The notes below the pieces were generated by a model. That model was not told the DNA's origin. It ran no database searches and worked only from the letters and a program-made list of their open reading frames with translations. Positions 1-64,000 of a stretch of DNA of 64,000 bases are shown one piece after another (within the stretch, counting starts at the first letter, position 1; each line of letters begins with the position of its first letter). The translations under genes were made by a program, and so were the position numbers. This DNA comes from an uncultured Bacilli bacterium (GTDB taxonomy: Bacteria; Bacillota_I; Bacilli_A; RF39; UBA660), in assembly GCA_947628535.1 (NCBI GenBank), contig CANRAF010000001.1, positions 93,120 to 157,119 of the forward strand, in the 5' to 3' direction.

Positions 1-380
1 ATCTCTACATCTCTTAAAGGGTCTACTGATCCTTCTACATGAGTTATTTCTTTATTTTCAAAGCATCTTACTACTTCGCAAATTGCATCTACTTCGCGAA
101 TATGAGATAAAAATTTATTGCCTAATCCTTCCCCTTCTGATGCTCCTTTTACTATACCCGCGATATCTACAAATTCAAAAGTTGCAGGTTTTACTTCTTT
201 GGGAACGTACATTTCTTCAAGTTTTTCTAATCTTTCGTCTGGAACACTTACTATTCCAACATTTGGATCTATAGTTGCAAAAGGATAATTAGCTATTAAG
301 ATATCTTTTTTTGTTATGGCATTGAAAAGTGTTGATTTTCCAACATTTGGAAGCCCTACTATGCCTGCTTTTAAACTCAT
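1..380 (-). CDS. ychF: Ribosome-binding ATPase YchF (Obg-family GTPase). N-terminal part only; the gene continues past the window start.
   Basis: Reverse-complement translation from the ATG at 380 gives [23 protein letters not shown]...[20 protein letters not shown], which carries the P-loop and G-motifs. The frame is open to position 1. Confidence 0.8.
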
Positions 381-392
381 TTTCTGCCTCCT

Positions 393-1988
393 TTATAATA
401 CTGGATAAACTCCTGGCCCAAGTGGTAATCCTATTAGATACCATAGTAATAAAATTGCTATCCAAGTAATTGATATTGCTAGTAAGTATGGAGTCATTAG
501 TTTAATTCCATCCCTTATTCCATATACTTTCTTTTCTTCTCTATTATAGATATTTAAGTATCCAATAAATACTACAAAGTATGCAAGTAAAGGTGTTACC
601 CCATTAGTCATTGATTCAGCGGCTCTAAATATAAATTGTGAATATTGTGGTGATAAGTTAATTTGCATCATCGTAGGTACTAAAACTGGTGATAATATCA
701 TCCATTTAGTTATAGTACTTGGAACAAATAAATTAGATACTCCAATAACGATGATAGCCACAATTATTAATAGTACTCCTGAAAGAGGCATTATTTTTAT
801 GATACTTGATAACCAAACTACAATCATTGTTCCAATTTCAGTTTCTTTAAATATAGCTATAAATTGAGCTGCGAAGAATATCATTACAAGAAGTATTCCT
901 AAATTGCTTAATTGTTTTGTTAATTTTTGGAAAAGTTCTTTATCATTTTTAATTGATTTTGCTCCTATAGCATAAGCAATTCCTGTTATAATCATAAATA
1001 GTGCTAACATATAGGTAAATCCAGATTCTAAATATGATGAACTTCCAAATAATTGATATGCATATGATGTTTCTGTTTTATCAAGTAGTGCTCCAGAGAA
1101 TGGAAGTCCTGGAATTATCATATAAATAAATATTGCTATTACTAAAATTGCTGCTATTAAAGCATATTTTAATCCTTTCTTTTCTCTTTCTTCATCTTTT
1201 ATTTTCTTTTGTTCTTCGTATTGAAGGTCTAAATATTCTATTTCTTTAGTATGATCTAACTCATCTTTGGTTTTGGAAACATATCTTCCGATTTTTTTAA
1301 CTATGTATTTTTCTGTAATTATTGTACCAACTATTGAAATTATAATTGCTGAGATAATCATTATAAATAAGTTAGATGTCATTCTAACATAAAATGATTC
1401 ATCTATTAAGTTAGCAGCACTCATTGTATATGGTATTAAGGACATATCTGTTGCTCCAACGAAGAAACTTACACTATAACCAAAAGCTACTCCTGCAAAG
1501 GATGTTGCTATTCCAGCGAGAGGATTTCTTCCGTTAAATAGAAATAAAAGTGCTCCGAGAGGTATTAAAACTGCATATCCTACTTCATTAACAATGCTTG
1601 AGAAAACTGCTGTTAAAAATAGTAAAAAAGTTATTATTTTTGGATTTATCTTAGCAAGTTTCCTTTTCATAAAGGTTTGAATTAATCCTGTTTCTTCTGC
1701 TACTGCTATTCCGATTAAAGTTATGATTAAAGTTGAAACAGTAGTAAAGCTTACAAAGTTTGTTGAAGCATTACTAATCATAGATTTTATTCCATCATAA
1801 CTTAGCATATTTTTAACTGTTACAATTGTTTGTTCAAGTTCTCCTGTATTTAAATTTACACTATCATAAGATGCTGAAATATTAAATAGTGATAAAATAG
1901 CACTTAGTACTACTGTTATCGCTATTAATATGATAAAACTAGTGACAGGATGAAGTTTTAATTTTTTATTTTTATTTTTTTTGGTCAT
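393..1988 (-). CDS. AbgT-family transporter (p-aminobenzoyl-glutamate / MtrF type)
   Basis: 531-aa polytopic membrane protein. The block GIAVAEETGLIQTFMKRK...GYAVLIPLGALLFLFNGRNPLAGIATSFAGVAFGYS matches the conserved AbgT core (GVAEKSGLI...GYVVLIPLGA...GRHPLAG). Confidence 0.8.
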   Translation of the reverse strand: MTKKNKNKKLKLHPVTSFIILIAITVVLSAILSLFNISASYDSVNLNTGELEQTIVTVKNMLSYDGIKSMISNASTNFVSFTTVSTLIITLIGIAVAEETGLIQTFMKRKLAKINPKIITFLLFLTAVFSSIVNEVGYAVLIPLGALLFLFNGRNPLAGIATSFAGVAFGYSVSFFVGATDMSLIPYTMSAANLIDESFYVRMTSNLFIMIISAIIISIVGTIITEKYIVKKIGRYVSKTKDELDHTKEIEYLDLQYEEQKKIKDEEREKKGLKYALIAAILVIAIFIYMIIPGLPFSGALLDKTETSYAYQLFGSSSYLESGFTYMLALFMIITGIAYAIGAKSIKNDKELFQKLTKQLSNLGILLVMIFFAAQFIAIFKETEIGTMIVVWLSSIIKIMPLSGVLLIIVAIIVIGVSNLFVPSTITKWMILSPVLVPTMMQINLSPQYSQFIFRAAESMTNGVTPLLAYFVVFIGYLNIYNREEKKVYGIRDGIKLMTPYLLAISITWIAILLLWYLIGLPLGPGVYPVL

Positions 1989-1991
1989 ATG

Positions 1992-2177
1992 CTACTCCTC
2001 TACTATTTTTTTTAATTTTTTGTTAAATTCTAAACGATCTAACATAACTGTTCTTCCACAATTTATGCATTTTAATTTTATATCTGCTCCGAGACGAATT
2101 ATTTCCCAGAGATTTGTTCCACATGGATGATTTTTTTTCATTATAACTTTAGTCCCTAAATTATATTTTTTATCCAT
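1992..2177 (-). CDS. Small conserved DUF951-like protein (61 aa, Cys-containing)
   Basis: Compact ORF tightly packed between MscS and the AbgT gene. It has CxxC-type residues (HPCGTN...CINCGR). Function unknown. Confidence 0.45.
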   Translation of the reverse strand: MDKKYNLGTKVIMKKNHPCGTNLWEIIRLGADIKLKCINCGRTVMLDRLEFNKKLKKIVEE

Positions 2178-2958
2178 TTTTTACCTCAATTATATTATAT
2201 GGAATAGAAAGCTTTTCTTTATCAAACTCTTCCTTTATTATTCTATTTATTTGCCTTTTTACTTTGAATTGTTCTTCTGGTTTTACTGGAACTTCTATTC
2301 TATATTCTAAATAAGAATCTACAAATTTATTAAGGCCCCATAAAGATACTTCTCCAGTTAATACATCTATTTCTTTTTTTATTCTATTTATTATATTTTC
2401 TACTACTTTATCTGCCTTTTCATTACTTATTTCATATGAAAATGGAATATCCATAATAACATTAGGATTTGTTTTAGAATAATTTGTAACTTCTGTTATA
2501 GTTCTATTAGCTATTATTTTTAAAACATTTTCGTAATTTAATATTTTTGTATTTTTTAATCCTAAATCTACAACTGTTCCTTCAAAATTATTTATAAGTA
2601 CATAATCCCCAATATCAAATTGATCTTCTAAAATTATAGAGATACCTACTAAAATATCTTTCATCATGTCTTGAAGTGCTAATCCTAAAACAACACTTGC
2701 TATTCCTAGTCCTGCGAGAATTGAAGTTATATTTACCCCAAGTATTCCTAAAACTTTTATAGCTATTAAAATCATAATTACATATTTAATTATATTTAAA
2801 AGCAATTTTTTTATTGTTTCTTGTCTTTTTTTTGTTTTTTTATTATTTTTTTTAGTTATAACATGTTTTATTATTTGATAAATTATTATACCTATAATTA
2901 TATAAATCAATAAGATATGAATATCTTTTTCTATTAGAAAGTTTAAAATATCTTTCAT
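2170..2958 (-). CDS. Small-conductance mechanosensitive channel (MscS family)
   Basis: N-terminal TM helices followed by LAGLGIASVVLGLALQDMMKDILVGISIILEDQFDIGDYV...GTVVDLGLKNTKI, the MscS pore and beta-domain signature. Confidence 0.75.
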   Translation of the reverse strand: MKDILNFLIEKDIHILLIYIIIGIIIYQIIKHVITKKNNKKTKKRQETIKKLLLNIIKYVIMILIAIKVLGILGVNITSILAGLGIASVVLGLALQDMMKDILVGISIILEDQFDIGDYVLINNFEGTVVDLGLKNTKILNYENVLKIIANRTITEVTNYSKTNPNVIMDIPFSYEISNEKADKVVENIINRIKKEIDVLTGEVSLWGLNKFVDSYLEYRIEVPVKPEEQFKVKRQINRIIKEEFDKEKLSIPYNIIEVKNG

Positions 2959-2966
2959 TTTACCAC

Positions 2967-3851
2967 CTACTTATTATAGTTTATTACTTCGAGTATTCTA
3001 TTTAAATCACTATCATTTACATAATTTATTTCTAATTTTTTTGGTTTTATTTTTACTTTTGTTCCAAGATAATCTGATAAATCTCTTTCTAAATGTTCAT
3101 ATTCGTTATTATATTTTCTTTGTACTTTTACTTTTTTTGGTGTATTTTCTTTACTTGTTTCTTCTTCGATTTGTCTTACATTTAGATTTTCTTTAACTAT
3201 TCTGTTTGCAAGAGTTATTATTTGATCTTTATTTTCAAGTTTTGATAGAACTCTAGCATGACTCATACTTAATGATCCTTGTTTTACTAGATTTTTTACT
3301 TCTTCAGGAAGAATAAGAAGTCCAAGCATATTTGTTATATAACTTCTACTTTTTCCTACTCTTTTAGCTAGTTCTTCTTGAGTTAAATTTAAATTTTGCA
3401 TAAGAGTTTGGTAAGCTGTTGCTTCTTCTATAGCATTTAAATTTTCTCTTTGAAGATTTTCAAGAACTGCTATTTCCATCATTTGTCTGTCAGTAAAATC
3501 TCTAATTATACAAGGAATTGTTTCCATTCCTGCGAGTTTTGAAGCTCTATATCTTCTTTCTCCTGCAACTATTTCATAGTCTTTTATACTTTTTTTAACA
3601 ATTATTGGTTGGATTACTCCATGTTCTTTTATAGAAGTTGCTAATTCTTTTATGGACTCTTCATTAAATGTTTTTCTTGGTTGATATGGATTTACTCTAA
3701 GTTTGTTTAATGGAAGATCTGTTACTTCTTCTTTTGTTGATGTTTCCATTATTTTTTCTTCTATTTTGTCATAGTTAATATCTTCAATGTTAAATAATTC
3801 TTCAAGCCCACGACCTAAAGCTCTTCTTTTATTTTGTTCCATTTCCTTCAA
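2967..3851 (-). CDS. parB: Chromosome partitioning protein ParB/Spo0J
   Basis: ParB box (VIQPIIVKK...YEIVAGERRYRASKLAG), HTH (LTQEELAKRVGKSRSYITNMLGLL) and a C-terminal dimerisation domain. Sits next to parA. Confidence 0.9.
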   Translation of the reverse strand: MKEMEQNKRRALGRGLEELFNIEDINYDKIEEKIMETSTKEEVTDLPLNKLRVNPYQPRKTFNEESIKELATSIKEHGVIQPIIVKKSIKDYEIVAGERRYRASKLAGMETIPCIIRDFTDRQMMEIAVLENLQRENLNAIEEATAYQTLMQNLNLTQEELAKRVGKSRSYITNMLGLLILPEEVKNLVKQGSLSMSHARVLSKLENKDQIITLANRIVKENLNVRQIEEETSKENTPKKVKVQRKYNNEYEHLERDLSDYLGTKVKIKPKKLEINYVNDSDLNRILEVINYNK

Positions 3852-4614
3852 TCACCTCTTTGGCTAAATTTAAATATGCTTCTGATCCGCGTGATGTTGG
3901 ATCATAAGCTACTATTGGTTTTCCATGTGATGGTGCTTCTGTTAATCTGATTAATCTTGGTATTATTGTGTTATATACTTTGTCTTTAAAGTAGCTTCTT
4001 ATTTCTTCAACTACTTCAAGACCTAAATTAGTTCTAGCATCAAGCATTGTTAGTAATACTCCTTCTATTGATAAATTGGGATTTAAGTTTGCTTGAGTAT
4101 ACATTATAGCTTTTAGAAGTTGAGTTATTCCTTCCAGTGCGAAGAATTCACATTGCACTGGAATAATTACTGAATCTGATGCTGTTAAGGCATTTGTTGT
4201 TATAATTCCCATTGATGGTGGACAATCCATTATTATATAATCAAATTTATCTTTTATTTTATCTATATGCATTTTTAGTATCTTTTTATTAGATACTGGT
4301 GAATTATGATTATTTTGTTCTAATTCAATATCTATTCCTGCGAGATTAATATTAGCTGGGAGAACGTATAAATTTTTATAGTTTGTTTTAACTATAGCTT
4401 CATTTATCTCTGCTGTTTCATTAAATACATTATAAATACTTTTTTCAATATCTCCTTTATTTAAACCAATTCCTGTTGTCGCATTACATTGTGGATCTAA
4501 ATCTATTAATAATACTTGTTTATCTAAAATTGCTAGAGAGGCTGCTAAATTAATACTTGTTGTTGTTTTCCCTACTCCACCTTTTTGATTTATTAGTGAA
4601 ATTACTTTTCCCAT
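3829..4614 (-). CDS. parA: Chromosome partitioning ATPase ParA/Soj
   Basis: Deviant Walker A (KGGVGKTTTSINLAASLA). Overlaps the parB start, as is typical. Confidence 0.9.
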   Translation of the reverse strand: MGKVISLINQKGGVGKTTTSINLAASLAILDKQVLLIDLDPQCNATTGIGLNKGDIEKSIYNVFNETAEINEAIVKTNYKNLYVLPANINLAGIDIELEQNNHNSPVSNKKILKMHIDKIKDKFDYIIMDCPPSMGIITTNALTASDSVIIPVQCEFFALEGITQLLKAIMYTQANLNPNLSIEGVLLTMLDARTNLGLEVVEEIRSYFKDKVYNTIIPRLIRLTEAPSHGKPIVAYDPTSRGSEAYLNLAKEVIEGNGTK

Positions 4615-4698
4615 TTTGTTACCACCTATTCCTTTTTGAGTTATTACTTTACTATTTTAGCAAATAATTAAGTTTTTTAAAAGGTTTTTTAGATAAAA

Positions 4699-4722
4699 AA
4701 AGCTCTTTTTGAGCTTTTAATT
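4699..4722 (-). terminator. Rho-independent terminator downstream of noc
   Basis: On the minus strand, the GCTCAAAAAGAGC hairpin is followed by a T-run (plus-strand sequence aaaaaagctctttttgagctttt). Confidence 0.5.
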
Positions 4723-6177
4723 TTTTTTATCTATTTCTATTACAATTTGGTACTTGTTTTCACTGTCATATTCATTAGATGTTACTTTAAATCCAAACTT
4801 TTCAGTATTTTGAATTGCTTGTCTAAAATTATTAATAGCAAATCTTAAGTCATAAACATCGTTAAATTGTTCTTGTTTTTCTTCTGGTTCTTCTTTTTCA
4901 TCAGATGGAACTCTAAATTGATCAAATATATTTGTTGGTTTAGAAACTTGTTTTGGTTCTTCTGTTTTTTCTATACTTGGAATTTGAATTATTTCATTTG
5001 CTGATTCTTCAATATTTTGAGAATCATTTATTTCAGGTTTATTTTGTTCTTCTTGATTATTTGCTTCAGATTCTGGTGCATTTTCTTCAGGAATATTAGT
5101 TTCATTTGGTAATGATTGACTCTCTTCATTTATATTAGTGCTTTCATTTACATTACTCTCTGGAATTGTAACATTATTTTGAACATTTTCTTGTGTTTGT
5201 TCTAGCTTATTCAAATTATTATTCATTGGAGATATATTGTTTAAAGGTTCATTACTGTTATTTACTTCTACATTTTTGTTTTCTACTGGTTTTTCTTCAG
5301 CTCTATTTGCATCAAGTGATTGTGAATTTTGTGGTGTTACTACTGGTTGTACAGAGTTTTCAATACTTTGATTACTTTTTTGTTCATCTATATTAGGTAA
5401 TAAATTATTTTCTGGTTTAGAAGGAATATTTGCCACTTGCTCTTGTTTATTTATGTTTTCTTCTGCTGATCCTTGACTTATAGTAGGTGCTATAACAGGA
5501 TTATTATTTTCATTCATATTTAAGTTTGAATTTTTATTTTCGGTTTCTTCAGGAGTTTCTATTACTTCAGGCATTTTTCCTGTTAGTTTCATTATTTCTT
5601 CATCTAACTGTCTTACTGTTAATTTTTCATTTATAATTCTTTTTAATAAATCTGTTTGCATTTGTGTATCTAAACTTAATAGACTCCTGGCATGCCTTTC
5701 TGAAATTTCAGAATTTAAAAGAGCTGTTTGGACTTCTTCTGCTAAAGTTAAAAGTCTTAATTTGTTAGCTATAGTTGATTGAGATTTACCTAAATTTTGA
5801 GCTAATTCTTCTTGAGTAATATTATCTAGTTTTAATATTGTTTGATATGTTTTTGCTTCTTCTATTGGTGTTAAATTACTTCTTTGAAGATTTTCTAGTA
5901 AAGCAATTTTTGCAGTTTCTCTATCATCTATATCTCTTACTAAGGCAGGAATTGTTTCTTTTCCTGCGAGTTGTGATGCACGGAATCTTCTTTCTCCTGC
6001 AATTATTTCGTATTTGTCCCCTACTTTTCTTACAATTATTGGTTGAATTACTCCATGTTCTCTTATTGACTGTGCTAATTCTTGTAAAGATGCATCATCG
6101 AACATTTCTCTTGGCTGAAATCTATTTGGAATAATATCTGTTAAAGATATTTCAAAAATCTCTTTTTCTAAATTCAT
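4717..6177 (-). CDS. noc: Nucleoid occlusion protein Noc (ParB family) with a long low-complexity insertion
   Basis: N-terminal 200 aa align with Noc (IPNRFQPR, GERRFRAS, GKSQSTIANKLRLL, ISERHAR). An N/Q/E/P-rich stretch of about 230 aa follows, then a conserved C-terminal domain (FRQAIQNTEKFGFKV...IVIEI). Confidence 0.8.
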   Translation of the reverse strand: MNLEKEIFEISLTDIIPNRFQPREMFDDASLQELAQSIREHGVIQPIIVRKVGDKYEIIAGERRFRASQLAGKETIPALVRDIDDRETAKIALLENLQRSNLTPIEEAKTYQTILKLDNITQEELAQNLGKSQSTIANKLRLLTLAEEVQTALLNSEISERHARSLLSLDTQMQTDLLKRIINEKLTVRQLDEEIMKLTGKMPEVIETPEETENKNSNLNMNENNNPVIAPTISQGSAEENINKQEQVANIPSKPENNLLPNIDEQKSNQSIENSVQPVVTPQNSQSLDANRAEEKPVENKNVEVNNSNEPLNNISPMNNNLNKLEQTQENVQNNVTIPESNVNESTNINEESQSLPNETNIPEENAPESEANNQEEQNKPEINDSQNIEESANEIIQIPSIEKTEEPKQVSKPTNIFDQFRVPSDEKEEPEEKQEQFNDVYDLRFAINNFRQAIQNTEKFGFKVTSNEYDSENKYQIVIEIDKKN

Positions 6178-6243
6178 ATTACATCCCTCTATTCTTTTTA
6201 CATACCTTTTCTATGATAACATTTTATAATAAAAAAAGAAATT

Positions 6244-6939
6244 TTACAATGGGTTTTGCTTGATTTTTGTAAAATTTCTTGGATACTTTTTATCTGCTTC
6301 TTTTAATTTTTTTATTTTTAAAATCGTTCTTTTACTGTTTTCTATAGGTAGAGTTAAGGTTTCTTTTGCTTCAAGTTTTAAATTTAAAATGTTTAAAGCT
6401 TTTTGTGATTCTTTTAATTCATCTTCTATATTTGCTTTTAATAATATAAAATATCCTCCTGATTTTAGAAGTTTTATTGATAGTTCTAATAAAATATTAG
6501 TTTTAGCAACGGCACGTGATGTTACTATATCAAATGTTTCGTCTTGGTAGTCTTCTATTCTGGAATGAACGGCTTTTATATCTTTTAAGTTTAATTTTTT
6601 TATTACTTGATTTAAAAAGTTTACCCTTTTATTAAGTGAATCTAAAAGAGTTATTTTTAAATTTGGAAATACTATTTTTAATACTATTCCTGGAAAACCT
6701 GCTCCTGTTCCAATATCAATTAAAGTTAAGTTTTGAGTTAAATCTATTACTTTTGCTATAGTTAGGCTATCATAAAAGTGTTTTAAGTAAACATCTTCCT
6801 TTTTAGTTATTCTAGTTAAATTTTGTTTTTGATTTTCTTCAATTAATAATTTATAGTAATTTTCTAGTTGCTCTTCTTGCTTTTTTGTTAAATTTATATT
6901 TAATTTATTTAATTCTTCTATAAACTTTTCTCTATTCAT
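6244..6939 (-). CDS. rsmG: 16S rRNA m7G527 methyltransferase RsmG (GidB)
   Basis: SAM-binding motif DIGTGAGFPGIVLKI. Conserved position next to mnmG. Confidence 0.9.
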   Translation of the reverse strand: MNREKFIEELNKLNINLTKKQEEQLENYYKLLIEENQKQNLTRITKKEDVYLKHFYDSLTIAKVIDLTQNLTLIDIGTGAGFPGIVLKIVFPNLKITLLDSLNKRVNFLNQVIKKLNLKDIKAVHSRIEDYQDETFDIVTSRAVAKTNILLELSIKLLKSGGYFILLKANIEDELKESQKALNILNLKLEAKETLTLPIENSKRTILKIKKLKEADKKYPRNFTKIKQNPL

Positions 6940-8785
6940 TTTTACCTCTTTTTAAATATATCATTAAAACTGCGATATCACTTGGATTTACTCCACTTAT
7001 ACGCATAGCTTGGCCTATTGATGTAGGTTTTATTTTTGTTAGTTTTTCACGGGCTTCAAGAGCGAGATTAGATATTTTTTGATAATCTATATTTTCACTT
7101 AGTTTAATATTTTCATATTCTTTTAGTTTTTTTGCTTCTTCTTCTTGCTTTTTTATATAACCTGAATATTTTACTATTATTTCTACTTCTTCAATTACTT
7201 CTTTATCATAATTATTTTTCAAAAATGGTTTTAAATTTTCTATTGTTACTTCTGGTCTTTTTAAAAGATTTTCTAATGTTGTTTTATCTATAATTTTGTT
7301 AATATTATTTTCTTTTAAAATGTTGTTTATTTCTTTTGTTGGAGTAATTTCTTTTGTTAACTCTTTAAGAAGTTTTTTTATGTTTTCTAATTTTATTTTA
7401 AATTTTTGATAATTTTCTTTAGTTACTAGTCCTATTTCATTACCATATTCAGTTAGTCTTAAATCAGCATTATCATCTCTTAAAAGGAGACGATATTCTG
7501 CACGAGATGTAAGAAGTCTGTAAGGCTCTTTTGTCCCTTTTGTTACTAAATCATCTATTAATACTCCAATATAGGCTTCATCTCTTCTTAATATTAATGG
7601 TTTTTTGCCTTTTAGTTTTTGATTTGCATTTATTGCTGCGATTAAACCTTGACATGCTGCTTCTTCATAACCACTTGTTCCATTTATTTGTCCTGCTGTA
7701 AAAAGATTTTCTATTATTTTTGTTTCTAATGTTCTTTTTAACTGAGTTGGATCTATTGCATCATATTCGATTGCATAAGCGTATTTTAAAATTTCTGCAT
7801 TTTCAAGTCCTGGAAGGGATTTTACCATTTCTTTTTGAACTTCTTTGGGCATGCTTGAGGAGAAACCTTGTATATAGATAGTATCTAAATTTTTGCTTTC
7901 TGGCTCTAAAAATAATTGATGGCGTTCTTTATCTTTGAATCTTACTATTTTATCTTCTATTGAGGGACAATAACGTGGCCCTATTCCTTCAGCGTATCCT
8001 CCGTACATAGCTGATTTTGTTAGATTTTTATTAATAATTTCATGTGTTTTTTTGTTTGTATAAATTAAATGACATAATTCTTGCTTTTCTGGGTCATAAT
8101 ATGGTTTATTTTCATAAGAAAAAGTTAAGATATCAGTGTCCCCGGGTTCTCTTTTTGTTTTAGTAAAATCTATTGTATCTTTTTTTATTCTAGGAGGTGT
8201 ACCTGTTTTTAATCTTTGAATAGTAAAACCTAATTCTTTTAAATGTTTGCTTAAATTTAGCTCTGTTTCTTCTCCGTGTGGTCCTTCTTTTTTCTTTGTA
8301 CTTCCTATTAAAATATTTGAATTTAAGTAGGTTCCTGTTGTTAAAATCACTGCTTTTGCTTTTATTTCTTCCTCTTTTGTTATAACTCCCTTTACAACAT
8401 TATTTTCAACTATTAGTTTTTTTACAAATGTCTCTTTTATATCAAGGTTCTTTGTGCTTTTTATAGTTTCTGTCATGTTTTTTTGATATTCTATTTTGTC
8501 TATTTGTGCACGAAGAGCCCAAACAGCTGGCCCTTTTCTGGTATTTAATTTCTTTATTTGAAGAATAGATTTATCAGTATTTTTAGCCATTTCACCTCCG
8601 AGAGCATCTATTTCTCTTACTACAATTCCTTTAGCTGGACCTCCAATTGAGGGATTACATGGAGCATCTGCTATATTATTTATATTTCCTGTTATTAAAA
8701 GAGTTTTATTGCCAAGTCTTGCACTTGCTAAAGCTGCTTCTGATCCTGCATGACCTCCCCCAACAACTATTATGTCATATTTCAT
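6932..8785 (-). CDS. mnmG: tRNA uridine-5-carboxymethylaminomethyl modification enzyme MnmG (GidA)
   Basis: FAD-binding MKYDIIVVGGGHAGSEAALASARLG. The real start is probably the internal ATG at 8785; the ORF track extends to 8842. Confidence 0.9.
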   Translation of the reverse strand: MKYDIIVVGGGHAGSEAALASARLGNKTLLITGNINNIADAPCNPSIGGPAKGIVVREIDALGGEMAKNTDKSILQIKKLNTRKGPAVWALRAQIDKIEYQKNMTETIKSTKNLDIKETFVKKLIVENNVVKGVITKEEEIKAKAVILTTGTYLNSNILIGSTKKKEGPHGEETELNLSKHLKELGFTIQRLKTGTPPRIKKDTIDFTKTKREPGDTDILTFSYENKPYYDPEKQELCHLIYTNKKTHEIINKNLTKSAMYGGYAEGIGPRYCPSIEDKIVRFKDKERHQLFLEPESKNLDTIYIQGFSSSMPKEVQKEMVKSLPGLENAEILKYAYAIEYDAIDPTQLKRTLETKIIENLFTAGQINGTSGYEEAACQGLIAAINANQKLKGKKPLILRRDEAYIGVLIDDLVTKGTKEPYRLLTSRAEYRLLLRDDNADLRLTEYGNEIGLVTKENYQKFKIKLENIKKLLKELTKEITPTKEINNILKENNINKIIDKTTLENLLKRPEVTIENLKPFLKNNYDKEVIEEVEIIVKYSGYIKKQEEEAKKLKEYENIKLSENIDYQKISNLALEAREKLTKIKPTSIGQAMRISGVNPSDIAVLMIYLKRGKNE

Positions 8786-8936
8786 TTTTATACACCTCTT
8801 TTTATGCGATTGTATTGTAGCATATTTTTTATATCTTCTCAAGTTTTATTCAAATTAAAAAGCCTATTTTTAGGCTCTTTTTTTTATTTTTAGTTTGTTA
8901 TAATTTGTTCTTGTGGTTTTAAAAATATTATTTTTA

Positions 8937-10286
8937 TTATTTTCCAACACAGAAGTTTTTAAATAGATTATCTAAAAGTTCTTCGGTGTATGATTCTCCA
9001 ATTACTTCTCCGAGAAGATTCCAGATATTTTTTAAATCTATTTCTAACATATCTATTGGAAGATTTTCTTTTAATCCTGTTTCTATATCTTTTACGCTTT
9101 CTTTAGCTTGTTCTATTTTATTTAGCTGTTCAATACTAGAAACATAAGAAAAATCATTTGTTTCTATTTTTTCAAGACTAAATAATTCTTTTATTTTATT
9201 TAAAAGATTTTCTATTCCTTCTTCTTTTTTAGTACTTGTATATACTATGTTTTCAAAATTTTGACTTAAATTTAAATTTTTCTTTAAGTCTGTTTTATTT
9301 ATTACAATTATTCTTGTTTTATTATTTGATATTTTAAGTAGTTCTTCATCCTCTTTTGTTAATTTTTCATTATTATTTAGTATTAGTAGAACTAAATCTG
9401 CTTTATTAAGGACATTTTTAGATTTTTCTACTCCTATTTTTTCTACTATATCTTCGGTTTCTCTAATTCCCGCAGTATCTATTAGATTTAAGGTTATACC
9501 CTCTAAAATTAGGGTTCCTTCGATAATATCTCTTGTTGTTCCAGGAACATTGGTAACTATTGCTTTTTCTTCTTCTATTAATTTGTTTAAAATACTACTC
9601 TTTCCGACATTTGGTCTTCCTATTATTGCTACGTTTATTCCTGATTTTATTATTTTACTGGTTTTAGAGTTTTCTATTATTTCATCTAAAGACCTTTTTA
9701 TTTCAGAAAGTTCTTTTTTTATTTTATCTATTGTTACTTTTTCTATATCTTGATATTCTGGATAATCAATATTTACTTCAATATTACTTATTATATTTAC
9801 TAATTTTTCTCTTAGGGTTCTTATTTTATTGGTTGTTGTTCCACGAAGATTATTGATAGATATTTTTCTCGCTTTATCACTTTTACTATTTATTAAATCC
9901 ATTACTGCCTCACTTTTAGTAAGGTCTATTCTTCCGTTTAAAAAGGCACGTTTTGTAAATTCTCCAGGTTCTGCTATTCTTATTCCTTGTTTTAATAAAA
10001 TACTTAATACTTTCTCTGTTGGTGCTATTCCACCATGACAATTTATTTCAATAGTATCTTCTGTTGTAAATGTTTTGGGACCTTTCATTATAGTTATTAG
10101 TACTTCATCTATTATTTCATCTTTATCTTTTATATATCCATATGAAATTGTATGTGTTTTTTTTGTTAATAAGTTTATATTTGTTATATTATTTACTTTT
10201 TCTATTGCATCTTTTCCGCTTACTCTTATTATGGATATAGCTCCAACACCTAGAGTTGTTGATATAGCAGCAATTGTATCATCCAT
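8937..10286 (-). CDS. mnmE: tRNA modification GTPase MnmE (TrmE)
   Basis: N-terminal MDDTIAAISTTLGVGAISIIRVSG, G-domain GRPNVGKSSILN, and the C-terminal CVGK motif. Confidence 0.9.
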   Translation of the reverse strand: MDDTIAAISTTLGVGAISIIRVSGKDAIEKVNNITNINLLTKKTHTISYGYIKDKDEIIDEVLITIMKGPKTFTTEDTIEINCHGGIAPTEKVLSILLKQGIRIAEPGEFTKRAFLNGRIDLTKSEAVMDLINSKSDKARKISINNLRGTTTNKIRTLREKLVNIISNIEVNIDYPEYQDIEKVTIDKIKKELSEIKRSLDEIIENSKTSKIIKSGINVAIIGRPNVGKSSILNKLIEEEKAIVTNVPGTTRDIIEGTLILEGITLNLIDTAGIRETEDIVEKIGVEKSKNVLNKADLVLLILNNNEKLTKEDEELLKISNNKTRIIVINKTDLKKNLNLSQNFENIVYTSTKKEEGIENLLNKIKELFSLEKIETNDFSYVSSIEQLNKIEQAKESVKDIETGLKENLPIDMLEIDLKNIWNLLGEVIGESYTEELLDNLFKNFCVGK

Positions 10287-10368
10287 TGATAGCCCTCCTT
10301 TTTAAAGCTAGTCTATTATAACACTTTTTTGTAAAAAAGAGAAGATCTTTTTGGCCTTTGATATTTTG

Positions 10369-11049
10369 TTACAAATTATATTTTTTTATTATTTTTAAAT
10401 TTTTATCTAATTCGTATATATATGGTTTCCCTGTTGCTATTTCTAAGTTCATTATATCTTCATCTTTTATGTTTTCAAAGTATTTTATAAATGCTCTTAT
10501 CGTATTTCCATGTGCTACTATAAGGATATCTTTATTTTCTTTTAATTTTGGCTTAATTTCTTTATCATAATATTTAATTACTCTTTTTATTACATCATTA
10601 AGATTTTCAGTTAATGGAAGTTCTTCTTCTGTTAAATTTTTATATTTTTCATCTTTTCCTGGATATCTTATATCGTCTTTTGTTAAAGCTGGAGGTTTTA
10701 CTATAGCACTTCTTCTCCATAAATGAACTTGCTCTTCTCCATATTTTTTCCTTGTTTCATCTTTATTTAATCCTTGAAGCGCACCATAATGTCTTTCGTT
10801 AAGCATCCAATTTTTATAAACCGGTATATCCTTTTTTGTTTCTTTTAAGATAAGATCTAAAGTTTTTATTGCTCTTTTTAAAACAGATGTGTATGCTATA
10901 TCAAAATTTATACTATTTTCTTTTAAAAGTTTTCCAGCGTTTTTTGCTTCTTTTATTCCTTTTTCTGTTAAATCTACATCTGTCCATCCAGTAAATTTAT
11001 TTTCATAATTCCAAATACTTTCTCCATGTCTTATTAAAATTAAATTCAT
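10369..11049 (-). CDS. gpmA: 2,3-bisphosphoglycerate-dependent phosphoglycerate mutase
   Basis: Catalytic RHGESIWNYENKFTGWTDVDLTEKG motif. Length 226 aa. Confidence 0.85.
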   Translation of the reverse strand: MNLILIRHGESIWNYENKFTGWTDVDLTEKGIKEAKNAGKLLKENSINFDIAYTSVLKRAIKTLDLILKETKKDIPVYKNWMLNERHYGALQGLNKDETRKKYGEEQVHLWRRSAIVKPPALTKDDIRYPGKDEKYKNLTEEELPLTENLNDVIKRVIKYYDKEIKPKLKENKDILIVAHGNTIRAFIKYFENIKDEDIMNLEIATGKPYIYELDKNLKIIKKYNL

Positions 11050-11086
11050 ATTTACCCTACTTTCTTTTTTATTTTAAAAAGAAGCT

Positions 11087-11707
11087 TTATTCTGCTTCTT
11101 TTGGTTTTATGACAACATGTCTTTCTTTGTTTTCTCCTTCACTTTCTGTATAAACATCTTTTGATTCAGATAAAATATTATGAACTATTCTTCTTTCAAA
11201 AGAATTCATAGGTTCTAGATGAGCCTCTACTTTAGTTCTAGCAACATCTTTAGCTGTATATTTTGCCATTTTTTCTATTCTAACTCTTCTCTTTGCTTTA
11301 TAATCATTAACGTCTATAATAAAACGATAATATGTATTTAATTCAGTATTTAACATTTGAGATGTAATATTTTGAAGAGCATCTATTGTTCGACCATTTT
11401 TGCCAATTAAAATTGAAACATCAGGTGCAATTAAGTTAAAAATAGGAGTTTCTTCTCTTGTTTTTGTTTCTATTTTGGCATTTATACCCATATTTTTTAC
11501 TATTTTTAAAATGTATTCTTTTATTTCTTTATTAAGTTCTTCTTTTGTTATAGCCTCTATTTCTGTTTTTTTATTAAATAGTGACTTTTTTATTTCTTTT
11601 TCAATTATTATTAATTCATCTTCTTTGGCATTTAAACCTTCTTTAGCATTTATTATTGCTTCTTCCTTTGTTTTTCCTGTAAATGTTTGTTTATTCATTT
11701 TTACCAC
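11087..11707 (-). CDS. khpB: Jag/KhpB RNA-binding protein (KH + R3H domains)
   Basis: C-terminal R3H motif (SFERRIVHNILSE). Conserved position downstream of yidC. Confidence 0.8.
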   Translation of the reverse strand: MVKMNKQTFTGKTKEEAIINAKEGLNAKEDELIIIEKEIKKSLFNKKTEIEAITKEELNKEIKEYILKIVKNMGINAKIETKTREETPIFNLIAPDVSILIGKNGRTIDALQNITSQMLNTELNTYYRFIIDVNDYKAKRRVRIEKMAKYTAKDVARTKVEAHLEPMNSFERRIVHNILSESKDVYTESEGENKERHVVIKPKEAE

Positions 11708-12620
11708 TCCTTTTTAAGGTGAAATTTTGGAATATTGTAAATAATGATGATGTTACCCAATAAAATGAAATTGCTGTTGGTAAAGTAAATGAGATAAATC
11801 CGATGAATACTGTCATTATTCTAGTCATTAATTTTTGTTGTTTTTCCATTTGCTCATTTGAAGCCATTGATGGATTTAATTTATAAGAGAAATAAGTAGC
11901 TGCAATTAGTATAACACATACAAATATATAATACCAATCACCTGCTGCCATAGCAGATCCTGGAGTTGTTCCCATATTTAATCCTATAAATGTTCCTTCA
12001 AAAATGGCTGGTACTCTATTTATTGCTTCCCAAAATGCCAAGAGAATTGGAAGTTGAATAAAAGCAAATAAGCAACCTGAAAGTGGTTTTATTTCGTATT
12101 TTTTATATACCAACATCATTTCCTGACCTTTTTTTGCCATTGATTCATTATCTGTTTTTCCTTCATATTTCTTTTCTATTCTATTAATTTCTGGTTGGGC
12201 TTTTTTCATATTTTCTGATTGAAGAAGAGTTTTTCTAGTCATAGGAAATAATGCAAATCTTATTATTAATGTAATTATTACTATTGATAAAGCTGGAGAT
12301 CCTACTAAAGATCCTATTTTTATTATGAAAAATGCTAAAGGTCTTACAAAAAATGTATTCCATAAGTTTTCATATTTGCCCACTATTTTCATATCATCGC
12401 AGTCTGGTAAGTCTTTAATATCTACTTTATTTTTTTCATATATTTTTAAAACATCTTTATCAGTTGGCTTACAAATTATGTTTTCTGTTATTGTTTGCCC
12501 TGTTTCTTCATTCTGAACTACTTTTCCATCTTTATCTTTTAATGTTTGAGTACATCCTGTTAAAGTTATTATAAGCATAAATATGACTAATACTTTTAAA
12601 ATTTTTGTTTTTTTATTCAT
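11691..12620 (-). CDS. yidC: Membrane protein insertase YidC/SpoIIIJ (lipoprotein form)
   Basis: Lipobox LTGC followed by the YidC TM core (PLSGCLFAFIQLPILLAFW...). Conserved position next to rnpA. Confidence 0.85.
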   Translation of the reverse strand: MNKKTKILKVLVIFMLIITLTGCTQTLKDKDGKVVQNEETGQTITENIICKPTDKDVLKIYEKNKVDIKDLPDCDDMKIVGKYENLWNTFFVRPLAFFIIKIGSLVGSPALSIVIITLIIRFALFPMTRKTLLQSENMKKAQPEINRIEKKYEGKTDNESMAKKGQEMMLVYKKYEIKPLSGCLFAFIQLPILLAFWEAINRVPAIFEGTFIGLNMGTTPGSAMAAGDWYYIFVCVILIAATYFSYKLNPSMASNEQMEKQQKLMTRIMTVFIGFISFTLPTAISFYWVTSSLFTIFQNFTLKRSGKNE

Positions 12621-12954
12621 TTTTATCTCCTTTTATTTTATTAAAAAGATATATTATCTCTTTTTCTAACTGTTTATAATCTAAATCAATAGTTTCTTTT
12701 TTACATATTATTATATATGTTTCATTTTGTTTATAAATATTTTCATTTTTATCTATTATATTTTTTATTCTTCTTTTTAATTTATTTCTTGTTACAGCAT
12801 TTGCTATGTTTTTGGCAAAAGTAATACCAAATTTTGGAATATTATCTTTATTTTGTTCTTTATTAATTATAAAATATTTACTACTATAGCCTTGTCTTTT
12901 TCTTATTATTCTATTGAAATCTTCTGATTTTTGGACGATATTTTTTTTTTTCAT
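12613..12954 (-). CDS. rnpA: RNase P protein component
   Basis: Basic 113-aa protein (MKKKNIVQKSEDFNRIIRKRQ...). Conserved position between rpmH and yidC. The likely start is the ATG at 12954, which lies inside an A11 run. Confidence 0.85.
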   Translation of the reverse strand: MKKKNIVQKSEDFNRIIRKRQGYSSKYFIINKEQNKDNIPKFGITFAKNIANAVTRNKLKRRIKNIIDKNENIYKQNETYIIICKKETIDLDYKQLEKEIIYLFNKIKGDKNE

Positions 12955-12998
12955 TTTTACCTCCATAATCAAAAATCCACTTTTGATAGTGGATTATT

Positions 12999-13124
12999 TT
13001 ATTTAGATAATCTTTTTCTTCCTTTTTTCCTTCTTTTATTTACTATTCCTGATTCCATACGAGAGAAGAAACCATGTTTTTTCTTCATTCTTCTATTATT
13101 TGGTTGATATGTACCTTTTTTCAC
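12999..13124 (-). CDS. rpmH: 50S ribosomal protein L34 (not in the ORF track; GTG start)
   Basis: Reverse-complement translation gives MKKGTYQPNNRRMKKKHGFFSRMESGIVNKRRKKGRKRLSK, which fits the L34 consensus. The RBS GGAGG lies 8 nt upstream. Confidence 0.85.
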   Translation of the reverse strand: MKKGTYQPNNRRMKKKHGFFSRMESGIVNKRRKKGRKRLSK

Positions 13125-13436
13125 TTCTTGCACCTCCAAACTTAATTAGTCGCTACTATTGTATATGAAAAGTAGGGTGGTTGTCAATATTTTTTTAGTT
13201 ATTAACAGAATAAACGTTAATTAACTTTTTTTATTTTAACAATTGTTAATAGTGTTATTAACTTTTTTCTTGAAATTTGTTAAAAACTATTTTATAGTAT
13301 GTATTTAAAGGAAAAAATATGTTGATAAGTTTGTTAATAAGTATGTTAATTAATATTTTAACTTTTCAAAAATTTAAAAATGTATTACAATTAAATTAAC
13401 TTGTTAATACTTTGTTTTTAGTGGGGAGATGGTATT
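13125..13436. promoter_or_regulatory. oriC, upstream DnaA-box cluster plus dnaA promoter region
   Basis: Repeated 9-mers TTATTAACA, or its reverse complement TGTTAATAA, at about 13199, 13245, 13255, 13332, 13345 and 13402. This is one mismatch from the canonical TTATNCACA box. The position between rpmH and dnaA is the standard oriC location. Confidence 0.6.
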
Positions 13437-14813
13437 ATGGATAATAATTTGTTATGGCAAAAAGTTTTAGATAATATTAGTAATATCGTTGACCCTTTGT
13501 CTTTTGATACTTGGTTCAAAAATATTGATTTTATAGATATCCAAAATCATTCAGTTAGATTAGTTATTCCAATAATGTGGTATAAAAGTCATATTGATAA
13601 TAATTATAAAGATATTATTTTAGAAAATTTTAATAATTTAATTAAAGATAATAATGTTGATAGTATTATATATATATTAAAAGATAATGTTGAAGATTTT
13701 TTAGAAAGTGAAAAGAGTAGTAATACTTCTTTGGAAGAAAAAAAAGAGAGTAATTATGTTAAAAATCATGTTTCTAATTTAAATAAAAATTATACTTTTG
13801 AAAGTTTTGTAGTAGGGGAGTCTAATAAATTTGCACAAGCTGCAGCTTTGGCAGTTGCTGAAAATCCTGGAACTATGTATAATCCTTTATTTATATATGG
13901 TAATAGTGGACTTGGTAAGACTCATTTGATGCATGCAATTGGAAATTATATTGAAAGTAAACTGCAAAAAAGAGTTTTATACGTTACTAGTGATGATTTT
14001 ATGAATGATTTTACAGGACTTGTTAGAAAAAATAGTAATGTTAATAACTTGGATTATGTTGATTTTTTCAAAAATAAGTATCGAAATATTGATGTTTTAC
14101 TTATAGATGATATCCAGTTTTTAGGAGGCGCAGAAAAATCACAACAAGAATTTTTCCATACTTTTAACAATTTATATAATGATAGTAAGCAAATTATTGT
14201 GTCATCTGATAGATCTCCTGAAGATTTAAAAGTTTTAGAAGATAGACTTAGAACACGTTTTGCCTGGGGTCTTCAGGTAGATATTAGTCCTCCTGATTAT
14301 AATTTAAAAGTTGCAATTATTAAGAATAAGTTAAAAAGAGAAGATATTGTTATAAATGAAGATGTTATATCTTTTATAGCTTCAAATATTGGTAATGATG
14401 TAAGACAACTTGAAGGTTCTATTACAAGACTTGTTGCTTATTCTGCAATCATGTGTGTTACTGATATTACACTTGATTTTGCAATGGAGGCATTAAAAGA
14501 TTTTACAAAGAAAGATAGTGTAACTGACCAAAATAATATAAGAAGAATTCAAAAAAGCGTTGCTAATTTCTATAAAATATCTTTTGAGGATATGAAATCA
14601 AAGAAAAGAACTCCAAATCTTGCTATTCCAAGGCAGGTTGCTATGTATTTATGCAGAAAACTTACTGATGAGTCATTTGAAAGAATAGGTATTGAGTTTT
14701 CTGGTAAAAATCATGCTACAGTAATACATGCTTGTAATAAAATTGAAAAAGAAATGAAAATAAATAAAGATCTAAATAATGCTATTGCTGATATTGAAAA
14801 GCAATTAACATAA
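13437..14813 (+). CDS. dnaA: Chromosomal replication initiator DnaA
   Basis: AAA+ Walker A (GNSGLGKTHLMHAIG) and a C-terminal DNA-binding domain. Confidence 0.95.
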   Translation: MDNNLLWQKVLDNISNIVDPLSFDTWFKNIDFIDIQNHSVRLVIPIMWYKSHIDNNYKDIILENFNNLIKDNNVDSIIYILKDNVEDFLESEKSSNTSLEEKKESNYVKNHVSNLNKNYTFESFVVGESNKFAQAAALAVAENPGTMYNPLFIYGNSGLGKTHLMHAIGNYIESKLQKRVLYVTSDDFMNDFTGLVRKNSNVNNLDYVDFFKNKYRNIDVLLIDDIQFLGGAEKSQQEFFHTFNNLYNDSKQIIVSSDRSPEDLKVLEDRLRTRFAWGLQVDISPPDYNLKVAIIKNKLKREDIVINEDVISFIASNIGNDVRQLEGSITRLVAYSAIMCVTDITLDFAMEALKDFTKKDSVTDQNNIRRIQKSVANFYKISFEDMKSKKRTPNLAIPRQVAMYLCRKLTDESFERIGIEFSGKNHATVIHACNKIEKEMKINKDLNNAIADIEKQLT

Positions 14814-14964
14814 ATTTGTTAAATCCGTTAATATAAATTAACAAATAAAAAAGATATTATCTGTTGATATTAAAGTATTTTTTTAGATATTAACAATGTT
14901 AACAGTAATAATATAAATAATAAATAATTATTAAAAAAATAAAATAAAGAAAGTAGGTAATAAA
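14814..14964. promoter_or_regulatory. oriC second part: dnaA-dnaN intergenic DnaA boxes plus AT-rich unwinding element
   Basis: TATTAACAA and TGTTAACAG at 14887-14905 and ATTAACAAA at 14836. An A/T-only stretch of about 27 nt (aaataataaataattattaaaaaaataaaataaa) lies upstream of dnaN. Confidence 0.5.
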
Positions 14965-16083
14965 ATGAAGTTAAAAATAAAAAGAACAATTTTGTTAGAA
15001 GCACTTAATAATGTATCTAAAGCTATATCTAGTAAAAATATTATTCCAATTTTATCTGGTATTAAATTTGAACTTTTTAAAGATAAGTTAGTTTTAACTG
15101 CTTCTGATAATGATATAACTATTCAAACAGTTATTAACAAAAATGATGATTTAGAAATAAATAGTACAGGTAGTATTGTCATAAAGGGTAAATATATATT
15201 AGATATAATTAGAAAATTAGAAACAGAATTTATTAATATAGAAATTGTTGATGATCATAAGATTATGATTTTTACTGATAATAGTGAATTTAATTTAAAT
15301 GGTGTTGATATTAAAGAATATCCAGATATTAACTTAGACCTATCAAATGATTACATTAAGATGAAAACAGGTGATTTTAAAACAATGATTTCACAAACAA
15401 ATTATGCATGTTCTTTAGATGAAGCTAGGGTAGTGTTAACAGGAGTTAATATAAAGATAAATAATAATAATTTAGAATGCAGTGCAACTGATTCTTATAG
15501 ACTTGCCCTTAGAAAATATCGTCTTAAGGAAAAAGTGAGTAATGATATTGATATTATTATTCCAAGTAAGAATTTAAGTGAACTTTTAAAAGTAATTGGT
15601 CCTGCTGATGATGAAGCAATAGAGGTTCATTTATTTAGTAATAAAGTAATTTTCAAATTTAAAGATATTATTTTTCAATCAAGACTTATAAATGGTACTT
15701 ATCCAAATACTAAAAATCTTATTCCAAATGAATCTTTATTTGATTTAACTGTTAATAATAATGAATTTTATAATATGGTTGATCGTGCAAGTATATTAAA
15801 TAATGATACAGATAATAATATAATTACTTTAGAACTTAAAAATAAAGTTTTAAAAATTACTTCTATGTCTCTTGAAATAGGTAAAGTAGAAGAAAAAATG
15901 AATGTTGATAGTAATGAAAATATAAAAATATCTTTTAGTGCTAAATATATGATGGATGCTCTTAGGACTATAAAAAGTGATAATGTTACATTAACATTTG
16001 TAGGTGAGATAAAACCAATTCTTTTAAAAAGCGATGAAAACGATGATTTAACTTGTTTAATTTTACCTATTAGAACATATTAA
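14965..16083 (+). CDS. dnaN: DNA polymerase III beta sliding clamp
   Basis: 372 aa with three-domain clamp architecture. Sits immediately downstream of dnaA. Confidence 0.95.
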   Translation: MKLKIKRTILLEALNNVSKAISSKNIIPILSGIKFELFKDKLVLTASDNDITIQTVINKNDDLEINSTGSIVIKGKYILDIIRKLETEFINIEIVDDHKIMIFTDNSEFNLNGVDIKEYPDINLDLSNDYIKMKTGDFKTMISQTNYACSLDEARVVLTGVNIKINNNNLECSATDSYRLALRKYRLKEKVSNDIDIIIPSKNLSELLKVIGPADDEAIEVHLFSNKVIFKFKDIIFQSRLINGTYPNTKNLIPNESLFDLTVNNNEFYNMVDRASILNNDTDNNIITLELKNKVLKITSMSLEIGKVEEKMNVDSNENIKISFSAKYMMDALRTIKSDNVTLTFVGEIKPILLKSDENDDLTCLILPIRTY

Positions 16084-16255
16084 TTTTAAAATATTATTAA
16101 TTATTTATATTGAAAGGTGTAAAATTTTATAGATTTTTACATCTTTTTTTTAATTTTTTATTTCTATCCTACAAATTTCTGTCTTTTTCGACTTTTGAAA
16201 GTGTTACTTTAAAAAGTGTAGTATTTTTTTTACTATAAATTTTATGTTGTAGGGG

Positions 16256-16720
16256 GTGATGTTGATGAAATATGAAATAAATGATGAAACTTTGGCTATT
16301 TTGTCATTTAATGATGGAAAAAGTAGGGTAATCGAAAATAGTGAAGAATATATTGTTGATGATAATCCTTATGCAGTTATGGAACATAGTTGTAAATATT
16401 TTGGTAGTAGTATTGAGGGCAGAATATCTGGTTCAAGAGATATTTTAGGTAGCATTTATAAAACTCCAGTAATTGTTGAGGAATCTTTAGGTTTAATATT
16501 TTTTCCTACTGAGGCTTTAGAATCTTTAAATGTTTCATGGATTTCATATAAAAATATTAAAAATGTAGAAAAAGATGGTAAAAAAACAAAAATAATTTTT
16601 AAAAATGGTAGTAATATCGTTGTTGATTGTCCATTTTTCTCTATAAAGAATCAAATATTTAGATGTAATATGTTAGAAGCAATTTCTAATAATAGAAAAA
16701 TTAGTAAAAAAAGCGATTAA
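16256..16720 (+). CDS. ComK-family protein (competence transcription factor family)
   Basis: HSCKYFGSSIEGRISGS...KTPVIVEESLGLIFFPTEA...VSWISYKNIKNVEK...IIFKNGSNIVVDCPFFSIKNQIFRCNMLEA aligns motif-for-motif with B. subtilis ComK (SCRFFGSS..GRKAG...KPPIMVDPSNQIFLFPT...GWISHVHVKEF...VTFSNGKTMELPISYNSFENQVYRTAWL). The likely start is the ATG at 16265. Confidence 0.65.
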   Translation: MMLMKYEINDETLAILSFNDGKSRVIENSEEYIVDDNPYAVMEHSCKYFGSSIEGRISGSRDILGSIYKTPVIVEESLGLIFFPTEALESLNVSWISYKNIKNVEKDGKKTKIIFKNGSNIVVDCPFFSIKNQIFRCNMLEAISNNRKISKKSD

Positions 16721-16834
16721 AATGATAAAAATCGTTTTTTTTATGGCTTTTTTATGGTATAATGTAATAGTAAGTACCAGAGTACTAGTCTTGGAGTTGA
16801 TGCAAATTTGATAGGAAAAATTTAAAATTTAGAT

Positions 16835-19856
<3,022 letters not shown>

Positions 19857-19865
19857 GAGGTTATT

Positions 19866-22316
19866 ATGGATCATAGTAGAGATAGATTAGAAGAAAATAA
19901 TATTGTTAATGAAATAGAAACATCATTTCTTGAATATTCAATGAGTGTAATTGTATCTAGGGCTCTTCCTGATTTAAGAGATGGTTTAAAACCTGTTCAT
20001 CGTAGAATTTTATATTCTATGTATGAATCTGGTTATACTCCTGATAAACCTCATAAAAAGAGTGCGAGAATAGTTGGGGATGTTATGGGTAAATATCATC
20101 CTCATGGTGATAGTTCAATTTATGAGGCTATGGTAAGAATGGCTCAGGATTTCAATTATCGTTATATGTTAGTTGATGGACATGGTAATTTTGGAAATAT
20201 TGAAGGTTATGGAGCTGCTGCTATGCGTTATACAGAATCTAGACTTTCAAAAATTTCATTAGAACTTTTAAGAGATATAAATAAAAATACAGTTGATTTT
20301 GATGATAATTTTGATGAATCTGAAAAGGAACCTTCGATTTTACCTAGTAGATTTCCTAATATTTTAGTTAATGGTACTATGGGAATTGCTGTTGGTATGG
20401 CAACAAATATTCCTCCACATAATTTGGGAGAAGTTATTGATGGTTGTGTTGCTTATATTGATAATAACGATATAACAGTCGATGAACTTATGGATTATAT
20501 AAAAGGTCCTGATTTTCCTACAGGTGCTGTTATTTTAGGTAATAGTGGCATTAGAAAGGCTTATGAAACAGGAAAAGGAACAATTACAATAAGAAGTAGG
20601 GCTAAAATTGAGGAAAAGGATGGCAAACATTGTATAATTATTGATGAAGTTCCATATGGAGTTAATACTTTGGAACTAAAAAACAAAGTAGCAGAACTTG
20701 TTCATAATAAGGTTATTGATGGTATTTCTGATTATCACACTGATTTAAAAGATGGTGTTAAGATTACTATTACTTTAAAAAGGGATGCAAATCCTCAGGT
20801 GATTTTGAATAATTTATATAAGCATACTCAATTTCAAACTAATTATGGGATAAACTTTTTGATGCTTGATAATGGTGTTCCAAAGAGTTTAGGACTTAAA
20901 GATATTATTTCTAAATATATTGATTACCAAAAGGAAATAATTATAAGAAGGACAAAGTTTGATTTAGATAAAGCTGAAAAGAGAGTACACATTTTAGAAG
21001 GACTTAAGATAGCACTTGATAATATTGATGAAATTATAAAACTTTTAAGAGCTGCAAGAGATGATGAGATTGCAAGAACTCAATTGATGGATAGATTTGA
21101 TTTAACTGAAGCTCAGGCTAATGCTATTTTGGAAATGAGACTTAGAAGACTTACTGGTCTTGAAAGAGAAAAAATTGAAAATGAACTTGCAGAACTTCTT
21201 AAGAAGATAGTTGAATATAAAGCTATTCTTGAATCTGAAGAAAAAGTTTTAGGTATAATTAAGGAAGAACTTCTTGAAATTAAAGAAAAATATGGTGATG
21301 AAAGACGTACAAGTATTGATATGACTGCTATTGATTATATTGAAGACGAATCTTTGATTCCAAATGAAAATATTATGATATCACTTACTAAAAACGGATA
21401 TATCAAACGTTTGTGCGTTGATACATACAGAACTCAAAATCGTGGTGGCGTTGGTATTAGAGGTATGTCTACGAATGAAGAAGATTATGTTGAATTATTA
21501 GTAACTTGTCTTTCACATGATTACTTATTATTCTTTAGTAATTTTGGAAAGGTTTATAGAATTAAGGGGTATGAATTACCAGAATTTGGCAGACAATCTA
21601 AGGGTGTTCCTATTGTTAATATCTTATCACTTGAAAAGGATGAAAGAATTAATACAATTATTTCTGTTAGTAAGGAAGAAGAATGTAGTAATTTAATGTT
21701 CTTTACTAAGAATGGTTTGGTTAAGAGAACAGATATTACTGAGTTTGATTCAATTAGAAAAAATGGAAAAATTGCAATTACACTTAAAACTGATGATGAG
21801 TTAATTAGTGTTAAAAAAACTAATGGTAATGATGAGGTAATTATGGCTTCAAATGCTGGACGTATGGTTAGATTTAATGAGAATGATGTCCGTGTTATGG
21901 GAAGAAGCGCTTCAGGTGTTAGAGGTATAGATTTAGGAGATGCTAAAGTAATTGGTGCGGAAATTGTTAATATCTCTCAATTAATCTTAGTCGTAACTGA
22001 AAAGGGTTATGGAAAGAAAACTTCTGTTGATGAATATCGTTTAACTCATCGTGGTAGTAAGGGGGTTAAAGCTCTTAATATTACTGATAAAAATGGTTTG
22101 ATTGTTGCGTTTAAAGCGGTTAATGGTGATGAGGATTTAATTATTTCTACTGATAGTGGAATTGTTATTAGGTTAGATGTTAATAAAATATCAACTTTAA
22201 GACGTAATACTCAAGGTGTTAGATTAATTAATTTAAAGGATAATCAAATTGTTACTTCTGTTACTGTTACTGAAAAAAATGAGGAAACAGAACAAGAAGA
22301 GGTAAATGAAAACTAA
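19866..22316 (+). CDS. gyrA: DNA gyrase subunit A
   Basis: Active-site region (AAMRYTE) and C-terminal beta-pinwheel repeats. Length 816 aa. Confidence 0.95.
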
Positions 22317-22343
22317 TGTTTCACGTGAAACATTAGTTTTTTT
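22313..22343 (+). terminator. gyrA intrinsic terminator formed by a 24-bp perfect palindrome
   Basis: CTAATGTTTCACGTGAAACATTAG starts inside the gyrA stop codon and is followed by TTTTTTT. Confidence 0.7.
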
Positions 22344-22396
22344 CTTTCATATATACAAATGTATAAAAGGTAAACTACATATATTATTAATATTCA

Positions 22397-22416
22397 TATG
22401 TTCCACGTGGAACATA
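22397..22416. repeat. Palindrome variant ATGTTCCACGTGGAACAT (CACGTG-core family)
   Basis: Perfect 18-20 bp palindrome, a two-position symmetric variant of the main repeat. Confidence 0.8.
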
Positions 22417-22439
22417 GTATGTTGTTTATTCTTTTTTTA

Positions 22440-22461
22440 TTATGTTTCACGTGAAACATAA
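22440..22461. repeat. Palindrome ATGTTTCACGTGAAACAT copy
   Basis: Perfect 18-bp palindrome, extended to TTATG...CATAA. Confidence 0.85.
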
Positions 22462-22563
22462 TAAAAATACTGATAATTAAATAGTTTTTTTATGCCACTA
22501 TTACTTAAAATAACATCATCTGTAGGAAAATTTTGATCTTTTATATAACAATTTGCTGTTTTT

Positions 22564-22607
22564 TTGTTAATAATTATTTAATTAAAATTATTTCCCGGGA
22601 AATAATT
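22564..22607. repeat. 44-bp direct repeat (copy 1) containing the 22-bp perfect palindrome AATTATTTCCCGGGAAATAATT
   Basis: ttgttaataattatttaattaaaattatttcccgggaaataatt recurs at 23325-23368 with one mismatch. It includes the DnaA-box-like TGTTAATAA and a CCCGGG core. Confidence 0.85.
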
Positions 22608-22644
22608 TATTAGTTATTAGGTTTAATTTATTTAAATAATAGAT

Positions 22645-22666
22645 CAATGTTTCACGTGAAACATTG
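22645..22666. repeat. Palindrome CAATGTTTCACGTGAAACATTG copy
   Basis: Perfect 22-bp palindrome, identical to the copy at 23249-23270. Confidence 0.85.
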
Positions 22667-22704
22667 TTTATTAAGTTGACTTTAAATAACATTTATACTA
22701 TTAT

Positions 22705-22790
22705 TGATATGTGCAACACATATGGTTGAACTAGGTCAGGATCGGAAGATAGCAGCCTTAAAATCCTCTATGTGTGTGCACTTTTTTTGG
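22705..22790 (+). ncRNA. ffs: Signal recognition particle RNA, short 4.5S type
   Basis: GGUCAGGAUCGGAAGAUAGCAGCC matches SRP domain IV (E. coli GGUCAGGUCCGGAAGGAAGCAGCC). It reproduces the same non-canonical pair pattern and GGAA tetraloop, with compensatory changes. A closing helix (GUGCAACACAUA / UAUGUGUGUGCAC) is followed by a U7 run. Confidence 0.75.
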
Positions 22791-22798
22791 AGGAAAGT

Positions 22799-23212
22799 AT
22801 GAATAAATATATGAATTTAGCTATAGAGGAAGCAAAAATTGCTGCTAAAGAGGGAAATGTTCCTGTGGGAGCGGTTATTGTTAATAACGATAAAATTATT
22901 TCAATAAAGCATAATACAAAAAATACTTCTAATATTGCTATAAACCATGCTGAAATACTTTGTATTATTGAGGCGTGTAATAAATTAAATTCATGGTATT
23001 TAAATGATTGCGATTTATATGTTACTTTAAAACCTTGTAATATGTGTATGGGTGCTATTGCGGAATCTAGGATAAAAAATGTTTATTATTTGTTAGATTC
23101 TACTTACTATGAAAATTATAATAATAAACAACATACAAATGTTTATAGAATTGAAGATAATAGTAATTATAAGGAATTAATAAGTAATTTTTTTATAAAT
23201 TTAAGAGACTGA
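22799..23212 (+). CDS. tadA: tRNA-specific adenosine deaminase (CDA fold)
   Basis: Zinc motifs HAE...PCNMCMGAI. RBS GGAGGAAAG precedes the ATG at 22799; the ORF track starts earlier at 22772. Confidence 0.85.
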   Translation: MNKYMNLAIEEAKIAAKEGNVPVGAVIVNNDKIISIKHNTKNTSNIAINHAEILCIIEACNKLNSWYLNDCDLYVTLKPCNMCMGAIAESRIKNVYYLLDSTYYENYNNKQHTNVYRIEDNSNYKELISNFFINLRD

Positions 23213-23229
23213 TGTTTCACGTGAAACAT
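23212..23229. repeat. Palindrome ATGTTTCACGTGAAACAT copy overlapping the tadA stop codon
   Basis: Starts at the last base of the TGA stop, the same geometry as at gyrA. Confidence 0.85.
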
Positions 23230-23248
23230 AATAGAGCAAGAAAAAATT

Positions 23249-23270
23249 CAATGTTTCACGTGAAACATTG
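23249..23270. repeat. Palindrome CAATGTTTCACGTGAAACATTG copy
   Basis: Perfect 22-bp palindrome. Confidence 0.85.
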
Positions 23271-23324
23271 AGAGGTATTTATAATTTTAGTTTCTTTTTT
23301 TATTGTTTAATATAATTTGTTATT

Positions 23325-23368
23325 TTGTTAATAAATATTTAATTAAAATTATTTCCCGGGAAATAATT
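23325..23368. repeat. 44-bp direct repeat (copy 2) with the AATTATTTCCCGGGAAATAATT palindrome
   Basis: See copy 1. Confidence 0.85.
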
Positions 23369-23402
23369 GTGTGATTTTTATTTTTTATTTATATTTATGA
23401 AA

Positions 23403-23428
23403 ATATATGTTTCACGTGAAACATATAT
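23403..23428. repeat. Palindrome ATATATGTTTCACGTGAAACATATAT copy
   Basis: Perfect 26-bp palindrome upstream of dnaX. Confidence 0.85.
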
Positions 23429-23496
23429 CATTTTCTTGGTTGTATTAAATTGATTTGTTATGATATAATAAATTTATCTTTTTTGGGGGTGTGACA

Positions 23497-25155
23497 ATGG
23501 AATATGTTGCATTATATAGAAAATATAGACCTAAAACATTAGAACAGGTTTATGGACAAAAATATATTGTTGATATCTTTAAAAATTCAATTATTAGTAA
23601 TAAGTTTTTTCATGCTTATTTATTATCTGGCCCAAGAGGTACTGGAAAAACGACAATTGCTAAGTTAATTGCTAAGATTGTTAATTGTGAAAAACTTGAT
23701 GGCGTTAATCCGTGTGATAATTGTAATAGTTGTAAGTTAATAAATGATCGTAGTAATCCTGATATTATTGAAATTGATGCTGCTTCTAATAATGGTGTTG
23801 ATGAAATTAGAGCAATTAGAGAAAAGGTCGTATTGATGCCAAGCGTTTCTAAATATAAAGTTTATATTATTGACGAAGTTCATATGCTTTCTGTTAGTGC
23901 TTTTAATGCATTGCTTAAGACTTTAGAGGAACCACCAAAACATGTAATATTTATTTTAGCTACTACTGAAATTGATAAGGTGCCTGAAACTATTGTTTCT
24001 AGATGTCAGTGCTATGATTTTAAAAGAATTAGTATTGATGATATTGTTAGTTGTTTATCTTATATATGTGAATGTGAAAATGTTTCTGTTGAAGAAGATG
24101 TTTTAAAGTTAATTGGTGATTATTGCAATGGCGGAATGAGAGATTCAATAGGACTTTTGGATAAATTACTTACATATTCTGACAATGTTGATAAGAAGTT
24201 GTTTTATGATGTTGTCGGTTTAGTTGATGATGATTTAATACATGATATTTTTGTTAATATCTGTGAGAAAAATACTAATGAGGTATTCGATATTATAGAA
24301 AAAATGGTAAATTCTGGTAAAAATTTAGAAATAGTGGTTGAACAATTATTAAATTTGATGAAGAAACTTAGTGTAAATGGTAAGTATCCTATATCGCAGG
24401 GTGATTTTATGAATGTTTTAGAGGGTGTTAGTAATATTTTATATAATATTAAGTTTGCTTCAAATCAGTTGTTATTTTTTGAAATAGAGATTTTAAAAAC
24501 TATTAATTTAATAAATATTAATAATATTGAAAATTCTAATAATGATACCTTAAATATTGTTAATAATGAGAATGATGATAATGATGATGAGGTTCAAAAA
24601 AATATTTCTACAAATTCTGATGTTAATAAATCTGATGATTCTAAAGATATTATTGATAACAAACAAACTTTCGCAAAAATTAATTTTGATCCTATTATTA
24701 ATAATGCTTTTGCTTTGGCAGATAAAAAAATAAAAGTTGATATTGTTAATAAGTGGAATAATTTTAATGAATATGTACATAATAAAGAATTTTCTTCAAT
24801 TGTTTCATATTTTTTAGATTCTACTATACAAGTTGCTGGTGAAAAAGACGTTATAATTTCTACAGATTATGAATCTATTGTTAATAATGCTGCTTCTAAT
24901 ATTACAAAACTTGAACTTTTGTTTAATTTAGTTATGGGTAAACATTTTAATATTGCATTTGTTTTGACTAAAGAATGGAATAAACTTAAAACTAAATATG
25001 TTAATGACCTTAAATCTGGTAAAAAATACAATTATATTGAACCAAAAGATCAAAAAGATGTTATAATTGAGGAGAGTGCTGATGAAATTGAATTGCCTGA
25101 TGTCATTAGTTCTGCTAAAAGTGTATTTGGTGATGATATTGTAGAAGTTAAATAA
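23497..25155 (+). CDS. dnaX: DNA polymerase III subunits tau/gamma
   Basis: Walker A (GPRGTGKTTIAKLIAK), Zn module (CDNCNSCK) and the SRC motif. RBS GGGGGTG precedes the ATG at 23497. Confidence 0.9.
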   Translation: MEYVALYRKYRPKTLEQVYGQKYIVDIFKNSIISNKFFHAYLLSGPRGTGKTTIAKLIAKIVNCEKLDGVNPCDNCNSCKLINDRSNPDIIEIDAASNNGVDEIRAIREKVVLMPSVSKYKVYIIDEVHMLSVSAFNALLKTLEEPPKHVIFILATTEIDKVPETIVSRCQCYDFKRISIDDIVSCLSYICECENVSVEEDVLKLIGDYCNGGMRDSIGLLDKLLTYSDNVDKKLFYDVVGLVDDDLIHDIFVNICEKNTNEVFDIIEKMVNSGKNLEIVVEQLLNLMKKLSVNGKYPISQGDFMNVLEGVSNILYNIKFASNQLLFFEIEILKTINLININNIENSNNDTLNIVNNENDDNDDEVQKNISTNSDVNKSDDSKDIIDNKQTFAKINFDPIINNAFALADKKIKVDIVNKWNNFNEYVHNKEFSSIVSYFLDSTIQVAGEKDVIISTDYESIVNNAASNITKLELLFNLVMGKHFNIAFVLTKEWNKLKTKYVNDLKSGKKYNYIEPKDQKDVIIEESADEIELPDVISSAKSVFGDDIVEVK

Positions 25156-25168
25156 GGAGGAATGTTTT

Positions 25169-25471
25169 ATGAATATGCAAGCTTTAATGAAACAAGCTCA
25201 AGCTATGCAAAGAGATATTACTAATATAAAAAAGGAAATAGATGAAACTACTTTTACTGGTTCTAGTTCGCTTGTACATGTAGAAGTAAAGGGAACTAAG
25301 GAAGTTGTTAAGGTTACTTTTGATGAAGGGGCTAAAGATCTTGTTAGTGAGGATGTTTCTATGCTTGAGGATATGGTTGTTTTAGCATTGAATGATGCTT
25401 TTTCAAAAGTTGATAAAACAATGAATGAAAAAATGGGAAAATATTCTAATATGATGCCTGGGATGATGTAA
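25169..25471 (+). CDS. ybaB: Nucleoid-associated protein YbaB/EbfC
   Basis: 100 aa (MNMQALMKQAQAMQRD...). Conserved dnaX-ybaB-recR order. Confidence 0.9.
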   Translation: MNMQALMKQAQAMQRDITNIKKEIDETTFTGSSSLVHVEVKGTKEVVKVTFDEGAKDLVSEDVSMLEDMVVLALNDAFSKVDKTMNEKMGKYSNMMPGMM

Positions 25472-25472
25472 T

Positions 25473-26075
25473 ATGTTTCCAAAATGTGTTGAAGAATTAA
25501 TAGATTGTTTTAAAAAATTTCCTGGGGTAGGACAAAAATCTGCAGAAAGAATGGCGTTTTCTGTTATTTATAATTTTGAGGATGAAGATGCAAATGTTTT
25601 TTCAAAGAGTATAATGAGTGTTAAAAATGATATTAAAAATTGTTCTATTTGTAATTGTATTACAGATAATGATTTGTGTTTTGTTTGTAGCGATAAAACA
25701 AGAAATCCTGATACTTTAATTGTTGTTGAAAATTCAAAAGATGTTTTTCTTCTTGAAAAAATGGGAGATTTTAATGGATACTATCATGTTTTAGGAGGAC
25801 TTATTTCTCCTTTTGATGATATAGGCCCTGAAGATATTAATTTAAATGGACTTGTTGATAGAGTAAAAAACGGAAATATTAAGGAAATTATTTTTGTTAC
25901 AAGATCTGGTATTGAAGCAGATACAACGGTTCTATATTTAAAAAAGACTTTAGAAAATTATGATGTTATAATTTCTAGAATTGCAAATGGAATTCCTGTA
26001 GGGGCTGATATGGAATACATAGATACACTTACTTTGGAATCTGCTCTTAAGAATAGAAAAGAAGTTTTAGAGTAA
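25473..26075 (+). CDS. recR: Recombination protein RecR
   Basis: HhH (FPGVGQKSAERMAF), C4 zinc finger (CSICNCITDNDLCFVC) and Toprim. Confidence 0.9.
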   Translation: MFPKCVEELIDCFKKFPGVGQKSAERMAFSVIYNFEDEDANVFSKSIMSVKNDIKNCSICNCITDNDLCFVCSDKTRNPDTLIVVENSKDVFLLEKMGDFNGYYHVLGGLISPFDDIGPEDINLNGLVDRVKNGNIKEIIFVTRSGIEADTTVLYLKKTLENYDVIISRIANGIPVGADMEYIDTLTLESALKNRKEVLE

Positions 26076-26096
26076 TTTGTTTTTTCATATATTTTT

Positions 26097-26297
26097 TTGA
26101 GGTGTTTGCCTTTGAAAAATATATTTAATTTTTTTAAACCTTTTTTGTTAGCACCATTTATTTTATATATATTTAATTTAATGGCTGTCGTTATTGATAT
26201 TTATATTCCAATTAATATTATTACTGTAATAATAGTTGGTCTTTTACAAATTCCAGGATTTATAATGCTTATTGTTTTTTCACTTTTTATGTTGTAG
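26097..26297 (+). CDS. bofA: BofA-like small membrane protein (pro-sigma-K processing inhibitor family). Start codon uncertain (TTG).
   Basis: IDIYIPINIITVIIVGLLQIPGFIMLIVF matches the BofA core (IHVPINLVTTAISGILGIPGIAALVV). Same position as bofA in B. subtilis, after recR. Confidence 0.45.
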   Translation: MRCLPLKNIFNFFKPFLLAPFILYIFNLMAVVIDIYIPINIITVIIVGLLQIPGFIMLIVFSLFML

Positions 26298-26308
26298 TGG
26301 GGTAAATT

Positions 26309-27205
26309 ATGTTAGAAAAATATAAAGATAATCAAAAAATGTTTTACAATTATTTTAAACTTAGTTTTGATAAAAATCGTATATCACATGCATATATGAT
26401 TGATACTAATAATGTTCCTTATGCTTTTAATTTGGCTTTAGATTTAGCTAAATTTTTTCTGTGTGAAGGAGAATTCGATGAAAAAATATGTAATTTGATT
26501 GATAATGATAATTATCCTAATTTAAAGGTTCTTAAAAATATTTCTAATATAAAAAAGGAAGAAATCATTTTTCTTAAAAGTGATTTTTCAAAAAGTTCAA
26601 TTGATAATAAGAAAAAAGTTTATATAATTATGGATGCAGAAAGAATGAATAAATCGTCTGCTAATAGTTTGCTTAAGTTTTTAGAAGAACCTGAGGGAGA
26701 TGTTATTGCAATTTTACTTTCTAATAACATAAGCGAAGTTTTACCTACAATATTGTCTCGCTGTCAAATTATCAATTTAATAAACGAAAATGATAGTTAT
26801 AAAAGTATATTTGCCTCTTTGTATGAAAAAAGTGAGTATGTGGGGGATTTTAATAGTTTTGTGGATGAACAAATGAAGAAATTTTTGGATATTTACTCTA
26901 ATTTTGAAAAGATAGGGGTAGATATTCTTTGTAATAACAGTTTTTATGAATTAAAATCATGTGTTAAAGAGTTTTTAGAGGTTGGTTATTATTTGTATTT
27001 TGACATTCTTAATTTGTCTTTAAAAAGAAATAAGAAGTATTTACCTTTTGATAGTGATTCTTTAAATATTTTCAAAAAAAATGATATTAGTGATATAATA
27101 TATAAAATTGATGTTATTAATAAATTTATTTATAATTTAAGATTTAATGTTAATGTTAATTTGTTTTTAGATAATTTTATTATTTCTTTGGGAGGTATAA
27201 AATGA
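26309..27205 (+). CDS. holB: DNA polymerase III delta-prime subunit
   Basis: AAA+ clamp-loader fold (ISHAYMIDTNN...ANSLLKFLEEP...SRCQ). Confidence 0.85.
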   Translation: MLEKYKDNQKMFYNYFKLSFDKNRISHAYMIDTNNVPYAFNLALDLAKFFLCEGEFDEKICNLIDNDNYPNLKVLKNISNIKKEEIIFLKSDFSKSSIDNKKKVYIIMDAERMNKSSANSLLKFLEEPEGDVIAILLSNNISEVLPTILSRCQIINLINENDSYKSIFASLYEKSEYVGDFNSFVDEQMKKFLDIYSNFEKIGVDILCNNSFYELKSCVKEFLEVGYYLYFDILNLSLKRNKKYLPFDSDSLNIFKKNDISDIIYKIDVINKFIYNLRFNVNVNLFLDNFIISLGGIK

Positions 27206-27990
27206 AAAAGGTAATAGGAGTTAATTTTAGTGATTCTAATAAGATATATTATTTTTTAAATAAAGATTTAGATTTGAAAAAGGGTGAATTTGTAATAACA
27301 GAAACAGAGAGAGGAGAACAATTTGGAAAGGTTGTTACTGATGTTATTGAAGTTGATGAAAAAAAACTTAATTCTCCTCTTAGAGATGTTATTAGAATTG
27401 CAACTTCAGAGGATAAGATAAAAAATGATAAAAATAAAAAAGATGAAGAAAAAGCTCTTAAAGATGCGAGAAAAATTGCTGAAGAAATGGAACTTGATAT
27501 GCAAATTTTAAGTGCTAGTTTTACATTTGATAGAAAACAACTTGTTTTTAATTTTATTGCGGATTTTAGAGTTGATTTTCGAAATCTTGCTAGAAAACTT
27601 GCAGGAATATATAAAACAAGAATTGAGCTTAGACAAATTGGTATTAGAGATAAGGCTAAGTGTGTTGGGGGCTATGGACAATGCGGAAAAAAACTTTGCT
27701 GTTCGTCATTTTTAAATGATCTTAGTAGTGTTTCAATAAATATGGCAAAGAATCAAAATTTAGCACTTAATCCTCAAAAAATAAATGGTGTTTGTGGAAG
27801 ACTTATGTGCTGCCTTGCTTATGAAAATGAAAATTATAATAATTATAAGAAGGGTCTTCCTAAAGTTGGTGCAAAAGTTAAAGTTGATGATGAAGAGGGA
27901 AAGGTTATTTCTGTTGATATTTTTTCCAGAACTTATAAGGTTGAAACTGCTGATTCTAAAGTGGTTGAATTAAGTGCAAAGGAGGATTGA
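27202..27990 (+). CDS. ricT: PSP1-domain protein RicT/YaaT
   Basis: PSP1 C-terminal domain with Cys cluster (CVGGYGQCGKKLCCSSFL...GVCGRLMCCLAYE). Conserved position after holB. Confidence 0.8.
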   Translation: MKKVIGVNFSDSNKIYYFLNKDLDLKKGEFVITETERGEQFGKVVTDVIEVDEKKLNSPLRDVIRIATSEDKIKNDKNKKDEEKALKDARKIAEEMELDMQILSASFTFDRKQLVFNFIADFRVDFRNLARKLAGIYKTRIELRQIGIRDKAKCVGGYGQCGKKLCCSSFLNDLSSVSINMAKNQNLALNPQKINGVCGRLMCCLAYENENYNNYKKGLPKVGAKVKVDDEEGKVISVDIFSRTYKVETADSKVVELSAKED

Positions 27991-27996
27991 TTTACT

Positions 27997-28551
27997 TTGA
28001 AGATGATTGTTGGTTTAGGTAATCCAGGTAAAGAGTATGAAAATACAAGACATAACATGGGTTTTATAGTTATTGATTATTTTGCAAAATGTCATGATTT
28101 AGAAATTAGTAAAAGTAAGTTTAATGGTCTTTATGCGAAAACTATGTTAGATGGAGAAAATGTTATTTTAGTTAAACCAATGTCATTTATGAATTTATCT
28201 GGAACAGTTGTTAAAGATTTTAGTGATTATTTTGATATTGATGTTTCTGATATTTTAGTTATAAGTGATGATTTGGATTTAGATTTTTTAGATTATAGAC
28301 TTAGACTTTTTGGATCTTCAGGTGGACATAATGGTCTTAAAGATATTGAGAGATGTTTAGGATCTAATAAGTTTAAAAGATTTAGGATAGGAATAGCTAA
28401 TAATAAAGATATTGATACTGTTTCATATGTTTTGGGGAAATTTTCTAAAGATGATATTTCTATGATAGAAAAATTTTTACCAAAAAGCACTGAAATATTA
28501 AATGGTTTTTGTAGTATGAGTTTTGAAAAAGTTATGAGTAAGTACAATTAG
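27997..28551 (+). CDS. pth: Peptidyl-tRNA hydrolase
   Basis: MKMIVGLGNPGKEYENTRHNMGF signature. Confidence 0.9.
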   Translation: MKMIVGLGNPGKEYENTRHNMGFIVIDYFAKCHDLEISKSKFNGLYAKTMLDGENVILVKPMSFMNLSGTVVKDFSDYFDIDVSDILVISDDLDLDFLDYRLRLFGSSGGHNGLKDIERCLGSNKFKRFRIGIANNKDIDTVSYVLGKFSKDDISMIEKFLPKSTEILNGFCSMSFEKVMSKYN

Positions 28552-28553
28552 GG

Positions 28554-31500
28554 GTGATACTTATGAATGTTTTTGATAAAATTATAGATGTAAATGTAAA
28601 AAATGACACGGGTCTAATAAATTTAACCGGTGGGTTTTTTGTGTGTTTTTTAAAAAAACTCTTTTCTACTTCCCAAAAATCTATATTAGTTGTTTCATCA
28701 AGTAATTATGAGGCTAGAAAAATTTATAATAAATTTAATAATGATTCTAATGTAGTACTTTTTGAAAGCGACGAATTTGATTTTAGTGATGATAGTTTTT
28801 TAAGTCCAGAACTTCGAATTGATAGAATAAATACTTTAAATGAACTTGTAAATGCCTCTAAAAAAGTAGTTTTAACAGACATGAGAGGATATTTAAAAAG
28901 ACTTCAAGATATATCTTCTTATAAAAAGAGAAATATAAATTTAAATAAAGGGGATAGTGTTTCTCGTGATGAAATAGTTTCAAAGTTTGAAGAATTTGGT
29001 TATAGTAGAAATTCAGTTGTTGAAAAGATGGGTGATTATGCTTTTCGCGGGTTTGTACTTGATATTTTTCCTGTTAATAGCGATAATCCTATCAGAATCG
29101 AGTTTTTTGGAGATGAAATAGACGATATCAAAGAGTTTGACTTAGATAGTCAAAGATCTACTAAGACTTTGGATAAGGCATTTATTTTACCTTTTAATGA
29201 AAAAAGAGAGGGAACTTCCTCTATTTATGAATATTTGAATAATCCTATTGTTATTTTTAAAGATTATAATCAAATTAAATTTTCTTATGAAAAAATGGTT
29301 TCTGATAGTTTAGAGGATAATATTTTAAAGTATTATTTTGATTTTGATAGTATTAAACCAGAGAAAAAACTTTACTATTTTAATGTTGATAGTCCTTTTG
29401 ATGATAATTTAAGTGAAATAAAAGATTATAGTACTTTTACAGTTCCTTTTTTTAGAGAAAATTTTAATGAGATAAATAAATATGTTAAAGAAATATCATC
29501 CAAAAAGACTGTTGTGATATGTACAGGAACTAATAATTTTAATGCATTTTTGGAAAAATTAGATTTTAGTTATGTTCTTACTAATTTTAATAATATATAT
29601 GAAGGAAAAATTAATATAGTAAGAGAGAAACTTGCAGAGGGTTTTGAAAATCAAGATTATGCTTTTTTAACAGATTATGAACTTTTTGGAAGAAGTATGG
29701 TGTCTACTAAAAAAAGTAGATTTAAAAATTCTTCTAAAATAAGAGATTTATCAAAAATTAAAATTGGAGATTATGTGGTGCATAGTCTATATGGAATTGG
29801 AATTTATAACGGAATAAAAGTGCTTAGTAAAAATGGATCTCTTTCTGATTATTTAGAAATTTTATATGCTAAGGGTGATAAACTTTATATTCCTGCATCA
29901 AAAATTGAACTTATAGGTAAATATAATGGTAAAGATGGTTATGTTCCAAAAATTAATGCTTTGAATAGTCTTAGTTGGTTTAAAGCAAAAAATCGTATTA
30001 GAGAAAAAATAAAGTATGAGGCTGAGAGGCTTATTAAAGTTCAGGCAGAACGTGAGGTTAAAAAGGGTTTTGCTTTTAGTAAAGATAGCCCAATGCAAAA
30101 TATGTTTGAAGATGAGTTTGTTTATGAAATAACTCCTGATCAAGATAGGGCAGTTAAGGAAATAAAAGAAGATATGGAAAATATTGTTCCAATGGATAGA
30201 ATTTTATGCGGTGATGTTGGTTATGGAAAGACAGAGGTTGCTTTTAGGGCAATGTTTAAGGCTGCTATGGATAGCAAACAAGTTCTTTATTTGTGTCCAA
30301 CTACTCTTCTTTGTAGACAACAATATGAAGTGGCTATAGAGAGATTTAAAAATTATCCTGTTAATATCGCAGTTTTAAATAGATTTGTATCTAATAAAGA
30401 GATAAAACGAACATTAGAAGATTTAAAAAATGGAAAAATTGATATAATTTTTGGGACTCATAGGGCTCTTAGTGATGATGTTATTTTTAGTGACTTAGGA
30501 CTTTTGGTGGTAGATGAAGAACAACGTTTTGGAGTCGCTCAAAAGGAAAAAATAAAAGAGATGAAATCTAATATTGATGTACTTACTTTAACTGCTACTC
30601 CAATTCCAAGAACACTTCAAATGGCAGTTTTAGGAATAAAAAATTTATCTTTAATTGAAACTCCCCCAAAAAACAGGAAATCGGTTGTTACTTATGTTAC
30701 GCCTTTTTCAAAGAAACTTATAAGAGAGGTTATTTATAAAGAAGTTTCAAGGAGCGGACAAGTATTCATTTTATATAATCGTGTAGAGGATATTGAAAGA
30801 AAGGCTTCTTTTATAAAAGAATTAGTTCCAGATGTTAGGGTTTGTTTTGCTCATGGACAAATGGATAAGAATTCTTTTGAGGAAGTTATGGATGATTTTG
30901 TAAGTAAAAAATATGATGTTTTAGTGTGTACAACAATAATCGAAACAGGAGTTGATATTCCTAATGTTAATAGTCTTATTATTTTTGATGCTGATAGATT
31001 TGGCCTTAGTCAACTTTATCAAATTAGAGGTAGAGTAGGTAGAAGTGATGTTTTATCTTATGCTTATTTAATGTATGAAAAAGGAAAAGTATTAACAGAA
31101 AAATCTCTTAAAAGGTTAAAGGTTATTAAAGATTTTACAGAACTTGGAAGTGGATTTGCTATTGCAACTAAAGATTTATCAATTCGTGGTGCAGGAGATA
31201 TTTTAGGTAGTGAACAAGCTGGATTTATTGATACTGTGGGAATGGATTTATATTTAAAAATGCTAAATGAAGAAGTGGAAAGATTAAAAGGAATGGATGT
31301 TCCTTTGGAAAAAGAAGAGGATAGTAATCTTACTATTAATGTTTCTTCACATATTAAGGATAGTTATGTTTCTGATGAAGATGTAAAAATTGAAATTCAT
31401 AAAATGATTAATAGTATCAAGGATGAGAAATCTTTAAATAGTGTTAAAAAGACAATAGAAGATAGATTTGGTCCTGTTGATGATGAACTTTTTATTTATA

Positions 31501-31763
31501 TGAATGAACAATTATTTGAAAATTTAACTAAAAACCTAGGAATTATTAAAGTTTTTGATAATAATAAATATAGAGAGATAACTTTTGATAAAGAAAAATC
31601 TTTAAATATTAATTATGAAGATTTCTTTGTTAAAGCTATTTCGATAAATAAAAATTTTAACTTTTCTTATAAAAATAAGTTTTTAAGTATAAAACTTTTA
31701 TATAGTGATAGTAAAAGGCATGTAGTATTTGATTTTAATAAATTATTAAAAGAACTTGAATAG
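28554..31763 (+). CDS. mfd: Transcription-repair coupling factor Mfd
   Basis: 1069 aa with a UvrB-like N-terminus, DEAD/DEAH helicase motifs (GDVGYGKTEVA, DEEQRFG) and a TRG motif. Confidence 0.95.
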   Translation: MILMNVFDKIIDVNVKNDTGLINLTGGFFVCFLKKLFSTSQKSILVVSSSNYEARKIYNKFNNDSNVVLFESDEFDFSDDSFLSPELRIDRINTLNELVNASKKVVLTDMRGYLKRLQDISSYKKRNINLNKGDSVSRDEIVSKFEEFGYSRNSVVEKMGDYAFRGFVLDIFPVNSDNPIRIEFFGDEIDDIKEFDLDSQRSTKTLDKAFILPFNEKREGTSSIYEYLNNPIVIFKDYNQIKFSYEKMVSDSLEDNILKYYFDFDSIKPEKKLYYFNVDSPFDDNLSEIKDYSTFTVPFFRENFNEINKYVKEISSKKTVVICTGTNNFNAFLEKLDFSYVLTNFNNIYEGKINIVREKLAEGFENQDYAFLTDYELFGRSMVSTKKSRFKNSSKIRDLSKIKIGDYVVHSLYGIGIYNGIKVLSKNGSLSDYLEILYAKGDKLYIPASKIELIGKYNGKDGYVPKINALNSLSWFKAKNRIREKIKYEAERLIKVQAEREVKKGFAFSKDSPMQNMFEDEFVYEITPDQDRAVKEIKEDMENIVPMDRILCGDVGYGKTEVAFRAMFKAAMDSKQVLYLCPTTLLCRQQYEVAIERFKNYPVNIAVLNRFVSNKEIKRTLEDLKNGKIDIIFGTHRALSDDVIFSDLGLLVVDEEQRFGVAQKEKIKEMKSNIDVLTLTATPIPRTLQMAVLGIKNLSLIETPPKNRKSVVTYVTPFSKKLIREVIYKEVSRSGQVFILYNRVEDIERKASFIKELVPDVRVCFAHGQMDKNSFEEVMDDFVSKKYDVLVCTTIIETGVDIPNVNSLIIFDADRFGLSQLYQIRGRVGRSDVLSYAYLMYEKGKVLTEKSLKRLKVIKDFTELGSGFAIATKDLSIRGAGDILGSEQAGFIDTVGMDLYLKMLNEEVERLKGMDVPLEKEEDSNLTINVSSHIKDSYVSDEDVKIEIHKMINSIKDEKSLNSVKKTIEDRFGPVDDELFIYMNEQLFENLTKNLGIIKVFDNNKYREITFDKEKSLNINYEDFFVKAISINKNFNFSYKNKFLSIKLLYSDSKRHVVFDFNKLLKELE

Positions 31764-31921
31764 TTCTTTTTTTATGCTATTTTTTAGAAAATAATTGGTA
31801 AAAATTACCATTTAAAATAGAGTGCTATAAATATTATACTATATATAGTAATAATTACTGAATTTGGGAATAATTTTTAATATTTGGTTAAAAATAATTG
31901 TAGTGAAAGTGAGGTTACTGA

Positions 31922-32449
31922 ATGAAAACTACTGGGGTTGTTCGAAGAATTGATGATTTAGGCAGAATAGTAATTCCTAAGGAAATTAGGAAAACTCTTA
32001 GAATAAAGGATGGGGAATCAGTTGAAATATTTTTAAATAGCGATAATATAGTTTTAAAAAAATACTCTCCTTTACAAGGATTACCTAGTTTTTATAAAGA
32101 TTATGTTGAGTCTATATATTCTGAAATTGGAAATAATATAATTATTGTTGATAGAGATAAAATTGTGGCAGTTTCTGGGGATTTAAAGAAAAAGTATTTA
32201 AATAAGAATATTTCTTCGGAATTAGATGAAATTATTCAAAATAGAACTATAGTTTCTTCAAAGACAAAAAATAAAGTATCTATTATAAATGAAAAGGCAG
32301 AAGATGCAAGTTATGTTATTGCTCCCATAATTACTAATGGTGATGCTGTTGGAGCAGTTATTATTTTATCTTTTGAAGAAGTAATTGATGAATTTATAAT
32401 AAAAACGGGAACAATAGCTGCTAAATTTTTAGGGAAATATATTGAATAG
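31922..32449 (+). CDS. spoVT: Stage V sporulation protein T (AbrB-type N-domain + GAF)
   Basis: MKTTGVVRRIDDLGRIVIPKEIRKTLRIKDGESVEIF is near-identical to the SpoVT N-terminus. The GAF-like C-terminus is also conserved. Confidence 0.85.
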   Translation: MKTTGVVRRIDDLGRIVIPKEIRKTLRIKDGESVEIFLNSDNIVLKKYSPLQGLPSFYKDYVESIYSEIGNNIIIVDRDKIVAVSGDLKKKYLNKNISSELDEIIQNRTIVSSKTKNKVSIINEKAEDASYVIAPIITNGDAVGAVIILSFEEVIDEFIIKTGTIAAKFLGKYIE

Positions 32450-32622
32450 AATTAGTTTTTGTGGTATAATCTCATTACTTAGTGTAATTGGCGATGAAAG
32501 AAAATATTTCTAGATTATACCTTTAAATGATTTGTATTATTTATTTTTTTGAAATAAGTACTGGAAATATTTTAAGACCAAAATATTTCTTTTTTTCATA
32601 TTATTGAATGAGGTGATTTGTA

Positions 32623-34134
32623 ATGAGCAAAAGTTTTTATATTAGTACTCCAATTTATTATCCAAGTGCTGATTTTCATATAGGGCACTGCTATACAACT
32701 ATTATAGCGGATGCTATTGCAAGATATAAAAGATTGTCCGGATATGATGTTTATTTTCAGACTGGAACTGATGAACATGGTCAAAAAATTGAAAATAAGG
32801 CTAAAGACGCTGGTGTTACTCCTAAAGAATATGTTGATAAAATTATAGAAAATGCAAAAGATTTATGGAAAAGTTTAGATATTAGCTATGATTATTTTAT
32901 TCGTACTACAGATGAGGATCATGTTAAAAGAGTGCAAAAGATATTTGAAAAATTATATAAATCTGGAGATATTTATAAAGGTGAATATTCAGGACTTTAT
33001 TGTACACCATGTGAATCATTTTGGACTGAGGCTCAACTTGTAGATGGAAAATGTCCTGATTGCTCAAGAGATGTTCATTTAATAAAAGAAGAAGCATATT
33101 TTTTTAAACTTTCAAAATATGCTGATAAACTTTTGAAATTTTATGATGAAAACCCTGATTTTTTACTTCCACTTTCTAGAAAAAATGAAATGATAAATAA
33201 CTTTATAAAACCAGGGCTTCAAGATTTATGTGTTTCCAGAACTAGTTTTGATTGGGGAATTCCTGTTACTTTTGATAAAAAACATGTTATTTATGTGTGG
33301 ATAGACGCACTTACTAACTATATTACTTCACTTGGATATCCAGATGAAGTAGGAGATAAATTTAATAAATACTGGCCTTGTGATCTTCATTTGGTTGGCA
33401 AAGAAATTGTAAGGTTTCATGCAATTATATGGCCTTGTATTTTAATGGCACTTAATCTTCCTTTACCAAAACAAGTTTTTGGGCATGGCTGGCTTATTAT
33501 AGATGGTGGAAAGATATCTAAATCTCTTGGTAATTATAAAGATCCAAGAGAATATATAAAACAATATGGGGTAGATGCTGTTAGATATTTTGCTTTAAGA
33601 GAAGTACCTTTTGGAAGTGATGGTAATTTTTCTGAAGAAGCTCTTATTACAAGAACTAATGGTGATCTTGCTAACGTTTTAGGTAATTTAGTTAATCGTT
33701 CTATTTCAATGGCTAATAAATACTTTGATGGAAAAGTTAGTAATAAAAAAGATTATCCAGAAGATAAAGAGTTTATTTCATGTTTAGAAAGTCTTAAAGA
33801 TGAAGTTGATAAGAAAATGAAGACTTATGAAGTTGGGGGAGCCCTTGCAAGTATATTTGATGTCCTTCGTAGAAGTAATAAGTATGTAGATGAAACAACT
33901 CCTTGGATATTATATAAAGAGGGTAATTTAGAAAGACTTGAAAAAGTAATTTATAATTTACTTGAAGCTGTTAGAATTTGTTCAATTCTTCTTCAACCTT
34001 TTATGCCAAGTACAACCGAAAAAATATTTAAACAACTTGGAGTTAGTGATACTTCATTTGCAGATATTTGCAAGAAAATAGATTTTTCAGTTAATAAACC
34101 AGAAGTGTTATTTGCGAGAATTGTCGAAAAATAG
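32623..34134 (+). CDS. metG: Methionyl-tRNA synthetase (short form, no C-terminal tRNA-binding domain)
   Basis: HIGH motif (SADFHIGH), Zn knuckle (CTPCESF...CPDCS) and KMSKS (KISKSLGN). An extended -10 (TGTGGTATAAT) lies at about 32468. Confidence 0.9.
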   Translation: MSKSFYISTPIYYPSADFHIGHCYTTIIADAIARYKRLSGYDVYFQTGTDEHGQKIENKAKDAGVTPKEYVDKIIENAKDLWKSLDISYDYFIRTTDEDHVKRVQKIFEKLYKSGDIYKGEYSGLYCTPCESFWTEAQLVDGKCPDCSRDVHLIKEEAYFFKLSKYADKLLKFYDENPDFLLPLSRKNEMINNFIKPGLQDLCVSRTSFDWGIPVTFDKKHVIYVWIDALTNYITSLGYPDEVGDKFNKYWPCDLHLVGKEIVRFHAIIWPCILMALNLPLPKQVFGHGWLIIDGGKISKSLGNYKDPREYIKQYGVDAVRYFALREVPFGSDGNFSEEALITRTNGDLANVLGNLVNRSISMANKYFDGKVSNKKDYPEDKEFISCLESLKDEVDKKMKTYEVGGALASIFDVLRRSNKYVDETTPWILYKEGNLERLEKVIYNLLEAVRICSILLQPFMPSTTEKIFKQLGVSDTSFADICKKIDFSVNKPEVLFARIVEK

Positions 34135-34385
34135 TAAAAAAGAGTGTAAACGCCTTATTTTATACTTCTTTTTTATTGTTTTTTTATTTATTCCTTCTTA
34201 TAATTAAAAGGCAGTTAAAAATAATAAGAAGGGAGCAAAATTTTAAAATGTCAGCAAACGATCACGCAATTGTTAATGCACTTATAGGAGTATTGTTTTT
34301 AACTATGATGGTTATTGAACCAACCATTCTTAATTTTTCATATTTTTTAGTATTGTTTTATTTTATGTGGAAAATTAAATAGTAA

Positions 34386-34418
34386 CAGATACATACCAAA
34401 TGTATCTTTTTTTTGTAT
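34386..34418 (+). terminator. Rho-independent terminator
   Basis: AGATACAT-ACCAA-ATGTATCT hairpin followed by T8. Confidence 0.7.
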
Positions 34419-34449
34419 TTTTTATTATAATTGGTATTGAGGTGAGATT

Positions 34450-35196
34450 ATGCTAATTGATACACATTTACATCTTTCAGAATATAAAGATATTTCAAAA
34501 GTTATTGATAGGGCTATTAAAAATGATGTTAAATATCTTATTGTAAGTGGTAGTGATTTTTCTGATAATAAATGGAATATGAGCCTTTTAGAGAAATATG
34601 ATAATATATTTTTAACGTGCGGGTATCATCCAGAATGTATAGATTATAAAGAAGATGATTTAAAATATTTAGAAGAGTGTATTAAGAATGATAGAGTAGT
34701 TGCTATTGGAGAGATTGGCCTTGATTATCATTATGGAAAAGATAATATGGAAAAGCAAAAGGAACTTTTTAAAAAACAACTTGATATTGCAGAAAAGTAT
34801 AATTTACCAGTAGTCATTCATACAAGGGATGCGTTTTTAGATACATATAATATTTTAAAAGAATATAATTTAAAAGGAGTTATTCACTGTTTTTCTGGTA
34901 GTTTAGAGGTAGCTCAAAAATACATTTCACTTGGTTATTATTTAGGTATTGGAGGAGTTATAACTTTCAAAAATAGTAATTTGAAAGATGTAGTTAAAAA
35001 AATAGGGGCTGACAAAATTTTGTTTGAAACAGATTCTCCTTATTTGTCTCCTTATAGGGGAATGGAAAATGAACCATGTAATGTAAAAGTTATATGTGAA
35101 TTTACTTCTGATATATTAGGAATTTCACCTTCAAAACTTTCAAAAATTACCAGTGATAATGCTATCAGATTATTTGACTTAGAGAGTAAAATATGA
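34450..35196 (+). CDS. tatD: TatD-family metal-dependent DNase (YabD)
   Basis: MLIDTHLHL...GEIGLDYHY...IHTRDA...ETDSPY motifs. Confidence 0.9.
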   Translation: MLIDTHLHLSEYKDISKVIDRAIKNDVKYLIVSGSDFSDNKWNMSLLEKYDNIFLTCGYHPECIDYKEDDLKYLEECIKNDRVVAIGEIGLDYHYGKDNMEKQKELFKKQLDIAEKYNLPVVIHTRDAFLDTYNILKEYNLKGVIHCFSGSLEVAQKYISLGYYLGIGGVITFKNSNLKDVVKKIGADKILFETDSPYLSPYRGMENEPCNVKVICEFTSDILGISPSKLSKITSDNAIRLFDLESKI

Positions 35197-35216
35197 TATT
35201 ATTTTAAACATGAGAG

Positions 35217-35843
35217 GTGACTATTTTGGCTAAAAAAAATAAAATAAAACGGAATACTGGTAAAAAGGTTTTATCTTGTATTTTGTATGTATTTGGTCTA
35301 ATTTTTATAGGTGCTGGAATAGTAGGGGTTATAAGTCTTGAAAATGATACATTCAAAGGTAGTCAAACACTTAATGATAATTTAGATAAATCAGTTTCTA
35401 CTAAGGAACTTGTTAATTCATTTCAAAAATTAGATAAAAAAAGCTTACAACCAGTTATGTATAGTAGTTTTGAAGATGCTGTTTATAATTCACAGTATTA
35501 TCCTACTAGTTTTGTAGGTAAATTAGTTCATTATGGGCCTGATTGCCCTTTATGTGGTGGCCATTTAGGATGTAATGGACAAGATGCAAGAAATGGTAAT
35601 ATTTATTATGATGATAGTGAATATGGAACTCTTAGAATAGTGGCAATGAGTTCAACTATTCCATGTGGAAGTATTATTAGAATCAATGTTGATGCTTATG
35701 ATCCAGATGGTATGTATGCGATTGTGCTTGATAGAGGAGTAAGCGGAAATATGGTAGATCTTTTAAAAACAAGTGCAAGAGCAAGTTCACCAGTGCAAAC
35801 TGTAAATGGAGTTACATTTGATATTGTAAGATATGGATATTAA
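35217..35843 (+). CDS. 3D-domain protein (YabE/MltA-like), membrane-anchored
   Basis: N-terminal TM helix. C-terminal 3D domain (IVAMSSTIPCGSIIRINVDAYDPDGMYAIVLDRGVSGNMVDL) plus a CPLCGGHLGC motif. The start may be the TTG at 35226. Confidence 0.7.
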   Translation: MTILAKKNKIKRNTGKKVLSCILYVFGLIFIGAGIVGVISLENDTFKGSQTLNDNLDKSVSTKELVNSFQKLDKKSLQPVMYSSFEDAVYNSQYYPTSFVGKLVHYGPDCPLCGGHLGCNGQDARNGNIYYDDSEYGTLRIVAMSSTIPCGSIIRINVDAYDPDGMYAIVLDRGVSGNMVDLLKTSARASSPVQTVNGVTFDIVRYGY

Positions 35844-35844
35844 A

Positions 35845-35868
35845 GACAAATATTTTGTCTTTTTTTCT
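35845..35868 (+). terminator. Rho-independent terminator
   Basis: AGACAAA-TATT-TTGTCT hairpin followed by T7. Confidence 0.65.
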
Positions 35869-35900
35869 GGGAAAATAATAGTAAAAAATTAGATAAAATA

Positions 35901-35929
35901 TTGATTTTTGCGTTTGAATATTGTACTAT
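35901..35929 (+). promoter_or_regulatory. Sigma-A-like promoter of TasA-like module 1
   Basis: TTGATT, 17 nt, TACTAT. The same promoter is duplicated at 37557-37585. Confidence 0.5.
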
Positions 35930-35956
35930 TTATATATATAGTAAAGGAGGCTAACA

Positions 35957-36640
35957 ATGGAAATTAAAGAGGATAATCAAAGAAAATTAATACTATCAGT
36001 TTTAGGAGTTGCAATATTAGTAGTTGCAGTAATTGGAATATCATTTGCAATATATCAAGCTACATTTAGTCAAAATGATGCTAATAGTATTCAAACAGGA
36101 ACTATTACTGTTAGTTATACAGAACCTAGTAATGCTATTAGTATTTCTGATGCAATGCCAATGGCTGAAAAAACAGCTCTAAAACAAGATAATAATAAAT
36201 TTGAATTTACTGTTACTACTGGTGCAAGCGGAAGCCTTACAGTACCATATGATATTAGTATTACGAAAATTGAAGAAAGTGATAATAATTTGAATGATGA
36301 AAATGTTAGAGTTTATTTAACAAAAGAGGATGAAACCCCAGTTGACTTAAGTACAAAAGAAGAGTCAAATGCTTTATACAAATCGTCAAATTCAAAATCA
36401 AGGCTTATTTCTGAATTAAATGAATATAGTGGGCGTAAGGAAGAAAAAGCAAAACTTTTATATAGCGCACAAGATGTGTTTAATGGTGATAATTCTGAAA
36501 CAACAAAATCTACAAAGTATGTTCTTAGAATGTGGGTAGATAAGAATTATCCAATGGATAATGGTACTGTTTCAAAAACATATAAAGCTAAAGTAAATGT
36601 TGATTCAGTAGTAACTCCACTTGGAACAAAAACAGAATAA
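35957..36640 (+). CDS. TasA/camelysin-family secreted protein, subtype A, copy 1 (SipW-cognate signal)
   Basis: Signal: K-rich n-region, h-region, then GISFA|IYQ. The mature N-terminus (DANSIQTGTITVSYTEPSNAISISDAMP) aligns with TasA (DATFASGTLDLSAKENSASVNLSNLKP). The C-terminal motif is YVLRMWVDKNY...KTYKAKVNVD. Confidence 0.75.
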   Translation: MEIKEDNQRKLILSVLGVAILVVAVIGISFAIYQATFSQNDANSIQTGTITVSYTEPSNAISISDAMPMAEKTALKQDNNKFEFTVTTGASGSLTVPYDISITKIEESDNNLNDENVRVYLTKEDETPVDLSTKEESNALYKSSNSKSRLISELNEYSGRKEEKAKLLYSAQDVFNGDNSETTKSTKYVLRMWVDKNYPMDNGTVSKTYKAKVNVDSVVTPLGTKTE

Positions 36641-36670
36641 TAGATAATAATGTTATGGAAGGAGAAAACT

Positions 36671-37435
36671 ATGGAAAATAATATAAATGACGATAACAAT
36701 AAAAAAACATTAATATTATCAATTTTGGGAATACTTGTTTTGATAATTGCTGTAGTTGGTGTTTCATTTGCAATGTACAAATTTACAGGAACAGGGACTC
36801 AAGAAAATGTAATTACAACAGGTACTGTCAATATGAGTTTTGATAATGAAGAAGGTAATAATATTTCTCTTACTAACGAATATCCCATGACTGATGAATA
36901 TGCAATACAAAGTAAGGATACTCATAAATCAGAATTTACTATAACTGCTAATTTGTCTGTAGAATCATCAGTTGCTATAGCTTATAGTATAGGAATTGAT
37001 GATCAAAATATAGAAGAAGGGGAAACTTTAAAGAAAGAATATATCAAAATAGCTTTACTTGATGACGATAATAATATATTAGTTGGGACTCCAAATGGAC
37101 TAGATAGTCAAGAATTAACAGGAGGAACTTTAATATCTGAACTTGAATCTCAACAAGATAATTTAATAAATAAATATATGCTTGCTCATAAACTTATTAC
37201 AGGAAGTAATACTTCGGATAAATATACTCTTTATGCATGGGTTGCAGACACTTATAATTTACCTACTGGTAATGACAATAAAGATTCAACTCTTGATGAA
37301 AATGTTATTAAGACTGAAGAAGATGATAAAACAAAGCAAGAAAAGACAACAAAATCTGAAACTTTTAAATTTAAATTAATAGTAAAAGCAAAGCAATTAC
37401 TTGATGAAGAAGAATATGAAGAATATCAACAATAA
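36671..37435 (+). CDS. TasA/camelysin-family secreted protein, subtype B, copy 1
   Basis: Signal ...GVSFA|MYKFTGTG. C-terminal motif YTLYAWVADTYN...ETFKFKLIVKAKQ resembles TasA FSFEATQ. The RBS-supported start is at 36671; the ORF track starts at 36650. Confidence 0.75.
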   Translation: MENNINDDNNKKTLILSILGILVLIIAVVGVSFAMYKFTGTGTQENVITTGTVNMSFDNEEGNNISLTNEYPMTDEYAIQSKDTHKSEFTITANLSVESSVAIAYSIGIDDQNIEEGETLKKEYIKIALLDDDNNILVGTPNGLDSQELTGGTLISELESQQDNLINKYMLAHKLITGSNTSDKYTLYAWVADTYNLPTGNDNKDSTLDENVIKTEEDDKTKQEKTTKSETFKFKLIVKAKQLLDEEEYEEYQQ

Positions 37436-37556
37436 GGAACATTTTTATATTTTAATAAAAAGTAGATAAAGTGAATATTATTTTTTACTTTATACTTCTT
37501 TTTTTATTAATAATTTTAGTATTATTGAAATTGTAAGGTTAAAAAAATATAAAATA

Positions 37557-37585
37557 TTGATTTTTATTCATTTATATTGTACTAT
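37557..37585 (+). promoter_or_regulatory. Sigma-A-like promoter of TasA-like module 2 (duplicate)
   Basis: TTGATT, 17 nt, TACTAT. The flanking sequence is near-identical to the module-1 promoter. Confidence 0.5.
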
Positions 37586-37607
37586 TGGTATAGTAAGGAG
37601 AATAGTG

Positions 37608-38267
37608 ATGGAAATAAAAGAAAATGGTCAAAAAAAATTATTGTTATCAATTTTGGGAGTGGCTATATTAGTTATTGCGGTAATTGGGATATCATTTGCA
37701 ATATATCAAACTACGTTTGATCAAGCAACTGCTAATAGCATTAAAACAGGGACTATTACTGTTAGTTATACAGAACCAAGTAATGCAATTGATATTGAAG
37801 ATGCAATGCCTATGAGTGAAAAAACAGCTTTAGAGACATTAAAGACAAGTAATAAAACATTTGATTTTACAGTTACTACTAAAGCAAGTGGGGAATTGAC
37901 TGTACCATATGAAATTAGCATTACAAAAGTGAGTGGTAGTTCAACTTTAGATGAGCAATATGTAAGAGTTTATTTAGAAAAAAATAATGGACCTGTTACT
38001 CTAATTGGTGAAAACGCAGTTCAAAAGGAAGGATTATATTCGAATCTCATTTCTAATTTAAAGGATTCAACGAAACGTCAAGATGGAACTAAACTTTTAT
38101 ATAGCACTAGTGATACTTTTGATAGTGAAAATAGTACAGCAATAAATACTACATATAAACTTATAATGTGGTTGGATGAAAACTATCAAATGGACAATGA
38201 GACTCAAACAAAAACATATAAAGCCAAGGTAAATGTTGATTCGGCTGTAACTCCAATCGCACAATAA
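37608..38267 (+). CDS. TasA/camelysin-family secreted protein, subtype A, copy 2
   Basis: Paralog of 35957-36640, with the same signal and GISFA|IYQ site. Start at 37608 after RBS GGAG. The ORF-track start at 37557 falls inside the promoter. Confidence 0.75.
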   Translation: MEIKENGQKKLLLSILGVAILVIAVIGISFAIYQTTFDQATANSIKTGTITVSYTEPSNAIDIEDAMPMSEKTALETLKTSNKTFDFTVTTKASGELTVPYEISITKVSGSSTLDEQYVRVYLEKNNGPVTLIGENAVQKEGLYSNLISNLKDSTKRQDGTKLLYSTSDTFDSENSTAINTTYKLIMWLDENYQMDNETQTKTYKAKVNVDSAVTPIAQ

Positions 38268-38305
38268 TAAAAAAATTTTTAAATATATGATGAAAGGAGA
38301 TAAGT

Positions 38306-39046
38306 ATGGAGAATAGTAATAATAAGAAAGTATTAATGTTGTCAATTTTAGGAATAATTGTGTTAATAATTGCAATTGTTGGTGTTTCATTTGCAATGTA
38401 TACTTTTTCGGGAACTGGAACTAAGACAAATGTAATTACAACTGGAACAGTGAATATGAGCTTTGAAAATGGTAAAAATGTTATTAATGTTGATAATCAA
38501 TATCCTATGGAAGATTCAGTGGCAATAACAAAAGAAGAAAATCAAACAAAATTTAGTGTTACTGCAAATTGGGGTTCTGCTCCATTAGCTATAAAATATG
38601 ATATTGGGATTTTGACCCCTTTTACTGAAGGAGATACTTTAAAGGAAAAACATATCAAGATAGCTTTGGTGGATGGTTCAGGGAACATATTGGTCGGGAC
38701 TCAAGAACCAGCTAAAGAAATAGAAGCAGAAAAGCATAATTTGACAGGTGGAACTTTGATGTCAGAACTTAAAAGCCAAAGTGGAGATTTAATAAAAGAA
38801 TATTGGCTTGCTAACGGACTTATTACAAATAGTGGACAAAAGGATGAATATACCCTTTATGCGTGGGTAGATAAGGATTATAATTTGCCTTATGGAGAAA
38901 GCAATGATGATTCTAGTGCTAATGTAGAAGCTCCTAGTACTACTGATGGAAATGATCAAAGTGTTAAACACGAAAAGACTACAAAAAGTGAAACTTTTAG
39001 TTTTAAAATTAAAGTGCAAGCTGAACAATTAATTGACGAAGACTAA
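38306..39046 (+). CDS. TasA/camelysin-family secreted protein, subtype B, copy 2
   Basis: Paralog of 36671-37435 with GVSFA|MYTFSGTG and a C-terminal ETFSFKIKVQAEQ. Confidence 0.75.
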   Translation: MENSNNKKVLMLSILGIIVLIIAIVGVSFAMYTFSGTGTKTNVITTGTVNMSFENGKNVINVDNQYPMEDSVAITKEENQTKFSVTANWGSAPLAIKYDIGILTPFTEGDTLKEKHIKIALVDGSGNILVGTQEPAKEIEAEKHNLTGGTLMSELKSQSGDLIKEYWLANGLITNSGQKDEYTLYAWVDKDYNLPYGESNDDSSANVEAPSTTDGNDQSVKHEKTTKSETFSFKIKVQAEQLIDED

Positions 39047-39199
39047 TAATAGTTTATATTTATAAAAAGTAGATAGAAAAAACATTATGAAAAATTTCGA
39101 TCTACTTTTTTTTAAATAATAATTAATGTCTAATTTTTCCTTTTAAAATATATTATTTTGTGGTAATATATTATTATAAGTTTATAGTAGGTGTTGCTT

Positions 39200-40297
39200 A
39201 TGAATGATGATAAAGAAGAATTAAATATTCAAGAAGAGAAAATAGCAGATGAAGTAGCGGATGAAATACTAACTGTTGAGAATGATGAATATGAACAAAG
39301 ATCTTTTTGGTTTATTGTTTTATTTCTTTTTTGTTTGATATTTTTAGTTTCATCTCTTTCATTTGCAGTGTTTGATACTTATTATAATGGTGAAAGTAAC
39401 AATGTGATTACTGTTGACGTTGATGAAAATGTAACTCAATGTGACAAGAACTGTGATACAGATAATGATGGTATATGTAATTATAACTGTGATATGAATA
39501 ATGATGGTATATGCGATAAAAATTGTGACAATGATAGTGATGGAAAGTGTGACGAAAATTGTGATGATTCTTATAAAAAACCTAGCAATAATTATTATAG
39601 TGTTTGTAAAACTAATTGTGATGTAAATAATAATGGTATATGTAATTATAATTGTGATACAAATAACGATGGTAACTGTGATAAAAACTGCGATACCAAC
39701 AATGATGGAGTATGTGATAAACATTGTGATAGCTCATTTCAAAAGCCAGAATATCCTAATAATCAAGATGGGAATGGTGATGAAGGAAATGATGTGGAAT
39801 CTGGTACTAAGCCACAACCAAGTGAATCAGAAAAACCTGCTTCAGGATCAATATTATTTTCGTTTAATGAAGAATCAAATTATATAAATATGACTGGTGT
39901 ATATCCTACTTCTGATACTATTGGTAAGAAGCTTGTTGGGGATAGACAATATTTTGATTTTAGTATTTCTGCTTCAATGAATAAAAATAAAGGAAATTTA
40001 GTATATGAAATTTCACTTGTACCAATTAGTGAAAATACAATTCCTGAAAATATGGTTAGGGTTTATTTGACTGAAAATGGAAAGGATGTTTCGATACTTG
40101 ATAAAACTATAAATAATTATAGTGAATTACCTAATAGTAAATATAGAAATGGTGGTAAGGTAATTTATAGCAAAAAAATAAGTAAAAATTATAATGGAGA
40201 ATATGTATTTAGAATGTGGCTTTCTTCAAAAGCGCCTGTTTATAATTCTTCAAAGAAATTTGGTGTAAAAATAGCTGTTAATGCATACTACAAATAG
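39200..40297 (+). CDS. Chimeric secreted protein: acidic N-tail, SipW-type signal, two blocks of Cys-containing TSP3-like Ca-binding repeats, and a TasA-like C-terminal half
   Basis: Signal ...SSLSFA|VFDTYY. About seven 12-aa repeats (NYNCDTNNDGNC / DKNCDTNNDGVC; D-x-[DN]-x-D-G loops with two Cys each) at nt 39437-39730. The C-terminus (MVRVYLTENGKDVS...YVFRMWLSSKAP...KKFGVKIAVNA) is paralogous to the TasA-like proteins. Confidence 0.7.
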   Translation: MNDDKEELNIQEEKIADEVADEILTVENDEYEQRSFWFIVLFLFCLIFLVSSLSFAVFDTYYNGESNNVITVDVDENVTQCDKNCDTDNDGICNYNCDMNNDGICDKNCDNDSDGKCDENCDDSYKKPSNNYYSVCKTNCDVNNNGICNYNCDTNNDGNCDKNCDTNNDGVCDKHCDSSFQKPEYPNNQDGNGDEGNDVESGTKPQPSESEKPASGSILFSFNEESNYINMTGVYPTSDTIGKKLVGDRQYFDFSISASMNKNKGNLVYEISLVPISENTIPENMVRVYLTENGKDVSILDKTINNYSELPNSKYRNGGKVIYSKKISKNYNGEYVFRMWLSSKAPVYNSSKKFGVKIAVNAYYK

Positions 40298-40300
40298 TTA

Positions 40301-40954
40301 TTGAAAGGATTGGTTGGTGTGAAAAACATAATTAATAGAATTTTTAAGATTATTTCATCTGCTATTTTTGTTTTGTTAGTGCTTCTAATTATATTAATTA
40401 TTTTTTATATTGTTCGAGTAAATTTTATGGCTAGTAATGACAAATTAGGCGATGTTAGAATCAACTTTTATACTATTTTAACTCAAAGTATGTATCCCAC
40501 TATTAAAGCGGGAGATATAGTTATTACTTATAAATCATTAGATGGAAAATATAATAATGGGGATGTTATCACTTTTGTTTCAGATAATAATGGAGGTATA
40601 ACTGTAACCCATAGAATTGTTGAAGTTTTTAATGTTAATAACAATTATTCTTATAAGACTAAGGGAGATAATAATAATGCTCCTGATAATGATGTTATTT
40701 CTGAAGATCATGTACTGGGGAAAGTTGTTATGAAAATTCCTAAGGTTGGGTATATACAACAATTTTTAGTTAGTAAAACTGGATGGATTGCTGCTGTTAT
40801 ATTACCATGTTTAGGAATAGTTATTTATGATATACTTAAATTGTTTAGACTTGCTGCGAGAAAAGGTAAGAATCTTATTGTTCAAGATAAAAGAACAGAA
40901 GATGCTAGAAAAAGATTAAAAGAGGTGTATGAAGATGAAAGTGAGGAAGAGTGA
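40301..40954 (+). CDS. sipW: Signal peptidase I, SipW type (S26B, archaeal/ER-type)
   Basis: Catalytic Ser box (TILTQSMYPTIKAGDIV) and His box (VTHRIVEV) with a single N-terminal TM helix. The likely start is the GTG at 40319, after RBS AAAGGA. Confidence 0.8.
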   Translation: MKGLVGVKNIINRIFKIISSAIFVLLVLLIILIIFYIVRVNFMASNDKLGDVRINFYTILTQSMYPTIKAGDIVITYKSLDGKYNNGDVITFVSDNNGGITVTHRIVEVFNVNNNYSYKTKGDNNNAPDNDVISEDHVLGKVVMKIPKVGYIQQFLVSKTGWIAAVILPCLGIVIYDILKLFRLAARKGKNLIVQDKRTEDARKRLKEVYEDESEEE

Positions 40955-41570
40955 TTTTGATGTTAGTACAGATGATTTAATGTTTAAGGAAGAAGTTCCA
41001 GAGGGAGATCTTTATAGCAAAGTTAATGTAGATGATAGAATTTTTGAAGATAAGGCCGTTAGGAAGAAGAGAACAACATATTTAATTGTTTTAGCTATTA
41101 TTTTAATTATTTGTTCTATTCTTTGTGCTATTTTTGGGTTTATTTATTTAGATAAACAACTTAAAGATAGAATAAATAATCCAGTGGTAGAAAAATATGA
41201 TTTGTTTGTTGGTCATTCTAATAGTACTTATGGTGGAGAAATTTCTTCATTTGCTAAATATAATAGTGAAAACAGTGCTTTTTCATATAATTTTTATGTA
41301 AGCAATAACAATCCAGTTGATCTTGATTACTCTATTTTACTTGCTAATTTGGATTATGATAATAGTAAAATTGATATGACACTTATACAGTATAGTTTAC
41401 TAAAAGATAATGAAGTAGTAAAAACAGGTTATTTAGAAGATGAAAAAGATAATTTGTTATATGAAGATACTATTAAATCTAATTTTACTGATAATTATAC
41501 TGTTAAACTATGGAGTGATAAACTTTCTAAAAACAACAAATTTAACTTTAAAATCAATATAGGGGTATAA
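40929..41570 (+). CDS. Membrane/secreted protein with a 48-aa cytoplasmic N-tail, SipW-like cleavage motif and a TasA-like C-terminal motif
   Basis: Overlaps the sipW 3' end (translational coupling). TM/signal ...SILCA|IFGF. C-terminal YTVKLWSDKLSKNNKFNFKINIGV resembles the Y.L..W.D...K motif of the paralogs. Confidence 0.6.
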   Translation: MKMKVRKSDFDVSTDDLMFKEEVPEGDLYSKVNVDDRIFEDKAVRKKRTTYLIVLAIILIICSILCAIFGFIYLDKQLKDRINNPVVEKYDLFVGHSNSTYGGEISSFAKYNSENSAFSYNFYVSNNNPVDLDYSILLANLDYDNSKIDMTLIQYSLLKDNEVVKTGYLEDEKDNLLYEDTIKSNFTDNYTVKLWSDKLSKNNKFNFKINIGV

Positions 41571-41581
41571 GGAGGAAAAAT

Positions 41582-42268
41582 ATGAAGGCATTTTTTATAG
41601 ATTTTTTAACATTATTAGCTAATTGTATTTTAATAGTTTGTCTTTCTCTTATGTCGTTTTTCCTTATCGCAAATTTATATCATGCTAGAGAGATTTCTTA
41701 TGGATATAGTGCTGATTTAAAAAATGATTCTAAGTATAAAGACTATAAAAAAACAATAAATGATTCATTTAATAAGATGAAAAATATTAATTATGATAAT
41801 CGTAAGAATGAATTAACTGCTAAACCTATATATCAATATTACTCTGATTGTGTGGAATCACTTAATAATGGTACATTTGCCAATTTTGAAAATGATGATA
41901 ATATTACAGCATTAGATATTTACAATGCTAATAATGAGATTTTAAATGATTATAATAACAAATGTATTTTTTATCTTCCTTATAGTATAGAAACTATTTA
42001 TAAAGATAAAAAGCAAAATGTTTCGTTTAATAATGTTTTATCTTTAGTTGAGGAAAGAGGTAATATTATTTCATCAAATGCTAAGTATTTGACAGACTCA
42101 GAACTTGGCAATAGTTCTTATACATTTACTACCGATACTTCGAGAGTTAGTATTTACAATAAAATTAAAGGTGAACTTGATCTTACTATGAATAATTATG
42201 AATTGATATCATTGATTCTTAGTGATATATCGGATTGGTATGTTTTAGAGTTTGGAGGAAATAATTAA
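41582..42268 (+). CDS. Hypothetical secreted/membrane-anchored protein (228 aa)
   Basis: N-terminal hydrophobic segment (LANCILIVCLSLMSFFLIANLYHA). RBS GGAGGAAAAATATG. No recognisable domain. Confidence 0.5.
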   Translation: MKAFFIDFLTLLANCILIVCLSLMSFFLIANLYHAREISYGYSADLKNDSKYKDYKKTINDSFNKMKNINYDNRKNELTAKPIYQYYSDCVESLNNGTFANFENDDNITALDIYNANNEILNDYNNKCIFYLPYSIETIYKDKKQNVSFNNVLSLVEERGNIISSNAKYLTDSELGNSSYTFTTDTSRVSIYNKIKGELDLTMNNYELISLILSDISDWYVLEFGGNN

Positions 42269-42879
42269 TGAAAGATATTTTATGTAAAATTTTGGGATTT
42301 TTAAAATATATTCTGTTAATTGCTGCTTTTGGATTAGTATTTTATGGAATAATTGTAACATATGGTAGACTTGAAAAGCCTTTAGTGGAATCTATACCAG
42401 TATTTATCCCTTTTGGAGTTGTTTTTCTACTTTTTATAATTACTTTAATAATGAGAGCAAAAACAGTTAGTAAGAATTTACTTTTTAATTTTGTTTCAGT
42501 ATTTGTATTTGTAGTAACTATTATAATATGTTTAAGAGCTATGTTCGATACTAATATGATTTTGTTTCATAAATATTCTATAAATTATAATCCCGCATTT
42601 TTTTCTGATAATTTATCTGCTATAGAGGCTATGATATATATGCTTGGAGTTGCAAATTTAATTTTGTTGGTTTGTGATTTGCTTAATAAGGATAATAAGA
42701 GCAGAAAAAATAATTCTAAAAGTACGGTTTCTTACAATGACAATAAAACTTATGCTAAACAGGAAAAAAAAGAAAAGAATAATGATAAAGATTTTTTTGA
42801 AAAGAAGAAAGATATTTTAGAAGATAATAATATTGATAAGGATACAGAAGAAGTTTTAGAAACAAAAGATAAGGATTGA
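42268..42879 (+). CDS. Hypothetical polytopic membrane protein with a K/E-rich C-terminal tail
   Basis: Start overlaps the upstream stop (TAATG). Four predicted TM helices. Tail KNNSKSTVSYNDNKTYAKQEKKEKNNDKDFFEKKKD. Confidence 0.5.
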   Translation: MKDILCKILGFLKYILLIAAFGLVFYGIIVTYGRLEKPLVESIPVFIPFGVVFLLFIITLIMRAKTVSKNLLFNFVSVFVFVVTIIICLRAMFDTNMILFHKYSINYNPAFFSDNLSAIEAMIYMLGVANLILLVCDLLNKDNKSRKNNSKSTVSYNDNKTYAKQEKKEKNNDKDFFEKKKDILEDNNIDKDTEEVLETKDKD

Positions 42880-42900
42880 TTTTCTTATCTTTTATTATTT
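42866..42900 (+). terminator. Putative terminator ending the sipW operon
   Basis: AAGATAAGG-(10 nt loop)-CTTATCTT inverted repeat followed by a T-rich tract. Confidence 0.4.
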
Positions 42901-42942
42901 GTAATTATAATATTTTTTTGTTAAACTAATGTTGGTGATTTA

Positions 42943-43734
42943 ATGAGTGACTTTAGATTTAAAAAGAAATATGGACAAAATTTTTTAATTGATAAAAATA
43001 TTGTTAATAAAATCGTTTCTACTATAGATGTTTCTTCAAAATCATTAGTAATTGAGATAGGCTGTGGAGATGGAAAACTTACTGAAGTTTTAGGGAGTCA
43101 TTTTAATAATGTTTTGGGATATGAAATTGATACAGAACTTAAAGATAAACTTAATAGTAATTTAAAAAATTATTCTAATGTTAATATCATATTTGATGAT
43201 TTCTTGAGAAGAGATATTAAGAATGATTTAAAAAAATATGATTATGATGGACTTTATATAGTTTCTAATTTACCATATTATATAACCACTCCAATTATTG
43301 AAAAAATAATAAATTCAAATTTAGACATAAAATTAATTAGAATTATGGTACAAAAGGAAGTGGGAGAAAGATTTTGTGCAAAAGTTGGTACTAAAGAATA
43401 TGGCTCTATTACAGTTTATTTAAATTATAATTATAAAATAGTTAAAGACTTTATTGTAAGTAAAAATTCTTTTTATCCGAAACCTAATGTTGATAGCATG
43501 ATTGTTTCTTTTTATCCTAAAGAAAAGATATTTGTTAAAAATCAAGAATTTTTTTATAAACTTGTAAGAGATAGCTTTAAATATAAAAGAAAAACCCTTA
43601 GAAATAATTTAAAAGGTTATGACCTTGAGAAAATAGAAATGGTTCTAAAAAGATATGGTTTTGATTTATCTGTTAGAGCAGAAAGATTAGACGTTAACAT
43701 TTTTTGTGAAATTTCAAATGAACTTAGCATATAA
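42943..43734 (+). CDS. rsmA: 16S rRNA (adenine1518/1519-N6) dimethyltransferase RsmA/KsgA
   Basis: KKKYGQNFLIDKNIVNKIV...EIGCGDGKLT SAM motif. Confidence 0.9.
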   Translation: MSDFRFKKKYGQNFLIDKNIVNKIVSTIDVSSKSLVIEIGCGDGKLTEVLGSHFNNVLGYEIDTELKDKLNSNLKNYSNVNIIFDDFLRRDIKNDLKKYDYDGLYIVSNLPYYITTPIIEKIINSNLDIKLIRIMVQKEVGERFCAKVGTKEYGSITVYLNYNYKIVKDFIVSKNSFYPKPNVDSMIVSFYPKEKIFVKNQEFFYKLVRDSFKYKRKTLRNNLKGYDLEKIEMVLKRYGFDLSVRAERLDVNIFCEISNELSI

Positions 43735-43752
43735 TTAGTTGGAGATGATTAT

Positions 43753-44547
43753 ATGCTTTTTAATATTGGTGATTTTGTTACAAGAAAATCTCACAATAAT
43801 GATATGGTATTTAAAATAATGGATTTATCTTCTGATACTGCTATTTTAGAGGGAGTTAATGTAAGACTTATTGCTGATGCAAGTATAGATGATTTAGAGA
43901 TATGTGAAGATTGTTTTGATGATATAACTAAAGAAGATAGAACGCTTTTGAAAAATATGGAAGAAGTTTTGGACCTTAATAGGGACCATTATTTTTATCT
44001 TCCGGGAAAAGTTTTGCATATTGATAGTGATAGAGATTATTTGGATAGATGTATTAAATTTTATAAGGATATGAATATAGTATGTTATGGAATTGTATGC
44101 TCTGAGGATAAAATTCATCTTAAATTAAAGGATTATTTAGAAGAAGTTAGGCCAGATGTTTTAGTAATTACAGGACATGATGCTTATTATGATAGTGGTG
44201 GTAATGATTATAAGGAAGTATCTAATTATAAAAATAGTAAGAATTTTATAAAGGCAGTTAATGTTGCACGTAGTTATGAAAAAGATCATGAAAAACTCAT
44301 TATAATTGCAGGAGCTTGTCAGTCAGATTATGAAGAGTTAATAAAGGCTGGATCTAATTTTGCTTCAAGTCCAAGAAGAATTAATATTCATGCTCTTGAT
44401 CCTGCAATTGTGGCATCTTCTGTTTGTTTGTCAAATAAAAACGAACCAATTGATCTTATAAAAATACTTAGTCGTACAAAATATGGAAAAGATGGAATAG
44501 GGGGAATTATTACAAATGGAACTATGTATGTGGGGTATCCTAGATGA
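43753..44547 (+). CDS. yabG: Sporulation-specific protease YabG
   Basis: 264 aa in the ksgA-yabG-veg synteny. Conserved LVITGHDAYY...IIAGACQSDYE core. Confidence 0.7.
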   Translation: MLFNIGDFVTRKSHNNDMVFKIMDLSSDTAILEGVNVRLIADASIDDLEICEDCFDDITKEDRTLLKNMEEVLDLNRDHYFYLPGKVLHIDSDRDYLDRCIKFYKDMNIVCYGIVCSEDKIHLKLKDYLEEVRPDVLVITGHDAYYDSGGNDYKEVSNYKNSKNFIKAVNVARSYEKDHEKLIIIAGACQSDYEELIKAGSNFASSPRRINIHALDPAIVASSVCLSNKNEPIDLIKILSRTKYGKDGIGGIITNGTMYVGYPR

Positions 44548-44750
44548 TTGAAAATGTAAAAAAACGTGTGGAAGAATTTAAAGGTGAAAAAATTAAATTT
44601 AGATATAATGGGAGTCGCAATCAAACAGAGGAATTTGATGGTGTTATAACCAATTGTTATAATTATGTATTTAAAATCGATACAGGAAGTATTAACAAAT
44701 CTTTTTCGTATTCTGATGTATTAATAGGTGTTTTAGAGCTAAATATTTAA
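44544..44750 (+). CDS. veg: Veg protein
   Basis: MIENVKKRVEEFKGEKIKFRYNGSRNQTEEFDGVITNCYNYVFKID is typical of Veg. Confidence 0.85.
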   Translation: MIENVKKRVEEFKGEKIKFRYNGSRNQTEEFDGVITNCYNYVFKIDTGSINKSFSYSDVLIGVLELNI

Positions 44751-44790
44751 AATATTTGTCTTTTTTAAGTGTAAATGTTGTGAAATCTAT

Positions 44791-44820
44791 TGACATTTTT
44801 GTTTTTGTTAATATAAAATT
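44791..44820 (+). promoter_or_regulatory. Sigma-A promoter upstream of spoVG
   Basis: TTGACA, about 16 nt, TATAAAAT. Confidence 0.45.
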
Positions 44821-44860
44821 GTTGTAGAAAGCAGTTTGCTTTTAAAAAGGAGGATTGTAG

Positions 44861-45121
44861 ATGAAGATTACATCAGTAAATGTACGTAAGATTGAAAAGG
44901 AAGGCTCACGTATGAAAGGAATTGCATCAGTCCTAATTGATGATTGTTTTGCAGTTCATGATATTCGTATAATTGAAGGAGATAATGGATTATTTATCGC
45001 TATGCCTAGTAGAAAAACAGCTACTGGAGGTTATCGTGATATAGCACATCCAATTAATCCTGAAACACGTACATTATTCGAAGAAGCTATTTTAGAAGCA
45101 TATAATACTGCTGAGGAATAG
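44861..45121 (+). CDS. spoVG: Septation protein SpoVG
   Basis: [52 protein letters not shown] is near-invariant SpoVG sequence. Confidence 0.95.
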
Positions 45122-45125
45122 AAAA

Positions 45126-45150
45126 ATAACACCTTTGGGTGTTTTTTTAT
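45126..45150 (+). terminator. Rho-independent terminator after spoVG
   Basis: AACACC-TTTG-GGTGTT hairpin followed by T7. Confidence 0.7.
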
Positions 45151-45195
45151 GCATAATTTTAAAACTTTAACATATTTTTTATTGGGAGGAAATAT

Positions 45196-45483
45196 ATGGA
45201 AAAGTTTGCAGAAAATATAAGTTATAATCATGGTATTAGTATTAATGAAAGAAAGATTGTATATATTACAGGAGTTTTAAAAATAGAAAGTTTTGATGAA
45301 GAAGAGTTTCTTCTTGAAACTAATATGGGATATTTGGCAATAAAAGGAAGTGGGCTTGAAATTGTAAGGCTTGATACAAAAGATGGAATTGTTTCTATAA
45401 AAGGTACAGTAGATAGTTTTGCATATTTTGAAAATATTAAAAAGGGATCTAAAACATCAGTTTTTGATAAGTTATTTAAATGA
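45196..45483 (+). CDS. yabP: Sporulation protein YabP
   Basis: 95 aa (ITGVLKIESFDEEEFLLETNMGYLAIKGSGLEIVRLD) in the yabP-yabQ-divIC synteny. Confidence 0.8.
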   Translation: MEKFAENISYNHGISINERKIVYITGVLKIESFDEEEFLLETNMGYLAIKGSGLEIVRLDTKDGIVSIKGTVDSFAYFENIKKGSKTSVFDKLFK

Positions 45484-45752
45484 TATTAAGTGAACAAGTT
45501 ATCTCTTTTGTTTTTTGTTTTATCTGGGGGTTTATATACTACTTTTTATTTTATAAATTTAAGAGAATTTTAGTTTATTCAAAATATAAAGTTTTTACTA
45601 ACATTATTTATAATTTTATAATGAGTATTTGCTTTTTTATCGGTATTTTAAATATAAATGGAGGGGTTCTTCATATTTATTTTTTATTTTTCTTTGTTTT
45701 AGGCTTTATTTTATCAATGATTATATTTGGACACAAAAAGTGTAAAATATAA
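45480..45752 (+). CDS. yabQ: Spore cortex protein YabQ (small membrane protein)
   Basis: 90-aa two-TM protein, translationally coupled to yabP. Confidence 0.6.
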   Translation: MILSEQVISFVFCFIWGFIYYFLFYKFKRILVYSKYKVFTNIIYNFIMSICFFIGILNINGGVLHIYFLFFFVLGFILSMIIFGHKKCKI

Positions 45753-45831
45753 TCTTTTTTTGTCAAGTTTATTGAAAAAAAAACTTGCTTTTGCTATCCT
45801 TTAATAAGAAAATAGTGAAGGTGGTGATATA

Positions 45832-46137
45832 GTGGCAAGGTCTAAAACTTATAAAAGACTTAGACGAAAAAGGGTAAAACGAATTATTTTAGTTACTCTT
45901 ATTTGTCTTGGAATTAATTCCTATGTCCTATATTCTGTTGGCACTATTTTAAGTGATGTATATGATATGAAAAATGAAAATAAAAAGTTATCAGTTAAAC
46001 TTAATGAAATGAAAGAGGAAGAAGAAGTTTTAAAATCTGAAGTTAATAAACTTAAAGATCCTATATACATCGCAAAGTATGCCAGGGAAAAATTCCTATA
46101 TTCAGGTGATAATGAATATATTATTAGAATGAAATAA
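45832..46137 (+). CDS. divIC: Septum formation initiator, DivIC/FtsB family
   Basis: N-terminal basic region, one TM helix, and a coiled coil (LSVKLNEMKEEEEVLKSEVNKLKDPIYIAKYAREKF). Confidence 0.75.
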   Translation: MARSKTYKRLRRKRVKRIILVTLICLGINSYVLYSVGTILSDVYDMKNENKKLSVKLNEMKEEEEVLKSEVNKLKDPIYIAKYAREKFLYSGDNEYIIRMK

Positions 46138-46214
46138 CAAAGAATTGTTATTTTTTTTCTCTTGCATCTTAGTTTTTTTTATTATATTATAGTTTTTTAG
46201 TAAGTGGTGAAATT

Positions 46215-47534
46215 ATGGAAAGAGTAAATGATTATTTGTTACAAATTTTAAGTGATGGGGATGTCATTGTTTTAGGATGCTCTGGAGGTCCTGATTCTAT
46301 GGCACTTATGGATATATTACTTAAAATAAGAAAGAATATGAACATATCTATCATTTGTGCTCATGTTAATCATAAACTTCGTGTTGAAAGTGATGACGAA
46401 ATGGTTTGGCTTGAGAAATTTTGTAAGAAACATAATGTTATTTTTGAAAAAATGATTATTAATAATTATGGTGATGATAATTTTCATAATGAAGCACGAA
46501 ATATTAGATATAACTTTTTTGAAGATCTTGTTCGTAAATATAATGCTAAATTTATAATGACTGCTCATCATGGAGATGATTTAATTGAAACTATTTTGAT
46601 GCGAATTGTTAGAGGTTCTACTTTAACAGGTTATGCAGGATTTAATAAGTTTACTTTAAAAGATGGCTATAGTATAGTAAGACCTTTAGTATACGTTACT
46701 AAGGAAGATATTCTAGAATACAATAAAAAGCATAAAATAGATTATGCAATTGATAAATCTAATTTTTCTGATAAATATACAAGAAATAGATATAGAAAAG
46801 TAGTTTTACCATTTCTTAAAAATGAAGATAAAAATGTTCATTTGAAATTTTTAAAATATAGTAATTGTCTTGTAGATTGTGATTTTTATTTAGAAAAAGA
46901 AACAGAAAAATTATTTAAAACTTTATATAATGATAAATATATTGATATTACTAAATTTAAAGAACTTGATTCAGTTATTCAAAATAAAATAATTAATAAT
47001 TTACTTAAGAATTATTATGAGGAAGATTTAATTTTAATATCAGATGTACATACAGATTTAATTAAAAGTTTAGTTTATTCTAATCGTTCTAATAGTAGTA
47101 TTTATTTACCTAATAGTGTAAAAGTTATAAAAAGTTACGATAAATTATATTTTGAAAGAGAAACAGAACAAATTGATAGTTATGAAATAGAACTTGAAGA
47201 TTATGCTAATTTACCTAATGGTAAAAATATAAAACTAATAGATTCTAGTGATGTTAATGATAATTTTTATTGTAGACTTGATAGTAAAGATGTGGTTTTA
47301 CCACTTCATGTTAGAACTAGAAAATCAGGCGATAGAATGAAAGTTAAAGGACTTAATGGCTCTAAAAAAGTGAAAGATATTTTTATTGATTCAAAGGTAC
47401 CTATTAGTCAAAGAGATTTATGGCCAGTAGTAGTTGATTCAAAAGAAAATATTGTTTGGCTTCCGGGGCTTAAAAAATCTAAGTTTGATGTTCCAAAAAA
47501 TAAAAAGTGTGATATAATACTTAAGTATTATTAG
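46215..47534 (+). CDS. tilS: tRNA(Ile)-lysidine synthetase
   Basis: PP-loop (VLGCSGGPDSMAL). Conserved position before ftsH. Confidence 0.9.
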   Translation: MERVNDYLLQILSDGDVIVLGCSGGPDSMALMDILLKIRKNMNISIICAHVNHKLRVESDDEMVWLEKFCKKHNVIFEKMIINNYGDDNFHNEARNIRYNFFEDLVRKYNAKFIMTAHHGDDLIETILMRIVRGSTLTGYAGFNKFTLKDGYSIVRPLVYVTKEDILEYNKKHKIDYAIDKSNFSDKYTRNRYRKVVLPFLKNEDKNVHLKFLKYSNCLVDCDFYLEKETEKLFKTLYNDKYIDITKFKELDSVIQNKIINNLLKNYYEEDLILISDVHTDLIKSLVYSNRSNSSIYLPNSVKVIKSYDKLYFERETEQIDSYEIELEDYANLPNGKNIKLIDSSDVNDNFYCRLDSKDVVLPLHVRTRKSGDRMKVKGLNGSKKVKDIFIDSKVPISQRDLWPVVVDSKENIVWLPGLKKSKFDVPKNKKCDIILKYY

Positions 47535-47545
47535 AAGGAGGAATT

Positions 47546-49519
47546 ATGAATAAAAAAAATAATAAGAAGAATTTCCTATCATATGGATTAATTTTATGCT
47601 TTTTTATTCTTGTAATACTAATGCTTGGATCATTTGGAAACAAGGAAAATAAATTAACATATGATGAGTTTATGAAAAATTTAAATAACGGTAATGTTAC
47701 TGAACTTAGTTTAACTCCTAAACAATCTTCAGCAATTTATGAAATTACTGGTAAACTTAAAGATTATAAAAGTAATGAAAGTTTTACTATTAGAATACCT
47801 TATTCAGATAGCATTGTTTCAGAAATTATGCATGCTTCTGATTCTAAAGAGTTAAAAGTCGATGTTAATAAGGATCCTGAAAGTAATTCTATTTTAAGAG
47901 TTATTGTTAATTTCTTACCATTTGTTCTACTTATTGGTTTTGCTTTTTATTTTTTAACTAGACAAGTTGGTGGCGCTAATAAGTCATTTGATTTTGGTAA
48001 GAGTAAGGCAAAACTTCATTCAGATAAGGATAAAGTAACATTTGAAAATGTAGCAGGACTTGTGGAAGAAAAGTATGAAGTTAAAGAACTTATTGATTTT
48101 CTTAAAAATCCTAAAAAGTTTCAAAAACTTGGTGCTAGGATACCTAAAGGTGTTTTATTAGTTGGTCCTCCAGGAACAGGTAAGACTTTACTTGCTAAAG
48201 CAGTTGCTGGGGAAGCAAACGTACCATTTTATTATATAAGTGGTAGTGATTTTGTAGAACTTTTTGTAGGTGTTGGAGCAAGTCGTGTAAGAGATATGTT
48301 TAAACAAGCTAAACAAACTGCACCTTGTTTAATATTTATAGATGAAATTGATGCTGTTGGTCGTCAAAGAGGTACAGGACTTGGTGGAGGACATGATGAA
48401 AGAGAACAAACTTTAAATCAACTTCTTACAGAAATGGATGGCTTTGGAGCAAATGAAGGAATAATTATTATTGCTGCTACAAATAGACCTGATGTTCTTG
48501 ATCCTGCACTTTTAAGACCAGGAAGATTCGATAGACAAGTTACTGTATCACTTCCTGATACTAAAGAAAGAGAAGCAATTTTAAAAGTTCATGCTAAAAA
48601 CAAGATTTTAGCTAGTGATGTAACTTTAAAATATTTAGCTAAGAGAACTTCTGGGTTTAGTGGTGCAGATCTTGAAAATTTACTTAATGAAGCAGCTTTA
48701 CTTGCTGTAAGACGTGATAAAAATGAAATTACTATGAGTGAAATTGATGAAGCTCATGATAGAGTATTAATGGGACCTGCTAAAAGAAGTAGAACTATTA
48801 GTGAAAAAGATAAGAAAATTACAGCTTACCATGAAGCAGGACATGTTGTTGTAGGTATGAAACTTGAAAATTCTAATGTAGTTCAAAAGGTTACTATAAT
48901 ACCACGTGGTATGGCTGGAGGTTATACTAATATTCAAAGTGATGAAGAGAAAATGCATACAACTAAAAATGAACTTACTGAAACTATTTGTACTCTTCTT
49001 GCAGGTCGTGTAGCAGAACAACTTACATTTGATGATATAACAACTGGGGCTGAAAATGATATTGAAAGAGCTACGAAAATTGCTCGTGCTATGGTTTGTG
49101 AATATGGTATGAGTGAACTTGGTCCTGTTCAATTAGAACAAAGTGAATCAAGTGTATTCTTAGGAAGAGATTATAATAAATCACGTAATTTTTCTGATCA
49201 AGTTGCATTTGAAATTGATAAAGAAATTAGAAAAATTATAGAAAAATGTTATAAAAAAACAGAAGAACTACTTAAAAATAATAAGGAACTTCTAGATTTA
49301 ATAGCAGTAAATTTAGCTAAATATGAAACATTAACTAAAGAACAAATTGAATATTTAGTTGAACATGGACATGTAAAAGAAGAAGAGATAGATAAAGAGC
49401 TTGAACTCTCTGTTTCTGAACTTAAGGAAATAGCTAAAGAAAAGAAAATCAAAGGTTATTCAAAGATGAATAAAGATGAGCTTATTGATGCTATAGATGC
49501 TGTAAATAAAAAGGACTAG
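47546..49519 (+). CDS. ftsH: ATP-dependent zinc metalloprotease FtsH with a C-terminal Rho_N-like extension
   Basis: Walker A ([17 protein letters not shown]), SRH, and HEAGH zinc site. The extra C-terminus [27 protein letters not shown] resembles the Rho N-terminal helical motif. Confidence 0.9.
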
Positions 49520-49543
49520 GAGTAGTCCTTTTTTAAACTTTAC
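49511..49543 (+). terminator. Rho-independent terminator after ftsH
   Basis: AGGACTA-GGAG-TAGTCCT hairpin followed by T6. Confidence 0.65.
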
Positions 49544-49558
49544 ATATTATACTAAGAG

Positions 49559-50080
49559 GTGATAGTTATGATTAATAAACAAAATTTAAATGGAACCACT
49601 TTATCATGGCCTGCTCCTGAAGTGTTTAAAGGAGAAAATGATGGTTTATTTTGTAAAGTTGTTATTGATGATTGTTATTTTGATAATAATGGTTTTATTA
49701 AGGATGATTTTTTAAAAACTATTTCTAATAGGCTTGATATCAATAAAGATAAATTGAAAATGATTAACATAAATGGTGAAATAGATAATAATTTTTGTTA
49801 TAAATATGATTTTAATGATGGAGTATTAAATTTATATTTTATGCCAATATTTGTTTCTGGATATGATAATAGTTTTTTTGAAATTACAACAGGTACTGAA
49901 GTTCTTCCTTGTAATATGGGGAACAACATAGTGGCAAAAGGACTTCTTGAAATCAATATGGAAGAGTTTAATAATTTTTTGAAATATATAGATGATGAAA
50001 AAAATAAAGAAGAATGCGATTTGTATATGGATAGCATTATTAATCTTAAAAAGAAAAATAAAATTAGAAATAGAAAATAA
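49559..50080 (+). CDS. Hypothetical protein (173 aa, acidic, several Cys)
   Basis: Compact ORF with RBS AGAGGTGA. No recognisable motif. Confidence 0.45.
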   Translation: MIVMINKQNLNGTTLSWPAPEVFKGENDGLFCKVVIDDCYFDNNGFIKDDFLKTISNRLDINKDKLKMININGEIDNNFCYKYDFNDGVLNLYFMPIFVSGYDNSFFEITTGTEVLPCNMGNNIVAKGLLEINMEEFNNFLKYIDDEKNKEECDLYMDSIINLKKKNKIRNRK

Positions 50081-50349
50081 AGTAGATGTTAAAGTAATAA
50101 AATGAAATACAGAAAGTTTTGTTTAAGAGATAAAAAATCTAAAACAATTTTATGATTTATTATCTCTTTTTGATTTTTATATAAAATTGGTAAAATTTAC
50201 CATATTTTTGAATGTTATTTTTATAAAATAAAGTAAAGAAATTAATATAGAATTAAATTAATTATGAATTATATTTGTAGTTAGATTGTTGACTTTTTTT
50301 CTAGTAAAATGTAATATATTGTTGATTTTGAATATTGAAGGGAGTATTT

Positions 50350-51330
50350 ATGTTTAAGATAGGAAATGTAGCTATAAAAAATAATATTGTTTTAGCCCCT
50401 ATGGCTGGTGTTTCAAATGCAGCATATATGAAAATTTGTGAAGAAATGGGACTTGGATATGCTGTTACTGAACTTATAAGTGCTGAAGCAATTGTGCGCG
50501 GGAATGAAAAAACTTTTGATATGTTAAAAGGACTTGATAGTCTTAAAATTCCTTTTGGTATTCAACTTTTTGGGGAAAATGAGAATGTTCTTACTAAGGC
50601 TGCTAAATATGTTGAACAGCATTTTAATCCAAGTGTTATTGATATTAATATGGGATGTCCTGTTCCTAAAGTTGCACTAAAAAGTGGTGCAGGTAGTGCA
50701 CTTCTTAAGGATCCTGAGAAAGTATATAGAATAGTTGAAAAGGTTAGTAGTAGTGTTAAAACTCCTGTAACTGTAAAAATAAGAAGTGGATGGGATTGTG
50801 ATAATATTAATGCTGTTGATATTGCTAAACAATGTGAAAAAGCAGGTGCTAAAGCAATAGCTGTTCATGCTAGAACAAGATCTCAAGGTTATAGTGGGAT
50901 AGCTGATTGGAATGTTATAAAGGAAGTTAAAAGTGCTGTTTCTATGCCTGTTATTGGAAATGGTGATGTTAAAACTTGTAAAGATGCTCTTAAAATGATT
51001 AAAGAAACCTCCTGTGACGCTGTGATGATTGGACGTGCAGCTTTAGGTAATCCTTGGCTTATAAAGGAGTGCATTTCTTATGTTGAAATAGGGGAAACTT
51101 TGGAAAAACCTAACATTAAAGATAGAATTGATATGATAAAAAAACATTATTTACTTTTGAAAAAATATAATAATGAAAAAAAAGCTCTTCTTGATATTCG
51201 TTCGCATGCCCTTTGGTATTTAAAAGGTATTAACGGAATGAAGAAGTATAAAAATGAAATTACTTCTTGTATATCTGAAAAGGATTTTTTTGCTGTTTTA
51301 GATAAAATTGTAGAAGACTTTACTATTTAA
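50350..51330 (+). CDS. dusB: tRNA-dihydrouridine synthase (DusB-like)
   Basis: LAPMAGVSNAAYMKICEEMGLGYAVTELISAEAIV...NMGCPVPKV TIM-barrel flavoenzyme motifs. RBS GAAGGGAG precedes the ATG at 50350. Confidence 0.85.
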   Translation: MFKIGNVAIKNNIVLAPMAGVSNAAYMKICEEMGLGYAVTELISAEAIVRGNEKTFDMLKGLDSLKIPFGIQLFGENENVLTKAAKYVEQHFNPSVIDINMGCPVPKVALKSGAGSALLKDPEKVYRIVEKVSSSVKTPVTVKIRSGWDCDNINAVDIAKQCEKAGAKAIAVHARTRSQGYSGIADWNVIKEVKSAVSMPVIGNGDVKTCKDALKMIKETSCDAVMIGRAALGNPWLIKECISYVEIGETLEKPNIKDRIDMIKKHYLLLKKYNNEKKALLDIRSHALWYLKGINGMKKYKNEITSCISEKDFFAVLDKIVEDFTI

Positions 51331-51379
51331 ACAAAAATAATAAAAGGTTTACCTTGACAAATAATATTTAAAATGATAA

Positions 51380-53128
<1,749 letters not shown>

Positions 53129-53219
53129 TATGATATTTTTTAAAAATTGGTTAATTTTTACAGTTTTTTCTTTATTTTTTTTTCTAAAAGTGCAATAATT
53201 ATATTAGGAGGTAAGAAAA

Positions 53220-54778
53220 TGAAGAAGAACAATTTATTTAAAGCTGTGGGAATAGTAATTCTAGTTTATATCCTGATGTCTTGGATTGTACCTGTTATTT
53301 ACAATCTTACAGGGGCTGAAGGAGATGTTTCATATCAAATAGGACTTGTTTCTATATTTTCAGTTATTTTAGAAACTTTTTCTGGATTTGGAACAGTTGT
53401 ATTATATGTTCTTTTAGTTGGAGCATTCTATGGAGTGCTTAAAGTAACAGGAGCATATGATAAAGCAATGGGTCTTTTATCAAGTAAGGCAAAAGGTAGA
53501 GAAAAATTAACTCTTATCAGTATAATTATTGGTATGGCAGTTATCTCTTCAGTATCTGGACTTGATCTTGGACTTCTTATTGTTTATCCTATTTTAATCG
53601 GTTTAATAGTTAAAATTGGATATGATAAGTTAGTTGCTCTTAGTGCTACTTTTGGTGCTACTATCGTAGGTATGTATGGTGCTACTTTTGCAGGAACTCT
53701 ATATGGAGTTAATAGTACTATACTAAACCTTGAAACATTTAGCCAAATTTGGGCAAAAATTCTTTTCTTTGTACTAGGTGTGGCAGGACTTATTATTTTA
53801 GTTCTTACATATTCTAAAAAGAATAAACTTGGTACTAAGAAAGTTGTTAAGGCTGATGCAAAAAAGGCTACTACTGTTAAAAAAGAAACAAAGGCAAGTA
53901 GTTCTAAAACAAGTAGTAAAAAAACAAGTTCTAGTAAAACTACAAAAAAAGCAGCTACTAAATCTAGTGCTAAAAATGCAAAACCTGCTAAGGTTAGCGA
54001 AGATGTAAGTACTAGCAAAAAAACTGCTAAAAAAGAAGGTAGTGGAGTTGCTGCACTAATTGTTATTGGAATTTTATTCTTATTAATGTTCTTAGGAACA
54101 ACAAGTTGGGAAAGTATTTTTGGTTCTAATTTATTTGCAACTTTCCATGATAAATGGACTGCATTTACAATAGGTGGATTTGATGTTTTCAATAAGCTAT
54201 TTGGTGGACTTGGAGCATTTGGTACATGGACTGACCCAATGAGATTCCAAACTTATTCAATGCTCTTAATTTTTGCTATGATTGCAATTGCAATTATTTA
54301 TAGAACAAAAATTGCTGATTGTTTTGAAGGTTTTGTTGATGGAATTAAATCATTTGTTGTTCCAGCAATTTTAACTATTCTTGCATGCAGCGTATTTGTA
54401 TTTATTTACTATAACCCAGTAATAACTCCAGTTACAACATTGTTACTTGAAGCAACTGATAAATTTAATGTTGCACTATCTGGAATTTATACTATTATTA
54501 ATAGTGTATTCTATGTTGATTACTATTATTTAGCATATTCAACACTTGCAGGAATGCCTTCATTATATGAAGATGCATCAATTCTATCAATTATTAGTGT
54601 AATGTTTACTAACTTATATTCATTAGTAATGTTAGTTGCTCCAACAAGTGTATTATTACTTGTATCACTTTCTATTAGTGAAGTTAAGTACACTGACTGG
54701 TTTAAATTTATTTGGAAACTTGCTTTAGCATTATTAGTTATTTCATTTATTGTTTTCACTATAATGTTATTAGTATAG
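53220..54778 (+). CDS. YfcC/AbgT-superfamily membrane transporter with a Lys/Ser/Thr-rich low-complexity insertion
   Basis: GTVVLYVLLVGAFYGVLKVTGAYDKAMGLL resembles the YfcC core (GTAVGIIMFMLVIGGAFGIVMRTGTIDNGILAL). Central insert KKVVKADAKKATTVKKETKASSSKTSSKKTSSSKTTKKAATKSSAKNAKPAK. RBS AGGAGGT precedes the ATG at 53220. Confidence 0.5.
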
Positions 54779-54794
54779 TAGACTTAGAAAAAGG

Positions 54795-54822
54795 CACATG
54801 TAGTTGTGCTTTTTTTGTGCTT
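54795..54822 (+). terminator. Rho-independent terminator
   Basis: GCACA-TGTAGT-TGTGC hairpin followed by T7. Confidence 0.6.
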
Positions 54823-54881
54823 TACTAAGAAAAAGAAATGAGTTATAATAAATGTATAAGAAACTAAAGGAGTGAGTCCAA

Positions 54882-57846
54882 ATGAAGAAAATAATGTCTG
54901 GGGGGGGGGTTATATAAAAGAAAAATAAAATATATAACATCTCTAATAATAACAGTAGTAGGACTACTGTCTTTAATGGTGGGAACAAGTTATGCAATAT
55001 TAAAAGGAGAAGCAGAAAGTAAAGAACAGCAAGTAATAAAAGCAGGAAGTGTAGAGTTAGAACTAAAAGAATATTATGAAAGTATGAATAAAGGAATAGA
55101 AGTAAAAGAAGATAAAGATGGATTACTTGGAGAACCATATAAATTTAGTATAAAGAACATAGGAAGTGAAGTAGCAAAATATGATGTAAAACTAGTTAAT
55201 GAAGCAACAGAAAATAAAATACTAGATAAATATATAAAGATAGGTCTAGAAGTCAATGGAGAAGAAATGGGACCAATGAATATAGAAGAAGTAAAGAAAA
55301 TAATAGATAGTAATATAATAAATGAGAAAGAGATAATAAACTATAGTTTAAGGATATGGTTAGATAAGGAACATGAAGAAGAGATATTAAAAATAGAAGA
55401 TGGAAAAGCAATATTGAAAATAGAGGTAGAAGCGAAACAAAGAGAATATGAAGAGAACTTAGATAAAAGTGGGGCAAATAAACCAGTGTTATCAGATTCA
55501 ATGATACCAGTATATTATGATAGTAAGAAAGATGTATGGAAGAAAGCAGACAAAGAAAATAAAGATTATGAATACAAATGGTATGATTACAATAATAAGA
55601 TGTGGGCGAATAGTGTAACATATGATCATACAAAGTTAGCAAATGAAAGCAAAACAAAAATAGAAGGAAAGACATTCAATGGAACAAGTGATTATATAAA
55701 TATGGGATATGCAAATAAAGAATTAGGAAATCAAATAACACTAGTTGCAAGATTTAAGGCAAAGGAAATTAAGAATGCAGTAATAGTTGGAAATGTACAA
55801 CATGCAGGAAGTAATATATATTTAGATAACAATAATTACATAAAGTTTGATATATATTCACAAGAGAATGAACATTATGTTGGAGCAGATTCAAAAATAG
55901 TAGCGGAACCAGACAAATGGTATACAGTGGTAGGAACATATGATGGAGTAACTATGAAGTTATATGTTAATGGAGAATTAAAAGGAACAAAAGAAACAAC
56001 AGATAAAATAAAACCATCACCAATGCCAATAACAATAGGAGCAAATCCAGAGACTAATAATAAATATACAGATTATTTCAGTGGAACAATAAGTGATGCA
56101 TTAGTAATAAAAGATGCAATAGATGAAAATACAATAAAGAAGAATTATTCAGGAGAAGTAAATCATATAGATAACAAAAATCAATTATTCTATTCAAAAT
56201 TTGATAATAAAATAGGAAATATAAATGAAGCACAATATACAAATGAGGGAATGACATTTGATGGAGAAAATGACTATGTAAATGTAGGACTTGCTAATTA
56301 TGACTTTGGAAATAATATAACCCTTGCAGCAAGATTTAAAACAAATTTGTCAAACAATACTTCAAGTCAAGATATAATATCAAACATAGATTCATCAGGA
56401 GCATATATAAATGTGAATTCAAGCAATGTTATAGATTTTGCAGTATATTCACAAATAGAACAAAAATATATCCATACTGATATTACAAAGAAAGCAGATA
56501 AAAATGAGTGGTACACAGTAGTAGGAACATATGACGGAAAAAACATGAGAATATATGTAAATGGAGAGTTAGAAGGTACAGCAGAACTAACAGATGCGAT
56601 AAAGAAAACATATATTCAATATTTAATAGGGGCAAATCCGAATAGAGATAAACATGGAGAATACTTTAACGGAACAATAAGTGATGCATTGATAATGAAG
56701 AATGCATTAACAGACGATGAGGCAATTAAATTAAGTAGAGAAGATAATTTTGATGATTATTCAAAAGATGAAAATACGCTTGTATATAATAATTTAAGAA
56801 GTTACGAATCAAGAGCAAATGGAACAGAAATGCCAATGGATATGATATCAACTATGCAGGTGTGGATACCAAGATTTAATGCAATAACTCCATCAAATTA
56901 TAATGGAGGAACTACGGATAATCCAGGACCAATAAATGTAACATTAAAGAATTCAAATCAAAAATCTTTAGATGCCTTTAACTTTGGAGGAAAAGAACTT
57001 TCTGGATTTTGGGTAGGAAAATTTGAAAATAGCGCACCAAATATCCCAACAAAAGAAGATAATACAGAACAAATAGTAATAGTAAAACCAGATGTACAAT
57101 CATGGCATTGGAGCAATATAAAAACATTCTTTAATTCAATGCAACATATGACTAGTACTGGTAATATATATGGCTTTGATAAAAATACAAGTACAGCCTT
57201 AGATACCCATATGATGAAGAATAGAGAATGGGGAGCAGTAGCATATTTAACGCATAGTAAATATGGATTGTGTAAAAATGCAAAATGTAAAGAAATATAT
57301 AAAAATAATAGTGGTGTTAATTATAATGTTAATAGTAACATTATTAACATAAATCCTCCTTATACAGGAAGAAGTAGTGGAGCACCATCAACAGATAATG
57401 ATTATACTCAATATGGGACATATTCATATGATGGATATAAATTAAATGGCAATAATAAAACATCAGAAAGAGACATAAGTAAAGTAGCAAGTACAACAGG
57501 GAATATATATGGAATATATGATATGAGTGGTGGTTTATGGGAATTTGTAATGGGTAACTATAATAATACAATAGGGCAATCAGGATTTACAGAAGAAGAG
57601 TATAATAGTATAAAAGAAAAATATGTAGATGTATATACTGGAACATCATATGATGGTCATGCTTTAAGTGAAACCGCTGGTTGGTATAATGACTATAAGA
57701 AATTCGTTATCTCTAATTATTCTTGGTTTAATCGTGGTGGCGCATATGTAAATAATAATATAGTTGGTTTGTTTTTCTTTTCTAACATTGGTGGAAATGC
57801 TCACAGGTATGGTGCCTCCCGGCTAATTATCTCAAATATAAAATAA
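54882..57846 (+). CDS. Large secreted surface protein: SipW-type signal, TasA-like N-domain, two LamG/ConA-like domains and an FGE-sulfatase (SUMF1)-like C-domain. Frame-shifted at a poly-G tract (phase-OFF as sequenced).
   Basis: The ATG at 54882 with RBS AAAGGAGTG encodes MKKIMS-(G10). With 9 or 12 G it fuses to the 54976 ORF, giving MKKIMSGGGLYKRKIKYITSLIITVVGLLSLMVGTSYA|ILKGE. TasA-like motif YSLRIWLDKEHEE...ILKIEVEAKQ. LamG blocks at about 55670-56160 and 56250-56730 (WYTVVGTYDG...LYVNGEL). FGE-like motifs REWGAVAYL and IYDMSGGLWEF lie toward the C-terminus (about 57220-57545). Confidence 0.7.
54900..54909 (+). repeat. Homopolymeric G10 tract (candidate slipped-strand phase-variation switch)
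   Basis: Ten consecutive G in a roughly 27% GC window. It lies between the signal-peptide start codon and the body of the 956-aa ORF. A -1 or +2 change in length restores the frame. Confidence 0.85.
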
Positions 57847-57918
57847 TAGGTATTTTTGTTGTTTAAAAATATCTTTTTTTTCTCATTATATGAATAGAAT
57901 AGTAATGGGAGGATAAAT

Positions 57919-60201
57919 ATGTTTTCAAAATTTGATGAAGAAGCAAAGAAAGTACTTATTAATATGCAAAAAGAAATGGTTAGTTTGAAACATCCTTATA
58001 TTGGTAGTGAACATTTACTTTTATCACTATTAAAATATGGAAATAGTGATTATATAAAAAAGTTTAAAAATGTTGGTGTTACATATGATGTGTTTAGAAA
58101 TGAACTTATAAAAGTTGTTGGAATAGGAAAAAGTAAGAATGATTTTTACTTGTACACTCCTCTTCTTAGAAATATTTTAGAGGCTGCGAGTATTGATTCA
58201 AGTGATAAAGGCAAAAAATATGTTGATACAAGTGACCTTTTTTTGGCGCTTTTTGAAGAAGGAGAAGGAGTTGCCATTCGCATTCTCGTAGGAATGGATA
58301 TTGATGTAGATAGTTTATATGACGATTTTTATGTTTCGAAAAAAACAAAAAATGTTAAACTTACTGCTCTTAATTTTGGAACAGATTTAAATAAAAAAAG
58401 TTTAAGTGGAGAAATTGATCCAGTTGTTGGACGAGAAAAGGAAATTTCAAGACTTATGGAGATTTTATCTAGAAGAACTAAAAATAACCCTTTACTTCTC
58501 GGAGAAGCAGGAGTAGGGAAAACTGCTATTGTTGAGGAACTTGCAAGAATGCTTGAAAATTCTAATGTTCCTTCGAAACTTTTAGGAAAAAGAATTATTT
58601 CTGTTTCTATGGCAAGTTTAGTTGCAGGTACTAAATATCGTGGAGAGTTTGAAGAAAGACTTGAAAAAATGATAAGAGAACTTGAAGAGAGTGATGAAGT
58701 AATTTTGTTTATAGATGAAATACATACTTTAGTGGGAGCAGGAGGGGCCGAAGGAGCTATTGATGCTTCAAATATATTAAAACCTGCTTTAGCTAGAGGT
58801 AAAATTAAGCTTATTGGGGCAACAACGACTGCAGAATACAAAGAATTTATTGAAAACGACAGAGCACTTTCTCGCCGATTTCAAACTGTAGTCATAGAAG
58901 AACCTAGTAAAGAGGAGACTAAAGATATCTTAAATAAATTAAGACCAATTTATGAAGAATATCATAAAGTTAAAATAAGTGATGAAGTTATTGATAATAT
59001 AGTTTTGCTTTCGGATAAATATATTTATGATAGAAAAATGCCTGATAAAGCAATTGATGTAATGGATGAAGTTTGTTCAAGAGTATCTGTAACACTTTAT
59101 AAAAAGGATAATATTAATGAAATAATTGATAAATTGTCAGAAGTTAAAAATTTAAAAAATGAATCAATTATAAACAATAATTTTACGGAAGCTTTTTTGT
59201 ATAAAAAAACAGAGATGATTCTTGAAGATAAAAAGAATAAAATGGAACTTAAAAGCGTAAATAAAAATTATAAGAAAGTTAAGATAAGTGATGTACTTAA
59301 AATAATTGAAGAAAAAAGTAAGATACCACTTTATAAAGATAATATAAAAATTACAGAGAAGTTTAAAAATCATGTTTCTAATTTAATTTTGGGGCAAAAT
59401 GATGCTATAAATACTTTGTGTGATGTATTTAAGAAAAGAAATTATTCTACTAAATTTAATAAACCAATGTCATTTTTATTTGTTGGACCTACAGGGGTTG
59501 GAAAAACTTTGCTTGCTAAAGAATATGGAAAATATTTTTATGGAGATAATGTTATAAGAGTTGATATGAGTGAATATAGAGAAGGACACTCTATTAGTAA
59601 AATGATAGGTTCTCCTCCGGGATATGTTGGGTATTCTGATAATAAAAATATTTTTGAATTAGTAAAAGATAATCCATATAGTTTAATTATTTTAGATGAG
59701 ATTGAAAAAGGTAGTAGAGAGGTTATTAATTTATTTTTACAAGTGCTTGATGAAGGAGTTGCTAAAAACAGTAAAGGTGAAAAGGTTAATTTTTCTAATA
59801 CTACAATTATTATGACTTCTAATTTAGGGTGTGATAAGAGTAGTATAGGCTTTAATAATAATGTTAACTATGAGGATATCAATAAATTTTTTGGAATAGA
59901 ATTTGTTAATCGAATAGGAAATATTGTTAAATTTAATAAAATTGGTTTGGACACTTGTAAAAAACTTATTAATAGTAAACTTAATAATATTAGAAAGTTT
60001 TATAAAACTAAAGGAATTGCATGTAGTTTTTCAAATAATTTAATGTCTGAAATTTCTGATCTTTGTGAATATGAAAAATATGGTGCAAGGAAAATAGATG
60101 GAATTATTAGTGAAAAAATAGAGGGAGAAATTATTGATAAAATACTACTTGGGAATGATAAAATTAGAATAGATAACGTTTCAAACGAATTAAAAATTTA
60201 A
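57919..60201 (+). CDS. clpC: ATP-dependent Clp protease ATP-binding subunit ClpC
   Basis: Two Clp_N repeats, AAA-1 (GEAGVGKTAIVEELA) and AAA-2 (GPTGVGKTLLAKE). Length 760 aa. Confidence 0.9.
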   Translation: MFSKFDEEAKKVLINMQKEMVSLKHPYIGSEHLLLSLLKYGNSDYIKKFKNVGVTYDVFRNELIKVVGIGKSKNDFYLYTPLLRNILEAASIDSSDKGKKYVDTSDLFLALFEEGEGVAIRILVGMDIDVDSLYDDFYVSKKTKNVKLTALNFGTDLNKKSLSGEIDPVVGREKEISRLMEILSRRTKNNPLLLGEAGVGKTAIVEELARMLENSNVPSKLLGKRIISVSMASLVAGTKYRGEFEERLEKMIRELEESDEVILFIDEIHTLVGAGGAEGAIDASNILKPALARGKIKLIGATTTAEYKEFIENDRALSRRFQTVVIEEPSKEETKDILNKLRPIYEEYHKVKISDEVIDNIVLLSDKYIYDRKMPDKAIDVMDEVCSRVSVTLYKKDNINEIIDKLSEVKNLKNESIINNNFTEAFLYKKTEMILEDKKNKMELKSVNKNYKKVKISDVLKIIEEKSKIPLYKDNIKITEKFKNHVSNLILGQNDAINTLCDVFKKRNYSTKFNKPMSFLFVGPTGVGKTLLAKEYGKYFYGDNVIRVDMSEYREGHSISKMIGSPPGYVGYSDNKNIFELVKDNPYSLIILDEIEKGSREVINLFLQVLDEGVAKNSKGEKVNFSNTTIIMTSNLGCDKSSIGFNNNVNYEDINKFFGIEFVNRIGNIVKFNKIGLDTCKKLINSKLNNIRKFYKTKGIACSFSNNLMSEISDLCEYEKYGARKIDGIISEKIEGEIIDKILLGNDKIRIDNVSNELKI

Positions 60202-60239
60202 TTAATTTTTTATAATTTTAATATAATTTATATAGATAG

Positions 60240-60268
60240 AAAGGTTATTGTAAACCTTTCTTTTTTTT
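60240..60268 (+). terminator. Rho-independent terminator after clpC
   Basis: GAAAGGTT-ATTGTA-AACCTTTC hairpin followed by T8. Confidence 0.7.
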
Positions 60269-60293
60269 GATATAATACAGGCAGGTGATTTAT

Positions 60294-61724
60294 ATGGAAA
60301 AAACAAGAACTAGATTTGCTCCGAGTCCTACAGGATTTATGCATATTGGAAATTTACGTACTGCTATATTTGAATATTTAATCGCTAAAAAAGATAATGG
60401 TGATTTTATACTTAGAATTGAGGATACTGATCAAGAAAGAAAAGTTGAGGGAGCAGTTGATTTTATATATAATACTCTTAATTTATGTGGTTTTAAAATA
60501 GATGAGGGGCCTAATAACGAGGGAAATTATGGGCCTTATATTCAAAGTGAAAGGCTTGATATTTATAAAGAATATGCTTTAAAACTTGTGGATATGGGAA
60601 AAGCTTATTTTTGTTTTTGTTCAGAAGATAGACTTAACGAATTACGTGAAGTTGCTAGTTTAAATAAAGTTCCTTTTATGTATGATGGAAAATGTAAAAG
60701 TATAAGTAAGGAAGAGGCTTTAAAAAGAATTGAACAAGGTGAAAAATATGTAATAAGACAAGCTATGCCTAAAGAGGGCGAAACTATAATTGAGGATATG
60801 GTTTATGGCAAAGTAGTTATTGATAATAGCGTCTTAGAAGATCAAATACTTATCAAATCAGATGGATATCCAACTTATAATTTTGCTAATGTAATAGATG
60901 ATTATTTAATGAAAATTACACATGTAGTTAGAGGAAAGGAATATTTAGACCAAACAGCTAAATATAATTTACTATATGAAGCATTTGGATTTCCTAAACC
61001 AAAATATATTCATGTTGCTATGGTTTTAGGAGAAGATGGGACAAAACTTAGTAAAAGAAATGGTGATGCTTCATTTATGGATCTTTACAAAGATGGTTAT
61101 TTACCTGAAGCAATTGTTAATTATTTAGTTCTTTTGGGATGGAGTCCTAATAGTAATCAGGAAATATTTACTCTTGATGAACTTATTAAAGAGTTTGATC
61201 CAAAACGAATTAGTAAATCTTCAAGTACATATGATGAGAAAAAACTTAAATGGTTTAATGCTCATTATATAAAAGAAATGAAAGATGAAGATTATTTAAA
61301 TTTTGTTAAACCTTTTTTGAGTGATGCTTATGATTTAAGTCAAAAAAGTGATGATTTTATAAGTCATTTAGCACTTATTTATAAAAATCATATTAGTTAT
61401 GGAAAAGAAATAGTAGATGAAGTAAAACTTTTCTTTGAGGATGAAATTTCTTTAAATGATGAATGTAAGGAATTTATGAAAGATTGTTCTATTCCTAATA
61501 CTATAAAGTCATTTAAAGAAGAATTAGAGGGAATGAGTGATTGGAGTGTTTCAAACATTAATGATGCAATAAATAAGGTAAAAGAAAAAACAGGGGCAAA
61601 AGGGAAGATGCTTTATATGCCTATTAGAATTAAGGTATCTGGCAGAATGCATGGGCCAGAACTTGGAGATACTATTTATTTAATTGGTAAAGAAAAAGTG
61701 TTAGAACGATTAAGTAAGGAGTGA
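60294..61724 (+). CDS. gltX: Glutamyl-tRNA synthetase
   Basis: HIGH (MHIGNLRTAIF) and KMSKS-type (KLSKRNG) motifs. RBS AGGTGA precedes the ATG at 60294. Confidence 0.9.
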   Translation: MEKTRTRFAPSPTGFMHIGNLRTAIFEYLIAKKDNGDFILRIEDTDQERKVEGAVDFIYNTLNLCGFKIDEGPNNEGNYGPYIQSERLDIYKEYALKLVDMGKAYFCFCSEDRLNELREVASLNKVPFMYDGKCKSISKEEALKRIEQGEKYVIRQAMPKEGETIIEDMVYGKVVIDNSVLEDQILIKSDGYPTYNFANVIDDYLMKITHVVRGKEYLDQTAKYNLLYEAFGFPKPKYIHVAMVLGEDGTKLSKRNGDASFMDLYKDGYLPEAIVNYLVLLGWSPNSNQEIFTLDELIKEFDPKRISKSSSTYDEKKLKWFNAHYIKEMKDEDYLNFVKPFLSDAYDLSQKSDDFISHLALIYKNHISYGKEIVDEVKLFFEDEISLNDECKEFMKDCSIPNTIKSFKEELEGMSDWSVSNINDAINKVKEKTGAKGKMLYMPIRIKVSGRMHGPELGDTIYLIGKEKVLERLSKE

Positions 61725-63118
61725 TAGTTTTGAGAATATATAATACATTAACTCGTCAAATTGAAGATTTTGTTCCTTATAATGAGGGTGAAGTTAAGAT
61801 GTATACATGTGGGCCTACTGTATATCATTATGCTCATATTGGAAATTTACGTTCTTATATAATGGAAGATGTACTTGAAAAATCACTTAAATTTTTGGGA
61901 TATAATGTTAAAAGAGTTATGAATATCACAGATGTTGGACATCTTTCTAGTGATGCTGACACTGGTGATGATAAGATGGTTAAAGGTGCAAAAAGGGAAA
62001 ACAAAACAGTTGCAGATATTGCTAAATTTTATACAGATGCTTTTTTTGAAGATTTTAAAAAACTTAATATAAAAAAGCCAGAAATAGTTGTTCCTGCAAC
62101 TACATTAATTGATGAATATATTAAAATGATTGAGGTACTTTTAGAAAAAGGATTTGCTTATAAATCTGGAGATAATATTTATTTTGATACCTCAAAACTT
62201 GAAGATTATTATGTTCTTACTAATCACACTAGTGAGGATTTGTATGTTGGTGTTAGAGATGATGTTTATTTGGATGAGGCAAAGAAAAATAAAACTGATT
62301 TTGTTTTGTGGTTTACTAAATCAAAATTTGAAAATCAAGAACTTAAATGGGAAAGTCCTTGGGGACTAGGTTATCCAGGTTGGCATATTGAATGTTCATG
62401 TATATCGCTTAAATATTTAGGGGAATACTTAGATATTCATTGTGGTGGTGTTGATAACATTTTTCCACATCATACTAATGAGATTGCGCAATCAGAAGCT
62501 TATATAGGACATCCTTGGTGTAAATATTGGTTCCATGTTGAACATCTTAATGATAAAGATGGAAAAATGAGTAAAAGCAAGGGAGACTTTTTAACTATTT
62601 CTCTTTTAATGGAAAAGGGATATAATCCACTTGCCTATAGAATGTTTTGCCTTTCATCACATTACAGAAAGCAATTAGAATTTTCTTATGATAATTTAGA
62701 TGGTTTTCAAAAGACTTATGATAAATTAAAAAGAAGAATTGCTAGTTTAAAAACCGAAGGAGATATTTCTTCAGTGGATAAGTATATTAATATGTTTAAA
62801 GAGAATATTAATAATGATCTTAATACTTCAATGATGTTAACAACAGTTTATGATGTACTTAAAGCAGATGATTTAAATGATGCTTCAAAAAGATATTTAA
62901 TTGAAAAATTTGATGAAGTGTTAGGACTTAATCTTTTAACAGAAGATTCAAAGGTTTCAACTCTTGATGAAGAGTTTATTTTAGAAAAAATTAAAGAAAG
63001 AAATAATGCTAAAGAAAACAAAGATTATGTTTTAGCAGATAAAATTAGAGATGAACTTTCATCTTTAGGGGTTAAACTTATTGATACAAAAGATGGAACG
63101 GTATATGAAATTATCTAG
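61721..63118 (+). CDS. cysS: Cysteinyl-tRNA synthetase
   Basis: HIGH (YHYAHIGNLRSY), Zn-binding Cys residues, and KMSKS. The start may be the TTG at 61730 (MRIYNTLTRQ), after GGAG. Confidence 0.9.
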   Translation: MIVLRIYNTLTRQIEDFVPYNEGEVKMYTCGPTVYHYAHIGNLRSYIMEDVLEKSLKFLGYNVKRVMNITDVGHLSSDADTGDDKMVKGAKRENKTVADIAKFYTDAFFEDFKKLNIKKPEIVVPATTLIDEYIKMIEVLLEKGFAYKSGDNIYFDTSKLEDYYVLTNHTSEDLYVGVRDDVYLDEAKKNKTDFVLWFTKSKFENQELKWESPWGLGYPGWHIECSCISLKYLGEYLDIHCGGVDNIFPHHTNEIAQSEAYIGHPWCKYWFHVEHLNDKDGKMSKSKGDFLTISLLMEKGYNPLAYRMFCLSSHYRKQLEFSYDNLDGFQKTYDKLKRRIASLKTEGDISSVDKYINMFKENINNDLNTSMMLTTVYDVLKADDLNDASKRYLIEKFDEVLGLNLLTEDSKVSTLDEEFILEKIKERNNAKENKDYVLADKIRDELSSLGVKLIDTKDGTVYEII

Positions 63119-63129
63119 GAGGAGTTAAG

Positions 63130-63801
63130 ATGTATATATATTTAATGTTAATTATTTCAATTGTTATAACATTATGGGCTCAAATACTTATAAGTTCAAG
63201 ATATAGCAAGTATTCAAAAGTTTTTAATAAACGTGATATTTCTGGATGTGAGGTTGCTCAGGAAATATTAAAAAGAAATGGGCTTGAACATGTTTATGTA
63301 GTGGAAACTAAAGGATATTTAACAGATCATTATGATCCAGGTGCTAATGTAGTTAGACTTTCAAGTGCTGTTTTTCATGGGAAAACCATTAGTTCTGCTG
63401 CAATAGCGGCTCATGAAGTTGGACATGCTATACAACATAAAGAAGGTAATTTCTTTATAAAACTTAGAAAGTTTATATTTCCTGTAGTTAGTATTTGTTC
63501 TAAGTTTGGGTATATTGCAATTATTATTGGACTTATTTTTGGTTCTTTAGATCTTTTCTATATAGGTATTATCATGCTTTTTGCTATTTTGTTTTTTCAA
63601 CTTATTACATTGCCTGTTGAGTTTGATGCTTCAAAAAGGGCTATGGTAAATTTAGAAAAGTATTCTATTTTAGAGAAAAGTGAAAGAAAGGGTGCTTCTA
63701 AGGTATTAGTCGCTGCAGCACTTACTTATGTAGCGGGACTTGTAACTACACTTCTTGAAATTGCAAGACTATTACTTATGGTAGCAAACAATAGAGATTA
63801 A
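63130..63801 (+). CDS. Membrane zinc metallopeptidase (YugP-like, HExxH)
   Basis: HEVGHAIQH zinc motif plus multiple TM helices. Confidence 0.7.
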   Translation: MYIYLMLIISIVITLWAQILISSRYSKYSKVFNKRDISGCEVAQEILKRNGLEHVYVVETKGYLTDHYDPGANVVRLSSAVFHGKTISSAAIAAHEVGHAIQHKEGNFFIKLRKFIFPVVSICSKFGYIAIIIGLIFGSLDLFYIGIIMLFAILFFQLITLPVEFDASKRAMVNLEKYSILEKSERKGASKVLVAAALTYVAGLVTTLLEIARLLLMVANNRD

Positions 63802-64000
63802 TGACCCTTTATCAACTGTCTTTTTTAGGAGATGCTGTTTTTGAACTTATGGTGAGAGAGCATTTAATATCTAAAAATATAGTTAAACTTAATGATTTAC
63901 AAAAATTTACACTTGATTTTGTAACTGCTAAAAGACAAGCTTATTTTGTTGATATGCTTACGTCTTCTAAAATTTTAACATTTGAAGAAGAAGAGATAAT
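63801..64000 (+). CDS. mrnC: Mini-ribonuclease 3 (N-terminal fragment; continues beyond the window)
   Basis: MTLYQLSFLGDAVFELMVREHL matches the Mini-III signature (ALAYLGDAV-type). The ATG overlaps the upstream stop (TAATG). Position after cysS is conserved in Bacillus. Confidence 0.7.
   Translation, partial: MTLYQLSFLGDAVFELMVREHLISKNIVKLNDLQKFTLDFVTAKRQAYFVDMLTSSKILTFEEEEI

Follow-up and report, generated by a model that had tools for sequence, protein, structure and literature searches.

Within the 64,000-nucleotide stretch of DNA analyzed here (the window), a run of ten G stands near the 5' end of a gene for a predicted secreted or surface protein with LamG lectin domains. We consider it likely that this run is a hypermutable simple-sequence repeat, which gates translation of the protein through reversible slippage; a switch of this kind, known from Campylobacter and Neisseria and located here in a group of gut Firmicutes that has received little study, is the most likely reading, since related genes of many uncultured gut bacteria carry G runs of varied lengths at the same spot. 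Read from 54882, the locus has the sequence ATG AAG AAA ATA ATG TCT, G10, GTT ATA TAA (Table 1). In agreement with the original prediction, the ATG is preceded by a good ribosome-binding site and followed by the codons for MKKIMS and ten G, and the frame stops after few codons. The observation was thus confirmed, and its interpretation was supported in part.

Table 1. Layout of the proposed switch locus, in window coordinates.
Feature	Position	Strand	Remark
Hairpin GCACA-TGTAGT-TGTGC, then T7	54794..54816	+	Hairpin listed on the minus strand by the scan; T7 run after it on the plus strand
Promoter-like site, TTTACT, 17-nt spacer, TATAAT	54821..54849	+	10/12 matches; consensus match only
Shine-Dalgarno AGGAG	54868..54872	+	9 nt upstream of ATG 54882
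Start codon ATG and 6-codon leader MKKIMS	54882..54899	+	Read from the sequence
G10 homopolymer, proposed slipped-strand switch	54900..54909	+	In-frame lengths are 9 and 12
OFF-state product as assembled, MKKIMSGGGVI + TAA	54882..54917	+	11 sense codons; stop is the 12th
Predicted signal/anchor segment in the ORF frame: n-region LYKRKIKY, h-region ITSLIITVVGLLSLMVG, TSYA	54910..54996	+	
ORF as called from the assembled sequence, 956 aa	54976..57846	+	Identical to P0203
N-terminal beta-sandwich domain, distantly related to SipW-operon proteins	55027..55449	+	Weak top structural match, TasA fibre
Family-wide conserved segment LDKSGANKP...MIPVYYD...WYDYNNKMWANSVT	55459..55623	+	
First LamG / concanavalin-A-like domain	55660..56130	+	Laminin_G_3; limits approximate, from located motifs
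Second LamG domain	56242..56721	+	Best Laminin_G_3 stretch, residues 429-582
Conserved C-terminal domain of the family, borderline FGE-sulfatase / PvdO likeness	56776..57843	+	PF03781 just below cut-off

Changing the tract length in silico confirmed the earlier claim that nine or twelve G would open the frame into the ORF called at 54976. G9 gives a 987-aa ORF and G12 a 988-aa ORF, both continuous with it, and G8, G10, G11 and G13 all stop early, within 11-15 codons. The in-frame product reads MKKIMSGGG(G)LYKRKIKYITSLIITVVGLLSLMVGTSYA|ILKG..., with cleavage predicted after TSYA and before the I at 54997. All 978 codons past the tract are open and the ORF has no other defect, so that a change of one repeat in either direction toggles an intact ORF from within its 5' coding region, as in known contingency loci. 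The tract had also been described as dividing the signal peptide from the mature protein. This part of the claim did not hold: the tract lies between the 6-codon leader and the n-region, and thus upstream of the whole signal peptide rather than at its border with the mature protein.

The signal peptide is supplied by the in-frame reading, as had been proposed. ATG 54976 falls inside the end of the h-region, and the only start in the ORF frame upstream of it is CTG 54898, about 25 nt from the ribosome-binding site. It is hardly credible that translation begins at the internal ATG 54976 or at GTG 54979 and yields a cytoplasmic protein, the upstream mini-ORF being irrelevant. A public record (P0203) does hold the 956-aa form, but 54976 has no Shine-Dalgarno motif or other ribosome-binding site ahead of it, a start there would fall inside the conserved signal/anchor segment, and all homologues extend N-terminally through the hydrophobic segment. 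Two minus-strand ORFs over the site (54770-55138 and 55253-55675) were rejected as Leu/Phe-rich antisense artefacts without a family match.

The tract is exceptional for its surroundings. The GC content of the window is 26.9%, and the G10 is the sole G or C run of at least 6 in the 64 kb, the next longest being G5 (n = 8). A G9 match was expected 0.03 times in dinucleotide-preserving shuffles of the window, which bears out the view that a G10 would very rarely arise by chance; the G10 thus has the form of a hypermutable G/C tract (7-8 or more) far above chance expectation. The purity of the tract also bears on whether the gene is a decaying pseudogene, with a fixed, inactivating frameshift of no regulatory meaning. 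Decay does occur in the family: the relatives L049-L058 have a degenerate tract, T-G6-ATG, and a second 1-nt deletion in the WANAV motif. In the window gene, however, the tract itself is the sole lesion, promoter-like site and ribosome-binding site are intact, and a pure G10 has been kept in 27% GC DNA, where point mutation would soon interrupt it. We therefore regard pseudogene decay as improbable.

In the slippage model, transcription would start from the gene's own promoter; the upstream hairpin probably terminates the gene of a DcuC-family transporter, setting the switch gene apart as its own transcription unit. Ribosomes would begin at ATG 54882. With 9 or 12 G they would read Gly3 or Gly4, the signal peptide and then a 950-residue mature protein, which would be exported and probably cut after SYA; the enzyme may be SipW, whose gene lies 14 kb upstream. 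At 10 or 11 G, translation would end after 11 or 15 codons, and the downstream ORF, lacking both a ribosome-binding site and a complete signal peptide, would remain untranslated. In replication, slipped-strand mispairing would add or drop one G, and the gene would flip reversibly, and presumably at high frequency, between ON and OFF; the assembled sequence would represent the OFF state. The gene is a member of a large, mosaic multigene family found in uncultured gut Bacilli; many members share the leader and poly-G module, so that each cell would express only a subset of variants.

The same arrangement recurs in related loci. In about 0.4 Mb of these, every G run of at least 9 lies on the coding strand of a family ORF, 18-63 nt past the start codon and directly ahead of the hydrophobic segment. 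A Shine-Dalgarno motif stands before most of the start codons, the exceptions being L007, L015, L022 and the in-frame L038. Including the window, 16 distinct tracts were found, one of them G9, ten G10 and five G11. Length differs between close relatives: L022 (G10) is OFF and L047 (G11) is ON in similar tract contexts, and L007 (G11) and L015 (G10) form another such pair; where measured, the downstream sequence of similar tract contexts is about 87% identical. In L045 and L046, GGAGGAGGG replaces the tract and encodes the same Gly3 in a non-slippery, in-frame form. Length polymorphism at a homologous site, with both ON and OFF alleles, is therefore present at the level of the family.

A further in-frame paralogue with a different C-terminal part is P0340 (872 aa), which apparently comes from the same assembly as the window: its single NCBI contig has the length, 184,597 bp, that is also recorded for P0203 and for DnaA (P0083) of the window. 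It begins MKKFMSGGGLYKRKIKYITSLIITVVGLLSL, with the leader MKKFMS, and matches the repaired window protein at 93% identity for 255 aa, beyond which identity falls to about 40%. P0001-P0007, which are the closest relatives at the N-terminus, lack a tract. Members of the family in one rabbit-gut genome have a different repeat, T13-T16 in the promoter spacer, which suggests that the family has repeatedly been placed under repeat-based control. GGG occurred in the first 35 residues of 12 of 150 cluster representatives, against about 3.5 expected, a modest enrichment that is supportive but not decisive.

Only 2 of the 16 tracts are in frame; among the 14 others, 10 need one G fewer and 4 one G more. 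This excess of out-of-frame states is compatible with chance (P about 0.06 for two or fewer ON of 16, if one third are expected ON), and it also fits a frameshift that is kept in the DNA and corrected at the RNA level. Full-length protein would then arise constitutively at a low level, either because RNA polymerase slips on the G run or because the ribosome slips by +1 on GGG-G; the same has reportedly been proposed for insect endosymbionts, in which poly(A) frameshifts are conserved. Transcriptional slippage is possible on runs of 10-11 identical bases, a length that the tracts reach; G10 is their mode, and it was unchanged across independent samples at two loci (L024 and L042; three L059-type cluster members). 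Nevertheless, the tracts do not all need the same correction, some alleles are in frame or locked in frame, and near-paralogues differ in tract length at the DNA level. Programmed +1 sites usually have a stall codon or a stop next, but here the tract is followed by neither, the next codon being GTT. RNA-level rescue in place of a DNA switch is accordingly unlikely in our judgment, although the two do not exclude each other.

An assembly error could also account for the OFF state, the true tract being G9 (or G12) and the gene intact. Several sequencing platforms are prone to errors in long G runs, and removing one G restores the frame. On the other hand, the sequence quality of the window looks good, with dense and intact ORFs despite about 320 A or T runs of at least 6; none of the other genes in the 64 kb appears to carry a frameshift, although A/T runs of 6-11 number in the hundreds. 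Moreover, P0340 was called in frame, and independent SPAdes and MEGAHIT assemblies contain fourteen other tracts that are out of frame. A miscall thus seems quite unlikely, and a true G9 would still be a slippery contingency tract.

Orthologues of the locus were sought more widely. Looking up exact proteins returned no record for the 956-aa ORF, for LysS, for the transporter read from ATG 53219, for DnaA (P0083) or for P0340, and the sole near-identical contig (L033, 99.57%) begins mid-gene and so lacks the tract region. GTDB representative genomes and JGI metagenomes, scanned with the protein by an 8-mer pattern method that may miss orthologues at 60-80% identity, contained only relatives that were 26-51% identical over long segments, with a few short conserved stretches at 55-74%. 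Gut metagenomes commonly contain relatives of DnaA at 83-87% identity. Several of the relatives found in this analysis are labelled 'Mycoplasma sp. CAG:611' or 'Tenericutes'. As to RNA genes, only that of SRP RNA was found in the window, and no rRNA.

The product may be located at the cell surface. Laminin_G_3 (PF13385) matched the protein in two stretches with 144.2 bits (cut-off 27.6, E 4.4e-42). In the AF2 model, residues 2-24 of the signal/anchor segment form a helix, and A29 and [ST][YF]A are conserved in 17/17 aligned sequences. Every N-terminal homologue (46-59% identity) has an n-region, an h-region and SYA, which the window gene gains only through the in-frame reading; some relatives have prepilin-type N-termini. 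The predicted signal peptide, the LamG lectin domains and these prepilin-type N-termini are supporting evidence for surface exposure, and an adhesin or glycan-binding function may be proposed for the switch protein. The C-terminal domain is common to 2905 clusters at 50% identity. It scored 22.9 bits with PF03781 (FGE-sulfatase) over a partial stretch, just under the cut-off of 23.3, and 0/10 relatives matched this model. Sequence and profile searches of the domain against PDB yielded nothing significant, the weak profile hits being 5vf4_A (E 0.022) and PvdO (E 0.57), and its AF2 model, from a 13-sequence alignment, was too poor for fold assignment (pLDDT 43).

The switch protein had been regarded as a TasA-family fibre or adhesin with a cleavage site like that of SipW substrates. 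The predicted signal peptide does end in S-[FY]-A. As to the TasA family, the N-terminal beta-sandwich has the TasA fibre (8aur) as its best, though weak, PDB match, but family membership was dropped: no Pfam or NCBIfam HMM for TasA/camelysin (Peptidase_M73, TIGR04088) matched the repaired N-terminus at E up to 1 and up to 10. There is nevertheless a likeness to the TasA/SipW system of Bacillus subtilis. The window encodes an archaeal/ER-type signal peptidase, SipW, at 40301-40954 (TIGR02228, 103.7 bits), with small secreted proteins adjoining it, and to these SipW-operon proteins the N-terminal domain of the switch protein shows weak collinear homology (E 1e-3 and 4e-5). A Peptidase_S26 gene beside the relative L059 is not SipW; it is of the housekeeping bacterial type in an rplS-lepB context, and the adjacency was dropped as evidence.

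More tentatively, and with somewhat less than even confidence, we suggest that the tract may be one example of a 'phasome', so far undescribed, of uncultured Bacilli that are abundant in the gut. This may extend from lineages with sporulation genes to RF39/'Tenericutes'-like genomes, and may involve a very large mosaic surface-protein family whose C-terminal domain is common to at least 2900 clusters at 50% identity. The gate may be a conserved 5' cassette, a short leader often ending in ATTCGNNN plus G9-G11, and in other lineages a promoter-spacer poly-T. Export may proceed via interchangeable N-termini, either TasA/SipW-like or prepilin-type, and paralogues in one genome may share the N-terminal module, differ in their C-terminal domains and be independently ON or OFF. 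If so, common human and animal commensals would possess combinatorial surface variation in the style of Mycoplasma and Neisseria.

Phase variation in the gut microbiota has been studied mostly via invertible promoters in Bacteroidales and lately via methylation switches. Repeat-driven contingency loci are textbook knowledge for Campylobacter, Helicobacter, Neisseria, Haemophilus and Mycoplasma; in the searchable literature, we came across no account of such loci in uncultured gut Bacilli. Should the tracts switch as predicted, abundant commensals would run a combinatorial surface-variation system, possibly under pressure from IgA, phage or the glycan niche. Annotation of these genes by gene callers is systematically wrong, giving truncated ORFs or TTG/ATG starts inside the tract (examples are P0203, P0039 and P0206). 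The family also offers a direct handle on ON/OFF population structure in existing metagenomic reads.

Several known systems resemble the proposed switch in part. Mycoplasma species switch surface proteins by homopolymers in the promoter (poly(A) in Vlp of M. hyorhinis) or in the coding region (poly(A) in P78 of M. fermentans). They share with the window family the class Bacilli/Mollicutes, surface multigene families of mosaic, recombining genes, and homopolymers in the promoter spacer or 5' coding region, the poly-T promoter of one relative genome included. However, the Mycoplasma proteins are lipoproteins with repetitive C-termini and A/T tracts, whereas the window family has G tracts, signal-peptide or prepilin-type N-termini and a conserved globular C-terminal domain of about 330 aa.

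In Neisseria, PilC has a G tract in its signal-peptide region. Opa genes have CTCTT repeats in the coding region of the leader peptide and switch by slipped-strand mispairing about 1e-3 times per cell per generation (PMC3960869). In both cases the repeat sits early in the coding sequence, at or ahead of the signal peptide, and the product is a surface protein of the adhesin type (putatively so in the window). Both also have several paralogues per genome, which in the window family, too, would be ON or OFF independently. The differences are that the Opa repeat is a pentamer, that Opa proteins are outer-membrane beta-barrels without sequence relationship to the window family, and that the window tract lies ahead of the n-region, not within the h-region.

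Among Firmicutes, a 5' poly(A) frameshift in inlA of Listeria monocytogenes leads to an 8-aa peptide and reverts at a rate about 1000-fold above that of point mutation (Orsi et al., 2010; PMC2831843). Here too a homopolymer at the 5' end of a surface-protein gene reduces the product to a very short peptide, but the inlA tract is a poly(A) of 7, not a G tract, in a single gene and is not conserved across a multigene family.

Campylobacter jejuni NCTC11168 has 29 poly-G/poly-C contingency loci with tracts of at least 7 (PMC4965091, PMC6321876). The likeness extends to pure G tracts of about 8-11 (typically G9-G11) in surface-related reading frames of a low-GC (about 30%) gut organism, with several loci per genome and the frame setting ON or OFF. 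C. jejuni is, however, a Gram-negative epsilonproteobacterium, in which mostly glycosylation, capsule and flagellar genes are targeted. The window, in contrast, comes from an uncultured Bacilli lineage with sporulation genes, and its putative switch tract belongs to a fixed module right after a leader of 6-20 codons in one protein family.

The reading frame from ATG 54882, as assembled, encodes MKKIMSGGGVI and terminates after 11 sense codons, shortly behind a run of ten G. Editing the tract in silico to G9 or G12 yielded ORFs of 987 and 988 aa, respectively, both continuous with the 956-aa ORF from ATG 54976 (P0203, here termed the switch gene); the G8, G10, G11 and G13 versions all terminated after at most 11-15 codons. 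The tract is the only G or C run of more than 5 bases in the 64-kb window (26.9% GC), and dinucleotide-preserving shuffles gave a chance expectation of 0.03 for a G9 match. The original prediction had described the ribosome-binding site, MKKIMS, G10 and the early stop, the opening of the frame by G9 or G12, and a run improbable by chance, and these observations are confirmed. It had also placed the tract between signal peptide and mature protein; in fact, the tract separates a six-codon leader from the whole signal peptide.

Slipped-strand mispairing at the G tract probably mediates reversible translational ON/OFF switching (tract in or out of frame) of a predicted exported lectin-like protein. 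Slippage at G10 would add or remove G and thus reversibly change the frame of the switch gene, and the assembly would be a snapshot of the OFF state. Comparison with related genes strongly supports such a switch architecture, and the original interpretation as a whole is partly supported. The switch gene looks like a transcription unit of its own, because a hairpin with a T run and a promoter-like site are found upstream (table). In the ORF frame, no usable start was found between the stop at 54892 and ATG 54976. The latter has no ribosome-binding site and is positioned at the end of the hydrophobic segment; expression from an internal ATG is extremely unlikely. Minus-strand ORFs overlapping the tract site were rejected as antisense artefacts.

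Features at the switch gene, and poly-T runs in family genes of the rabbit-gut MAG Lapin-016 bin43
Feature	Position	Strand	Remark
Hairpin + T7 run	54794-54816		upstream of switch gene
Promoter-like TTTACT-17-TATAAT	54821-54849		upstream of switch gene; consensus-like match
Shine-Dalgarno AGGAG	54868-54872	+	5' of ATG 54882
G10 tract	54900-54909	+	after ATG AAG AAA ATA ATG TCT; then GTT ATA TAA
Poly-T, L004	5764-5776, 7371-7383
Poly-T, L006	5762-5776, 7426-7441
Poly-T, L010	7296-7308
Poly-T, L011	913-925
Poly-T, L030	5404-5416

The in-frame reading represents the real protein. Seven database proteins are 46-59% identical to its N-terminal domain, and all seven start with a basic n-region, a hydrophobic segment and (G/S)(T/S)SYAIL(K/R/N)G; the Ala at -1 was invariant in a 17-sequence alignment. 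An AF2 model of the post-tract sequence shows a helix at residues 2-24 and then a β-sandwich (pLDDT 73.6). The most direct evidence comes from P0340, an 872-aa database protein retrieved by exhaustive search with the C-terminal domain. It starts with MKKFMSGGGLYKRKIKYITSLIITVVGLLSL… and is 93% identical to the repaired (G9/G12) window protein across the first 255 residues. Past residue 255, it has one LamG domain versus two, and its C-terminal part is ~40% identical. From this mosaic, recombination appears to shuffle variable C-terminal parts downstream of a common N-terminal module. P0340, P0203 and the window DnaA (P0083) are NCBI-only singletons recorded on one 184,597-bp contig, and the P0340 coding sequence is not within the 64-kb window. 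We therefore infer that P0340 is an in-frame paralogue elsewhere on the same contig, sharing the leader-Gly3 module. That the interrupted gene is a simple pseudogene is very unlikely.

Pfam detected two LamG (Laminin_G_3) domains in the window protein (E 4.4e-42) and a borderline match of its C-terminal part to FGE-sulfatase (22.9 bits, cut-off 23.3); in ten relatives it found nothing besides one LamG. The family profile gave weak PDB matches (5vf4_A, E 0.022; PvdO, E 0.57), and the AF2 model of the C-terminal domain was unusable (pLDDT 43). A large family is defined by the C-terminal ~356 residues, whose matches amount to 2905 clusters (at 50% identity) for E ≤ 1e-3 and to 1807 for E ≤ 1e-10. 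Of the top 150 cluster representatives, 23 start with a prepilin-type N-terminus, and GGG(G) occurs within the first 35 residues of 12; one conserved domain is therefore joined to different export signals.

The N-terminal β-sandwich aligns collinearly, at weak similarity, with small secreted proteins beside sipW (35957-39046; E 1e-3 and 4e-5), which have S-F-A at the site corresponding to SYA of the window protein. Because of this similarity and the shared site, a reasonable working idea is that the N-terminal module is TasA-like and perhaps a SipW substrate. The TasA-family label of the original prediction is weak, and family membership is not established. In the region 35957-41570, the sipW operon (sipW at 40301-40954) has on its flanks at least five small secreted paralogues carrying the S-F-A site, none of which matches TasA or any Pfam family. 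One of these paralogues (39191-40297) contains about ten Cys/Asp-rich repeats with the pattern NCDxNNDGxCDxNCD.

Relatives of the window protein (26-51% identity over long segments) were fetched from representative genomes and metagenomes. Their sources are MAGs of uncultured gut "Bacilli" from Hadza, other humans and rabbit, often with multiple copies per genome. Labels attached to family relatives are "Mycoplasma sp. CAG:611", "Tenericutes" or "Bacilli". A homopolymer scan of ~0.39 Mb of their DNA detected 14 G runs with lengths of 9-11 (13 of them distinct, as the L042 tract duplicates that of L024) and no C runs of this length. All 14 are on the coding strand, 18-48 nt past a start codon, and each precedes, in some frame, a long family ORF that opens with basic residues and a hydrophobic segment. 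A Shine-Dalgarno sequence accompanies most of the start codons (exceptions L007, L015, L022 and L038). Database-protein look-ups added three tracts (L047, L048, L059), L047 having the longest leader (63 nt from start codon to tract). The tract recurs in relatives at the homologous position, in ON and OFF states.

Including that of the window, 16 distinct pure tracts were counted (one G9, ten G10, five G11). Two are in frame (L038, L047); of the 14 out of frame, 10 would be restored by one G fewer and 4 by one G more. Similar contexts differ in state (L022, G10, OFF; L047, G11, ON) or length (L007, G11; L015, G10). Downstream sequence is ~87% identical among L007, L015 and L022 where measured, and L047 was matched to L022 solely by ~45 nt on each side of the tract. 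L045 and L046 have GGAGGAGGG instead, encoding the same three glycines in frame without a slippery run, and many family members carry no tract. This pattern is as expected for contingency loci: a mutable repeat occupies a tolerant position in a paralogue subset, its length varies, and now and then an allele is locked or has decayed.

The main rival explanation has the tracts kept out of frame, with slippage of RNA polymerase or ribosomes as the rescue. The surplus of OFF states and the recurrence of G10 fit, but a fixed recoding site is at odds with the mixture of +1, -1 and in-frame states, with the locked in-frame allele, and with the lack of a stall signal. We consider such rescue unlikely, although DNA slippage and RNA/ribosome slippage could act together. 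A homopolymer miscall in the assembly is quite improbable: ORFs are clean elsewhere in the window, the same architecture recurs in independent assemblies, and a miscall, even if real, would leave the slippery tract in place.

We also inspected the 8-12 nt 5' of the tract at 13 loci (L002, L007, L008, L015, L021, L022, L024, L025, L037, L038, L039, L047, L048). Outside the window, every tract follows (A/G)TTCG and 3-4 nt (for example AAATATTCGTCT|Gn), except for 8 nt in L008, where GGGA breaks the run; the window equivalent is AATAATGTCT. The (A/G)TTCG leader is kept even at 30-40% protein identity; gene conversion of a 5' cassette and a requirement for this sequence context are two possible reasons. 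L037 has tandem family genes at 3786 and 7962, 4.2 kb apart, with identical 5' regions and G11 in both, a recent duplication of the leader-tract module. At L025:5833, L039:3836, L024:3074 and L059:6001, an ATG or TTG overlapping the first G's of the tract enables gene-calling software to start the long ORF in the 'OFF' frame (MGGGQ…, MGGGS…); annotations of the family in public databases therefore mask the frameshift.

Decayed copies are seen in L049-L058, ten samples of one ENA project that carry the L024/L042 gene with a degenerate tract and a second frameshift. The tract is replaced by T-G6-ATG in eight samples (in L055 interrupted further to T-GGTGGG-ATG), T-G7-TG in one and T-G8-TG in one; a 1-nt deletion within the WANAV motif is common to all ten. 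The database protein P0013 is a T-G9-TG version in frame, and the gene call P0015 of the decaying copy starts at an ATG created within the former tract. In Lapin-016 bin43, family genes have T13-T16 between -35-like and -10-like hexamers, which looks like a promoter-spacer switch. These genes encode prepilin-type N-termini (MNKKAFTLIELLAVIVI); the runs are flanked by cacTTGCA and GATATTAT(G/A)G, ~40 nt upstream of the RBS, and only T15 and T16 would give a near-optimal spacer of 16-17 nt.

The window spans the origin region, from dnaA to gyrA, and continues in Bacillus-like order (metG, tatD, ksgA, yabG, veg, spoVG, yabP, yabQ, divIC, tilS, ftsH, dus, lysS), followed by a transporter, the switch gene, clpC, gltX and cysS. 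From YabG, YabP and a weak YabQ match, the lineage appears to possess sporulation genes. DnaA relatives (83-87% identity) abound in gut metagenomes. Between the switch-gene stop and clpC (57847-57918; ATG 57919), there is no terminator and no plus-strand promoter-like site; part of clpC transcription might be read-through that starts at the switch gene's promoter. The genes ctsR-mcsA-mcsB, usually found ahead of clpC in Bacillus, are absent here. The essential gene rnpA has a long 5' homopolymer, ATG then A11 in frame (12941-12951, minus strand; MKKKN…), and the product of rpmH, upstream of it, is unusually divergent.

The family-wide reading of the poly-G switch is plausible and more interesting; the literature searched contained no description of the leader-plus-poly-G module. 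Mycoplasma variable surface protein families have a similar multigene, mosaic character and a promoter-tract variant. Functional matches are provided by the intragenic poly-G contingency genes of Campylobacter (PMC4965091, PMC6321876), by Neisseria Opa, with repeats in the leader-peptide coding region and switching at ~1e-3 per generation (PMC3960869), and by the 5' poly(A) tract of Listeria inlA, which leads to an 8-aa product (PMC2831843). Based on these matches, the mechanism is of a known kind; the apparent novelty lies in the protein family, its host group and the conserved leader-plus-poly-G module.

Follow-up and report, generated by a model that had tools for sequence, protein, structure and literature searches.

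A candidate phase-variable fibre tip or surface adhesin carrying lectin-like domains in an uncultured gut Bacilli genome

This work asks what is encoded by a gene that appears to join a fibre-subunit-like N terminus to lectin-like and FGE-like modules. The gene lies in a 64-kb window (the whole stretch of DNA analyzed here), and we read it as encoding an adhesin, phase-variable and borne at a fibre tip or on the cell surface, that belongs to a large paralogous family of uncultured gut Bacilli, a reading to which we give a probability of roughly 0.6. The main ORF (54976 to 57846, + strand) encodes 956 aa. Translation recovered this ORF and all motifs quoted by the first-pass annotation at the expected places: YSLRIWLDKEHEE at aa 123 to 135, ILKIEVEAKQ at aa 146 to 155, WYTVVGTYDG...YVNGEL at aa 315 to 335 and 512 to 532, YF(S/N)GTISDAL at aa 367 and 563, REWGAVAYL at aa 750 to 758, and IYDMSGGLWEF at aa 847 to 857. 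The coordinates of all features are collected in Table 1.

Table 1. Features of the adhesin gene and of the sipW cluster, in window coordinates
Feature	Position	Strand	Basis
Cluster of six paralogous pilin-like genes flanking sipW	35957..41570	+	N-domain HMM, full-length alignment
Pilin-like paralog	35957..36640	+	N-domain HMM, 84 bits
Pilin-like paralog	36650..37435	+	N-domain HMM, 66 bits
Pilin-like paralog	37557..38267	+	N-domain HMM, 83 bits
Pilin-like paralog	38306..39046	+	N-domain HMM, 78 bits
Pilin-like paralog	39191..40297	+	N-domain HMM, 48 bits
SipW-type (archaeal-type) signal peptidase I, inside pilin-like cluster	40301..40954	+	NCBIfam TIGR02228
Pilin-like paralog	40929..41570	+	N-domain HMM, 24 bits
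Promoter-like site TTTACT / 17-nt spacer / TATAAT	54821..54849	+	10/12 consensus matches
Ribosome-binding site AAGGAG	54867..54872	+	9 nt 5' of ATG
True start codon and signal-peptide n-region (MKKIMS)	54882..54899	+	Translation; relatives' N-termini
Poly-G tract G10, candidate slipped-strand phase-variation switch	54900..54909	+	18 nt after ATG
Remaining signal peptide, main-ORF frame (LYKRKIKYITSLIITVVGLLSLMVGTSYA)	54910..54996	+	Translation
Premature TAA, start-codon frame	54915..54917	+	OFF product, 11-aa peptide MKKIMSGGGVI
N-terminal pilin-like beta-sandwich domain (aa 8-155)	54997..55440	+	AF2 model, HMM, Foldseek
Conserved connector, aa 162-220 (LDKSGANKP...MIPVYYD...KWYDYNNKMWANSVTYDHTK)	55459..55635	+	Invariant columns in family alignment
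LamG domain 1 (~aa 233-385)	55672..56130	+	Laminin_G_3; boundaries from 196-aa repeat offset
LamG domain 2 (aa 429-582)	56260..56721	+	Laminin_G_3 best stretch 429-582
C-terminal FGE / C-type-lectin-fold domain (~aa 611-956)	56806..57843	+	AF2, Foldseek
VR-equivalent segment (WFNRGGAY...ASRLIISNIK)	57724..57843	+	VR position in DGR-targeted relatives

The first ~150 aa had been described as following a signal. This is incorrect for the ORF as delimited, because translation from 54976 gives a protein that opens with MVGTSYA and is devoid of a signal peptide; its n- and h-regions are specified farther upstream, from the ATG at 54882 and in the segment that opens at 54910. A run of ten G's (G10) puts the start codon at 54882 out of frame, and a stop follows at 54915. 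By translation, G10 is out of frame (OFF) and G9 or G12 is in frame (ON), with G9 restoring a 987-aa precursor. Initiation at 54976, the sole start farther down, would give a protein with no export signal, and so we read the window copy as OFF. The MKK..GGGLYKRK N terminus is intact in the two closest relatives (P0002, MKKIIPGGGLYKRK, and P0003, MKKFMSGGGLYKRK), and the database copy of the window protein (P0001) is the identical truncated call, 956 aa long, starting at MVGTSYA and without an export signal. Upstream, the promoter-like site is the top-scoring plus-strand site in the region, identified by consensus match alone, and the hairpin and T-run of the preceding gene (54794 to 54816) lie just 5' of it.

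In 64 kb, the G10 tract is the only run of eight or more G's, with 0.05 expected by chance. In GTDB representative genomes, the 80 best loci of the family reach at most 54% identity. Among 75 family genes, 23 (∼30%) have a run of at least seven G's between −500 and +200 of the ORF start; these tracts are 7 to 13 nt long, lie on the sense strand in every case, with no poly-C runs, and sit near gene 5' ends, in signal-peptide n-regions or promoter regions. Coding tracts range from G10 to G13 among homologous genes, with differing frames: three loci are ON (L075, L082, and L083), and nine are OFF (the window, L009, L018, L049, L060, L065, L066, L070, and L081). ON-state proteins comprise P0002, P0003, P0008, P0009, P0013, P0069, P0093, and P0116. 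An origin of the tracts in NextSeq/NovaSeq poly-G read artefacts was rejected, as they are internal to contigs, lie within continuous coding sequence on the sense strand only and at a fixed place in the gene, and are read as Gly-Gly-Gly wherever the allele is in frame. A degenerate DNA pattern covering tract and flank gave no match in the JGI metagenomes.

Poly-G contingency loci are a feature of Campylobacter jejuni, Neisseria, and Helicobacter. As in those loci, where genes for surface proteins have a G9 to G10 tract near the 5' end of their coding sequence, ON and OFF states depend on frame, and many such genes occur per genome, the window gene has a long, frame-setting homopolymer in its 5' coding region, and tract lengths and frames differ among its homologues. 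The present host, in contrast, belongs to an uncultured lineage of gut Bacilli with low GC, for which a literature search found no description of such poly-G switches. We infer from the sequence that the tract actually switches.

Two other accounts of the G run have to be weighed. The gene might be an ordinary frameshifted pseudogene, or G10 might be a homopolymer sequencing or assembly error for a true G9; in either case the run would be nonregulatory. The locus is known from one assembly, P0001 repeats its truncated call, and long G runs are error-prone. In addition, eight of the nine OFF tracts equal the ON length plus exactly one G, a bias that random switching does not predict. We nevertheless consider this account improbable: a G10 run greatly exceeds what chance would give at 27% genomic GC, sense-strand tracts of G7 to G13 recur across many independent MAGs, in-frame and out-of-frame states both exist, and two separate samples yielded L082 and L083, each of them G10 and ON. 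The remainder of the 2.9-kb ORF is also intact and therefore shows no decay. Alternatively, the frame could be restored through slippage on G10, either +1 by the ribosome or by RNA polymerase, making the "OFF" copy a low-expression allele. The excess of tracts that are one G too long is what would be expected if ON+1 were the selected, decodable state. However, the sequence revealed no stimulatory element, these genes also have in-frame alleles, and the poly-G contingency loci known to us act at the DNA level; we regard recoding as quite unlikely, and phase variation remains the preferred reading of the tract.

The mature protein begins with the pilin-like domain (AF2 pLDDT 80, pTM 0.74), for which a TasA-like identity had been proposed on the strength of a terminal motif common to it and to supposed TasA paralogs in the window. 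That shared motif reflects real homology. A pHMM of the N-domain matches six window ORFs at 84 to 24 bits (E 5e-27 to 2e-8), and the domain aligns end to end with these six small proteins, including an SYA/SFA motif after the hydrophobic segment. The genes for these proteins flank an ORF, 14 kb from the adhesin gene, that scores 103.7 bits with TIGR02228 (cutoff, 51.85) and 106 bits with the SipW equivalog (under its cutoff of 190). We regard the six paralogs as candidate shaft and minor subunits of a fibre.

The TasA label itself fared less well. Peptidase_M73 (PF12389) matched neither the N-domain, whether or not its signal peptide was restored, nor the six paralogs, which have no Pfam family; likewise, no TasA, camelysin, or SipW-type signal-peptide family of Pfam or NCBIfam matched the N-domain or the paralogs. 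PF12389 is present in all 120 listed relatives of TasA and absent from the 120 best listed of the 284 profile relatives of the N-domain. Comparison with hhalign gave a probability of 13% against TasA as a single sequence and of 17%, over 61 columns, against the TasA family profile, values too weak for us to claim membership in the TasA family. The register is sensible, placing SYA against TWA and GxVxL against GTLDL, followed by FxVxNxGS; the comparison did not recover the suggested correspondence between the last strand and FSFEATQ of TasA. With Foldseek, the N-domain weakly matched AbpA (7ueg), a homolog of TasA that is among its top matches, and cannulae (9h8b), at E ∼5e-3 and TM 0.36 to 0.43; TasA structures were not in the top 50. 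"SipW-associated pilin-like domain" is thus the safer name.

Likeness to the TasA/TapA-SipW system of Bacillus subtilis and to AbpA extends to a dedicated archaeal-type signal peptidase in the cluster (PMC9674648, PMC9245690). TasA also shares with the window protein a signal peptide ending in small-aromatic-Ala (TWA vs SYA) and, in the register of the weak hhalign alignment, a G-x-(L/V)-x-L strand followed by an F-x-V-x-N-x-GS strand; the N-domain is modelled as a beta-sandwich, like TasA, with weak structural likeness to AbpA. TasA differs in carrying PF12389 and in having no lectin modules. By analogy with TasA, the signal-peptide cleavage site is predicted to follow SYA, given the hhalign register and the presence of SipW, and the SipW-type peptidase probably cuts the adhesin precursor.

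The adhesin gene itself lies outside the sipW operon, and no SipW is encoded within 8 kb of family genes in the 83 other loci; operon linkage is therefore unusable as evidence. The protein might instead be a surface adhesin that joins no fibre—a monomeric surface lectin whose hydrophobic segment is kept as an anchor or whose pilin-like domain serves as a stalk. Such an account would fit the dispersal of family genes unlinked to sipW, the weak Foldseek likeness to known donor-strand-exchange pilins, and the occurrence of the same C-terminal head in relatives on other N termini (plain transmembrane anchors, type-IV-pilin-like segments, or very short ones). Against it stand the end-to-end alignment with the six sipW-cluster proteins, SYA/SFA motif included, and an arrangement that matches the TasA/TapA-SipW and TafA/C/E-TafD systems. 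We rate it as the less probable option, though the most serious of the rivals considered here. For the proposal of a fibre tip or adhesin subunit, homology to the SipW-adjacent paralogs fits a fibre-associated adhesin; incorporation into a fibre and a position at its tip are predictions.

The central region of the protein is firmly assigned. Two LamG/ConA-like domains had been recognized, and Laminin_G_3 (PF13385) bears them out in two stretches (E 4.4e-42, 144.2 bits against a gathering cutoff of 27.6). The ∼196-aa repeats are also visible as DNA repeats, 582 to 591 nt apart. Laminin_G_3 is matched by 12 of 16 relatives; in relatives lacking LamG, the connector directly adjoins the C-terminal domain, as in P0020 and P0036, where it is joined to MQVWIPRY. 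A PDB sequence search with the family profile returned LamG-type matches only, with none for the N- or C-domain.

The C-terminal domain had been called FGE-sulfatase-like, which is a description of its fold and not of its function. The AF2 model (pLDDT 79, pTM 0.86) has TaqVP as its best Foldseek match in the PDB (E 1.4e-6), FGE following at ∼1e-4, and ranks 1 to 39 are all of the FGE fold (TaqVP, FGE, PvdO, PorK, TvpA, Mtd, EgtB, OvoA, and CarF). In BFVD, the model matched SUMF-like and tail-collar fibre proteins of phages, at E 7e-9 to 1e-4. Likeness to FGE/SUMF1 thus comprises the overall fold, an RGG motif, and the IYDMSGG block that underlies a weak match to Pfam FGE-sulfatase (PF03781; aa 812 to 893, E 7.8e-5). 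At 22.9 bits, this match falls under the cutoff of 23.3, and the relatives tested scored 14.6 to 19.5 bits or gave no match, none reaching it.

Could the domain still be an FGE/SUMF1-type or EgtB-type enzyme, and the protein an exported modifying enzyme? The weak Pfam match and the presence of FGE, EgtB, and OvoA among the structural matches would be in keeping with this. The catalytic Cys pair of FGE is located after the RGGS motif. The window protein, however, lacks such a pair: its sole cysteines, C766 and C771, lie ∼150 residues before the RGG motif (920 to 922), and they are not conserved, as the loop that holds them is missing from many relatives. A DinB-type iron domain is likewise absent from the protein, the context is that of an extracellular adhesin, the top structural matches are nonenzymatic DGR variable proteins and phage fibre heads, and DGR variable regions lie in the C-domain of relatives. 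An enzymatic role is accordingly very improbable. With DGR variable proteins and the heads of phage tail fibres as its closest structural matches, and with no catalytic Cys pair, the domain is probably a ligand-binding head, with binding predicted from the modelled structure.

The relation to DGR variable proteins was followed through the family. The C-domain of the window protein has the C-type-lectin fold of such proteins, with TaqVP (5vf4), TvpA (2y3c), and Mtd (1yu0) among its structural matches; in contrast to them, it has no TR, avd, or RT within 64 kb. No second copy of 57600 to 57846 that might act as a template repeat occurs in the 64-kb window, nor does any DGR reverse transcriptase motif or avd, and the VR-equivalent DNA is AT-rich, without a GC-rich IMH. 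With neither a 3'-end repeat nor an RT motif in the window, we do not class this copy as a DGR target. In seven related loci (L030, L032, L051, L053, L067, L075, and L076), a VR lies at the extreme C terminus, and the TR-to-VR differences are adenine-specific, nearly all mismatches falling at adenines. Five of these loci (L032, L053, L067, L075, and L076) contain an RT motif (IGNYTSQ...YMDD), and avd could be read in L076. Going by these sequence features, the relatives are bona fide DGR targets. The DGR connection had been missed in the first-pass annotation, as had the poly-G frameshift and the OFF state.

The same annotation held that no architecture of this kind had been described, which is overstated: TafC and the tips of Bacteroides type V pili are close functional analogues. 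TafC, from the Tat-fimbriae of Haloarcula hispanica, begins with a domain similar to the major subunits, continues with a laminin-G domain, and has been modelled at the fimbria tip; it is a minor (∼1%) component of a donor-strand-exchange filament, and its cluster contains a signal peptidase I, TafD (PMC11821415). TafC differs in its Tat signal, single LamG domain, lack of a C-type-lectin head, and archaeal origin, and it is not reported to be phase-variable. NCBIfam TafC (NF052521) was the sole named family to match the window protein, at 34.6 bits against a threshold of 410 and in the LamG part only (the region of LamG domain 2). The Bacteroides type V pilus tip adhesins BfrT, BthT, and BunT display a globular, ligand-binding C-type-lectin head at the pilus tip, together with a pilin domain and, in some cases, a connecting domain; static and DGR-diversified versions occur side by side, also in gut commensals (bioRxiv 10.1101/2024.11.15.621889). 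Their pilus is unrelated (lipoprotein-type type V pilins of diderms) and they have no LamG domains; no poly-G switch is reported in the main text of that study, from which "phase varia" is absent.

Taken as a mechanism, the preferred reading would run as follows. The precursor of a secreted multi-domain adhesin would lose its Sec-type signal peptide, ending in SYA, to the SipW-type peptidase whose gene lies 14 kb upstream, leaving a mature protein that opens with a beta-sandwich related to the six small proteins of the sipW cluster. Through this domain, the protein would be linked to a TasA/AbpA/Taf-like fibre built by donor-strand exchange, most likely at the tip or else as a minor subunit. 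The connector and the two LamG domains would follow, and then a head of the C-type-lectin/FGE fold, the type used for ligand binding by phage receptor-binding proteins and DGR variable proteins. Slipped-strand mispairing in the poly-G of the signal-peptide n-region would set expression: G9 or G12 would give the full precursor, and G10 would terminate translation after 11 codons, turning this copy OFF. Together with paralog diversity and, in some relatives, DGR hypermutation, poly-G switching may produce variable adhesion and antigenicity.

A broader proposal is more tentative, and we think it somewhat less likely to hold than to fail: that these uncultured gut Bacilli ("Mycoplasma sp. CAG:611"/Ca. 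Onthousia-like) assemble a pilus of the TasA superfamily that depends on SipW and has so far gone undescribed. Its tips would be drawn from a large paralog repertoire varied by poly-G ON/OFF switches in signal peptides or promoters, by modular LamG insertion, and, in some members, by DGR hypermutation fed by tandem alternative template repeats, with the window gene as one OFF-phase member. If true, the combination of a pilin domain with a variable lectin head, known from Bacteroides type V pili and haloarchaeal tafi, would occur also in a never-cultured monoderm lineage common in the guts of animals, and TasA-like fibres, hitherto viewed as biofilm scaffolds, would be tied to specific, switchable adhesion. 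As automated annotation truncates such genes, the surface-protein repertoires of these organisms are under-called. The family also offers a natural comparison, on one binding fold, of homopolymer phase variation, paralog expansion, and DGR mutagenesis. Of these three diversification mechanisms, two are combined in at least one gene (in L075).

The open reading frame (ORF) at 54976-57846 (+) encodes a 956-aa product containing all the motifs quoted in the first-pass annotation. The signal peptide that the annotation placed ahead of these motifs is absent from this product, which begins MVGTSYAILKGE. Upstream, the ATG at 54882 follows a ribosome-binding site and encodes MKKIMS ahead of a G10 tract, beyond which the ATG frame meets a stop codon. 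The main-ORF frame past the tract reads LYKRKIKYITSLIITVVGLLSLMVGTSYA, in which a basic n-region leads into a hydrophobic core of 17 residues and then a small-aromatic-Ala end. With G9 in place of G10, translation from ATG 54882 runs uninterrupted into a 987-aa precursor. Because no ATG, GTG, or TTG occurs from the in-frame stop at 54892 to 54976, an exportable protein is impossible from the G10 allele. The two closest database relatives, P0002 and P0003 (the latter probably encoded, as a paralog, on the contig that carries the database copy of the gene), start MKKIIPGGGLYKRKIKYITSLIITVVGLLSL and MKKFMSGGGLYKRKIKYITSLIITVVGLLSL, respectively, and are thus both in frame. No other G run of ≥8 occurs in the 64-kb window, where 0.05 are expected from shuffles. 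Same-strand neighbors are ftsH, a dusB-like gene, lysS, and a membrane protein gene upstream and clpC, gltX, and cysS downstream; given the hairpin and T-run closing the upstream gene, followed by a promoter-like site, the gene is probably its own transcription unit.

A scan of GTDB representative genomes confirmed >537 relatives, several per genome, from assemblies labeled uncultured Bacilli, Tenericutes, "Mycoplasma sp. CAG:611," "Acholeplasma sp. CAG:878," and Ca. Onthousia. For a census of tracts, 80 loci (1.0 Mb in total) were fetched with the family gene oriented to the + strand; these hold 33 G runs of ≥7 and no C runs of ≥7. Among the family genes with upstream DNA, 23/75 carry a tract between positions −500 and +200 relative to the start of the ORF. 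Tracts of the first class lie in the signal-peptide n-region, the same place as in the window gene. With frames determined individually, the start codon is out of frame with the main ORF (OFF) in the window gene and at L009, L018, L049, L060, L065, L066, L070, and L081, and in frame (ON) at L075 (G13) and at L082 and L083 (both G10; one gene, two samples). An in-frame GGG is also visible in many database proteins (P0008, P0009, P0013, P0069, P0093, and P0116). The second class occupies 19-nt promoter spacers (TTGACA-N-polyG-N-TATAAT or TATGAT), which suggests transcriptional phase variation ahead of family or neighboring genes. The third is a conserved element, gaaagaaggtATG...gtttacaaNNgttacctG(7-11)...tttagaagcttaagtaCTTTCTTTcat, about 60 to 190 nt before family ORFs; its flanks, GAAAGAAGGTA and TACTTTCTTTC, are mutually complementary, and a short leader ORF enters its G tract.

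Judged from sequence, this family-wide pattern has the appearance of contingency loci. Read-end poly-G artifacts were rejected as the source of the tracts, as the pattern across the family is unlike such artifacts. Of the nine OFF coding tracts, eight (all except that of L070) exceed the ON length by exactly one G. This excess is not accounted for by simple random switching; a mutational bias, selection for the OFF state, or +1 alleles that can be decoded might underlie it. On account of this excess, recoding by slippage at the out-of-frame tract is kept as a minor rival to phase switching. At L081, an IS-type transposase pair (HTH_Tnp_1 and rve; 1578-2755) lies directly upstream of the OFF-phase family gene.

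Positions and scores of features in the window and in family loci
Feature	Locus	Position	Detail
Hairpin and T-run	window		end of gene upstream of window gene
Promoter-like site	window	54821-54849	TTTACT, 17 nt, TATAAT
Ribosome-binding site	window	54867-54872	AAGGAG
Start codon ATG	window	54882	MKKIMS
G10 tract	window	54900-54909	after MKKIMS codons
Stop in ATG frame	window	54915	downstream of G10
N-domain profile match	window	35957	84 bits
N-domain profile match	window	37557	83 bits
N-domain profile match	window	38306	78 bits
N-domain profile match	window	36650	66 bits
N-domain profile match	window	39191	48 bits
N-domain profile match	window	40929	24 bits
Cys/Asp/Asn-rich repeats	window	39440-39747	in paralog 39191-40297
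Archaeal-type signal peptidase I	window	40301-40954	flanked by the six pilin-like genes
Orientation flip	window	12972/13437	minus-strand genes up to 12972, plus-strand from 13437
ATGTTTCACGTGAAACAT palindromes	window	22306-22361, 22623-22666, 23188-23231, 23383-23452	intergenic
Promoter-spacer tract (G8-G10)	L013	1943-1952	
Promoter-spacer tract (G8-G10)	L014	2311-2318	
Promoter-spacer tract (G8-G10)	L020	7756-7763	
Promoter-spacer tract (G8-G10)	L025	7083-7090	
Promoter-spacer tract (G8-G10)	L045	7315-7324	
Class 3 element	L050	270, 7211, 9177, 11150	
Class 3 element	L061	5188, 7235	
Class 3 element	L037, L038, L048, L058, L063, L069, L071, L072		
TR-to-VR differences	L030		15/15 at template adenines
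TR-to-VR differences	L067		17/17 substitutions at template adenines
TR-to-VR differences	L076		11/12 at template adenines
TR-to-VR differences	L032		19/21 at template adenines
TR-to-VR differences	L075		24/28 at template adenines
Tandem TR-like array	L076	11213-12457	beside LamG-less family gene
Tandem TR-like array	L067	7731-9041	beside LamG-less family gene
Tandem TR-like array	L053	7117-8467	beside LamG-less family gene
Family gene (P0069)	L075	7853-9950	in-frame G13 at 7899-7911
TR; RT	L075	10209-10339; near 11840	

The FGE-like C terminus proposed in the first-pass annotation is supported at the level of fold, not of function. The Pfam FGE-sulfatase model scores slightly below its cutoff in the window protein and is weaker or missing in relatives. 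An AF2 model of aa 596 to 956 (pLDDT 79, pTM 0.86) had TaqVP, a DGR variable protein, as its first Foldseek match (E 1.4e-6), with FGEs (E about 1e-4), PvdO, and PorK next and TvpA, Mtd, EgtB, and OvoA further down the ranking; every one of ranks 1 to 39 is an FGE/C-type-lectin-fold protein. Against viral models, the domain matched phage SUMF-like and tail-collar fiber proteins (E 7e-9 to 1e-4). An FGE-type enzyme was rejected because no cysteine follows the RGG motif and the only two in the protein (766 and 771) sit in a loop absent from many relatives. The head-domain family comprises 2,902 cluster representatives at E ≤1e-3 and 1,803 at E ≤1e-10 (of 1.84 billion). Giant proteins (P0367, 3713 aa; P0369, 4516 aa; P0370; P0402) give 6 to 10 head-domain matches, so the fold is found in tandem arrays as well.

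A check for template repeats (TRs) found the final ~115 nt of family genes, the variable region (VR), repeated downstream in several loci, with TR-to-VR differences almost all at template adenines. Reverse transcriptase (RT) motifs occur in five loci; L076 carries an avd-like gene and an RT with LPIGNYTSQFFAN...YMDD. Together, the adenine-focused differences and RT motifs make the head domain a genuine DGR target type. TR, avd, and RT are all absent from the 64-kb window, and the VR-equivalent DNA of the window gene is AT-rich save for a faint GC-rich remnant; we therefore treat this gene as a putatively static member, although a DGR may lie elsewhere in the genome. In three loci, tandem TR-like arrays of 4 to 5 differing Asn-rich units (period, about 330 to 350 nt) lie immediately upstream of avd-RT, every unit closing with an identical TCGTTCCGCCTCGTGATG. 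The VR of the adjacent gene matches a single unit only, and the arrays could be a "TR library" or hold units serving remote VRs in paralogs. At L075, the gene with the in-frame G13 also has an active-looking DGR, placing two variation mechanisms, poly-G switch and DGR, on one adhesin.

Both LamG domains named in the first-pass annotation are certain Laminin_G_3 matches in Pfam. Relatives share a conserved connector (LDxSGANxP...MIPVYYD...WYDYxxKMWANSVT), between which and the C-terminal domain lie two, one, or no LamG domains; LamG domains are thus optional inserts in an N-module/connector/head core. The connector and C-type-lectin head are joined to various N-terminal modules. Four relatives (P0004, P0010, P0076, and P0111) have just a signal peptide and one SYALF...strand and are possibly strand-donor-only caps; two further groups (P0023, P0047, P0056, and P0073; P0014, P0042, and P0058) have type-IV-pilin-like KGFA N termini or plain transmembrane anchors. 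This variety suggests that surface anchors are swapped as modules.

The N-domain, described earlier as TasA-like, has no match in Pfam or NCBIfam. A profile built from relatives matches six window ORFs, the pilin-like paralogs of the sipW cluster 14 kb upstream, with bit scores that are independent of the tiny database behind the E-values. The domain aligns end to end with all six, sharing (V/I)G(T/I/V)S(Y/F)A, G-x-V, F-x-V, Y-x-L-R-x-W-x-D, and a final K-x-K-V strand. The peptidase encoded among them scores 103.7 bits against TIGR02228 (cutoff, 51.85) and 106 bits against the SipW equivalog, under its cutoff of 190. Among 5.8 billion proteins, the profile found 284 relatives; the best 120 are mostly about 200 aa, bear the sole name "hypothetical protein," and include none with PF12389 and one with any Pfam domain (PF09479). 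In an AF2 model (pLDDT 80, pTM 0.74), the domain folds as a beta-sandwich of nine strands, and its N-terminal arm is disordered. Foldseek gave no PDB match under E 1e-3; among the weak matches are a bundling pilin, AbpA (7ueg, E 6e-3); a cannulae subunit (9h8b, TM 0.43); and the pilin domains of PapG and FimG, with TasA not in the top 50. Profile-profile comparison with a 25-member TasA alignment (TasA sequence checked against 8aur) was weak (probability 17%, 61 columns), albeit in sensible register (SYA/TWA, GxVxL/GTLDL, and FxVxNxGS/FxLxNxGS). The N-domain thus belongs to an unannotated family that is pilin-like and associated with SipW, and kinship with the TasA superfamily is plausible, not established. 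One paralog (39191-40297) has a long N-terminal Cys/Asp/Asn-rich repeat insert (NCDxNNDGxCDKNCD...) that may be calcium binding or disulfide rich.

In the working we propose, the restored signal peptide would direct the protein to export, and the SipW-type peptidase would probably be the enzyme that cuts it after SYA. The pilin-like domain would fasten it to a fiber of sipW-cluster subunits, placing the LamG pair and C-type-lectin head distally for ligand binding, and G-tract slippage would toggle expression on and off. We infer fiber attachment and tip placement from the homology to sipW-cluster subunits and from two precedents. TafC likewise combines a pilin-like domain with LamG, accounts for about 1% of subunits, and has been modeled at the tip (PMC11821415). 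Bacteroides type V tip adhesins pair a pilin domain with a C-type-lectin head, static or DGR diversified (10.1101/2024.11.15.621889). Against this placement, the window gene lies outside the sipW operon, and no SipW occurs within 8 kb of family genes in 83 other loci. Searches of one literature library returned no paper mentioning both DGRs and TasA and, for poly-G or homopolymer phase variation with signal peptides and Mollicutes, nothing on these lineages among the matches listed. Taken singly, poly-G contingency loci, C-type-lectin DGR targets, and tips that join a pilin to a lectin are already known; the three together, on a pilin family associated with SipW in uncultured gut Bacilli, appear undescribed.

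Elsewhere in the window, both the sign of the GC skew and the orientation of the genes switch at about 12000 to 14000, and a replication origin probably lies inside the window. The perfect palindrome ATGTTTCACGTGAAACAT, present in several intergenic copies with a related 75-nt repeat close by, could be bound by a regulator or form a family of terminators.
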